Assembly (NCBI GenBank): GCA_963676515.1 | Contig: OY781061.1 | Span: forward strand, 505,520-537,519 | Reading direction: 5' to 3' | DNA length: 32,000 nucleotides | From: Candidatus Cloacimonadota bacterium | GTDB taxonomy: Bacteria > Cloacimonadota > Cloacimonadia > G963667145 | Shown: positions 1 to 32,000 of the stretch, in pieces | Layout: the number at the start of each line of letters is the position of its first letter | Numbering within the stretch: the first letter of the stretch is position 1 | The notes under the pieces: model-generated | The model's input: the letters and a program-made list of their open reading frames with translations, nothing else | Databases searched by the model: none | What the model was told of the DNA's origin: nothing | Translations under genes and position numbers: made by a program

Positions 1-278
1 TTCTCAATTTTGCTGTCCAATCCAACATCTTCGGCTCTTTTTTGCACAATATCCAGCATCGCTTTTTGCAAATCAAGAGCAAAAACTTTGCCCCTATCAC
101 CAACCATTTTAGCCAGTGGCAAGGTGAAATAACCAGGTCCACAACCAATTTCCAAAACTTTGTCGCCACTTCGCACATAAGAAGCAAACATCTTTTTCGG
201 GTTGTGAACTAACTTGCGAATTTTGCTTAACAAGAATCCAGATTTTTCTACTGGACACACCCTTTTTTCGTTTTTCAT
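1..278 (-). CDS. Class I SAM-dependent methyltransferase (5' part of the gene, runs off the left edge)
   Basis: Reverse-strand translation from ATG at 278 gives MKNEKRCVQ...VLEIGCGPGYFTLPLAKMVGDRGKVFALDLQ..., with methyltransferase motif I (VLEIGCGPG). The start overlaps the stop of the upstream MMPL gene (TAATG). Confidence 0.85.
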   Translation of the reverse strand, partial: MKNEKRVCPVEKSGFLLSKIRKLVHNPKKMFASYVRSGDKVLEIGCGPGYFTLPLAKMVGDRGKVFALDLQKAMLDIVQKRAEDVGLDSKIE

Positions 279-2626
279 TATACTTTTCCTCTTTCAACCA
301 CTTTTTGGGGACCAAAGGGCTGGAGCATCCTGATCAAAACGGGAGTGATGAAAAAATCGGATAACAAGGCTGAGCTGATACCGATCATCGCTAAGATTCC
401 CATACTACGCAAAACTTCCGCCTGCGACACTAAGTACACGGAGTAGTTGAGGATCAGCACCAGAGATGTCATCACCAGAGCCACACCGATGGATGCAAAG
501 CAGTCCGAGGAAGCTCTTTTGTAGCTACCGGTCTTCTGATAATAGAGCTTATAGTGATTGATGAAGTGAATGGTATCGTCCACGGCAAGTCCCAGTACCA
601 TCGGCATAATCGTCACCGTGATCATATCCAGAGGTATATCCAGATAGCCCATCGCTCCACCTGCTAGCAGGGCTGGAGTAATGTTGGGAATCATCCCAAT
701 GAGTCCGATGCGGATACCACCAAAAGCGAGCATCAAAATTATCGCTATTATCACCAAAGCTAGCAAAAATGAGTAAATCTGTCCCCAAGTAACCCGCTCT
801 GCCATGGCGATCATCTTCGCCATCGTACCCACTTCTTGGATTTTGGCGGTAGGAAATAGCTCCGCCGCTTTCTTCTTAATCTTAGCAATATCTTTGTCCG
901 CTAAACCTGTATCCATTTCCGAGAGTTCCACCTGGATGCGGTAGCGGCGATAGTCGTAATCTATCCAGCGAGTTGCTTCCTTGCCTCCAGAGTTCTCATA
1001 GAGCAAAAGCTCTTGTGCTATTGCACTTTTTGTGTCTGGGATGCGAAATTCGCTTTCTTTATCATCAAAAAGCACTTTATTCAAATCTTTGAGGATTTTC
1101 ACGATGGAGGTAACTCTTTTGGTCAAGAGAGTCTCCGATTGGATGAACGAAACCAGTTTGTCCAACTTCCTCATATTCTCTGGCTCTTTCACAGATCCGT
1201 TTTCGGGAAATTCTATGATAATGTTGTAAGAGTTCAGCGACCCTATCTGCGATCTAGCAACTTTCATTATTCTTTTCACATAAGGAACTTCCGCTCCCAC
1301 AGTGTCTTCGGCATCAAAAGATATACGAAACAATGAAAAGCCAAAACAGCCCAGCAAAGTTATGAGGATGTAGAAAAAGATTATTTTTTTGCTGTTACCA
1401 AATATCCAATCGCTAAGTTGCCTTAGCCAACCAGTTGCCCACCGCAGATGTGCTACCGTCTCTGCCAAATTTGCTTGCTTGTCTTTACCAAAAGAGAAGA
1501 GAATCGGTGTAAGGCTCAGCACCAAAAGAAAGCTGACCAAGACGATGGCAGCCGAGGTCAAGCCTATCCATTGCAAGATTGGCGAGGAGATAAAAATGAA
1601 AGAGCAAAGTGCCAAAACCGTGGTCAACGCCGTGAAGAGAATAGGCCAGCCCGTTTCTTTTAGTGCATAATAAACGGACTCTTTGCGTTTACCTGTTTCG
1701 GCAAATTCAGTCTTAAAAAAGTTGAAGAAGTGGATGTTGTAACCCACCGCCACAGCAAGTCCCAAGAAAATAGGCATCGTTACCACCGTAGGGTCGAAAG
1801 TTAGCCCCAAATGCCCTTGCAACCCAAAAACCAGCATCAGTCCGAAGACGATAGTCAAAAAGGGAACGAGCATCCCACGCAAAGAGCGAAATGCGAACAA
1901 AAGAATAATGAAAACTACCAAGAAAGAGAACTTCATCACTCGGGGAACTTCCGATGCAAAGAAGTCAGTTTTCCCATACATTACCACTGGTATACCCGTA
2001 GCTTTGGGGTTCAGCTGAGCGTAGGCTGGATTTCGGGATATATCTAGCACCGCCTTGCCTATGTGCAAAGAAGCGTCGTCATCCTCTTTGTCATACCTGA
2101 GTAGTCGCAAGATTATCCATGCTTCTTTACTGTCTGGGCTTATCAGTTGCCCTTTTATTAGCTCTTTGGAAAGAGCCTTAGTGCGTAACTCTTCCAGAGC
2201 TTGCTTGTCCGTAGGAATCTCCTCGGGTATCAGATCCTCTATCACCATACCCCAGTCTGTGCCTTGGCTAAACTCCAATGCGGTGATGCTCAAAACATCA
2301 TCGGCATAAGGGACTTTGTCTTCTAGCTCATATCCCATTTGTCTTATTAACTGTAAATTCTCTTGCGTGAAAACATCGTCACAGCTGATATGCACAGCCG
2401 CCATCTCCGTATTGCCAAAAATCGCCTCCATCTGGTTTTGATCGACGATAGTTTTATCCTCATCACCAAACCAGTTGTCTTCGTCCGAAGATTTCTTTAG
2501 GTGTGGCAAGCCAAAAGCCGTGACCACCAAAAGAGCCAGCAAGCAAAAAAGATACACCCATCTGCGTTTTACGATCCAGTTACCATAGCGGTAAAACCAA
2601 CTATTTATCTTGAGCAAATCTAACAT
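278..2626 (-). CDS. RND superfamily / MMPL-family transporter (782 aa)
   Basis: Long ORF with two blocks of TM helices and large loops; motifs such as LGLAVAVGYNIHFFNFF and LGLAVDDTIHFINHY, typical of predicted RND exporters. Confidence 0.9.
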   Translation of the reverse strand: MLDLLKINSWFYRYGNWIVKRRWVYLFCLLALLVVTAFGLPHLKKSSDEDNWFGDEDKTIVDQNQMEAIFGNTEMAAVHISCDDVFTQENLQLIRQMGYELEDKVPYADDVLSITALEFSQGTDWGMVIEDLIPEEIPTDKQALEELRTKALSKELIKGQLISPDSKEAWIILRLLRYDKEDDDASLHIGKAVLDISRNPAYAQLNPKATGIPVVMYGKTDFFASEVPRVMKFSFLVVFIILLFAFRSLRGMLVPFLTIVFGLMLVFGLQGHLGLTFDPTVVTMPIFLGLAVAVGYNIHFFNFFKTEFAETGKRKESVYYALKETGWPILFTALTTVLALCSFIFISSPILQWIGLTSAAIVLVSFLLVLSLTPILFSFGKDKQANLAETVAHLRWATGWLRQLSDWIFGNSKKIIFFYILITLLGCFGFSLFRISFDAEDTVGAEVPYVKRIMKVARSQIGSLNSYNIIIEFPENGSVKEPENMRKLDKLVSFIQSETLLTKRVTSIVKILKDLNKVLFDDKESEFRIPDTKSAIAQELLLYENSGGKEATRWIDYDYRRYRIQVELSEMDTGLADKDIAKIKKKAAELFPTAKIQEVGTMAKMIAMAERVTWGQIYSFLLALVIIAIILMLAFGGIRIGLIGMIPNITPALLAGGAMGYLDIPLDMITVTIMPMVLGLAVDDTIHFINHYKLYYQKTGSYKRASSDCFASIGVALVMTSLVLILNYSVYLVSQAEVLRSMGILAMIGISSALLSDFFITPVLIRMLQPFGPQKVVERGKV

Positions 2627-2641
2627 TTTATCTCCTATTCT

Positions 2642-3796
2642 TTAAAAAGAGTATTCCGCTTTACACCACGCCATGGAGTTATCGGAAAATTTACCAAAAT
2701 TGCCTTGCTGGTCGCCGTCGTAATAGTCGTAACCTAGCAAAATGTGCAGCCCTTGACTGCAATCGTAGTCGCCACTAAATTTACAAAAAATATCTTGCCG
2801 AGCAAGGCTATTCACCGCTTGAGCAGTAAATTCTAACTGCTGACGAAAAACTTTCTTCTTGAGCGTGAGGGTCAGCAAGCTCTCCGACTCATCCCTTTGC
2901 ACATCGACAGAGTAGTCGCAAACCAAATCGGCTGTTAGCTGAGCTGTAATAGTCCAGTCGTTCCCCGGATAGCAGTCTATCCCCAGCAATCCATCCAGCC
3001 ACGGCTTCTCTACCGTTCCTCCAGCAAAAAACTTCCGCTGGTAATAAGCAGACTCCAGACGATACACAAAAGAGCCTTGTGCTGCGGAAGCTTCCACGCC
3101 TACATAGCCAGTTCGCTTGTAGTCTATCACCAAGTCACCTGCCGAGAAACTTTGCACAGGCAACCAGAAATAGTAGCCACTCACTGCAAAATCAACCGCT
3201 CCCAAGTTTTTACCCAACCTGCCTGCTATTTGGGCAGATTCTAGCGTCTTCTCGGGCAAATCGTGCTCCACACCCTTATAACCAATAACATTCCACAAAG
3301 AGTCCGCCAATGGGTACTCTGCTCTGGTCATGTACGGCAGATAGATGATGTCGAGGTCAAAATAATCGGGAGAGTAGCTGAACTTGCATGCATCCACCGC
3401 TAGGCGACTGTCTTGCAAATCTTGGCTGAGTCCCAGCGAAAAGTCTTGCGAGCAGATAATGTCCGTGATACGCAGTCCGTCGGCTTTCCCCCAAGCGATG
3501 ATCTGGCGACCAATCCTCACATCCCAAGAGTCGGCAAAGTAATCGAAATAAGCTTCCTTGAGTTCAAAACTGCTCTGGTCTGTATTATTATCACGCATCG
3601 CCTTCAAGCTAGAAAAGAAGTAGGTGCTTTGCTTGTCTTGGCTCAGTTCCAGCAAAAGCCAGTTCTTATCCAGCAAACTTTGCTGCTCGCCTTGACTCTG
3701 CCAGCCGTGATGCGAAGCAACTTTACCTGCCACATCTAGGGCAAAAATTTGCCAGCAAAAAAAAGTGAGCATTAATAGAAAAAGTTTTTTCATCAA
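2642..3796 (-). CDS. Outer-membrane beta-barrel protein (DUF1302/porin-like) with signal peptide
   Basis: Signal peptide MKKLFLLMLTFFCWQIFA; alternating aromatic/polar strands; SWDVRIGRQIIAWGKADGLRITDI motif; C-terminal ...YSF. Start overlaps the stop of the upstream gene (3793-3796). Confidence 0.65.
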   Translation of the reverse strand: MMKKLFLLMLTFFCWQIFALDVAGKVASHHGWQSQGEQQSLLDKNWLLLELSQDKQSTYFFSSLKAMRDNNTDQSSFELKEAYFDYFADSWDVRIGRQIIAWGKADGLRITDIICSQDFSLGLSQDLQDSRLAVDACKFSYSPDYFDLDIIYLPYMTRAEYPLADSLWNVIGYKGVEHDLPEKTLESAQIAGRLGKNLGAVDFAVSGYYFWLPVQSFSAGDLVIDYKRTGYVGVEASAAQGSFVYRLESAYYQRKFFAGGTVEKPWLDGLLGIDCYPGNDWTITAQLTADLVCDYSVDVQRDESESLLTLTLKKKVFRQQLEFTAQAVNSLARQDIFCKFSGDYDCSQGLHILLGYDYYDGDQQGNFGKFSDNSMAWCKAEYSF

Positions 3797-4557
3797 AACT
3801 TACCTCTTTTAAGATTTGCAACTTTGAAAATTCTATCAGACACCTCTTGGTTATATTTCACCGATTGTATTTCCAGCAATGTCGTGTGTTTCTCCTGCTC
3901 ATTGTCCATAAAGCGAGAAAACGCTGTCCAGATACCGTCGATTTTTTGGAAATTACTGGCTGTCATCCTCTTCAAAAATCTACCTCTTTTATCGTAAAAC
4001 TCACCTTTTACCACCAGCAAATAATCTTTACTCACCCACTTCACCACTTTGGAGTACTGGTACCCTTCCTCTTTGGGAGTAGACTCCACCACCCAGCAAT
4101 CCGTGTCAGCAAACTTCTCCTCTTGCAGAAGTTTATGCGTATCTTCCTCTGGCTCTCTTTGTCCCATATCGTCATAGGTAAAATCTGTCCCCATAAAGTA
4201 GTCGCTCGTGCTAGAAGAAGCTATCCGCCTTACTTTCCGCAATGCTGGCATATATAGCCATTTGTCGTCATCTTTCGTAGCGTCATCGTACGACCAGTTC
4301 AAAAAAGCTGTCCCCGCAACATCGGCAGGTTGCAAAAACACAAACAGCGATTTCTCATCTTGCCCAAAATCTTTACGAATCATCTTCGTCTGCCTCTCCC
4401 TTGTTCTGCCTTGTCTATTGGTCAGCACCATCTTACTTTCGGAAACCATCGTCTTCCCATCGTCTCTTGCGTCCACTTGCTCCATTATCTCCAATCCCGT
4501 GATCGAAAACAGGCTACTCCCAACCGCTAAAACTATAAATACAAATAAACTTCTCAT
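3793..4557 (-). CDS. Outer membrane lipoprotein-sorting protein (LolA-like family)
   Basis: Signal peptide, then FVFLQPADVAGTAFLNWSYDDATKDDDKWLYMPALRKVRRI...FMGTDFTYDDM, characteristic of LolA-like sorting proteins found next to MMPL exporters. Confidence 0.8.
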   Translation of the reverse strand: MRSLFVFIVLAVGSSLFSITGLEIMEQVDARDDGKTMVSESKMVLTNRQGRTRERQTKMIRKDFGQDEKSLFVFLQPADVAGTAFLNWSYDDATKDDDKWLYMPALRKVRRIASSSTSDYFMGTDFTYDDMGQREPEEDTHKLLQEEKFADTDCWVVESTPKEEGYQYSKVVKWVSKDYLLVVKGEFYDKRGRFLKRMTASNFQKIDGIWTAFSRFMDNEQEKHTTLLEIQSVKYNQEVSDRIFKVANLKRGKF

Positions 4558-4581
4558 TTTAAAACCGCCTTTAAATATTTT

Positions 4582-4608
4582 TGAACACTGTTTACTGAAC
4601 AGCGTTCA
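4582..4608. promoter_or_regulatory. Inverted-repeat operator candidate (TetR-like) upstream of the LolA-like/porin/MMPL operon
   Basis: TGAACACTGTT-TACTG-AACAGCGTTCA: 11-bp arms with one mismatch. Can also be read as two 13-mers, TGAACACTGTTTA and TGAACAGCGTTCA, 14 nt apart. It ends about 25 nt upstream of the start codon at 4557. Confidence 0.5.
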
Positions 4609-4734
4609 TTGTCAAGGAGCAAAATGTTTTTTTGCTCCTTTCGCTTGCAACGACCAGACTGTCGCCCTTGGCTAGACGGTTTCGTCTTCTGTCAGATGAC
4701 TGGTTTACTAAATTTTCTCTCCTGACGGATGGTC

Positions 4735-4770
4735 TTACTTTTCCCTTTGGCTGACCAAAGCGAAAAGTAA
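4735..4770. repeat. Strong hairpin in intergenic repeat mosaic
   Basis: TTACTTTTC-c-CTTTGG-CTGA-CCAAAG-c-GAAAAGTAA; 15 paired bases with a single C/C mismatch. Confidence 0.75.
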
Positions 4771-4964
4771 CAAAAGGTAAAATCAAAATACCAAATCAGT
4801 AAGCTAAATTCTAAACCTTCTTTACACGCTGAAAGGCTTGTGCTAGAAATCACAACTGTTTAATAGAGGTGATATAGCACATCGCTCTTCAGCGTAAACT
4901 CAGGGCGGCTAACGAATTTAACGCTTCCTGCTTTATGTATTTATTAGCCCAACCCTTCCTTGGG

Positions 4965-4982
4965 TTCCCGCTTCCGCGGGAA
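4965..4982. repeat. Short palindromic element (dRS3-like TTCCCGC-TTCC-GCGGGAA), copy 1
   Basis: Perfect 7-bp inverted repeat with TTCC loop; the flanks are shared with copy 2 (aaccc-tccttgg-ttcccgc...). Confidence 0.75.
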
Positions 4983-5253
4983 TCCATTCTCTCACACTAT
5001 GCTAAAAACTACCACCAGACACTGTTTCCACTCAGCACGAGCTTTTTGTAGCCACCACCTGCCACAAGAAACCACCCAATAAAAACTTTAAGCAACTAGC
5101 ATACAATTACTTACGCCTTGCGGAGCTACGCTGGCGGCGACGAGCTATATCACCAAAAAGTGACAGATGTGATTCATAGCTCAAGACTGACAGCGTGCGA
5201 GGCGAGGCTTAGTAATTTTGCTAGGAGCTTAGGTTTTTTGACTTTTTCTTTCC

Positions 5254-5289
5254 TTCTACTTCTTTTTGGTCTGTCAAAAAGAAATAGAA
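5254..5289. repeat. Hairpin in intergenic repeat mosaic, second occurrence
   Basis: TTCTACTTCTTTTTG / CAAAAAGAAATAGAA, 15-bp stem with one mismatch. Confidence 0.65.
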
Positions 5290-5423
5290 AACCCTGCGTT
5301 AGCAGAGCCAACTAAATAAATAACCGACAGTGTCCGAAATAAAGTATGGCAGTCAATTAATTAACACATATACACTCCCAAGCTGGAGCTTGGGAGCGAG
5401 AAAAAACGCCAACCCATCCTTGG

Positions 5424-5443
5424 ATTCCCGCTTCCGCGGGAAT
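5424..5443. repeat. Short palindromic element ATTCCCGC-TTCC-GCGGGAAT, copy 2
   Basis: Perfect 8-bp inverted repeat; flanks match copy 1. Confidence 0.75.
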
Positions 5444-5796
5444 GAGGCGGATAAGGTGACTAAAGGGTTGGGTGATAACTCAAAGCCTGTGGTAAGCAGA
5501 GTCAGTGCTGGTGGATACTCAAAACTGGCAGTGGACGAAAGCAAACGCTTGTGAAGACACATAATTGTCTGTGGCACACGCCCGAGAGCTTCGCTGGCGT
5601 CGAGAGAGAATGCTGAGTAAGTCATTCAAGCCGAGGTTCGTAAACTTGTTTAAACGAATGAGCTAGTGGCTGTGCGACTTGGCTTAGGTCTCTTCTTTAG
5701 GCTGGCTTTAAAAGACTTTAAGCCTGAGTTACAGCCACCGTGAAGGTAGTTTTGCAAGTTAGAATCGAGGTTTATGACTTTGATTTTTTTTTGGCA

Positions 5797-5833
5797 TTAC
5801 CTTTCTTTTTTATCACTAAAAGAAGAAAGGTAA
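5797..5833. repeat. Hairpin in intergenic repeat mosaic, third occurrence
   Basis: TTACCTTTCTT...AAGAAAGGTAA inverted repeat. Confidence 0.6.
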
Positions 5834-5884
5834 CATCCTGTGATAGCAAAAGTTAACGCCTTTCCAGCATCGTGTCAATGAATG

Positions 5885-5904
5885 GATTCCCGCTTCCGCT
5901 CAGG
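5885..5904. repeat. Degenerate palindromic element (ATTCCCGCTTCCGCT...), copy 3
   Basis: Left arm matches copies 1 and 2 exactly; the right arm is degenerate. Confidence 0.5.
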
Positions 5905-6085
5905 ATGAGGATGGTGGTAACTCAAGACTGGTGGTAAATAGAAGCAAGGGCTAGTGGACAGTTTTCACCACAAGTGGCAAAGCCTAATTGAAAAGATAAA
6001 ATTATTGTCACACATAGTAAAAATGAATAAAAAAAGCCGCCCTTTGTTTAAAAAAGGACGGCTCAATTACAAATCTAAATAAGTA

Positions 6086-7372
6086 TTACATGAAGAACTT
6101 GCCGATGAAAATCAAGGCAACGATGTAAGTAACAACACTAACTTCTTTAGCTCTACCTGAGCAAAGTTTCAATGCTGTGTAAGAGATGATACCAAAAGCA
6201 ATACCCTCAGAGATAGAGTAAGTAAGTGGCATGATAATCATAGCCAAGAAAGCTGGAAGACCTTCGGTAAAATCTGCGAAATCCACTTTCAAAATCGGAG
6301 TAAGCATAAAAAGACCCACAACGATAAGAACAGGAGCTGTAGCAGCACCAGGCACCATTGTAATCAGTGGAGAGATGAAAAGAGAAAGCAAGAACAGACC
6401 AGAGATAACCAAAGCGGTAAGACCAGTACGACCACCCTCTTCTACACCAGCGGCTGACTCTACATAAGTAGTAACAGTACAAGTTCCAAGTAGTGCACCA
6501 ACTGTAGTACCTACAGCATCAGCAAAGAGAGCTTTCTTCACGCCTGGCAATTTGCCATCAGAATCAAGCATATTAGCTTTAGAAGCCACACCAACCAAAG
6601 TACCCACTGTATCAAACATATCTACGAACAAGAATGTGAACAACACGGTAGCCATATCAAGACTAAAAACATTGCTAAAATCAAGTTTGAAAAAGATAGG
6701 AGCAAGGCTAGCAGGAGCAGAGAAAATGCCATTAAATTTGGCAGCACCCAAAATAAGAGCCAAAACAGTAGAAGAAAGAATCCCTATCATCAAAGCACCT
6801 TTGACTTTTTTGTGATGCAATACGCCAATCACCAAAACACCAAACACGCAGATCAAAGGGTTGACTGAAAGCATATCTCCCAGTCCCAGCAATACAGCAG
6901 GATTGTCAACGACAATAGAAGCTCCTTGCAAACCGATGAAAGCGATGAAAAGCCCGATACCAGCAGAGATAGCGTATTTCAAGTTAATCGGAATACTATT
7001 GACAATCGCCTCACGCACATTGAGGAAAGTCAAGATCAAGAAGATCACACCTTCCAAAAAAACTGCTGTAAGAGCAAACTCCCAAGAGTAACCCATACCC
7101 AAAACCACTGTAAAAGCAAAAAAGGCGTTCAGCCCCATACCTGGTGCAAGACCAAAAGGCATGTTTGCATACAAAGCCATCACCAAAGTAGCTATAGCCG
7201 AAGACAAAGCTGTCGCAGTGATAAGCGCCCCAAAAGGCATACCTGTTTTTGACAAGATAATGGGATTCACAATAAGGATGTAACCCATAGTCAAAAAAGT
7301 GGTGATACCAGCAAGGATTTCTGTTTTTACAGTCGTTCCATGCTCACTAAGTTTAAAGAATTTTTCGAACAT
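6086..7372 (-). CDS. NCS2-family guanine/hypoxanthine permease (AzgA/PbuG-like)
   Basis: MFEKFFKLSEHGTTVKTEILAGITTFLTMGYILIVNPIILSKTGMP...GLAPGMGLNAFFAFTVVLGMG. Start chosen at 7372 because AGGAGGAAG lies directly upstream; the supplied ORF extends to 7408. Confidence 0.93.
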   Translation of the reverse strand: MFEKFFKLSEHGTTVKTEILAGITTFLTMGYILIVNPIILSKTGMPFGALITATALSSAIATLVMALYANMPFGLAPGMGLNAFFAFTVVLGMGYSWEFALTAVFLEGVIFLILTFLNVREAIVNSIPINLKYAISAGIGLFIAFIGLQGASIVVDNPAVLLGLGDMLSVNPLICVFGVLVIGVLHHKKVKGALMIGILSSTVLALILGAAKFNGIFSAPASLAPIFFKLDFSNVFSLDMATVLFTFLFVDMFDTVGTLVGVASKANMLDSDGKLPGVKKALFADAVGTTVGALLGTCTVTTYVESAAGVEEGGRTGLTALVISGLFLLSLFISPLITMVPGAATAPVLIVVGLFMLTPILKVDFADFTEGLPAFLAMIIMPLTYSISEGIAFGIISYTALKLCSGRAKEVSVVTYIVALIFIGKFFM

Positions 7373-7509
7373 TCTTCCTCCTAAATATATAAAGTTTCCC
7401 CAAAACAAAAAGGAGCAAGTTTCAAGTCAAGATTTTTCTTTATTTTCTTGACTCATTACAAGCACTAAACGAATTAAGTAACAATAAAATTTAACTCAAG
7501 GAGAAAATT

Positions 7510-8424
7510 ATGAAAATACTTGTAGCAACACAAAAACCTTTCGCAGCAGCGGCTGTGAACAAACTCAAAGAAGCAGTTGCCAAATCAGAGCACGAGCTTG
7601 TCCTTTTCGAGAGCTATGCCGAGCAAGCAGATTTGGTAGGAGCGGTCAGCGACTGTGATGCACTGATCATCAGAAGCGACAAAGTGACCAAAGAAGTCAT
7701 AGACGCTGCAAAAAACCTGAAAATCGTCGTCCGCGGTGGAGCTGGATACGACAATGTAGATTGCGCTGCCGCCAGTGCAAAAGGCATCGTGGTAATGAAC
7801 ACTCCGGGGCAAAATTCCAATGCAGTAGCTGAGCTGGCTCTGGGAATGATGATAATGGCTGCTCGCGGATGCTACAACGGCAAGTCTGGTAGCGAACTCA
7901 AAGGAAAGACTTTGGGTATTCACGCTTACGGTAATATCGGTTGCATCGTAGCACGCCTAGCCAAAGGTTTTGGGATGAATGTTATCGCTCACGATCCTTT
8001 CGTAGACCAATGCAAAATCACAGACGGTTGTGGAGCTTGTGCCGAATCGGTAGAAGAGCTTTACTCCAAGGCGGATTATCTATCTTTGCACATCCCTGCC
8101 AATGACAAAACCAAAGGCTCTATCAACTACGAACTTTTGGCAAAAATGCCCAAGGGAGCATGCCTGGTGAACACAGCACGCAAAGAGGTAATAGACGAAG
8201 ACGGACTTTTGCAAAAAATGAGCGAAGATAAAGGGTTCAAATATATGACCGACATCGCTCCTGCTAATTTGGACAAATTCCAAGCTTTCACCGATCGCTT
8301 CTTCGCTTCTCCCAAAAAAATGGGTGCACAAACTGCCGAAGCTAATATCAACGCTGCTGTAGCGGCTGCCGAACAAATTATCGCTTTTCTCAAAGACGGC
8401 ACTAACACTTTCCAAGTAAACTAA
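7510..8424 (+). CDS. serA: D-3-phosphoglycerate dehydrogenase-like 2-hydroxyacid dehydrogenase
   Basis: IIRSDKVTKEVIDAAKNLKIVVRGGAGYDNVD...NTPGQNSNAVAELALGMM and a Rossmann region KTLGIHAYGNIG; ...VNTARKEVIDE; RBS aaggag upstream. Confidence 0.88.
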   Translation: MKILVATQKPFAAAAVNKLKEAVAKSEHELVLFESYAEQADLVGAVSDCDALIIRSDKVTKEVIDAAKNLKIVVRGGAGYDNVDCAAASAKGIVVMNTPGQNSNAVAELALGMMIMAARGCYNGKSGSELKGKTLGIHAYGNIGCIVARLAKGFGMNVIAHDPFVDQCKITDGCGACAESVEELYSKADYLSLHIPANDKTKGSINYELLAKMPKGACLVNTARKEVIDEDGLLQKMSEDKGFKYMTDIAPANLDKFQAFTDRFFASPKKMGAQTAEANINAAVAAAEQIIAFLKDGTNTFQVN

Positions 8425-8544
8425 AATTACAAATAGCGAATTCAAAAGAAGGCAGGAAATATATCTCTTGTTTAGAGCATGTTCCCCTGCCTTCATTTTT
8501 TCTTTAATCCTTATCACTTTCGCTCAATATTTGATGTCTTCAAG

Positions 8545-9954
8545 ATGAATTATTCCACACTCGCACAATGGTGCAACGAGCCTCTACCTCAGTTCCTGAA
8601 ATTCAAGTCGATGGAAAGAGCCGCAGACCAATACCGCATCTCGTTCACCAAGAGTTATCTTTTCTTGCAAATAAACCTCTCGGGAAAAGACAACTTCTGC
8701 TTTTTTACCCAAGACGATACGCTGGACTTCACGCCTGCTTTTTCGGGGGTTATGAGCCTTTTCCAGAACGCTGTCCTCTCGGAAATAAGCCCACTTGGCA
8801 ACGACAGAATTTTAAGCTTCTTATTCCACAAAAGGTCTATTTACGGCGAAAATCTCCTGCTAAAAATTGTAGTGGAACTTATCCCGGGCAAACTGAATAT
8901 TATCTTCTTGGAAGAGAACAAGATTTTGCAAGCCAAAAAGATTTACTCTTTTGCCGACAATCCAGAGCGGCAAATACTCTCTGGGCAAAAATACCTCTTG
9001 CCTGTAAACAAAAACAAGCAAGAAATTTGCTACCGCCCTTTGCCGTGGCACGATCAAGACTACAGCTTCGAATCTGTAAACGACTATCTGGAGCATTTTT
9101 TTTACAACCACATCCACCTGCAAAGATTAGCTATTATCAAAAATAGAGAAGAGAATCAGCGTAAGAAAAAAATAGAGAAAGCTGAAACAAAACTCGCTCA
9201 TCTCAGGGCGACTTGGCAAGATTACAGCAAGACAGAATATTGGAAGATGGCTGGCGAACTGCTAAAATCGGCTTATCACACGATCACGCCAGGATTACAA
9301 GAGATCTCAATAGTAAACTACTGCGACCCTAAGATGCCCAAAATTATTATAAAACTAAAAAAAGAGCTCTCTCCAAGGCAAAATGTCGATCTCTACTTCA
9401 AAAAATATAAGAAAGGGATCAACGGGAAAAAAATCATCGAAAGTCGCATCAAAATGACAGAAGCCGAAATACAGAATCTGAAAAATCAGCCAGACTACAG
9501 TCAAGAAAAAGCAGAATACACGCCCAAAGCAAAACCTAATGAAAAAAAATCTCTGAAGCAGATCAAGATAAACGAAATTTTAAAAATCGTAATCGGCAGA
9601 AACGACGCCGAGAACAACACCATTACCTGCAAACTAGCAGGAAAAACAGATTTATGGTTTCACACCAGAGCTATCAGAGGCTCTCATATCGTGATATTTA
9701 ACCCTTACAAAAAAGATGTTCCCCAAAAAATAATCGAAATTGCAGCGGGTCTGGCTGCCTACTATTCCAAAGCCAAACATTCGGGGAAAGTAGCCGTAGA
9801 CTACACTCACATCCGTTATGTGTGGAAGATAAGAAAGGGTCGTTTAGGACAAGTAAACTACAAAAATCAAAAAACTGTGTTTACCAAACCAAGATCGATG
9901 CGGGAAGTAAAAAAAGAGTTAAACGAATTTATAAAAGATACTAGCAAAGGCTAG
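8545..9954 (+). CDS. NFACT family protein (RqcH/Rqc2-like RNA-binding)
   Basis: C-terminal NFACT-R signature KTDLWFHTRAIRGSHIVIFNPYKK...AAGLAAYYSKAKHSGKVAVDYTHIRYVWKIRKGRLGQVNYKNQKTVFTKP, preceded by a coiled coil. Likely start MNYSTLAQW at 8545; the ORF as given begins at 8479. Confidence 0.85.
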   Translation: MNYSTLAQWCNEPLPQFLKFKSMERAADQYRISFTKSYLFLQINLSGKDNFCFFTQDDTLDFTPAFSGVMSLFQNAVLSEISPLGNDRILSFLFHKRSIYGENLLLKIVVELIPGKLNIIFLEENKILQAKKIYSFADNPERQILSGQKYLLPVNKNKQEICYRPLPWHDQDYSFESVNDYLEHFFYNHIHLQRLAIIKNREENQRKKKIEKAETKLAHLRATWQDYSKTEYWKMAGELLKSAYHTITPGLQEISIVNYCDPKMPKIIIKLKKELSPRQNVDLYFKKYKKGINGKKIIESRIKMTEAEIQNLKNQPDYSQEKAEYTPKAKPNEKKSLKQIKINEILKIVIGRNDAENNTITCKLAGKTDLWFHTRAIRGSHIVIFNPYKKDVPQKIIEIAAGLAAYYSKAKHSGKVAVDYTHIRYVWKIRKGRLGQVNYKNQKTVFTKPRSMREVKKELNEFIKDTSKG

Positions 9955-10604
9955 TGAATCTCGATAACTATCCGCCTATTAAGGTCACGATTGGACTGAA
10001 TAGGTCTGCCGCTAGAGTCTTTATTGGGAGCTAAAGGCTTAATATAAGCGTACCCAGAAGCTTTCATCTTATCCGGCGATATTCCCTCGATGATAAAGTA
10101 ACGGACAATATTTGAGGCTCTACCCACAGACAACTCCCAGTTAGAAGGAAAGCGTCTCGTGTTTATCGGCACATCGTCTGTATGCCCCTCGATATCTATA
10201 TTAGGGTCGTAGTAATTAATTGCCTGAATGGAATTAGCTATCTTTTCTAAAATCCCAATATTCTTTTTGATAATAGTGGCTTCTCCCGAACGATAAAGAG
10301 CGTCTGACAAGATGTTTATCGCAATAGATGAACGATTAAGTCGTACAGAAACTATTCCCGCCATCCTTTCCTCTAGAAGCATAGAATCCAAATCTGTTTT
10401 CATCCGCGATAAAGGTGTAGAAAAATCATCTTCGTTAGCTTCTATCTCAGCACGATAACCTTCTTTGAACTCCTGCCACATACCAGAGTTCGTAGTAGAC
10501 ATAGAAACCAACAAAACAAAAAAACAAAGAAGAAGAGTAACCAAATCAGAGTAAGTAGTCAGCCAAGACTCATCAATAAGAGTCTTTTTTCTTTCGAACT
10601 TCAT
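9951..10604 (-). CDS. MotB-like stator protein with C-terminal OmpA/peptidoglycan-binding domain
   Basis: WLTTYSDLVTLLLCFFVLLVSMS (TM with conserved D), then NIDIEGHTDDVPINTRRFPSNWELSVGRASNIVRYFIIEGISPDKMKASGYAYIKP...NRDLNRRIVIEI. Confidence 0.93.
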   Translation of the reverse strand: MKFERKKTLIDESWLTTYSDLVTLLLCFFVLLVSMSTTNSGMWQEFKEGYRAEIEANEDDFSTPLSRMKTDLDSMLLEERMAGIVSVRLNRSSIAINILSDALYRSGEATIIKKNIGILEKIANSIQAINYYDPNIDIEGHTDDVPINTRRFPSNWELSVGRASNIVRYFIIEGISPDKMKASGYAYIKPLAPNKDSSGRPIQSNRDLNRRIVIEIH

Positions 10605-10632
10605 TTAATAACTCTCTTGCCACACTTGACAA

Positions 10633-11433
10633 TCAAAAATCGTCACCAACATTCATAGCATTTTCTCCATTATCCTCTTTGTCCACTAGCGAACGCAAAA
10701 AATCTTCCACATAAAAAGAAGATTTTTCTTGTATAATAAGGATAACACCTTCCAAAATAAGGTTTTTACGAAACATAACAGACATAGCTATATCTACAGA
10801 TTTATTCGCTCCTGGAATAAAAAAAACTCTAGCTAAAATAAGTCCATAAAAAGTGGTAATCAGAGCCACCGCCATCGCAGGACCAATCTTGGATGGATCG
10901 TCTAATTGACTAAGCAAGATAACCAAACCTATCAAAGTACCCAACATACCAAAAGCTGGCGAAGAACCACCTAAACTTTTCAAAATCTCAGAAGTTTCTT
11001 CTGCGTTTTGATTCTCTCTGGATATTTCGTTCTGGATAAACTCTTTGGACTCTTCCAGAGAGTATCCTGTGGACAAAATAGAAAAAACATATTTATCAAA
11101 AGGGTCGGTAACTTCGGAATATATCTCATCATAAGCTTTCTTGCCACCACTTTGCACTCTTTCTGCCCAATCTTTGATACGACTAATTTCCTGAGTATAA
11201 CTTTTACTATCCATAGGGTACTTAAACATTACCCTGAAAGCAGCGAGAATTGCTTTGCTTGTCCTTACTACTCCACGACCTACAAATTCACTAATGAGCG
11301 TACCACCTACCACGATCAAAATACTGGGGTAGTTGATAAACACTTGCCAATTTGAGGTAGCACTCAATATAGATATTGCAATTACAACCCAAACGAGAAT
11401 AAAAGAGATAAAAGAACTTACAGAACCTATCAT
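10633..11433 (-). CDS. MotA-like stator protein (MotA/TolQ/ExbB family)
   Basis: WQVFINYPSILIVVGGTL near the N-terminus; GGSSPAFGMLGTLIGLVILLSQLDDPSKIGPAMAVALITTFYGLILARVFFIP is diagnostic of MotA. Confidence 0.93.
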   Translation of the reverse strand: MIGSVSSFISFILVWVVIAISILSATSNWQVFINYPSILIVVGGTLISEFVGRGVVRTSKAILAAFRVMFKYPMDSKSYTQEISRIKDWAERVQSGGKKAYDEIYSEVTDPFDKYVFSILSTGYSLEESKEFIQNEISRENQNAEETSEILKSLGGSSPAFGMLGTLIGLVILLSQLDDPSKIGPAMAVALITTFYGLILARVFFIPGANKSVDIAMSVMFRKNLILEGVILIIQEKSSFYVEDFLRSLVDKEDNGENAMNVGDDF

Positions 11434-11436
11434 AAA

Positions 11437-12093
11437 TTAGTACCCTATTTTATTTAACATTTGCCTCACACCTTGGATACTATTATTTAAACGCAAAGAG
11501 TTTGTCCAATTTTTACGAGCCAATGATAAATTACCCAACATATAATAAACACTTCCTTTCAAAGCATAAGCTCTTGCGGTAGGTTTTTGATTTATAGAAC
11601 TGTTAACTTGCTGCAAAGCTTTTTCATAACTACCTGCATAAAAGCTATTTTGAGCTTGTACCAAAAAATCACTTTCTGAAGGACTTGAGCTTGCATTTTC
11701 ATCTTGAGAAGAAGGCGTTTCAACGCTAGCATAATCGTCTAGAGATTCACCTGTAGATCCAGATTTTGAAACATCTATCTGAACATTGTTATCTCTAGGG
11801 TCAAGGCTCAAAATCACTTCTGAAGATTTGTTTCGATACTTGATCAGAATCTCATTTTTTTGAGGACGAAGAGTGTTCTGTTGGATAATCGTAGTGCTTT
11901 GCTCTGTATCCTGATCCACTACTCCTACTCCCCTATCTATACTTTTACCTGCTACTGTTCCAGAAGAGCTAACCATAGCCTCTCTTTCCGAAACTGTACT
12001 TTCCTCTACTCCCCTTTTAAGAACATACTTATTCCAAAGGGAACATCCAGAAAACAAGAAAAGACTAGAAATTATAACTAAAATTAATCTCAT
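11437..12093 (-). CDS. TPR-containing lipoprotein
   Basis: Lipobox MRLILVIISSLFLFSGC; TPR-like region YAGSYEKALQQVNSSINQKPTARAYALKGSVYYMLGNLSLARKNWTNSLRLN. Overlaps the upstream gene by 29 nt. Confidence 0.75.
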   Translation of the reverse strand: MRLILVIISSLFLFSGCSLWNKYVLKRGVEESTVSEREAMVSSSGTVAGKSIDRGVGVVDQDTEQSTTIIQQNTLRPQKNEILIKYRNKSSEVILSLDPRDNNVQIDVSKSGSTGESLDDYASVETPSSQDENASSSPSESDFLVQAQNSFYAGSYEKALQQVNSSINQKPTARAYALKGSVYYMLGNLSLARKNWTNSLRLNNSIQGVRQMLNKIGY

Positions 12094-13216
12094 ACTTCAG
12101 CGCCCCAAACTCAATATAACTACTTTCATTTTGTTTCAATGTCCTACCAAACGGTATAACTCCCAGACCAAGACCTACTTCTATATCTTCGGTAAGATCG
12201 GATGTAGCACCAATCATGGTGGTCAAGAAGCTCCCAGAATAATTAATAGGAACAAAAAACTCACCTTTCATATATGGCTTAAGCCAATAATTGTCTTTTA
12301 AAGATTTAAGCTGACTTTCTTTTTTATAATATTTCGTCATCACTCCACCACCTGCGTAACCCAAGAAGGCTGTCGGTAAAGTGGAAAAACCCTCAATATT
12401 GTTTTCCAATGTCAGCTGGCAATTCACGATAGACAAGCCTGCCGAGAGAGTCATCATAACCTCTGCAAAAGAGAAGTTAGATTTTTGCTTACGCACAGCT
12501 CCTAGACGATAATCGATCATCCTTGCAGAGTTGCTACTACTTCCCCCATAATTACTGTCAAAGATAGACACTCCGTCTCTTTTGTAGTCGTTGACTGTAA
12601 AGAAGCCAACATTAAAATCAAGAGCGTACTGCTTTGGAATATCTATATCACGGTCGTTGTTAGGTCCTTCGATATAAGCTTTCGACCAAATAATCTCTCC
12701 TGTTTTGTTGCTTACCATCTTTAAGGAGAGCAAAACATCTCCGTAGGCACTACGAGTGCAATTCCCCTCGATGAAAGCGTCTATGTTGTACTTCTCTCCC
12801 ATATGTCGGAGCTCATCAAAAGATCTGGCAGAATTAACATAACTAAAAGAGGTATCGGTAATTTTTACTCTGGCGAGATTGAACTCTGGCACTACCACCA
12901 AATCTATCGCCTCGTTGTTTAAAAGGACTTGCTCTAGTTTCGACTTCACAAAACGCACCATCCCGATAGAAATAGCGTCCCGATCAGCTTTGACACGATA
13001 GACTGCAACCCTCTTGACCCCTAAAGGGAAATTGAGGACAGACTCCTGCACTCTGAGCATAATGCGAGAGATATTGCGAACTTCCGATCTGTCACTACGA
13101 GGATAAGAGCCCACAGCACTCATGTTCGAAAATTGATTATACTCAAACTGAGCAAAAAGAGAAGAAAAACAAACAGTTAAAACAAAAACAAATAAAACTT
13201 TCTTAATACTCTTCAT
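12065..13216 (-). CDS. Exported protein: CsgG/FlgT-like N-terminal domain plus probable C-terminal outer-membrane beta-barrel
   Basis: Signal peptide MKSIKKVLFVFVLTVCFSSLFAQ; KRVAVYRVKADRDAISIGMVRFVKSKLEQVLLNNEAIDLVVV...YNIDAFIEGNCTRSAYGDVLLSLKMVSNKTGEIIWSKAY; C-terminal strands ending ...YEINFSYNF. Start at 13216 is preferred over 13249. Confidence 0.6.
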   Translation of the reverse strand: MKSIKKVLFVFVLTVCFSSLFAQFEYNQFSNMSAVGSYPRSDRSEVRNISRIMLRVQESVLNFPLGVKRVAVYRVKADRDAISIGMVRFVKSKLEQVLLNNEAIDLVVVPEFNLARVKITDTSFSYVNSARSFDELRHMGEKYNIDAFIEGNCTRSAYGDVLLSLKMVSNKTGEIIWSKAYIEGPNNDRDIDIPKQYALDFNVGFFTVNDYKRDGVSIFDSNYGGSSSNSARMIDYRLGAVRKQKSNFSFAEVMMTLSAGLSIVNCQLTLENNIEGFSTLPTAFLGYAGGGVMTKYYKKESQLKSLKDNYWLKPYMKGEFFVPINYSGSFLTTMIGATSDLTEDIEVGLGLGVIPFGRTLKQNESSYIEFGALKYEINFSYNF

Positions 13217-15182
13217 TTGCTGCTCTACCTTCACTTTGGTTTCCACCAATATTACGCCCGCCAGCTTCTCTAATCTCTTTTCTGATTACGGACATCATTT
13301 TTCTTCTGGATCTCTCTATATCATCTGCTTTTAATTTGTTTTCATTTATTCTCAGTTCTGACCTAATAATCTCTCTCATCCGCTCGGGAACATTAGACAA
13401 AATAGAGTTAATCCTCACCTCGTCTACTCCAACCAACGCTGCAGACAATAATTCTCTGTCCATTTTTTGGATAGCTCTGACCATAATATCTTCTTCCAAG
13501 TTGCCTAGGTCATCAAAAGCTATAAAGTATTTCAAGACTTTCTCTGCTGTCTCCACATCCGCTTTCGTGATGTCGTCGATAAACTCTTTTTGCTGAGATG
13601 TAGTGAGAGTATCCAATATCTCCAGCATCTTGCCAGCACCATCGGAAGAAACATACTCCATTCCTCGCATCTTGAGTGCCTCTTTTGCCAAACGACTAGA
13701 GACCTCTTTATACACAGAAGTCGGGATTTTGCCCAGTTTGCCCATATTTCCCATCACCGCAGACCGCTGCTCCAATGGATAAGACGCCAGTAGTTCCGAA
13801 GCTTTCTCTGCAGACACTTGAGTAATGACCAGTGCTTGCACGCCCTCAGGTTCGCCTTTGAGAGCTTGTCTTATCTGTTCTACGGACATTGCGTTCAAGA
13901 AACCAAACATCCCTGTGTCGTCCTTGCCATCGTCAGTGACGGTCAAAGAACTCCAAGCATTTTTAAAATTTTGCAACGCTTCCAACTTAGTTTTCGTGTC
14001 CAAATCTTCCATATTGCGAATATTCCAAGAAAGCAACTTGAAATCGTCGTGCGAAACTTTACCTTCCAAAAGGTCAAGCAAATTTTCATCTATAGCTTTG
14101 ATTAGCTTGGTAGCTTTATCTATACCTTCGTCTCCACCACTATCTACCCAACCTTGCAAGACAATGCCCACATTTTTCGCTTCTGCCAAAAATTTATTAA
14201 TCGCAAAAGAACGAAGTTTTTTGTATTCTGCAATCTCCATTTTTTCGGGCTCAGAAGTTCGATTGACTTTCCGAAGCTCCCGCATCTCTTGCATCAAACT
14301 ATCAAACTGCTCATCATATCGAGGGAAGTTTACTTTCGGTTGTACCATATTGGAGTCTTGCACTCCAGAGTTCTTTTTGGATATGAAGAAAAAAGCTACC
14401 AAAAATCCAATTAGCAACAACAAGCCTATCAATCCTGCGATTAAATAAGTTAAGAAGTCTGAGTTATCTTCGTCTGGAAGAGGCTCGTCTTGGACTTGCT
14501 CATCCTCCATCTCTTTTCTTCTTTTTTCTTCTTCTGCTAACCTAGCAGCCTCTTCTTCGGCTTTTTTAGCCTCTTCTATCATTTTTTGCTTTTGATTAGT
14601 AAACTTCACCAAAGTCACATTGACAATGTCGCCTCGGTAAATATCTATCCCAGCCTTCATCTTTACCAGTTCATCTATAAAAGAGACATCTTCTGGCGTA
14701 TAAGCAGATGCGTCCAACATTACATTTACAACTAGGTTGTCTATCTCATAGTCCGATGCTCCGCCCATGCCTGTAGGCACCCGACTCTCTGTAATGCTAG
14801 TCTGACTAGGCATCGAGATATCTCCTAGTCCTTCTAGATCGTCCACAAACTCGTTGACGAATCTTCCCTCGGTACCAGGCATTACCAAATTCCCAAGACC
14901 GATACCAGAACTTACAGCTTGTGATGTTTGCAACATCCCCATACCCAAACCCATACCTTGCCTAGCTTTCAGGTTGACAGCAATATCAACCTCGTAAGTC
15001 TCTTTTTCGCAATAAGATGCCAAAGTGGATGAAAGTCTTATTTCATAAGCTCTAGATATCTTGTCCGCGTACATTATGACGCTGAGAGGCTCACTACTCC
15101 CCTGCTCAAAAGAGTACTGAGCTTGTAATAGACTAAAAGCCCAAAAAACAAGTAAAAATAATCTAAATTTTCTTGTTTGCAT
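13203..15182 (-). CDS. FliF(C-terminal)-FliG-like fusion protein (659 aa): signal peptide, FliF RBM3/beta-collar-like periplasmic part, TM, coiled coil, FliG-like cytoplasmic domains
   Basis: IDNLVVNVMLDASAYTPEDVSFIDELVKMKAGIDIYRGDIVNVTLVKF resembles the FliF segment before TM2; TM LTYLIAGLIGLLLLIGFLVAFFF. Then FliG-like ASELLASYPLEQRSAVMGNMGKLGKIPTSVYKEVSSRLAKEAL...GAGKMLEILDTLTTSQQKEFIDDITKADVETAEKVLKYFIAFDDLGNLEEDIMVRAIQKMDRELLSAALVGVDEVRINSILSNVPERMREIIRSEL. Confidence 0.8.
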   Translation of the reverse strand: MQTRKFRLFLLVFWAFSLLQAQYSFEQGSSEPLSVIMYADKISRAYEIRLSSTLASYCEKETYEVDIAVNLKARQGMGLGMGMLQTSQAVSSGIGLGNLVMPGTEGRFVNEFVDDLEGLGDISMPSQTSITESRVPTGMGGASDYEIDNLVVNVMLDASAYTPEDVSFIDELVKMKAGIDIYRGDIVNVTLVKFTNQKQKMIEEAKKAEEEAARLAEEEKRRKEMEDEQVQDEPLPDEDNSDFLTYLIAGLIGLLLLIGFLVAFFFISKKNSGVQDSNMVQPKVNFPRYDEQFDSLMQEMRELRKVNRTSEPEKMEIAEYKKLRSFAINKFLAEAKNVGIVLQGWVDSGGDEGIDKATKLIKAIDENLLDLLEGKVSHDDFKLLSWNIRNMEDLDTKTKLEALQNFKNAWSSLTVTDDGKDDTGMFGFLNAMSVEQIRQALKGEPEGVQALVITQVSAEKASELLASYPLEQRSAVMGNMGKLGKIPTSVYKEVSSRLAKEALKMRGMEYVSSDGAGKMLEILDTLTTSQQKEFIDDITKADVETAEKVLKYFIAFDDLGNLEEDIMVRAIQKMDRELLSAALVGVDEVRINSILSNVPERMREIIRSELRINENKLKADDIERSRRKMMSVIRKEIREAGGRNIGGNQSEGRAANEEY

Positions 15183-15457
15183 TTTTATTCCCGATATTAA
15201 ACAATGTGATACCTTTTTTTACTTCTTATCATCAAACGGAATTATAAATAGTATATGTGTCAAACCTTTTTTTCCTTTTTAAGATTTTCTTGCCCCTCTT
15301 TGTGTACTTAAATTCATACAAGCCTGTGTCTTAATTTCATTTTTTATTTTTTTTAAAATTTTATAAATTTTTATACTTTATTGCATAATTACAAGTTAAG
15401 TGCTTTTGCCTTTGGTTTAATTCTTGACTTATATCTGTTCTTTTTTAGAAACGGACT

Positions 15458-16447
15458 ATGAAAAAAAAATTACTTTTTTTACTCTTTTTTTGTTCTCTTT
15501 TTTTGATTTTTGTTTATAAACAACATTTGTCTTCAAAAAAAATCAGCAAAACAAGAATTGCTTTAGGAACTTTTATCGAGATCAGTCTGGAAGGAAATCC
15601 AAAGAGGATAGATAAATACATCGACACTTGCTTTGAGATTATCGAAGATTTACAACACAAACTGGGCTACCAAAATCCCAAAAGCGATCTAAGCTTTATA
15701 AATGGTTGCCAAAAAGCTCCTATCACTCCAGAGATTTTTTCTCTTTTAGATTTTTGCCAAGAGTTTTATCTTCTTTCAGAAAAAAGATTTGACCCAACCG
15801 TCGGAGCACTAATAGATCTTTGGGATTTTACTAAAAAAAGAGTGCCTACTCCTGCTAAGATAAAGCAAGCACAAAAAATTTGCGGGTTAGAAAAAGTCAA
15901 ATACGACACCCTTATGCTCATTAAACCTAAAAACCTGAAAATTCACCTGGGAGGAGTCGCCAAAGGGTTTATAATGCAAAAAGTTTGCGACTATCTACAA
16001 GAAAAGAAAATCAAAAGTGGATACATAAATGCTGGAGGAGATATTTCTATTTTTGGGAACGAATACAAGCAAATAGGAATTGCTCATCCTAGGCAAAAAG
16101 AAAAACTTATCGATACTATCCAAATAAAGACAGGTGCGGTAGTAACCTCGGGAGATTACGAGAGGTTTTTTGTAAAAAACGGTAAAAGGTATCATCACAT
16201 CATCGATCCTATCAGCGGATACCCCAGCGAAAACTGCGTCAGCGTTACGGTGGTGGATTCTAGCATCCTCAGAGCCGATGCCCTGGCTACCGCCTATTTC
16301 TTGATGCCCGTGGAAGAAGCTATCCTTATGGCTAATCGACGCAATCGACGCAAGAGTGCCGTTTTGATCTACTACCTAGACCACGAAGGAGCGTTGCAAA
16401 GCAGAGAGTCTTGCGAATTTGCTCAGTACAGGATGAAAAAAAGATGA
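15458..16447 (+). CDS. apbE: FAD:protein FMN transferase (ApbE family)
   Basis: LGTFIEISLEG; DPTVGALIDLWDF; VHLGGVAKGF-type motif (IHLGGVAKGFIMQKV); GYINAGGDISIFG; AVVTSGDYERFF...YHHIIDPISGYPSENCVSVTVVDSSILRADALATAYF. Confidence 0.95.
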   Translation: MKKKLLFLLFFCSLFLIFVYKQHLSSKKISKTRIALGTFIEISLEGNPKRIDKYIDTCFEIIEDLQHKLGYQNPKSDLSFINGCQKAPITPEIFSLLDFCQEFYLLSEKRFDPTVGALIDLWDFTKKRVPTPAKIKQAQKICGLEKVKYDTLMLIKPKNLKIHLGGVAKGFIMQKVCDYLQEKKIKSGYINAGGDISIFGNEYKQIGIAHPRQKEKLIDTIQIKTGAVVTSGDYERFFVKNGKRYHHIIDPISGYPSENCVSVTVVDSSILRADALATAYFLMPVEEAILMANRRNRRKSAVLIYYLDHEGALQSRESCEFAQYRMKKR

Positions 16448-17445
16448 TAGATTTTAGCATCATCGTGCCTACCTACAATAGGTTAGAAGAGATAAAAGAG
16501 TTTTTGGATTTTGCAGACAAACTACATTACGAAAAAAAGAACTTTGAACTAATCATAGTCGATGACGGCTCACAAGACAACACGGTCGAATTTTTGCAAG
16601 AAGCAATAAATAAATTCCCCCGATTGAACATGCAATATTACAAACAAAAAAACCAAGGACCTGCTAAAGCCAGAAACAAGGGAGCTTCTCTTGCCAAAGG
16701 TAAATATCTTTTATTTGTAGATTCCGATTGCCTTTTGCCTGCAGAGTGGCTAAACGAAATTAAAAAAAAGTTAGACAAGCAAGAAGTACTATTTTTTGGT
16801 GGTCCAGATAGGGAACATATAAAATTCAGCAATATGCAAAAAGCGATTAGCTACGCAATGACGGGATTTTGGACGACTGGTGGCATTAGAGGCAAGAGGA
16901 AAAAGAACTTTCAACCACGAAGTTTTAATATGGGAATAGAGAATAAAGCTTTCCAAAATGTGACTGGATTTAATGATTTACGATTTGGAGAAGATATAGA
17001 CATTGGCATTAGGTTGAATGAAAAAGGCTACCAAAGTCACCTTTTCCCCGAGGCTTGGGTTTATCACAAGAGACGCTCAAATCTTAGACAATTTTTCAGA
17101 CAAGTGCTTAACTCTGGATCAGCTAGGGTAAACTTGGGAACTTTGCACTCAGGAAGTACGAAAGTTATCCACCTTTTGCCAGCTATTTTCACCTTAGGAT
17201 TTTTCGGTTTATTGGTTAGCAGTATTTTTTATCCCTACTTTTTGCTTCCACTTTTGGGATATACTTTGCTTCTTTATTTTGGAGCGATGTTTAAATACAA
17301 GAAGTTTTTTTTGCCTTTCCTGTGTGTAGTAGCTGGCTATACCCAACTGCTGGGTTATGGTTGCGGATATTTACTCGGTAGCATCAGAAAGGCTTTTACG
17401 GGCAAGAGTCGATACGATATTAAAGTGGAGAAATTTTATGATTGA
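16444..17445 (+). CDS. Glycosyltransferase family 2 with C-terminal TM region
   Basis: MIDFSIIVPTYNRLEEIKEFL...LIIVDDGSQDNTVEFL...GPAKARNKGASLAKGKYLLFVDSD; ATGA overlap with the apbE stop. Confidence 0.92.
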   Translation: MIDFSIIVPTYNRLEEIKEFLDFADKLHYEKKNFELIIVDDGSQDNTVEFLQEAINKFPRLNMQYYKQKNQGPAKARNKGASLAKGKYLLFVDSDCLLPAEWLNEIKKKLDKQEVLFFGGPDREHIKFSNMQKAISYAMTGFWTTGGIRGKRKKNFQPRSFNMGIENKAFQNVTGFNDLRFGEDIDIGIRLNEKGYQSHLFPEAWVYHKRRSNLRQFFRQVLNSGSARVNLGTLHSGSTKVIHLLPAIFTLGFFGLLVSSIFYPYFLLPLLGYTLLLYFGAMFKYKKFFLPFLCVVAGYTQLLGYGCGYLLGSIRKAFTGKSRYDIKVEKFYD

Positions 17446-18607
17446 TTTTTACGACAAAATAAAAGAGGATCCTAAAAATCCCGAACAATACATTGTTGAC
17501 GGTGAAACTTTCAAAGAAATTATTTCCGAAGAAGTTATTCAAAATTTCCCCTTAAACAACATAAAGTTTACCAACGGCAAACTCGTGGAGGGGGAAGAAG
17601 ACAGCGATGAAAAAAAATTCGTTATCCAAAACCACAACTTTGAAAGTGATCTCAAATTTAGCAATTGCATCTTTGAAGAAGAATTGTCTTTCATAAATTG
17701 CTCTTTTAGAGAAGATGTTACTTTTAAAAATTGCACTTTCAAAAACAAAGTAATCTTGGACGGAAACAAGCTTGCAAAATATCTTATTTTTGATAACCCA
17801 ACTTTTTGTAAGAATGTGTTTATCAAAAAAAGTTCCGACTTAGAGGGAAGTTTTTGCAAATTAAAATTTGATACTGTCTCTTTCCAAAAAATAAACGGAG
17901 AATATCCAGAGATTTTTTTGGAAAACAACTCTTTAGATAAACTCCACCTTAAATATTTCACAAATCAAGCTATAAACTTCCGCTTGATAAATACTAAAAT
18001 CATCAGCAAATTGCAACTAGAAAGTTCCACACTGGACAATATGGAATTCACAGGGCTCAATCTAGAAAATGCAGAGAAAATAAAAATCAAAAACTCCTCT
18101 TTTTACAAAACTCTTTTTAACAATGTAAAATGGGGTGATGTTACAGAAAATCGATTCAATACAGACAGCGATACTTTACGCCAGCTGAAACACGCCAATG
18201 ACCTGCAAGGCAACCATATCCAAGCTAATAAGTTTTATCGACTAGAGATGATAAAATACGGAAAAGAGCTAGAATGGTACAACTTTTTGGACAAGATAGT
18301 ATTCACTGCAGGGAAATATGTTTCTGATTTTTCGCAAAACTGGTTTTTACCACTATTTTGGTACTTTTGTATCGGAATAGTCCTTTTTGCTTTGGTTTGT
18401 TTTCAAGAAGTTAATCCTTCTTTTTTAGATTTTGCCAACTTCGTAAACCCTTTTGTAAATCCGTGTAATTTAGAAAAATTTACGAACCCAGAAGCCAGTA
18501 TAGCTGTAAAAAACACAATTATAATTTACTTTATTTTCCGATTTATCGCTATATTCATAGGCTACCAGTTGGTGATTTCTCTTCGGGCAAAAACTAGAAG
18601 AAGATAA
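17438..18607 (+). CDS. Pentapeptide-repeat-like membrane protein
   Basis: FSNCIFEEELSFINCSFREDVTFKNCTFKNKVIL repeats; C-terminal ion-channel-like hydrophobic segments (WFLPLFWYFCIGIVLFALVCF, TIIIYFIFRFIAIFIGYQLVISL). Start overlaps the glycosyltransferase stop. Confidence 0.7.
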   Translation: MIDFYDKIKEDPKNPEQYIVDGETFKEIISEEVIQNFPLNNIKFTNGKLVEGEEDSDEKKFVIQNHNFESDLKFSNCIFEEELSFINCSFREDVTFKNCTFKNKVILDGNKLAKYLIFDNPTFCKNVFIKKSSDLEGSFCKLKFDTVSFQKINGEYPEIFLENNSLDKLHLKYFTNQAINFRLINTKIISKLQLESSTLDNMEFTGLNLENAEKIKIKNSSFYKTLFNNVKWGDVTENRFNTDSDTLRQLKHANDLQGNHIQANKFYRLEMIKYGKELEWYNFLDKIVFTAGKYVSDFSQNWFLPLFWYFCIGIVLFALVCFQEVNPSFLDFANFVNPFVNPCNLEKFTNPEASIAVKNTIIIYFIFRFIAIFIGYQLVISLRAKTRRR

Positions 18608-18608
18608 A

Positions 18609-20006
18609 CTAAAATTCTATCTTCGCTCCCTCTTGGGTGTCTACCACTTTTAGCCCCAGTTTTTGTAAATCGTCTCTGATTTTGTCCGCCAACTTCCAGT
18701 TTTTCTCTTGCTTGGCAATAGTACGATATCTCAGCAGAAGACTCAAAAGTTGCTCTTCCAATCCTTGAATAGTTGGCTGAGCCGCTTTCTTTTTCAGTTG
18801 CTCCTCTAAGTCGGAAAAGAAACCCAAAACTTTGCCTAAAACTACCAAAGTAGCAGCTGCTTGCTGACGGATTTGAAGAGGATTGTTTTGCTTTTTGGCA
18901 AGTTTGGCTAACCCAAACAACACAGCTAAAGCTTTGGCGGTGTTGAAGTCGTCGTCCATAGCTATGACAAATGTAGCCACCTCTTCTTTCAAAAGCTCAC
19001 AATTGTCTATTTCTACTTTGTAAGAAAGATAATCCACAGATTGCAGAGCACTGATGAAGTTGTCCAAAGCTACTTTGGACTCTTGCATGATTTTTTTATT
19101 GAAGTCGATCGAAGTTCTGTAATGTTTAGACAAGAAAAACAAGCGGATAACATCGGCGGCGTAATGCTTCAAGATGTCACGAGCAGTAAAGAAATTATTC
19201 AGCGATTTGGACATCTTCTCGCCTTCGATGTTCAAAAATCCGTTGTGCATCCAATAACCGACAAACTTCTTGCTCGATAAAGCCTCAGCTTGAGCTATTT
19301 CGTTCTCATGATGCGGGAAGATGAGGTCTATACCTCCACCGTGGATGTCAAAGCTCTCTCCCAATAGGTCTCGGCTCATCACCACGCATTCGGAGTGCCA
19401 ACCAGGTCTGCCAGCTCCCCAAGGGCTATCCCAAGACGGCTCATCGGGTTTGGACGCTTTCCAGAGGGTGAAATCGGCTGGATGCTTCTTGGCAGAGTTT
19501 ACCTCTACTCTGGCTCCAGCTCGCAGATCTTCCAGCTTCTTCCCCGAAAGTTTGCCATATTCAGCAAATTTAGAGACTTGGAAATAAAGGTCTCCGCCTG
19601 CTTGATATGCGTAGCCTTTATTCTCTAGCTCTTGCAAAAATATTATCATCTTGTCGATGTATTCAGTTGCTTTGGGATTATAGTCGGCAGGCATAATATT
19701 TAAGGCTCTGGTATCTTCTTGAAAAGCTTCTATATATTTTTCGTTGATTTGCGAGATATCCACACCCTCTTTTTGAGCTTGAGCGATTATTTTGTCATCT
19801 ATATCGGTCAGATTTTGGACAAAAGTAACTTGATAACCTTGATAAAGGAAATATCTACGCACGACATCAAAAAAGAGAAACGGACGAGCATTGCCAATAT
19901 GAAAATAGTTGTAAACCGTGGGACCACACACATAGAGCTTGACCTTGCCTTCTTGCTGAGGGACAAATTCCCGCTTTTTTTTAGCCAATGTGTCAAAAAT
20001 TTTCAT
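18609..20006 (-). CDS. cysS: Cysteine--tRNA ligase
   Basis: VKLYVCGPTVYNYFHIGNARPFLFFDVVRRYF; FVQNLTDIDDKIIAQA; HGGGIDLIFPHHENEIAQAEA; EKMSKSLNNFFT (KMSKS). Confidence 0.97.
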   Translation of the reverse strand: MKIFDTLAKKKREFVPQQEGKVKLYVCGPTVYNYFHIGNARPFLFFDVVRRYFLYQGYQVTFVQNLTDIDDKIIAQAQKEGVDISQINEKYIEAFQEDTRALNIMPADYNPKATEYIDKMIIFLQELENKGYAYQAGGDLYFQVSKFAEYGKLSGKKLEDLRAGARVEVNSAKKHPADFTLWKASKPDEPSWDSPWGAGRPGWHSECVVMSRDLLGESFDIHGGGIDLIFPHHENEIAQAEALSSKKFVGYWMHNGFLNIEGEKMSKSLNNFFTARDILKHYAADVIRLFFLSKHYRTSIDFNKKIMQESKVALDNFISALQSVDYLSYKVEIDNCELLKEEVATFVIAMDDDFNTAKALAVLFGLAKLAKKQNNPLQIRQQAAATLVVLGKVLGFFSDLEEQLKKKAAQPTIQGLEEQLLSLLLRYRTIAKQEKNWKLADKIRDDLQKLGLKVVDTQEGAKIEF

Positions 20007-21214
20007 CGTATCTCCTTTAAAACTAATCTATTTATTCTGTTGTTGCTAATTTTTTCTATCACCAGTTTTTTCGTGCTATCTATTTCCAAAAAATCACCTG
20101 GAGATGGCACTTTGTCCAGCTTGTCGTACACATATTCGGAGACATTATCGTACTCATCCGCTGGCAAATGCAGAGCAAATTCCTGATTGAGGAAATAGAG
20201 ATTGCAACTACCGTCTATCTTGTAACCCTCGCTGGTTTTCTCGACCATCGGCTCTTCCGTGTCGGACTCGTCTAAAATCTCGCCGACTAGCTCTTCCAAC
20301 ACATCTTCCATCGTAACTATACCGCAGGTGCCGCCGTACTCGTTCACCACCACCGCCATATGCTTACGACCTGATTTGAAGAGGTTCAGCACCTTAGCGA
20401 TAGGCATGTTCTCTGTAACAAACAATGGCTCTCGCATCAGCTTATCGATGCGAAAAAATTTTTCTTCTTGCAAAATAATATCTTTGGCGTAGATAAAACC
20501 AACGATGTTGTCTATCTCTTCCCGATAGACAGGAATGCGAGAGAATCCGCTCTCCACGATAACCTTAACCACCTCTCGTGGCGAATGCCCCAACTCAATA
20601 GCTACCATATCCACTCTGGGACTCATCACCTGAGCTATCTTGGTATCTGGAAATCGCAAAATATTTTTCATAAGTTTTTTTTGCTTCCGATCGAGGCTCA
20701 ATTTACCAGAATCAACCAAGTCTCCTATCTCTTTTTTGGTAACTGCATTATTTTTCTTATTTCTAGCCAACAACTTACCCATAAGCTCGATACCAAAAAT
20801 GAAAGGGAAAAGAAGATAAATCAGAGGCTCCAAAATAATGGCAGAGTTCCTCACCACGAACTTGGAATGTTTGTAGCAAAAAATCTTGGGCAATATCTCA
20901 CCGAAAACCAGCAAAAACAACCAAACTACGAAAATCTCTCCGCAAAGTGCCCATTCCAATTTCCAGCCATAATCTTCCGCCAACAGAAGTGCAAAGAAAG
21001 TGGCGACAGAAGCGATCATTACATTCACGACGGTGTTGGAGATGAGGATAGCCACCAATAGTCGATTGGGATAAGCGTAGAGCCGCTGCACTCTCTTGGA
21101 TAGTTGCCAGAGTCTGCGTTGCTCTATCTTGGAGATGGAAAAGTAGGCTGACTCTGCCCCAGAAAAAAAACTGGAAAGAAGAAAAAGCAAGGCTAAAATA
21201 TAAAGGTGGCTCAT
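20003..21214 (-). CDS. CNNM-type transmembrane domain/CBS domain protein (HlyC/CorC family)
   Basis: GAESAYFSISKIEQRRL...; MSPRVDMVAIELGHSPREVVKVIVESGFSRIPVYREEIDNIVGFIYAKDI; MAVVVNEYGGTCGIVTMEDVLEELVGEI. Confidence 0.93.
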   Translation of the reverse strand: MSHLYILALLFLLSSFFSGAESAYFSISKIEQRRLWQLSKRVQRLYAYPNRLLVAILISNTVVNVMIASVATFFALLLAEDYGWKLEWALCGEIFVVWLFLLVFGEILPKIFCYKHSKFVVRNSAIILEPLIYLLFPFIFGIELMGKLLARNKKNNAVTKKEIGDLVDSGKLSLDRKQKKLMKNILRFPDTKIAQVMSPRVDMVAIELGHSPREVVKVIVESGFSRIPVYREEIDNIVGFIYAKDIILQEEKFFRIDKLMREPLFVTENMPIAKVLNLFKSGRKHMAVVVNEYGGTCGIVTMEDVLEELVGEILDESDTEEPMVEKTSEGYKIDGSCNLYFLNQEFALHLPADEYDNVSEYVYDKLDKVPSPGDFLEIDSTKKLVIEKISNNRINRLVLKEIR

Positions 21215-21609
21215 TCGTCCGCCTGCAAGAGTGCTAGCTCTTTAGTTTGCATGGTTTTTTTTTGCTCGTCAGTAAAGTGATCATAGCCCGCCAGATGACA
21301 AACCCCGTGAGCAAAGACAGAGTGCAAATCTTGGGCTAGACCCTTTTTGCCACTTCTATCTCTCAGATATTCCAAGCAGATAAGCAAACTCCCGTAATTA
21401 CTACTCAGCTCAAAAGAAAGAATGTCCGTCTTTTGCTCTAGACCACGAAACTCTTTGTTTTGTCTGCAGATAAATTCGCTATCACACAAGCAGAGATCTA
21501 GCGTATAATCTTTGGGCAAAAGTTTAATCTGCTCAGCTTTAACATAGATTTCCTCCAGCGGAGAAAAATCTAGTTCGATTTTGGTTTGATTTTCAATATT
21601 TAGTATCAT
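21211..21609 (-). CDS. ybeY: Endoribonuclease YbeY
   Basis: LNKxFR-like CRQNKEFRGLEQKTDILSFEL; metal motif HGVCHLAGYDHFTDEQ. Confidence 0.93.
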   Translation of the reverse strand: MILNIENQTKIELDFSPLEEIYVKAEQIKLLPKDYTLDLCLCDSEFICRQNKEFRGLEQKTDILSFELSSNYGSLLICLEYLRDRSGKKGLAQDLHSVFAHGVCHLAGYDHFTDEQKKTMQTKELALLQADE

Positions 21610-21755
21610 AACTTAATTTCAACTTCATTTCTGCCCTAAGCGATGTCAACACAAATTTTCCTTGACGGCACTCTAAAAGATTTTTTTTTGCTATATAATA
21701 CTTTGCACTAATAAATAAACTCAAATGAGGTGATTATTTTAATCAACAAAAATTT

Positions 21756-23120
21756 ATGATAAAAGTTATAATTGACGAGAAACTAGATAATTACAAAAAG
21801 CAAATTAGAGATGTTATTGATCTTAGCTTTAACTATTTGGGTATTCAATACGAGATTATTTCGGGTCTAGTGGAGATAAATGTGGAGGATGTCCTCGTTT
21901 GTTACTCTCTACAAAAACCTTCCACACGAGAAATAACGGAACTTATCGGGCTTAGTGCCAGCACAAATATATTTTTTATCACTATCAATTTGGAGCTATA
22001 CGAAAAAATCGGTCTTTCTAGGCTAAAATCTCTGAAAAAAGAGTTTCACGATTTTTACATCTTAGGAAACGAACCGCCAACTATTGAGAAGAAAAAAGGC
22101 GAATTTGGCAACTTTTTCTTTTACAACTTCGACCTTTGGGGCAACCTTTTCCAGCTAGCTAACTACCAAAAAAATAGCTCCATACCCGTCTGCAATCTAC
22201 TAATATCTGATTTCTTGCAACTTGTCAAAAATTGTGTCTCTAACGACGAGTTTTTCCTCATTCGCACAAAACTTTGGCCAGAAAATCAGAAATTTGCTCT
22301 GTGTCTGACTGCAGAGATCGACAAACTATACAAATGGCAAAGCTACTCAAAAACTTTGAAAAAAATCTTACTCAACCTCTTTGCTCACCCTTTGGCAGCT
22401 CTGCAAGAGTACTTTGAACTAAATTTCAAAAGCGAAGAACCTTATTGGGTGTTCCCTCTCTTGCAATCTATCCCCAATATTACCTACTGTTTGCCCGCAA
22501 AAAATGACAACTTTGATCCGCAAGAGAAAAGTGTCGCTAATCAACTCTCAGCCTTGGAAAAACAACTAATTAAACTAGAGACCAAAAAGTTGCCCACCTA
22601 TAAGAGCTTTTTATTCCCGCTCTGTTACTCAGAGGTTTCCGTTTGTTTGAATAGTAGCGAGTTCGTAAAAGGTGGCTACAAACACCTGAGCGAATCTGCC
22701 GCCCAAGCTCTGGTCGCTACCAGCATAGACAATGGACACCTAGCTGGTGGCGTAACTTGTCTGGGCTTTAGATTTTCCGACCTCTACGACATACCCTACG
22801 CCTTCAAGATACTCGAAAATCTAGTAAAACTAGGGAAAAAACCCGCTGTTTACTTCGCCGACCAAAACCAAATCAAGAGTTGGCTAAAACTTCGCCAAAA
22901 AATCAAATGGGTAGTCGAGCAAAATAAGGTGAAAATCCTCAGCAACTACGATATAGAAAACCTTGTGCTAGAAATTATCGGAAATTACGAAGTGGAGTCC
23001 CACACAGGTTGTACTTTGCGAATCGAAAAAAACCTACTTTACATCAGCAATATCAAAAAATACACCACAGCAACTCTCACGCTGAAGAAATTTTATCGTC
23101 TTAATCGACGGATAGATTAA
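21756..23120 (+). CDS. Hypothetical protein, divergent polysaccharide deacetylase-like
   Basis: 454-aa ORF; layout FALCLTAEIDKLYKW...EPYWVFPLLQS...DNGHLAGGVTCLGFRFSDLYDIP resembles deacetylase-family proteins (THDVD...YDSTLGF...GFRxGT), but the catalytic HD is absent. Confidence 0.5.
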   Translation: MIKVIIDEKLDNYKKQIRDVIDLSFNYLGIQYEIISGLVEINVEDVLVCYSLQKPSTREITELIGLSASTNIFFITINLELYEKIGLSRLKSLKKEFHDFYILGNEPPTIEKKKGEFGNFFFYNFDLWGNLFQLANYQKNSSIPVCNLLISDFLQLVKNCVSNDEFFLIRTKLWPENQKFALCLTAEIDKLYKWQSYSKTLKKILLNLFAHPLAALQEYFELNFKSEEPYWVFPLLQSIPNITYCLPAKNDNFDPQEKSVANQLSALEKQLIKLETKKLPTYKSFLFPLCYSEVSVCLNSSEFVKGGYKHLSESAAQALVATSIDNGHLAGGVTCLGFRFSDLYDIPYAFKILENLVKLGKKPAVYFADQNQIKSWLKLRQKIKWVVEQNKVKILSNYDIENLVLEIIGNYEVESHTGCTLRIEKNLLYISNIKKYTTATLTLKKFYRLNRRID

Positions 23121-23533
23121 TAATTCCAAAAGCAAAACAAACTTTTTTCTTAATTGACGATTGTCCCGAGAACCCCTCTCTATAAATCTGCACAAGCATT
23201 ACCTCTACCTTTCGATAGTCCGCTAACACCCGTGGTGTCTTCACCTTTCCCCCGCTCCAGCTGTGCAAAGAGAGGTGCTTTACTTTTTATGAGTGTCGAA
23301 GCAAATTATGGCTTCTTCTTGTCGGAAAGCTACGCTAAGGCAGTTGAACGCTCTGTCTTGAGCTTTTTGGGCAGATGACCACTCATCTGGGCTGCTCTAG
23401 TGCCTTCATAAGCGTTGAGTTTGCCACCGAAGGAGATGATGGAAACAGTTTGCGAGGTCAATTTTTGCAGTTTTATTTTTGTTTAATAAAATAAAAAAGT
23501 CGTCCTTTTTTTACAAAGACGACTTATTATAAT

Positions 23534-23621
23534 TGGTACCAGAGACCGGACTTGAACCGGTACAGGCTAAAAGCCCGAGGGATTTTAAGTCCCTTGTGTC
23601 TACCAATTCCACCACTCCGGC
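23534..23621 (-). tRNA. tRNA-Leu(TAA)
   Basis: Reverse strand GCCGGAGTGGTGGAATTGGTAGACACAAGGGACTTAAAATCCCTCGGGC...GTACCGGTTCAAGTCCGGTCTCTGGTACCA; acceptor pairs with CTCTGGT; encoded CCA; long variable arm. Confidence 0.95.
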
Positions 23622-23635
23622 AATCTTTTGGAAAT

Positions 23636-23709
23636 TGGAGGCGACACCCAGATTCGAACTGGGGATGAGGATTTTGCAGACCCTTGCCTTACCACTTGGC
23701 GATGTCGCC
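23636..23709 (-). tRNA. tRNA-Cys(GCA)
   Basis: Reverse strand GGCGACATCGCCAAGTGGTAAGGCAAGGGTCTGCAAAATCCTCATCCCCAGTTCGAATCTGGGTGTCGCCTCCA. Confidence 0.95.
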
Positions 23710-23719
23710 GCAAAAAAAA

Positions 23720-23794
23720 TGGAGCGGAAGACGAGAATTGAACTCGCGACCCTCACGTTGGCAACGTGATGCTCTACCGCTGAGCTACTCCCGC
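23720..23794 (-). tRNA. tRNA-Gly(GCC)
   Basis: Reverse strand GCGGGAGTAGCTCAGCGGTAGAGCATCACGTTGCCAACGTGAGGGTCGCGAGTTCAATTCTCGTCTTCCGCTCCA. Confidence 0.95.
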
Positions 23795-23879
23795 AATTTT
23801 TCTCATAAAATTTTTGAGCGTTTTACTGTCAACTTGTTTTTCTGTTTTTGGTGGAAAGAAATAACGCTTCCGCTTCCAA

Positions 23880-24614
23880 CTATTTCGAGCTTGGGCAAAA
23901 GCGGTTTAATTCCAGTATCCCGCAAACACCTGCGGCGGTAGTGCCAAAGACTGCATAATCTTTGCCGAAAGTTTCGATAGCGTTCATTATTTTGTCGAAA
24001 GAGTCGTTGCAAAGCGTAGAGCCCGTGAAAAGGATAAAATCTCCTGTTTGGAGCAAATCGTCGTTCACCAGATTGCCATCTTCGATAGTGATGCCAAATT
24101 TCCGTTTGCCTATCCAGTCGGGATCTAGGTCGCTACATCGCACTTGCAATCCAGCATCCAGTAACTTTTGCAAGATAGCGGGATTAAGCCCAATCATCGA
24201 TATTTTGCCTTTTTGCTCTCGTAACTGCTCCGCTATCCAGCGTCCGCACTCTTCTGGCTCTTCGTCCTTACAATGAATGGTCTGCCCACAACAGCCCAGA
24301 TAAGCTGCCACGGCGTTTATCGTAGCCACCTGCAAAGCTCTATTGGCTGACTGTGAGCTATCCAGAGCGAAAACCTCTTGCAAAGTGCCCACAAATTCAG
24401 CAGGGTTGGTGGTAAAGGCTTGCCCTTTGAACCCCTGAAAATCGGCTTGGATCATGATCTCTTTGCCTTTTTGGATAGGAAAATCTTGCCTCTGGGGAGT
24501 GCCAATAGCCTCTGTTACACTCAATCCTTTAACATAGATAGCGACCTGCGTGTGTAGCTCGCCTACCAATAACTTGCCTATCTCGTGCAGGCTCAATCGT
24601 AAATAATCTTTCAC
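23880..24614 (-). CDS. DUF364/DUF4213-type Rossmann-like protein
   Basis: NAVAAYLGCCGQ...KISMIGLNPAILQKLLDAGLQVRCSDLDPDWIGKRKFGITIEDG...LLQTGDFILFTGSTLCNDSFDKIMNAI....YAVFGTTAAG. Confidence 0.75.
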   Translation of the reverse strand: MKDYLRLSLHEIGKLLVGELHTQVAIYVKGLSVTEAIGTPQRQDFPIQKGKEIMIQADFQGFKGQAFTTNPAEFVGTLQEVFALDSSQSANRALQVATINAVAAYLGCCGQTIHCKDEEPEECGRWIAEQLREQKGKISMIGLNPAILQKLLDAGLQVRCSDLDPDWIGKRKFGITIEDGNLVNDDLLQTGDFILFTGSTLCNDSFDKIMNAIETFGKDYAVFGTTAAGVCGILELNRFCPSSK

Positions 24615-25474
24615 TTTATTTCCTTTTTGCGTAAATTTATAAAGCCGCTTTCCGTGAACTTGTCCAATGTGGACGACAATATAAGATACTCATAAAACTT
24701 TTTTAACTCGTCAGAACAATCTGAGATAAGAATAGCTTCAAACTCTATCTTGGGTACTTTGCTTTGCAATTGGTAGATTACCTGCACATTAGAGGAAATC
24801 TGGGCATCGGAATAAGCAACTATTCCCAGATCTACACTACCCGAAGCGACCATACTCAGAGCTGCCACATCGTTCATCGCACAGACGATTTTTTCTTGGG
24901 CAAACTGCCAGATGGCGTGATTTTCCAGATACTTCTTCACATACTTGCCCATCGGTGCGTGCGTGTAGTCAGCGATAACTATCTTGTCGGCTGTGAGGAT
25001 ATCTTTGGGGCTATTCACTTTTAATGCTGAGCCTTTGGGTGCTATCACTACCAAGCTGTTGCCCAAAATTGTCTGGCTATGTCTATAGTAGCCTTCCTTT
25101 TCCAGATAGCGACTCCACTTGCGATTACCGCTAATAATAACCCCATAAGCTCTGCCGTTTTGCAGTTGCTTGACCAGCACAGGAGGGGTAGCATAATTCA
25201 CAGTAAAGGGTCGCTCTATACCCAAATAATAGGCATCCAAAAGCGGTTCGAGGGTTTTTTCAAGACAAGGAGGAGCCCCCAATACCGCTATAGGAGCTCC
25301 CTTGTCTTTGTCTAGTAAGCCAAATTTATCACAAAAAAATAAAGCCAGAAGAATAAAACTTAGGAAAAGGAATAAAAAAGCTTTAAACCCCGGCTTTACT
25401 TTGTTTTTTAATTTAATGACTTCCTCTGGAATGTTCGGTGCAAGCAGATCCTTTGCTAATAAGATTATCGGCAA
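24611..25474 (-). CDS. Molybdate/tungstate-type (ModA-like) substrate-binding protein, membrane-anchored
   Basis: Hydrophobic anchor FKAFLFLFLSFILLALFF, then APIAVLGAPPCLEKTLEPLLDAYY...VLVKQLQNGRAYGVIISGNRKWSRYLEKEG...TILGNSLVVIAPKGSALKVNSPKDI. The true start is uncertain, as the ORF overlaps the next gene by 62 nt. Confidence 0.7.
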   Translation of the reverse strand: MPIILLAKDLLAPNIPEEVIKLKNKVKPGFKAFLFLFLSFILLALFFCDKFGLLDKDKGAPIAVLGAPPCLEKTLEPLLDAYYLGIERPFTVNYATPPVLVKQLQNGRAYGVIISGNRKWSRYLEKEGYYRHSQTILGNSLVVIAPKGSALKVNSPKDILTADKIVIADYTHAPMGKYVKKYLENHAIWQFAQEKIVCAMNDVAALSMVASGSVDLGIVAYSDAQISSNVQVIYQLQSKVPKIEFEAILISDCSDELKKFYEYLILSSTLDKFTESGFINLRKKEIK

Positions 25475-25763
25475 GATATTTGCTCACCAAATCTTCTATA
25501 ATTCCGCTAGCTCCTAGCACGGTCTTGATGCCTTGCTGAGCGAAAAGATCTATCGCCATAGAACCCATACCACCAGTGATAATCACATCCGCTTTTTGTT
25601 CGCCCAAAAATTTCGGCATCACTCCTGGAGCGTGCCCAGGTGATGCTACAAATTCTGTTTTCACTATTTTGCCGTCTGCTACATCCACCAAAGCGAAATA
25701 GGAACACTGTCCAAAATGTTCTTCAACGCTCTTTTTATCGTTAGTTGGAAAAGCTAATTTCAT
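25413..25763 (-). CDS. Dinitrogenase iron-molybdenum cofactor biosynthesis (NifX/NifB-CTD/ORP-like) protein
   Basis: MKLAFPTNDKKSVEEHFGQCSYFALVDVADGKIV...DVIITGGMGSMAIDLFAQQGIKTVLGASG. Confidence 0.88.
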   Translation of the reverse strand: MKLAFPTNDKKSVEEHFGQCSYFALVDVADGKIVKTEFVASPGHAPGVMPKFLGEQKADVIITGGMGSMAIDLFAQQGIKTVLGASGIIEDLVSKYLADNLISKGSACTEHSRGSH

Positions 25764-25776
25764 TTTTTCTCCTTGA

Positions 25777-26112
25777 TTAGAATAATTTTAATTCGCCATT
25801 TTTGTAAGCAGCGATAGCTTCCACTCCGCTCATAGCACCAGCTCCCACATACATCTTGACTCCCAGCTCGTCCAGCACTCTCTTGGCGTTCCCACCTGGA
25901 CCATTACCAGTAATGACCACCTCTACCTCTTTTCCTTCCAATTTGGAAGCTGTCAAAGGACCTACTCCGTGAGCTTGCTCTTTGCAAGCACTGTTGTCGA
26001 TGACTTCTATCACTTTCTCGTCTTCGCATATTAATAAAAATTCTGTTCTGCCAAATCTAGGGTCGATAGAATCTGTAAGAGTTTGACCTTTAGAAGTTAC
26101 TGCTATTTTCAT
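25777..26112 (-). CDS. Dinitrogenase iron-molybdenum cofactor biosynthesis (NifX/ORP-like) protein
   Basis: MKIAVTSKGQTLTDSIDPRFGRTEFLLICEDE...VEVVITGNGPGGNAKRVLDELGVKMYVGAGAMSGVEAIAAYKNGEL. Confidence 0.9.
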   Translation of the reverse strand: MKIAVTSKGQTLTDSIDPRFGRTEFLLICEDEKVIEVIDNSACKEQAHGVGPLTASKLEGKEVEVVITGNGPGGNAKRVLDELGVKMYVGAGAMSGVEAIAAYKNGELKLF

Positions 26113-26999
26113 TTTTTCTCCTGTATTTCTTTAATTTTTTTGTATATTTTTGCAAACTTATCCCGATAACCTTCGTGCGATTCCACGACAGATTTCCCCT
26201 GCATCACTGCGTCGTAAAATGCTTTATCATAAGGAAGATAGCCCACTACTTCCACCTGAAATTGCCCTAAGTACTCTTTTATCTGGTTGGTGATGTTTTC
26301 GTTGAGGTCGTACTTATTGATGATGGCTACAGACTGGATGCTAAACTTGTTCACCAGCTCCAGCACCCTTTTCAGATCGTGAAATCCCGAAACAGTAGGC
26401 TCTACCACCAGCAACACCAGACTCGCTCCAGACAAGCTGGAAACCACGGGACAACCGATGCCGGGAGAACCATCTACCAACACGATTTTCTTGTTACTCT
26501 CTTTAGCTATTTTCTTAGCTCGGTTCTTCAGCTCTGCCACCAGTTTACCAGAGTTCTCGCCACCTACATCCAGATGAGCGTGCACCATCGTGGTCTTGGT
26601 CTTGATCTGAGAGATAAGCACCTCTCCAGTCAAGCGAGGCAGGTTCGTGATAGCCTCACTCGGACAAATTCTGGCACAGTAGCCACAACCTTCACAACGG
26701 AAAGGATCTATGGTGTACTCCCTTTCGCCAAGCTTGTCTATTGCCAAAAAACTGCAAGCCGTCTGGCATTTGCCACACCCGATGCACTTCTTAGCGTCTA
26801 TCTGGGCTAACTCGCCAGCGTAAAAAACTTCTCTTTCTCTCTCTACGGGCGAGACCACCAAGTGCAAATCTGGGGCGTCTACATCGCAATCTGCCAAGAT
26901 CAGCTCGCTACCTCCGATCACAGCCAAGGCAGCACTAACAGAGGTTTTTCCTGTGCCTCCCTTGCCCGAGATTACCACTATTTCTTGTATATCTTTCAT
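26109..26999 (-). CDS. MinD superfamily P-loop ATPase with inserted ferredoxin domain (A)
   Basis: VVISGKGGTGKTSVSAALA; CIGCGKCQTACSF and CEGCGYCARICPSEAI; VDGSPGIGCPVV. Confidence 0.95.
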   Translation of the reverse strand: MKDIQEIVVISGKGGTGKTSVSAALAVIGGSELILADCDVDAPDLHLVVSPVEREREVFYAGELAQIDAKKCIGCGKCQTACSFLAIDKLGEREYTIDPFRCEGCGYCARICPSEAITNLPRLTGEVLISQIKTKTTMVHAHLDVGGENSGKLVAELKNRAKKIAKESNKKIVLVDGSPGIGCPVVSSLSGASLVLLVVEPTVSGFHDLKRVLELVNKFSIQSVAIINKYDLNENITNQIKEYLGQFQVEVVGYLPYDKAFYDAVMQGKSVVESHEGYRDKFAKIYKKIKEIQEKK

Positions 27000-27901
27000 A
27001 ATTTTGCCCCCATTCCTGCCACTAGATAGTCGTAAATCGAACGCAGATTTTCCTGCACCTCTGGGTTATCCTCATAGATTAAGTTCCCTTTTGAATAATC
27101 TTCGGCGATTTTTTTGCTTTCCCCTATTTTGGCGATAATCTCCACCTGATTCTGCTGCACAAAGTCTGCTAACAGCTGATCATCAGCCACCCATTTATTG
27201 ACCACTACAGCCAAGGGCTTACCGAGTGCTTTGGCTACTGCCACCGCTAGAGAAGCATCGTAAAGCCCAAAAGGGGTCGGCTCTACTACCAGCAATACCA
27301 AATCTGCTCTACTGAAAGTCTCCACAGCTGGGCAAGCCGTTCCGGGAGGAGAGTCAATAATGGTTAGTCCTGAAAGCAAAATATTCTCGTCCAGATAATC
27401 CAGAACTTCCGCTATTACCGGAACAGCCTGTTCTTGCCCAACATCGAGTCTTCCCTCGATAAATTCCATATTCTCATCTTGAAAAAAGCTAATCTCTCCC
27501 ACTCTATACTCTTGTGGATGCAATGCCTTGGCAGGACAGAGCTCCCAGCACGCTTTGCAACTGTGGCAGAGCTGAGGGAAAGTCATCACCAAACTTTTGG
27601 TCTGAATGATAGCATTAAAATTGCAAACCTTTTGGCAGTTACCACAAAATAAGCAAAGCTCCTGATCCCAAGCGGGAATAGCTCTTTTCACTGGTCGCCG
27701 CTGCACCAAAGGCAACGCAAGAAAAAGCCCAGAGTTTGGCTCTTCTACATCCAGATCCGCTAGTCTTACTTTGCATTTTTGGGCTATCCAGCGGCTGAGA
27801 TTTACAGCCAAAGTGGTCTTGCCTGTGCCGCCTTTTCCGCTCGCTATAGCGACACGAAACTCTTTTTGCTTCGGGAAACTTTTTTCGCTACTTTTTTGCA
27901 T
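26996..27901 (-). CDS. MinD superfamily P-loop ATPase with inserted ferredoxin domain (B)
   Basis: VAIASGKGGTGKTTLAVNLS; CLFCGNCQKVCNFNAI, CHSCKACWELCPAKAL; IDSPPGTACPAVE. Confidence 0.95.
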   Translation of the reverse strand: MQKSSEKSFPKQKEFRVAIASGKGGTGKTTLAVNLSRWIAQKCKVRLADLDVEEPNSGLFLALPLVQRRPVKRAIPAWDQELCLFCGNCQKVCNFNAIIQTKSLVMTFPQLCHSCKACWELCPAKALHPQEYRVGEISFFQDENMEFIEGRLDVGQEQAVPVIAEVLDYLDENILLSGLTIIDSPPGTACPAVETFSRADLVLLVVEPTPFGLYDASLAVAVAKALGKPLAVVVNKWVADDQLLADFVQQNQVEIIAKIGESKKIAEDYSKGNLIYEDNPEVQENLRSIYDYLVAGMGAKL

Positions 27902-28106
27902 CGTTGTCTTTTGTTAAATTTTCTGAGAAAAAGCGATTTCCCCTGCCAAAACCTGCTCCTCTGCCTCTACCTCTGCCTCCGAATATTCCTCTTCCAGTTC
28001 CCACAGTCTCACCTTTCGTGGCAGCGTCTGCATCTGCGCATCTTCCTAGTCCTCTACCCGTCATGCTTCCTTGTCCGTTAGGACCTTTTCCGTCTAATCC
28101 TGGCAT
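27888..28106 (-). CDS. DUF5320-type Gly-rich small protein
   Basis: MPGLDGKGPNGQGSMTGRGLGRC...GRGRGRGAGFGRGNR; conserved small partner next to NifX/Mrp genes. Confidence 0.85.
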   Translation of the reverse strand: MPGLDGKGPNGQGSMTGRGLGRCADADAATKGETVGTGRGIFGGRGRGRGAGFGRGNRFFSENLTKDNDAKK

Positions 28107-28107
28107 T

Positions 28108-28920
28108 TTAGCCCTCCTTGTTTTCGATTTTTTTCTCTATTTGATCTACGATAGCTACAAAGGGAGAGTCCGCATTCAAGCCTATGTGAGGAGTCCCATT
28201 GTCGCCTGCTTCCATTATCTTCGGATTGAGAGGCACTCTGCCCAAGAAATCCAGTCCGTACTCTTTGGCAGTGCTCTCTCCACCTCCGCTGTGGAAGATG
28301 TCGGTTACTTTGCCACAGTGCGGACAAACAAATCCGCTCATATTTTCGATCAGCCCGAGCACATTCATCTTGAGCAAACCAGCAAAGCCGATAGATTTGC
28401 GGGTGTCTGCCAGAGCCACCTCTTGTGGTGTGGTCACTATCACGCATCCATCGCACTCTGTGATGGTCTGGGCAATAGTCAGCGGCTCGTCACCCGTGCC
28501 GGGAGGTAGATCCACCAGCAGATAGTCGAGCTCTCCCCAGTTAATGTCGGAGAGAAGTTGGCGGATTACACCTATTTTGGCAGGTCCTCGCCATACAGCA
28601 GGGTCGTTCACATTCTGCGAGTAGAAGCTCAGTGATACTATCTCCAGATTGTCGCTAATCCGATAAGGCTTGCCCGGCTCTTGGGGATGTTTGCCGTGTT
28701 TACCGAACATCACGGGAATATTAGGTCCGTGCAAGTCGGCATCCAAGATTCCTACTTTATAGCCCTTTTGTGCCATTCCGAGGGCGATGTTGCTGGTTAC
28801 TGTCGATTTGCCCACACCACCTTTACCGCTCATTACTACTACTTTGTGCTTTATCTTGGATAAGGTCTCTTGTATTTTCTTGTCCTGCTCTGCCATTTGC
28901 GTGGCTCTATCTTGTTCCAT
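28108..28920 (-). CDS. Mrp/NBP35 family ATP-binding protein (ApbC)
   Basis: VVMSGKGGVGKSTVTSNIALGMAQKGYKVGILDADLHGPNIPVMFG; LLVDLPPGTGDEPLTIAQTI; ENMSGFVCPHCGK. Confidence 0.96.
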   Translation of the reverse strand: MEQDRATQMAEQDKKIQETLSKIKHKVVVMSGKGGVGKSTVTSNIALGMAQKGYKVGILDADLHGPNIPVMFGKHGKHPQEPGKPYRISDNLEIVSLSFYSQNVNDPAVWRGPAKIGVIRQLLSDINWGELDYLLVDLPPGTGDEPLTIAQTITECDGCVIVTTPQEVALADTRKSIGFAGLLKMNVLGLIENMSGFVCPHCGKVTDIFHSGGGESTAKEYGLDFLGRVPLNPKIMEAGDNGTPHIGLNADSPFVAIVDQIEKKIENKEG

Positions 28921-29285
28921 TAGTTGTCCTCTCCCTTGACTATCAATACTTTGTTGTGCAGTATAGCTTCCAATATTTTCTTAGCTCCCGATGCCAAATC
29001 TCTCTGCAATGAACCGCGAGAAATGTGCATCTTTTCGGCTGCCTCAATCTGACTGCAACCCTCATAGTTACAGAGTCTCAGAGCTTCCAACTCCTCGGAA
29101 CTGATGACAACCTCACTCAGCTCACAGCCAGGAACACCCAGAGGCTTGAACACTCTGTCGTTCCCTAAATATCTGCAATTACGCATTTTACGGTTTCTGG
29201 TCATCTCATCTCCTATTCTCTGTGCATATGCACAAAATAAGCGTTCAAATTTTTTGTCAACGGTTTTTTTAGAGAACTTGAACAC
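28920..29285 (-). CDS. DUF134 domain protein (helix-turn-helix, predicted DNA-binding)
   Basis: RNCRYLGNDRVFKPLGVPGCELSEVVISSEELEALRLCNYEGCSQIEAAEKMHISRGSLQRDLASGAKKILEAILHNKVLIVKG. Confidence 0.9.
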   Translation of the reverse strand: MFKFSKKTVDKKFERLFCAYAQRIGDEMTRNRKMRNCRYLGNDRVFKPLGVPGCELSEVVISSEELEALRLCNYEGCSQIEAAEKMHISRGSLQRDLASGAKKILEAILHNKVLIVKGEDN

Positions 29286-29428
29286 AACAAAACTCTTGAC
29301 GAAATTGAGGAGATAAAAAATATTCTGTGAAAATTTCCTGCTATGTTAATCGCTTCTTTGCTTGTCAAAAAAAATAGTCACTAAAAACAAAATGCTTTGT
29401 TTTTAAAAATTAATTTTATCTAAAAACT
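29262..29428 (+). repeat. Leader repeat copy 1 (contains C-terminal peptide remnant RELEHNKTLDEIEEIKNIL*)
   Basis: Aligned against copy 2 at +1269 nt, essentially identical through to the start codon of the BRO-N gene. Confidence 0.85.
29383..29404. repeat. Small A/T hairpin between leader and BRO-N gene (repeated at +1269)
   Basis: AAAAACAAA-ATGC-TTTGTTTTT perfect 9-bp stem. Confidence 0.5.
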
Positions 29429-30280
29429 ATGAAAAAAGAAAAATCAATGATTGTCTTCAACCAAAAAGAGGTTCGTCGTCATTGGGATAACGAAAATGAA
29501 CTTTGGTACTTTTCTGTTATCGATATTATTGAGATTCTCACGGAAAGTCCTCGACCAAGAAAGTATTGGAACGCTCTAAAAACAAAGTTATTAAAAGAAG
29601 GGAGTCAGTTGTCCCACGATATGGGACAACTGAAAATGAAATCTTCTGATGGGAAATTTTATGAAACAGATGTTTTGGACACGAAGAACATTTTAAGGCT
29701 TGTGCAATCTATTCCATCTCCCAAAGCAGAACCTTTTAAAGTTTGGCTAGCGAAAGTCGGATACGAAAGAATCGAAGAAACTGAAGATCCAGAGCTTGCT
29801 TTTGATAGGGCAATGCAAACTTATCTCAAAAAAGGTTATTCAAAAAACTGGATAAACCAAAGACTCAAAAGTATTGAAGTGAGAAAAGAGCTTACTGATG
29901 AATGGAAAGAAAGAGGGATGGAAGAAGGGTTAGATTATGCGATTTTGACGGATGAAATCACAAAAGCTTGGACAGGAAAATCGGTAAAAGAGTACAAAAA
30001 TTTCAAAGGTCTCAAAAAGCAAAACTTGCGAGATAATATGACCAATCTTGAGCTTGTTTTAAATATGTTAGCAGAAGCATCTACTTCTGAAATTTCAAAA
30101 GAACAAAATCCCAAAGGGCTAAGTGCAAATAAAAAGGTAGCAAAGGAAGGCGGGAATGTTGCCAAGCAAGCAAGGATAACATTAGAGAAGCAGACAAGAA
30201 AAAGTATTATTTCTCCTAAAAATGCTGCCGAATTACAAAAACAAAACAACCTTTTAGAAGAAGACAAGCAAGCAGAATAA
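29429..30280 (+). CDS. BRO-N/DinD-like (phage antirepressor-type) protein, copy 1
   Basis: 283-aa ORF; N-terminal IVFNQKEVRRHWDNENELWYFSVIDIIEILTESPRPRKYWNALKTKL...NILRLVQSIPSPKAEPFKVWLAKVGYERIEE is typical of BRO-N domains. Confidence 0.85.
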   Translation: MKKEKSMIVFNQKEVRRHWDNENELWYFSVIDIIEILTESPRPRKYWNALKTKLLKEGSQLSHDMGQLKMKSSDGKFYETDVLDTKNILRLVQSIPSPKAEPFKVWLAKVGYERIEETEDPELAFDRAMQTYLKKGYSKNWINQRLKSIEVRKELTDEWKERGMEEGLDYAILTDEITKAWTGKSVKEYKNFKGLKKQNLRDNMTNLELVLNMLAEASTSEISKEQNPKGLSANKKVAKEGGNVAKQARITLEKQTRKSIISPKNAAELQKQNNLLEEDKQAE

Positions 30281-30282
30281 TT

Positions 30283-30531
30283 TTAATGCTTAATTAACCC
30301 GTCCAGCTCTGCCAGAATCTCCCTGACTATCTTCTGGGTCGCCCCTGCGTGGCTCTGGACGAAATCGGCACAAGCTTTCCGCTGAGAGGCAAACTTTTCC
30401 CTATCGCTCAAGAAATCCCCTAGTAGCTTTTCCGCCTGCTGAGTATCGCTAAAAACCGTAGCTCCTCCCGCCAACACCAGCTGTTCCGCCTCGTGCGAGC
30501 TGTGGAATTTGTCACCAAACTTTCTGTCATC
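30283..30531 (-). pseudogene. 3'-terminal fragment of waaA/kdtA-like (Kdo transferase) gene, copy 1
   Basis: Reverse frame DDRKFGDKFHSSHEAEQLVLAGGATVFSDTQQAEKLLGDFLSDREKFASQRKACADFVQSHAGATQKIVREILAELDG resembles the WaaA C-terminus (FGP...NF....LL..GGA..V). The reading frame meets an in-frame TAA just upstream at the junction with the leader repeat. Confidence 0.65.
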
Positions 30532-30697
30532 GGTTTTTTAGAGAACTTGAACACAACAAAACTCTTGACGAAATTGAGGAGATAAAAAATATTCTGTGAA
30601 AATTTCCTGCTATGTTAATCGCTTCTTTGCTTGTCAAAAAAAATAGTCACTAAAAACAAAATGCTTTGTTTTTAAAAATTAATTTTATCTAAAAACT
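30531..30697 (+). repeat. Leader repeat copy 2
   Basis: Same sequence as 29262-29428; offset 1269 nt. Confidence 0.85.
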
Positions 30698-31549
30698 ATG
30701 AAAAAAGAAAAATCAATGATTGTCTTCAACCAAAAAGAGGTTCGTCGTCATTGGGATAACGAAAATGAACTTTGGTACTTTTCTGTTATCGATATTATTG
30801 AGATTCTCACGGAAAGTCCTCGACCAAGAAAGTATTGGAACGCTCTAAAAACAAAGTTATTAAAAGAAGGGAGTCAGTTGTCCCACGATATGGGACAACT
30901 GAAAATGAAATCTTCTGATGGGAAATTTTATGAAACAGATGTTTTGGACACGAAGAACATTTTAAGGCTTGTGCAATCTATTCCATCTCCCAAAGCAGAA
31001 CCTTTTAAAGTTTGGCTAGCGAAAGTCGGATACGAAAGAATCGAAGAAACTGAAGATCCAGAGCTTTCTTTTGATAGGGCAATGCAAACTTATCTCAAAA
31101 AGGGTTATTCAAAAAACTGGATAAACCAAAGGCTCAAAAGTATTGAAGTGAGAAAAGAGCTTACTGATGAATGGAAAGAAAGAGGGCTGGAAAAGAGTTT
31201 AGATTATGCAATTTTGACGGATGAAATCACAAAAGCTTGGACTGGTAAATCGGTAAAAGAGTACAAGAATTTCAAAGGTCTCAAAAAGCAAAATTTGCGA
31301 GATAATATGACCAATCTTGAGCTTGTTTTAAATATGTTAGCAGAAGCATCTACTTCTGAAATTTCAAAAGAACAAAATCCCAAAGGGCTAAATGCAAATA
31401 AAAAAGTAGCAAAAGAAGGTGGTAATGTTGCCAAGCAAGCAAGGATAACATTAGAAAAGCAAACAAGAAAAAGTGTTGTTTCTCCTAAAAATGCTGCCGA
31501 TTTGCAAAAACAAAAAAACCTTTTAGAAGAAGATAAACAAGAAAAATAA
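30698..31549 (+). CDS. BRO-N/DinD-like protein, copy 2
   Basis: 283 aa, near-identical to copy 1 with scattered substitutions (for example MEEG to LEKS, LAFD to LSFD, SII to SVV). Confidence 0.85.
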   Translation: MKKEKSMIVFNQKEVRRHWDNENELWYFSVIDIIEILTESPRPRKYWNALKTKLLKEGSQLSHDMGQLKMKSSDGKFYETDVLDTKNILRLVQSIPSPKAEPFKVWLAKVGYERIEETEDPELSFDRAMQTYLKKGYSKNWINQRLKSIEVRKELTDEWKERGLEKSLDYAILTDEITKAWTGKSVKEYKNFKGLKKQNLRDNMTNLELVLNMLAEASTSEISKEQNPKGLNANKKVAKEGGNVAKQARITLEKQTRKSVVSPKNAADLQKQKNLLEEDKQEK

Positions 31550-31562
31550 TTTCAACACTTAA

Positions 31563-31799
31563 TTAGCCCTCCAGCTCTGCCAGAATCTCCCTGACTATCT
31601 TCTGGGTCGCCCCTGCGTGGCTCTGGACGAAATCGGCACAAGCTTTCCGCTGAGAGACAAACTTTTCCCTATCGCTCAAGAACTCCCCGAGGAGCTTTTC
31701 CGCCTGCTGAGTATCGCTAAGAACCGTAGCTCCTCCCGCCAACACCAGCTGTTCCGCCTCGTGCGAGCTGTGGAATTTGTCACCAAACTTTCTGTCATC
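31563..31799 (-). pseudogene. 3'-terminal fragment of waaA/kdtA-like gene, copy 2
   Basis: Same truncated C-terminus as 30283-30531, ending AELEG* (copy 1 reads through to AELDGLIKH*); same truncation point. Confidence 0.65.
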
Positions 31800-31888
31800 G
31801 GTTTTTTAGAGAACTTGAACACAACAAAACTCTTGACGAAATTGAAGAGATGAAAAACAATCTGTAAAAATTTCCTGCTATGTAAGTA
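31799..31888 (+). repeat. Leader repeat copy 3 (partial, diverges before radC)
   Basis: GGTTTTTTAGAGAACTTGAACACAACAAAACTCTTGACGAAATTGAAGAGATG...AAAATTTCCTGCTATGT, then unique sequence. Confidence 0.8.
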
Positions 31889-31922
31889 AGTAAGCTAAAA
31901 ACTTTATTTTAAGTATAAAATT

Positions 31923-32000
31923 ATGACAAAAATTAAAAATACCCCTAGATTTCTTCGCCCAAGAGAAAAATTCCTTCAAAAAGGCTCTGATGCACTTTCA
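31923..32000 (+). CDS. radC: RadC-like protein (N-terminus only, runs off the right edge)
   Basis: MTKIKNTPRFLRPREKFLQKGSDALS... matches the RadC/JAB-domain N-terminus (PREKLL..G..ALSDAELL). Only 26 codons are visible. Confidence 0.6.
   Translation, partial: MTKIKNTPRFLRPREKFLQKGSDALS

Follow-up and report, generated by a model that had tools for sequence, protein, structure and literature searches.

The closest described system to the locus reported here is the flagellar motor's core (FliF, FliG, MotA/MotB, PomA/PomB), around whose rotor proteins of the FlgT, PflA and PflB type, known from the Vibrio H-ring (FlgT with FlgO/FlgP) and from Campylobacter (PflA/PflB), position the stators. Outside the flagellum, ZorAB of the Zorya system is a MotAB-related 5:2 motor. 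The Tol-Pal system (TolQRA, TolB, Pal and CpoB) is an envelope-spanning machine that does not serve motility and whose inner-membrane 5:2 stator is likewise driven by ions. In Bacteroidota, GldLM of type IX secretion and gliding is a non-flagellar, ion-driven rotary stator of the FCB group with partners close to the outer membrane; there, the rotating element is GldM itself, which spans the periplasm, and no FliG-like rotor is present. Here, we describe a five-gene operon of a Candidatus Cloacimonadota bacterium that, judging by sequence comparisons and predicted structures, has the appearance of an ion-driven envelope machine not described before. A literature search retrieved no earlier description of the module.

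Layout of the operon

The window, that is the whole stretch of 32,000 nucleotides that was analysed, has five minus-strand ORFs between positions 9951 and 15182. Gene 1 (13203..15182, 659 aa) encodes a FliF(RBM3)-TM-FliG(N,M,C) fusion, the proposed rotor; gene 2 (12065..13249) a predicted outer-membrane protein made of a periplasmic alpha/beta domain and an 8-strand beta-barrel; gene 3 (11437..12093, 218 aa) a putative lipoprotein with a C-terminal TPR pair; gene 4 (10633..11433, 266 aa) a MotA/PomA-type stator A subunit and gene 5 (9951..10604, 217 aa) a MotB/PomB-type stator B subunit. The ends of genes 1 and 2 overlap (13203 versus 13216-13249), genes 2 and 3 overlap by 29 nt (12065 versus 12093), and gaps of 3 nt (11437/11433) and 28 nt (10633/10604) separate genes 3 and 4 and genes 4 and 5, respectively. 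These coordinates and junctions agree with the original prediction of five minus-strand genes with overlapping or near-abutting ends, and all five ORFs are called genes in the database, with identical sequences, on a contig of 1,581,858 bp.

A consensus scan placed a terminator-like hairpin of putative function directly 3' of the motB stop codon (9940..9955, minus strand). At the other extremity, an A+T-rich intergenic stretch (15183..15457) separates gene 1 from the divergent apbE and presumably holds the operon promoter; the GC content is 0.315 in the interval 15001-16000 that spans it, and a scan for sigma-70-like sites upstream of gene 1 returned nothing above chance. None of the 19 other large ORFs of the window encodes a flagellin, hook, rod, FliM/N or export-apparatus protein, as had been noted originally. 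Unlike the flagellar motor, the module is linked to no gene for an export apparatus, rod, hook, filament, FliM/N or chemotaxis, and has two outer-membrane proteins of its own in their stead. The operon has no obvious output element.

A FliF-FliG fusion encoded with a flagellar-type stator

Gene 1 had been described as a FliF/FliG-like fusion, and both profile and Foldseek searches matched it to the two proteins, in agreement with that reading. Its Pfam matches, FliG_C (1.6e-12), FliG_M (1.1e-9) and YscJ_FliF_C (3.3e-5), all exceed the gathering cut-offs, the last one narrowly (24.8 versus 23.8 bits), and the family profile matched FliG (PDB 1lkv) with an E-value of 5.5e-37. Foldseek searches with the AlphaFold model (pLDDT 80) retrieved full-length FliG (3e-10), followed by about 17 FliF RBM3/S-ring structures, and over 126 representatives of clusters at 50% identity share the architecture.

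The protein begins with a hydrophobic segment (residues 1-23, 15114..15182, minus strand; MQTRKFRLFLLVFWAFSLLQAQ), of which residues 2-23 are helical in the model and which could be either a cleavable signal peptide or a first TM helix, as in FliF; 65 of 130 full-length relatives have such a segment at a strict threshold. Residues 33-192 (14607..15086, minus strand) are predicted to form a periplasmic domain homologous to the ring-building motif RBM3 of FliF, with an alpha-beta-insert-beta-alpha-beta topology in which the disordered insert (residues 77-142) carries a conserved LPG motif, and it terminates in a near-invariant RGD. Conservation in the family reaches 129/131 for P102, 128/131 for G103 and 131/131 for D185. 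The domain matched 8z5v_A, 7cg7_A, 6sd1_A and 8z4g_1 in Foldseek (TM-score on target 0.5-0.59, prob 1.00), a periplasmic-only profile had FliF as top PDB matches, in two co-linear pieces either side of the beta-collar, and YscJ_FliF_C was found in 17 of 21 family members. The sequence similarity to FliF is weak (E 0.01-0.1 against the PDB, Pfam barely above cut-off) and the FliF assignment rests partly on predicted structure. Gene 1 has a small periplasmic part.

A charged coil (residues 197-228) precedes the helix modeled as transmembrane (residues 241-270, 14373..14462, minus strand), and a hydrophobic segment at mid-protein is found in 126 of 130 full-length relatives. The putative cytoplasmic region (residues 312-639, 13266..14249, minus strand) comprises the N, M and C ARM-like domains of FliG: about 320 columns were aligned by Foldseek to FliG chains of 310-331 aa, and Pfam detected FliG_C in 40/40, FliG_M in 40/40 and FliG_N in 36/40 family members. 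In the torque helix, R601 aligns with the Arg of T. maritima FliG that corresponds to E. coli R281, and this position is basic (Arg/Lys) in 127 of 131 relatives. The acidic pair equivalent to D288/D289 is only partly kept (S608; E609, acidic in about 53%), position 609 or 611 being acidic in every clade. The EHPQ motif is cut down to E444, the FliM-binding HPQ residues not being conserved, and, in contrast to flagellar FliF, the protein has no RBM1, RBM2 or beta-collar; gene 1 therefore cannot take the place of FliF or FliG in a flagellum. For Salmonella and Vibrio, engineered FliF-FliG fusions are reported to retain ring assembly, so a natural fusion of the two, which sets the module apart from the flagellar motor, is mechanically plausible.

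Genes 4 and 5, predicted to be MotA and MotB, proved to be of the flagellar type by Pfam, NCBIfam and their conserved plug, Asp and prolines. Gene 4 matched MotA_ExbB in Pfam (1e-22, 80.7 bits), and its top NCBIfam models were PomA (137 bits) and MotP (131 bits), far ahead of TolQ (28 bits) and ExbB (14 bits). Its two channel prolines, P159 and P207, are present in 45/45 orthologs, and the MotA loop has both basic and acidic residues in every clade. Gene 5 combines a TM helix bearing the channel Asp, a plug and an OmpA-like peptidoglycan-binding domain (Pfam MotB_plug 1e-14, 54.3 bits; OmpA 3.4e-14, 53.4 bits); the Asp, D20, lies within W..TYSD[ML][IV]TLLL.FF and is found in 45/45 orthologs, and between phyla no other protein of the module is as conserved (46-51% identity). 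Plug and OmpA-like domain are taken to mark a stator as flagellar-type and not generic (MotAB survey, mBio 2025). The coupling ion, originally proposed to be the proton, may be H+ or Na+; the top NCBIfam models of the stators are the Na+-type PomA/MotP/MotS.

The Pfam domain calls in genes 1, 4 and 5 are, as sequence matches, well above chance. For FliG, PomA/MotA and MotB, the scores fell far short of every NCBIfam equivalog cut-off, and the three proteins have therefore diverged from working flagellar parts. The alignments show that the module keeps the residues needed for ion conduction and torque generation in flagellar motors.

Zorya is a precedent for MotAB relatives recruited to defence, and PADLOC reported matches of MotB to ZorB models (E 6.5e-15). 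These are generic, however; ZorA, with its tail, ZorC and ZorD gave no match, nuclease, helicase and other effector domains are lacking, and the module occupies a syntenic chromosomal place among housekeeping genes rather than a defence island. Vertical conservation between phyla and low dN/dS are likewise unlike defence systems, making a Zorya-like anti-phage function of this MotAB-type motor very improbable.

Outer-membrane partners and comparison with Tol-Pal

Gene 2 has 394 aa when read from its first TTG (13249) and 389 aa in the database call, which begins at 13234, but conservation among homologs begins at the ATG at 13216 (MKSIKK...), which is likely the true start. It had no match in Pfam or NCBIfam. 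The AlphaFold model, with a pLDDT of 72.6 (40-58 for the other four), is of moderate confidence and predicts a periplasmic alpha/beta N-domain (residues ~53-194, nt 12668-13093, minus strand) and a C-terminal 8-strand beta-barrel (residues ~206-393, nt 12071-12634, minus strand). The N-domain resembles LpoB (4q6l, TM-score on target 0.72), TolB, GNA1162, PelC and FlgT (3w1e, E 3e-4; also the LPHT ring, 8z5n), and the barrel OmpA/OmpW/OprG; 36 of 37 orthologs end in Phe. Of the proposed CsgG-like domain plus barrel, the barrel thus stood, whereas CsgG was absent from the top 50 Foldseek matches and the N-domain is better described as TolB-N/LpoB/PelC/FlgT-like. Gene 3 has the lipobox LFSGC (residues 13-17); among its 45 orthologs, essentially all have a Cys after the hydrophobic N-terminal stretch and 26 match a strict lipobox regular expression. 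A long Ser/Glu-rich linker precedes the TPR pair (residues 146-205), to which Pfam gave weak, sub-threshold matches (TPR_2, TPR_21, TPR_1). The barrel with its C-terminal Phe and the lipoprotein Cys agree with the two outer-membrane partners, one a TPR lipoprotein, of the original prediction.

The FlgT-like N-domain of gene 2 and the TPR pair of gene 3 recall the scaffolds of the Vibrio and Campylobacter motors. The likeness does not extend to sequence (no Pfam or NCBIfam match), gene 2 itself is a predicted integral outer-membrane barrel, and the module lacks L/P rings and a rod. To GldL and GldM, the module proteins have no Pfam match.

With Tol-Pal, the module shares a protein of TolB-N fold, an OmpA/Pal-like peptidoglycan binder brought by MotB, and a TPR protein like CpoB. 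It could accordingly be an energised trans-envelope tether, comparable to Tol-Pal or TonB, rather than a continuously rotating motor: MotAB would dock on the FliG-like domain only for activation or localisation, and force or conformational change would be relayed by gene 1 to the gene 2 product and to the TPR lipoprotein, to serve outer-membrane integrity, constriction or lipid/protein homeostasis. The top Foldseek matches of gene 2, which include TolB (E 8e-6) and LpoB, the non-motile carriers, the retention of the operon in strongly reduced genomes, as envelope housekeeping would predict, and the lack of an encoded output axle all fit. We nonetheless consider a tether unlikely. The stator is of the MotA/PomA and not the TolQ/ExbB type (TolQ 27.8 bits, cut-off 221), it has the plug that the MotAB survey takes as specific to torque-generating stators, and a full three-domain FliG with its torque-helix Arg and an RBM domain are features of a ring and rotor. 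Furthermore, the TolB matches have a low TM-score (0.19) and concern the N-domain fold only, the TolB beta-propeller and TolA are absent, and the stator is partnered, in the inner membrane, by a FliF/FliG ring protein.

Distribution, selection and proposed mechanism

The five genes were found in identical order, with overlapping ends, at about 50 loci in three phyla (Cloacimonadota, Fibrobacteria, Balneolaceae/Rhodothermia). The flanks are unrelated between loci: those of the ~50 loci contain no flagellar gene next to the module, and those compared between phyla no sixth co-conserved gene. All five genes have dN/dS values of 0.03-0.11 at dS ~1, and the module is, by this measure, under strong purifying selection. 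A decaying flagellar relic, kept by chance and functionless, would suit the view of some that FCB-group bacteria descend from flagellated ancestors, as well as the missed equivalog cut-offs, but these ratios strongly disfavour it. So do the intact reading frames, the gene order shared by three phyla, the invariant catalytic and channel residues, the co-conservation of two non-flagellar outer-membrane partner genes and the persistence of the operon in genomes reduced to 1.55 Mb.

The carriers form a small, mostly non-flagellated bacterial group. Balneolaceae are non-motile except Balneola vulgaris, and the cultured, non-motile Gracilimonas tropica DSM 19535, with only 17 COG-N genes, carries the module. 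Flagellar systems were reported from only 5 of 46 Cloacimonadota genomes in an earlier survey. Among 179 MAGs of Cloacimonadota clade II, motA was found in 73 and motB in 71, compared with 25-30 for flhA, fliF, fliG and flagellin, making motAB about 2.5 times commoner than flagellar core genes. Every recognisable domain being flagellar, and flagella occurring in some Cloacimonadota (about 15% of clade II) and in B. vulgaris, the operon might equip a flagellar regulon elsewhere in the genome with its stator and a specialised rotor, or with a second motor set. Such a role is improbable given the absence from gene 1 of the domains in which the export gate and rod sit and of the FliM-binding HPQ, the ~50 loci with no adjacent flagellar gene, the non-motile G. 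tropica and the excess of motAB.

The original prediction had left a stand-alone envelope motor and a dispersed remnant of a flagellum as alternatives; the former is favoured and the latter is not, because of the conserved order amid unrelated flanks, the strong purifying selection and the cultured non-motile carrier. We thus propose, with a probability of roughly 0.6, that the operon codes for a rotor-stator complex that is self-contained, non-flagellar and ion-driven and spans the envelope. Gene 1 would oligomerise via its RBM3-like domain into an inner-membrane ring, each subunit of which would present one FliG on the cytoplasmic side, since FliF and FliG are one chain. Stator units of the MotA5B2 type (genes 4 and 5), anchored to peptidoglycan by the OmpA-like domain of MotB, would pass H+ or Na+ along the invariant MotB Asp and push the FliG C-terminal torque helix at the near-invariant Arg601, so that the ring turns against the wall. 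The motor would work with no export gate, rod, hook or filament, its ring lacking the RBM1/2 and beta-collar that hold them. The barrel protein and the long-linker TPR lipoprotein would extend inward from the outer membrane, either as a scaffold for stator and ring, as FlgT and PflA/B do, or as the outer-membrane receiver of the mechanical output. Leading guesses for the use of the motor are a Tol-Pal-like maintenance of the envelope and outer membrane, or the movement of a surface component. Divergent relatives retain the fusion and MotAB in other gene orders.

Operon layout and the putative FliF-FliG fusion

We regard the five minus-strand genes at window positions 9951–15182 as a flagellar torque generator uncoupled from the flagellum and connected instead to outer-membrane partners. 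The ORF listing agrees exactly with the coordinates and the overlapping or nearly abutting ends of the original prediction: gene 1 (13203–15182, 659 aa) encodes a FliF(RBM3)-TM-FliG fusion, gene 2 (12065–13249, 394 aa counted from the first TTG) an outer-membrane barrel protein, gene 3 (11437–12093, 218 aa) a TPR lipoprotein, and genes 4 (10633–11433, 266 aa) and 5 (9951–10604, 217 aa) stator subunits of the MotA/PomA and MotB/PomB types. All five are present as called, unnamed genes on the single 1,581,858-bp contig. The public gene call starts gene 2 at 13234; the ATG at 13216 chosen originally marks the onset of conservation among homologues.

Gene 1 has the armadillo-like FliG_N, FliG_M and FliG_C domains of FliG, found in 36, 40 and 40 of 40 family members, respectively, the FliG_C (48.1 bits) and FliG_M (38.8 bits) matches of the window's protein each exceeding their curated Pfam cut-offs. 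A profile of the family (the relatives of this fusion) searched against the PDB matched FliG (1lkv) at 5.5e-37. An AlphaFold model, built from an alignment of 40 diverse relatives, has a mean pLDDT of 80, with 365 residues at or above 90, and the first-ranked PDB structure in a Foldseek search with it is a full-length FliG (8wiw_3, E 3e-10). The structural alignment spans about 320 columns against FliG chains of 310–331 residues and thus takes in all three domains, N, M and C. Unlike the soluble FliG of about 330 aa encoded among fliF, fliH, fliM and fliN, this FliG is joined to a membrane protein of 659 aa as its cytoplasmic half, and its score of 84.3 bits lies below the equivalog cut-off of TIGR00207 (226.7). 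The FliM-binding EHPQ(R) motif of FliG_M is reduced to its glutamate (E444, kept in 115 of 131 sequences), the next three positions being variable and not H-P-Q; the window's protein reads E-P-E-G there. R601, aligned to the torque-helix arginine of Thermotoga maritima FliG (E. coli R281), is Arg or Lys in 127 of the 131. The equivalent of E. coli D288 is mostly Ser, and that of D289 is acidic in about 53% of the family, the others having an acidic residue two positions further on.

The model of gene 1 opens with a hydrophobic helix at the N terminus; a periplasmic domain and a charged coil come next, and a TM helix (residues 241–270) leads to an all-helical cytoplasmic region (about 291–639). 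The periplasmic domain is modelled as alpha-beta-[disordered insert 77–142]-beta-alpha-beta. Pfam YscJ_FliF_C matches it narrowly above the cut-off (24.8–26.9 against 23.8 bits), as well as 17 of 21 family periplasmic domains at E ≤ 1. In the Foldseek search, about 17 structures of the FliF MS-ring RBM3/S-ring rank after FliG (E 2e-3 to 2e-2, probability 1.00, TM-score on target 0.5–0.59). The two best PDB matches of a periplasmic-only profile are also FliF (E 0.048 and 0.12), in two co-linear pieces, FliF 233–295 and 420–454 ('...RGDSITVRNISF'), which are the RBM3 halves flanking the beta-collar just before the second TM helix of FliF. Gene 1 is thus predicted, with a weak signal at the sequence level, to place a TM helix after an RBM3 ring-building domain. 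The fusion originally proposed for 13203–15182 is borne out by profiles above cut-off (FliG_C, FliG_M and, narrowly, YscJ_FliF_C) and by structural matches to FliG and then to FliF RBM3.

In published MS-ring structures, RBM1, RBM2 and the beta-collar are what encloses the export gate and keeps the rod in place. YscJ_FliF (PF01514), the profile of RBM1/RBM2, has no match in gene 1, whose periplasmic part of about 170 residues corresponds to a single RBM. The beta-collar is absent, and its place is taken by a 60-residue Gly/Ser-rich loop (residues 77–142, pLDDT below 50) in which LPG is the sole conserved motif. As read from profiles and model, gene 1 is a putative FliF cut down to RBM3 and joined to a whole FliG, without RBM1, RBM2 and beta-collar. 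A FliF lacking these parts and a FliG lacking the FliM site cannot replace the canonical proteins, and the operon is therefore a distinct entity whatever else the genome encodes.

Stator subunits and outer-membrane partners

Gene 4 is a flagellar-type MotA/PomA subunit, with the channel domain (Pfam MotA_ExbB, 80.7 bits), four TM helices and the channel prolines P159 and P207, which are invariant in 45 of 45 orthologues. Its best-scoring stator models are of the Na+ type, and among NCBIfam models it is nearer to PomA (137 bits) and MotP (131 bits) than to TolQ (27.8 against a cut-off of 221) or ExbB (14 against 135). Gene 5 is likewise a MotB/PomB subunit, with a TM helix bearing the essential channel aspartate (D20, 45 of 45 orthologues), a plug (MotB_plug, 54.3 bits) and an OmpA-like peptidoglycan-binding domain (OmpA, 53.4 bits). 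The predicted identities of both genes thus hold. A 2025 phylogeny of MotAB takes the plug and the OmpA-like domain as marks of flagellar-type as opposed to generic stators, and lists no FCB phylum among the flagellar-type ones. Equivalences to MotA R90 and E98, with E. coli MotA and Vibrio PomA as references, are approximate. A clade-wise co-variation of charges between the MotA loop and the FliG helix comes down to one or two events in the phylogeny and is no proof.

The main rival to a rotary motor is an energised tether of the Tol-Pal kind, working without continuous rotation. We consider it less likely than the motor in view of the low TolQ and ExbB scores of gene 4, and of a B subunit that is of the MotB rather than the TolR/ExbD type, which likewise speaks against an ExbBD-TonB system. 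The motor-like subunits of Zorya raise the alternative of a defence system, an unlikely one: PADLOC gave no match for genes 1–4, reported for gene 5 nothing beyond a generic likeness between ZorB and MotB, and found in genes 1–5 neither a long-tailed ZorA nor ZorC/ZorD or other effectors. On these results and the genomic context, we rejected a defence role.

The stator subunits also fall short of the equivalog level, gene 4 scoring 137 against 341 for PomA and 106 against 340 for MotA, and gene 5 scoring 154 against 283 for MotD. As the NCBIfam equivalog cut-offs are all missed widely, the proteins of the module are diverged relatives rather than standard flagellar parts.

Gene 2 has no match in Pfam or NCBIfam. 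Its model, which is to be read with caution (pLDDT 72.6 from a ten-sequence alignment, the four other models being worse), begins with an alpha/beta domain and continues into an eight-strand barrel. Foldseek matches the former to LpoB (TM-score on target 0.72), TolB-N, GNA1162, PelC and FlgT, and the latter to OmpA, OmpW and OprG. A C-terminal Phe is the usual BAM signal, and this residue ends 36 of 37 gene 2 orthologues. From these features, gene 2 qualifies as a predicted outer-membrane beta-barrel and BAM substrate. The barrel half of the original description, "CsgG-like plus barrel", therefore stands; CsgG is not among the top 50 Foldseek matches, so that the other half is only a rough description of fold class. 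Gene 3 fits the TPR lipoprotein expected: it carries a lipobox (LFSGC) and a long linker rich in Ser and Glu, and its TPR matches are weak.

Conservation, carriers and a possible mechanism

An exhaustive HMMER search with the gene 1 family returned 2,155 proteins at E ≤ 1e-3. Of the 150 best-ranked cluster representatives (50% identity), 130 reach full length (about 600 aa), 126 of them with the mid-protein TM segment. A genome scan based on a 12-sequence alignment and a single peptide pattern, which makes the taxonomic range found a lower bound, located members in Cloacimonadota, in Fibrobacteria and in Balneolaceae/Rhodothermia, among them Gracilimonas tropica DSM 19535 and Balneola sp. EhC07. 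When the neighbourhood was surveyed by tblastn and ORF calling, essentially every locus had the five genes in one order, their ends overlapping or abutting. Within different flanks, this arrangement is also kept by two further Cloacimonadota lineages with identities of only 43% and 30%. Divergent members keep the fusion beside motA-motB, either as motA-motB-fusion (locus L056) or as fusion, small ORFs and then motAB (locus L055), which makes the rotor-stator pairing the core of the system and the outer-membrane partners a clade-specific feature. A still different arrangement is seen in GCA_043820105.1 (locus L054, 1–6683), where a divergent 724-aa member of the fusion family has as neighbours a 332-aa TPR protein, a 212-aa protein and a 945-aa TPR protein in place of the barrel protein. 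No motAB lies in the 8 kb downstream of this fusion, and the contig end truncates the upstream side; the locus may be an architectural variant of the module.

Across phyla, no sixth gene is conserved along with the five. Only apbE, encoding an FMN transferase, recurs, and this within Cloacimonadota, where it adjoins the module in three lineages with otherwise different flanks (window 15458–16447; 14144–15124 in locus L004; 12602–13555 in locus L051), following RNase HII in two of the three. ApbE matures the Na+-pumping Rnf/Nqr complexes, and the adjacency could hint at Na+ coupling or be residual synteny.

All five genes have dN/dS values of 0.03–0.11 relative to the nearest relative. A decaying relic is unlikely, and we rejected this reading on these values and on the conservation. 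A true flagellar role, to which the FliG, FliF and MotAB similarities might point, is also unlikely: about 50 module loci have no flagellar neighbours, and domain annotation of the remaining ORFs of the window found no flagellar gene outside the module, as originally stated. These ORFs are those of an ordinary chromosome (CysRS, ApbE, NFACT/RqcH-like, a permease, an MMPL transporter trio and Fe-S ATPases, with three tRNAs).

The window genome (GCA_963676515.1, 'piPlaFron1.Candidatus_Cloacimonadota_1.1') belongs to clade II and has 1.58 Mb and 1,328 genes. It and its closest relatives (piPlaFron1, piMetSpec1, piMetSpee1 and piPlaSpec1) are single-contig MAGs of 1.54–1.59 Mb, whose names resemble what we take to be Tree-of-Life sample identifiers of anaerobic ciliates (Plagiopyla, Metopus). 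On this reading of the names, a reduced-genome Cloacimonadota lineage may live with ciliates; a literature search found no paper describing it. Several indirect observations agree with a possible lack of a flagellar regulon in this genome. Balneolaceae are non-motile except Balneola vulgaris, and G. tropica is described as non-motile with 17 COG-N genes. Flagellar systems were reported in only 5 of 46 Cloacimonadota genomes in one survey. In clade II, motA and motB are annotated in 73 and 71 of 179 MAGs, whereas flhA, fliF, fliG and flagellin are found in only 25–30, which in these KEGG-based counts is about 40% against only about 15% (Table S8, PMC13082233). The surplus plausibly reflects the module described here, and motility inferred from motA/motB or 'flagellar assembly' KOs may therefore mislead in these phyla.

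The analyses establish the parts list, the topology signals, the conserved residues of the ion path and of torque, and the conservation and selection of the operon. Around these, a mechanism can be proposed in which the RBM domain of gene 1 would assemble the protein into a ring in the inner membrane, each subunit bearing one FliG. MotA5B2 units anchored to peptidoglycan would draw on the flow of H+ or Na+ and push against the FliG C-domain so that the ring turns, and the products of genes 2 and 3 would reach in from the outer membrane as a scaffold or as the receiver of the output. Tentatively, with a probability of roughly 0.3, we read the module as a free-standing minimal rotary motor, a FliF/FliG ring driven by MotAB and wired to the outer membrane. 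It may be a surviving sister lineage of the flagellar motor, one that predates, or stood apart from, the joining of that motor to the type III export apparatus and the axial structures. Alternatively, it may be a streamlined derivative re-used as an envelope engine for surface movement, outer-membrane remodelling or secretion in FCB bacteria, including the candidate ciliate-associated Cloacimonadota.

If true, such a free-standing motor would add a sixth functional class to the 5:2 ion-driven motor systems, and it alone among those outside the flagellum would have FliG as rotor. The operon would matter as one that keeps the torque core alone, fuses FliF to FliG, drops the export and axial elements and gains outer-membrane partners, showing a flagellar torque generator at work, and under selection, without a flagellum. 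It would offer a far simpler model for torque generation and ring assembly (five genes, a fixed 1:1 FliF:FliG ratio), testable in G. tropica DSM 19535 as a cultured carrier, and would bear directly on the old question of how evolution built the flagellar motor out of a stator and a secretion-ring scaffold. It would also warn that motA, motB and fliG annotations in MAGs of Cloacimonadota, Fibrobacterota and Balneolales are no evidence of flagellar motility. To our knowledge, the MotAB-FliG stator-rotor pair has been described only within the flagellum, and the other 5:2 ion-driven motors that we know of (ExbBD, TolQR, GldLM, AglRQS and ZorAB) all use different partners. We found no prior description of the module in the full-text literature, where coverage of subscription journals is partial and an earlier mention is possible. 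The nearest remark concerns MotB-like OmpA proteins in non-flagellate FCB bacteria, explicitly without MotA (Cavalier-Smith 2006).

Other features of the window

A minus-strand three-gene set at 278–4557, encoding an MMPL/RND-like transporter (782 aa), a DUF1302-like protein (384 aa) and a LolA-like/DUF1329 protein (254 aa), is kept beside the module region in two relatives (loci L001 and L002) and is probably an export system for lipids or hydrophobic compounds that reaches the outer membrane. Between the LolA-like gene and the permease gene, about 1.5 kb (4560–6085) has no ORF of at least 100 aa. It holds three copies (4949, 5409 and 5883, at 460/462-nt spacing) of a 35-nt element with the palindromic core TTCCCGCTTCCGCGGGAA, set in 460-nt units that are otherwise poorly alike. 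No Rfam family reaches its gathering score in 4560–6085, the only signal being a weak L20_leader-like match at 6022–6150 (24 bits, E 0.045). A promoter scan gave 14 sites where 13.5 are expected, which is no excess over chance. The 454-aa ORF at 21756–23120, with no Pfam or NCBIfam match, is conserved at the syntenic place in the same two relatives (455 aa in L001, 469 aa in L002). Finally, two tandem genes (29429–30280 and 30698–31549) encode Bro-N domain proteins of 283 aa that are 97% identical over 281 residues. In a genome that is otherwise reduced, the pair has the look of a recent duplication and may derive from a mobile element or phage.

Follow-up and report, generated by a model that had tools for sequence, protein, structure and literature searches.

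Here, we describe a five-gene operon, at positions 9951-15182 on the minus strand of the window (the whole 32-kb stretch of DNA that was analysed). On balance, this probably encodes a self-contained, ion-driven, rotor-stator machine, made from flagellar motor parts and working without a flagellum. The first gene specifies a fusion of FliF and FliG. Genes for a protein that we call X, a TPR lipoprotein, MotA, and MotB follow. The fusion, its own MotA and MotB, and two envelope proteins, in a mostly non-flagellated phylum, point to an undescribed minimal rotary machine; the searchable literature yielded no description of one. The original prediction, for the fusion alone, was of a minimal rotor with no separate FliG. 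This is consistent with the architecture, operon, and family data, and we infer ring formation and rotation. The prediction did not include the decisive context, a conserved operon headed by the fusion and encoding flagellar-type MotA/MotB, a TPR lipoprotein, and a putative outer-membrane protein. Coordinates are listed in Table 1.

Table 1. Features of the fusion gene and its operon.
Feature	Position	Strand	Basis or remark
FliF(RBM3 to C-terminus)-FliG(N-M-C) fusion gene	13203..15182	(-)	ORF, 659 aa, ATG start
N-terminal signal-peptide-like segment, residues 1-22 ('...FSLLQA/Q'), replacing FliF TM1	15117..15182	(-)	sequence reading; model helix 2-20
RBM3-like ring-building domain, residues 33-192, alpha-beta-(insertion)-beta-alpha-beta	14607..15086	(-)	AlphaFold, family profile, fold search
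Beta-collar-position insertion, residues 74-144, Gly/Met-rich, [L/M]-P-G-L motif	14751..14963	(-)	low pLDDT in monomer model
E/K-rich charged helix, ring domain to membrane, residues 197-226	14505..14594	(-)	AlphaFold helix; composition from sequence
Single transmembrane helix, residues 243-270, equivalent to FliF TM2	14373..14456	(-)	hydropathy scan, AlphaFold helix 243-270
FliF C-terminal FliG-binding tail, residues 312-349	14136..14249	(-)	alignment to Salmonella FliF end; pLDDT > 95
FliG N-terminal domain, residues 350-417, directly after FliF tail	13932..14135	(-)	5tdy_B FliG_N residues 6-75 align
FliG middle domain, residues 425-506	13665..13910	(-)	Pfam FliG_M, column statistics
FliG C-terminal domain, residues 515-640	13263..13640	(-)	Pfam FliG_C, PDB alignments, conservation
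Torque helix, residues 600-616, within FliG C-terminal domain	13335-13385	(-)	conservation
Protein X, 383 aa from ATG (394 aa from upstream TTG at 13249)	12065..13216	(-)	overlaps fusion gene 3' end
TPR lipoprotein, 218 aa, lipobox 'LFSGC', C-terminal TPR repeats	11437..12093	(-)	overlaps X by 29 nt
MotA/PomA-like stator A subunit, 266 aa	10633..11433	(-)	Pfam MotA_ExbB
MotB-like stator B subunit, 217 aa	9951..10604	(-)	Pfam MotB_plug + OmpA
Terminator-like hairpin directly after motB stop codon	9940..9955	(-)	consensus scan only

The fusion gene is an open reading frame where the original prediction placed it, and all peptides quoted there are present. Three Pfam models match above their gathering cut-offs: YscJ_FliF_C (residues 145-194; 24.8 bits against 23.8), FliG_M (residues 435-505; 38.8 bits against 25), and FliG_C (residues 537-638; 48.1 bits against 23.3). 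A family profile, built from 137 members, was run against the PDB. This matched FliG (1lkv; E = 8.7e-49), residues 11-327 of full-length Aquifex FliG (3hjl), and residues 230-560 of Salmonella FliF (6scn; E = 4.8e-10), which extend from RBM3 to the C-terminus. In Foldseek searches of the PDB, the AlphaFold model (pLDDT 80.8) found full-length FliG over 327 columns (E = 1.4e-11) and FliF RBM3/collar ring subunits (probability 1.00; target-normalised TM 0.5-0.56). FliG-like repeats, and an RBM3 split at the beta-collar, had both been anticipated; matches to the middle and C-terminal domains of FliG are strong, and profile, model topology, and fold search agree on RBM3.

The aligned span runs from FliF residue 230 to the last residue, with FliG, from residue ~6 to 327, directly after. 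Note that about residues 285-420 had been taken for a long linker. In fact, this region comprises the C-terminal, FliG-binding, tail of FliF and then FliG_N. Hence, fliF and fliG are fused end-to-end. The tail sequence 'AKNVGIVLQGWV' aligns with 'DPRVVALVIRQW' in Salmonella, and the alignment extends to residue 560, the final one of Salmonella FliF. P335 and W345 of the tail are each conserved in 98 of the 137 family members. We conclude that the protein is a complete C-terminal half of FliF, joined to a complete FliG, without TM1, RBM1, and RBM2 of FliF. Since the junction falls exactly at the FliF C-terminus and FliG N-terminus, the data suggest read-through fusion of adjacent fliF and fliG genes, with loss of these three FliF segments.

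Judged from sequence, the N-terminus looks more like a signal peptide than a transmembrane anchor, as was first proposed. Briefly, a basic n-region precedes a hydrophobic core of ~12 residues and 'LLQA/Q', and nearly all family members have a hydrophobic segment here. With only ~10 residues between this segment and the first helix of RBM3, the protein lacks RBM1 and RBM2, as predicted; the FliF profile match begins at residue 230. In the AlphaFold model, helix 33-55 is followed by strands 63-73 and 145-157, helix 163-177, and strand 186-192. Hence, the topology is that of an RBM, with a low-confidence insertion (residues 79-140), between the first two strands, at the beta-collar position. Across the family, insertion length ranges from 23 to 124 residues (median 51). 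P102 of its [L/M]-P-G-L motif occurs in 137/137 members and G103 in 133/137. The 'RGD' motif of the RBM3-like domain (G184, D185) is nearly invariant. The expected charged helix and single membrane helix are both present in the model, and the latter aligns with the TM2 region of FliF.

Key residues of the FliG C-terminal domain are R601, S608/E609, and K618. Torque helix charges, to which the original prediction drew attention, are retained in part. Thus, R601, equivalent to the stator-contacting R281 of E. coli and the charge that matters most, is basic in 133 of 137 family members, and 91 of 137 have an acidic residue equivalent to D288 or D289. Equivalents of K264 and R297 are lost, and strong conservation is confined to the R281 equivalent. 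Family column statistics also indicate that the FliM-binding EHPQR motif is lost from the middle domain, where a conserved Glu (E444) remains.

The stator subunits, as read from their sequences, are flagellar-type rather than Tol/Exb-type. Among NCBIfam models, MotA scores 137 bits with PomA, 27.8 with TolQ, and 14 with ExbB; its PDB matches are flagellar stators only (PomA, 3e-28). The channel prolines are invariant, the residue at the PomA-E96 position is acidic in 9/11 cases, and the PomA-R88 position is Gln in the window's MotA. MotB has a plug, a channel Asp ('YSDLVT'), and an OmpA peptidoglycan-binding domain. It matches NCBIfam MotD (154 bits) and, in the PDB, MotB (6ysl; 1.6e-24). Zorya anti-phage systems also use MotAB homologues, and MotB weakly matches ZorB models (53 bits). 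Even so, a Zorya-like defence role is effectively refuted. That score is far below those with flagellar MotD, MotS, and MotB (up to 154 bits), MotA has no ZorA match, and no operon protein matches ZorC, ZorD, or any other defence model. Furthermore, unlike a defence island, the locus keeps a stable place among housekeeping genes, and its synteny is conserved.

Protein X has a signal peptide, a conserved N-terminal domain, and a C-terminal half with strand-like alternation, ending '...YEINFSYNF'. The terminal Phe is present in 11/13 orthologues. Apart from weak FlgO and FlgT_M hints, X had no match in Pfam, NCBIfam, or the PDB. It is a putative outer-membrane protein, with an outer-membrane beta-signal, and probably consists of an outer-membrane barrel plus a periplasmic domain. 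Since X belongs to no family that we recognise, and its model from the single sequence reaches a pLDDT of only 32.6, we offer its coupling to the outer membrane as conjecture. Gene overlaps suggest translational coupling, and the hairpin after motB is the probable operon end.

An exhaustive profile search recovered > 100 divergent clusters with the fusion architecture. Of the best 150 matches (50%-identity representatives), 136 share the same length and layout. We conclude that the architecture defines a large, multi-phylum, family. We examined 17 loci, 6 from Cloacimonadota and 11 distant. The order fusion, X, TPR, MotA, MotB occurs in all 6 Cloacimonadota loci and in 6/11 distant loci (L009, L012, L014, L015, L017, and L018), and is rearranged in L007. 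Among distant loci, X is beside the fusion in 9/11, the module includes the TPR protein in 10/11, and MotAB is adjacent in 8/11 (not in L011 or L013). The proteins next to L012 carry type IX secretion C-terminal domains, a mark of the FCB lineage. Across the 17 loci, neither the 32-kb window nor the 8-10 kb flanks contain genes for export apparatus, rod, hook, or filament, or any fliM or fliN.

Could the fusion simply replace FliF and FliG in the basal body of a flagellated host, with other flagellar genes elsewhere on the chromosome? We consider this improbable. FliF RBM1, RBM2, and TM1, which surround the export gate in MS-ring structures such as 6scn, are absent from the fusion. The FliM-binding motif is lost, the operon is self-contained with non-flagellar partners, and flagellar genes are missing nearby at all 17 loci, one of which has type IX secretion substrates. 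Moreover, identity to canonical FliG is only about 20-25%, under curated family cut-offs; the fusion scores 84 bits, far under the FliG equivalog cut-off of 226.7. Conversely, every domain is a flagellar homologue, family members appear in databases as 'flagellar motor switch protein FliG', and the gene search covered only the window and locus flanks. In addition, flagella are encoded by 5/46 Cloacimonadota genomes, albeit only these (bioRxiv 10.1101/2021.10.08.463351).

That the module is now functionless, and decaying after loss of a flagellum, is strongly disfavoured. In favour of this reading, flagella are often lost, and 11% of non-motile species have rotor proteins but no filaments (PMC12199754). 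However, dN/dS for the fusion is about 0.03-0.08, with synonymous divergence saturated. The ORFs are intact, and genes overlap, in all loci, and the module is conserved over very divergent lineages along with dedicated non-flagellar partners. The complete FliG N-M-C ring architecture is under strong purifying selection.

In the rotor-stator machine that we favour, the fusion would be exported N-terminus first, and RBM3-like domains would build a periplasmic ring resembling the FliF S-ring. The insertion, with its invariant LPGL motif, would probably form a short beta-barrel collar. Each subunit would contribute one membrane helix to hold the ring in the inner membrane. In the cytoplasm, the FliF tail would pack into the covalently attached FliG_N, and FliG_M and FliG_C would form a ring in 1:1 stoichiometry with the periplasmic ring. 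Plug-gated stator units, of the MotA5B2 type, would be anchored to peptidoglycan by the MotB OmpA domain and pass H+ or Na+ via the conserved Asp. The stators would then push on the torque helix of FliG_C, where the conserved Arg of FliG would pair with the conserved acidic residue of MotA, and the ring would turn. Because there is no FliM-binding motif, fliM, or fliN, the motor would be unidirectional and outside chemotaxis control. X and the TPR lipoprotein may connect the ring with the outer membrane, or act as a scaffold between them, replacing the rod and P/L or H/T rings. As to output, our guess is that the machine moves or remodels a component of the cell surface or envelope.

Alternatively, and with a clearly smaller but still appreciable probability, the FliF/FliG ring is a fixed docking platform in the inner membrane. 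MotAB would then act via this platform, using ion flow to deliver force or conformational work to its outer-membrane partners, X and the TPR protein, much as Tol-Pal or TonB energise outer-membrane processes, or SiiAB controls a giant adhesin. Consistent with this, the periplasmic part of the ring protein includes an N-terminal, peptidoglycan-binding, LysM domain in two family members (P0091 and P0136). Hence, a freely spinning ring is hard to reconcile with these variants. The conserved outer-membrane and lipoprotein partners, a giant adhesin-like protein adjoining the L016 module, and the partial torque helix charge set also fit. On the other hand, the stator has a plug and PomA-like cytoplasmic domain, unlike Tol/Exb-type stators, the torque-transmitting FliG Arg/MotA acidic pair is conserved, and no TolA- or TonB-like periplasm-spanning partner is present. 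Selection for complete FliG also argues against a static ring.

Among the closest known systems is the flagellar motor core (FliF MS-ring, FliG, and MotA5B2/PomA5B2; Salmonella 6scn and 8umx, Vibrio 8bri). Both contain an RBM3 interrupted at the collar position by an insertion, together with TM2, the tail that binds FliG, all three FliG domains (N, M, and C), and the conserved R281-equivalent Arg. In both, the stator bears a plug, is anchored to peptidoglycan, depends on an Asp, and includes a PomA-like A subunit. The 1:1 ratio of FliF to FliG is made covalent in the fusion. In contrast, the fusion lacks FliF TM1, RBM1, RBM2, and the EHPQR motif, there is no FliM or FliN, and genes for an export apparatus, rod, hook, filament, or P/L rings are missing nearby. 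Instead, its operon has dedicated X and TPR proteins.

Other 5:2 ion-driven motors (ExbBD-TonB, TolQR-TolA, GldLM/PorLM of type IX secretion and gliding, and ZorAB) likewise combine a MotAB-family motor with envelope or outer-membrane partners in a non-flagellar context, and have an output at or beyond the outer membrane. A ring of FliG or FliF is absent from these systems. The cytoplasmic domains of their A subunits are condensed, and a plug is generally missing from the B subunits (PMC12505986), whereas the stator here is flagellar-type and paired with a true FliG torque domain. The SpoIIIAG sporulation ring (5wc3) shares an RBM-type motif for ring building, in which a beta-insertion separates the first two strands, but is without FliG and stator; its family profile match is marginal (E = 0.043).

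Other FliF-FliG fusions have been described. The Chlamydiaceae protein (Bergeron 2016, PMC4768692) is also natural, combining shortened FliF with FliG-like sequence in organisms without flagella. However, that protein measures about 330 aa and retains TM1 and RBM2 plus an RBM-like domain. Its FliG part is limited to a FliG_M-like region, no MotAB operon accompanies it, and an interaction with the injectisome has been proposed. Our fusion combines RBM3 and the FliF tail with a complete FliG, and comes with a stator of its own. Engineered Salmonella/Vibrio fusions (PDB 8z4d), in which the FliF C-terminus is similarly joined to FliG in one polypeptide, assemble rings (PMC6079021, PMC11481574). 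These laboratory constructs contain full-length FliF (TM1, RBM1-3) and work inside a complete flagellum, whereas our fusion occurs in nature, is truncated at the N-terminus, and lies in a non-flagellar gene context. The family profile matches 8z4d in both the FliF and FliG parts.

The original prediction described a single polypeptide in which the C-terminal part of FliF leads, through one transmembrane segment, into FliG. We confirmed the open reading frame, and this architecture proved correct by Pfam, profile search, AlphaFold and Foldseek. The Pfam matches are listed in the table below. Note that only the C-terminal part of YscJ_FliF_C is matched here; P0110, another member of the same protein family, matches this domain over its full length. 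The NCBIfam FliG equivalog, TIGR00207, aligns to fusion residues 425-642 with 84.3 bits, far under its 226.7-bit cut-off. Using a profile of nine Cloacimonadota orthologues, solved FliG structures were matched at E = 6e-13 to 2e-9. The same profile weakly matches the FliF part of 8z4d, an engineered Vibrio FliF-FliG fusion, at the 'RGD..NV..VKF' stretch.

Coordinates of the fusion gene, its domains and other features of the window (nucleotide positions, unless given as residues of the fusion protein)
Feature	Position	Strand	Basis or content
Fusion	13203-15182	-	ORF (659 aa), Pfam, profile
YscJ_FliF_C, C-terminal part	residues 145-194		Pfam, 24.8 bits (cut-off 23.8)
FliG_M	residues 435-505		Pfam, 38.8 bits, above gathering cut-off
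FliG_C	residues 537-638		Pfam, 48.1 bits, above gathering cut-off
X	12065-13216/13249	-	Secreted protein, no family match
TPR lipoprotein	11437-12093	-	Lipobox LFSGC, C-terminal TPR repeats
MotA	10633-11433	-	PomA-like profile match
MotB	9951-10604	-	Plug and OmpA
Terminator-like hairpin	9940-9955		Consensus scan, 3' of motB
NFACT-family (RqcH-like) gene	8479-9954	+	491 aa
Three-gene transporter cluster	278-4557	-	MMPL/RND-type, DUF1302 (weak), LolA-like/TP_0789-like
Three tRNA genes	23534-23794	-	Leu(TAA), Cys(GCA), Gly(GCC)
P-loop/ferredoxin gene group	26109-29285	-	Looks like Fe-S-cluster-related operon
Tandem duplication	29265-31866		Period ~1269 bp
BRO-N genes	29429-30280, 30698-31549		283 aa each

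The comparison with FliF and FliG structures was extended with a profile built on an alignment of 137 full-length family members. Against the PDB, this matched the FliG M and C domains of 1lkv at E = 8.7e-49 and the FliG_N domain of 5tdy at E = 3e-4. Residues 11-327 of full-length Aquifex FliG (3hjl) correspond to profile positions 313-604. Further upstream, residues 230-560 of Salmonella FliF (6scn) correspond to positions 37-311 (E = 4.8e-10), and residues 254-579 of Vibrio FliF (8z5s) were matched at E = 1.6e-8. SpoIIIAG gave a marginal match (E = 0.043). At the junction, the consensus 'nPksvasVlksWieedqe' aligns to DPRVVALVIRQWMSNDHE, which is Salmonella FliF 543-560, the last 18 residues of that protein. 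The next consensus stretch, 'eGvkeaaklikav...', aligns from residue 6 of T. maritima FliG_N. Within the FliF tail, P335 and W345 are each kept in 98 of the 137 members. On this residue-level alignment, we conclude that the fusion is the C-terminal half of FliF joined end to end to a complete FliG. The 'long linker' originally placed before the FliG repeats is not a linker; by alignment, it consists of the FliG-binding tail of FliF and FliG_N. Since the junction coincides exactly with the end of FliF and the start of FliG, it suggests that neighbouring fliF and fliG genes may have merged by read-through, and that the N-terminal half of FliF was lost.

An AlphaFold model, built on the 137-member alignment, has a mean pLDDT of 80.8. 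It contains a helix (33-55), a strand (63-73), a low-confidence segment (79-140), a second strand (145-157), a second helix (163-177) and a third strand (186-192). As modelled, residues 33-192 have the topology of a ring-building motif (RBM), with an insertion at the position of the FliF beta-collar; the predicted conformation of the collar is of low confidence. A charged helix (197-226) and the transmembrane helix (243-270) follow. The FliF tail, FliG_N, FliG_M and FliG_C then form a helical region with pLDDT values of 95-98. Foldseek, run against the PDB, returned whole FliG subunits from cryo-EM structures of the C-ring (8umx_B, E = 1.4e-11 over 327 columns). It also returned RBM3/collar ring subunits of FliF (6scn_K, 7cg7 and 8z5v), with probability 1.00 and target-normalised TM scores of 0.5-0.56. 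The three-domain, armadillo-like N-M-C architecture of FliG is therefore present by Pfam, by the 137-member profile and by fold search. Conversely, RBM1, RBM2 and TM1 are absent. The first two had been suspected missing, and this held up: Pfam finds no YscJ_FliF (RBM1/RBM2, SctJ-like) match in the fusion, the FliF alignment begins at residue 230, and ~10 residues separate RBM3 from the segment resembling a signal peptide. Engineered FliF-FliG fusions assemble rings and work within flagella (PMC6079021, PMC11481574). The one natural fusion that we found described, in Chlamydiaceae, is ~330 aa long and has no stator; it combines TM1, RBM2, an RBM-like domain and TM2 with a FliG_M-like region as its sole FliG part (PMC4768692). 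The window protein differs in having 659 aa, with RBM3, the FliF tail and the N, M and C domains of FliG.

The N-terminus of the fusion has a basic n-region and a hydrophobic core of ~12 residues, followed by 'LLQA↓Q'. From its sequence, this looks like a cleavable signal peptide. An 'A↓Q' ending occurs at the predicted signal-peptidase site of both the fusion ('LLQA↓QY', window 15117-15125) and X ('LFA↓QF', ~13145-13155), the putative outer-membrane protein encoded by the next gene. Many family members elsewhere share this ending. Glutamine at +1 is a pattern described for substrates of Bacteroidetes-group signal peptidase I, and the fusion and X fit it.

Residue conservation was scored in the 137 family members, using E. 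coli FliG numbering for equivalents. Charges of the FliG torque helix, to which the original prediction had pointed, are retained in part. The position of R601 (equivalent to R281) holds Arg or Lys in 133 of 137 members, and at least one of S608/E609 (equivalent to D288/D289) is acidic in 91 of 137. The other two charges are lost: K618, at the R297 position, is not conserved across the 137 members, and V584, equivalent to K264, is hydrophobic and not conserved as a charge. The Asp-Gly hinge is conserved (G515). In the EHPQR motif, which binds FliM, Glu alone is kept (E444, 121/137); the H, P and Q positions are variable and the Arg position is not conserved. On the periplasmic side, 'RGD' is nearly invariant. 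The insertion at the collar position is 23-124 residues long (median 51) and contains an [L/M]-P-G-L motif, the proline of which (P102) is present in 137/137 members.

A word-indexed protein search found eight relatives with at least 70% identity, each on a closed chromosome of ~1.55 Mb; in the genome collection, these are Candidatus Cloacimonadota/Cloacimonadales MAGs. Note that word-indexed searches gave either these eight or one FliG, and that the E/K-rich low-complexity helix probably swamped candidate selection. Scanning the genome collection with Cloacimonadota-specific patterns gave 5 loci. An exhaustive profile search produced 1973 matches at E < 1e-3, of which 299 have E < 1e-10 and 80 have E < 1e-30. 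Among the best 150 representatives of clusters at 50% identity, 136 have at least 540 aa, mostly ~560-730 aa, and align from query residue ~130-320 through ~640. Nearly all start with a hydrophobic segment resembling a signal peptide. The common layout has 'RGD' ~50 residues ahead of one strong transmembrane segment (~200-260), with ~350 cytoplasmic residues following. Where a source record gives a name, it is 'flagellar motor switch protein FliG', 'FliG C-terminal domain-containing protein' or 'hypothetical protein'. If the module works as proposed below, the first of these labels is a systematic annotation error. A protein search of the plasmid collection found canonical FliG only, and we found no description of the fusion family or its operon in open-access papers and bioRxiv preprints. 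One explanation for the gene would be that it is a decaying relic, or pseudogene, of a flagellum. We disfavour this; where dS is unsaturated, dN/dS for the fusion gene is 0.03-0.08, values that indicate strong purifying selection.

The fusion gene opens a run of five closely spaced minus-strand genes, some of which overlap. At the distal end, motB and the convergent NFACT-family gene overlap by 4 nt. Hence, the terminator-like hairpin sits inside the end of the NFACT gene. A scan for sigma-70 promoters found 14 sites, against 13.5 expected, and was uninformative. The order fusion, X, TPR lipoprotein, MotA, MotB is found in 6/6 Cloacimonadota loci, and also in six loci with distant family members of 20-30% identity (L009, L012, L014, L015, L017 and L018). 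Of the latter, L012 is flanked by proteins with type IX secretion C-terminal domains, a mark of the FCB lineage. Elsewhere, the arrangement varies. At L007 the order is X, TPR, fusion, MotA, MotB. At L016 an OprF-like protein precedes the fusion, MotA and MotB, and a 1798-aa adhesin-like protein adjoins them. L013 has the fusion, X and TPR with no adjacent MotAB, and the contig encoding family member P0034 has the same three genes and then ends. L011, with the source label Pseudomonadota, encodes TPR, the fusion and two proteins without assignment.

No export-gate, rod, hook, filament, fliM or fliN genes lie within 8-10 kb of the fusion in any examined locus, and the 32-kb window has no flagellar genes outside the operon. 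Flagellar genes occur in just 5/46 surveyed Cloacimonadota genomes (bioRxiv 10.1101/2021.10.08.463351). Rather than being a separate polypeptide among flagellar genes, the FliG found here is joined to FliF sequence and partnered by X, TPR and MotAB. Could it still be an ordinary component, serving a real flagellum? We disfavour this explanation, given the missing RBM1 and RBM2, the lost EHPQR motif and the non-flagellar gene context in the loci examined. Our preferred classification is a flagellar-type rotor-stator core carried by a conserved, non-flagellar, five-gene module.

Some neighbours of the module deserve mention. The adhesin-like protein of L016 has Cadherin/Big_1/Invasin_D3 domains and, with the OprF-like protein, occupies 1529-7968. 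The two proteins of L012 with type IX secretion domains are of 1300-1500 aa (917-4840 and 12642-17153). A small PilZ (c-di-GMP-binding) protein is encoded upstream of the module in L014 (5409-5813). These large surface proteins, and PilZ, could be clues to output or regulation, or could be coincidental.

A signal peptide is present in protein X, and its N-terminal domain is conserved, carrying the motifs RVAVY..D, DAFIEG and tGeiiWs. In its C-terminal half, hydrophobic residues alternate with a period of 2 at ~3x the chance rate. At the C-terminus, aromatic residues alternate, and the last residue is Phe in 11/13 orthologues. Outer-membrane beta-barrels usually carry an assembly signal of this kind. 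Profile searches found no significant match for X in Pfam, NCBIfam or PDB; weak matches were to FlgO in 2 members (best E = 0.069) and FlgT_M in one (E = 0.054). A single-sequence structure model was not usable (pLDDT 32.6). On L010, a second contig with an identical fusion (P0010), the X gene appears split into ORFs of 143, 53, 131 and 71 aa (11882-13403), unlike the intact 372-aa copy on L009. An error of assembly or a false frameshift could explain this, as could genuine decay of the gene in a single population.

MotB matches MotB_plug (54.3 bits) and OmpA (53.4 bits) in Pfam. Its channel Asp lies in 'YSDLVTLLL', aligned with 'YADILTLLL' of B. subtilis. MotB scores 154 bits to MotD, under the 283-bit NCBIfam equivalog cut-off, and finds B. 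subtilis MotB in the PDB at 1.6e-24. For MotA, the alignment to PomA runs end to end (residues 9-253 with 7-245 of 254) and scores 137 bits, under the 341-bit equivalog cut-off, compared with 27.8 for TolQ and 14 for ExbB. In the PDB, MotA matches flagellar stators only, with PomA at 3e-28. The rotor-contacting charges R88/E96 of PomA correspond to R90/E98 of E. coli MotA, and PomA E96 partners the FliG Arg. Both channel prolines are kept in all eleven family stators compared, and 9 of these have an acidic residue where PomA has E96; the PomA R88 position is Gln in the window MotA and basic in some family stators only. A plug, the channel Asp, an OmpA domain and an A subunit of flagellar affinity, with an enlarged cytoplasmic interface for torque generation, separate the flagellar-type (FIT) class, MotAB/PomAB, from generic ion-driven motors (PMC12505986). 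We assign MotA and MotB, on these sequence features, as a predicted flagellar-type stator. Ion-driven motors also occur in defence systems of the Zorya type, which have ZorA, with a long C-terminal tail, and ZorC/D or ZorE effectors. A Zorya-like role is disfavoured: PADLOC gives no match to ZorA or to any other defence model, except that ZorB is matched at 53 bits through the generic fold of MotB.

The simplest reading of these genes is that the module encodes a self-contained rotor-stator machine. The fusion would form an S-ring-like ring in the periplasm, and its FliG portions a cytoplasmic ring, with 1:1 stoichiometry. FliF rings have ~33-34 subunits. Plug-gated MotAB units, anchored to peptidoglycan, would turn the ring via the conserved Arg/acidic pair. 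Because there is no FliM-binding motif, and there are no switch proteins, such a motor would be expected to turn one way only. X and the TPR lipoprotein may link, or scaffold, the ring to the outer membrane. The main rival is a static force transducer, with the ring as a fixed platform rather than a spinning one. In a subclade of the family, a LysM peptidoglycan-binding domain lies N-terminal to the RBM3-like domain (P0091 residues 52-94, P0136 residues 69-111), and this fits a fixed platform better than a spinning ring. We retain the static transducer as main rival on account of caveats that include these LysM domains and the incomplete set of torque-helix charges. For the rotor-stator machine, we tentatively go one step further, and advance what we regard as possible but somewhat short of probable. 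That is, these genes may define a widespread, uncharacterised class of non-flagellar rotary nanomachine in non-flagellated FCB bacteria and Proteobacteria, having a covalent FliF(RBM3)-FliG ring and flagellar-type MotAB, with an outer-membrane protein and TPR protein coupling rotation to an envelope or surface output.

If so, a flagellar torque core can persist and function where type III export apparatus, rod and filament are all missing. This would be a natural minimal flagellar motor that needs a single rotor polypeptide and a pair of stator proteins, and dispenses with switch complex, export gate and axial structure. For structural biology, it would offer a far simpler model of torque generation, with FliF:FliG fixed at 1:1. 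It would also bear on the old evolutionary question of whether the rotor-stator core functions alone; were the core detachable from the secretion apparatus, scenarios of stepwise assembly and exaptation would become testable. Furthermore, the module would help to account for the survey finding that genomes listed as non-motile can encode rotor proteins and MotAB (PMC12199754), and would represent a new ion-powered envelope function in abundant uncultured anaerobes (Cloacimonadota) and other phyla.

Other parts of the window hold features of separate interest. The three-gene cluster encodes an MMPL/RND-type transporter (782 aa), a 384-aa protein weakly matching DUF1302 and a 254-aa LolA-like/TP_0789-like protein. 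It is conserved and syntenic in a related genome, and is probably an export set for outer-membrane lipids or lipoproteins. The Fe-S-related group, which looks typical of anaerobes, encodes two CbiA/MinD-like P-loop proteins with 4Fe-4S ferredoxin inserts, an Mrp/NUBPL-type ParA ATPase and a DUF134 protein. Finally, each copy of the tandem duplication carries one BRO-N gene. Two sampled blocks of 300 nt are 100% and 96% identical between copies, and the encoded proteins share 97% identity. The duplication seems recent and may be part of a mobile or phage-derived element.
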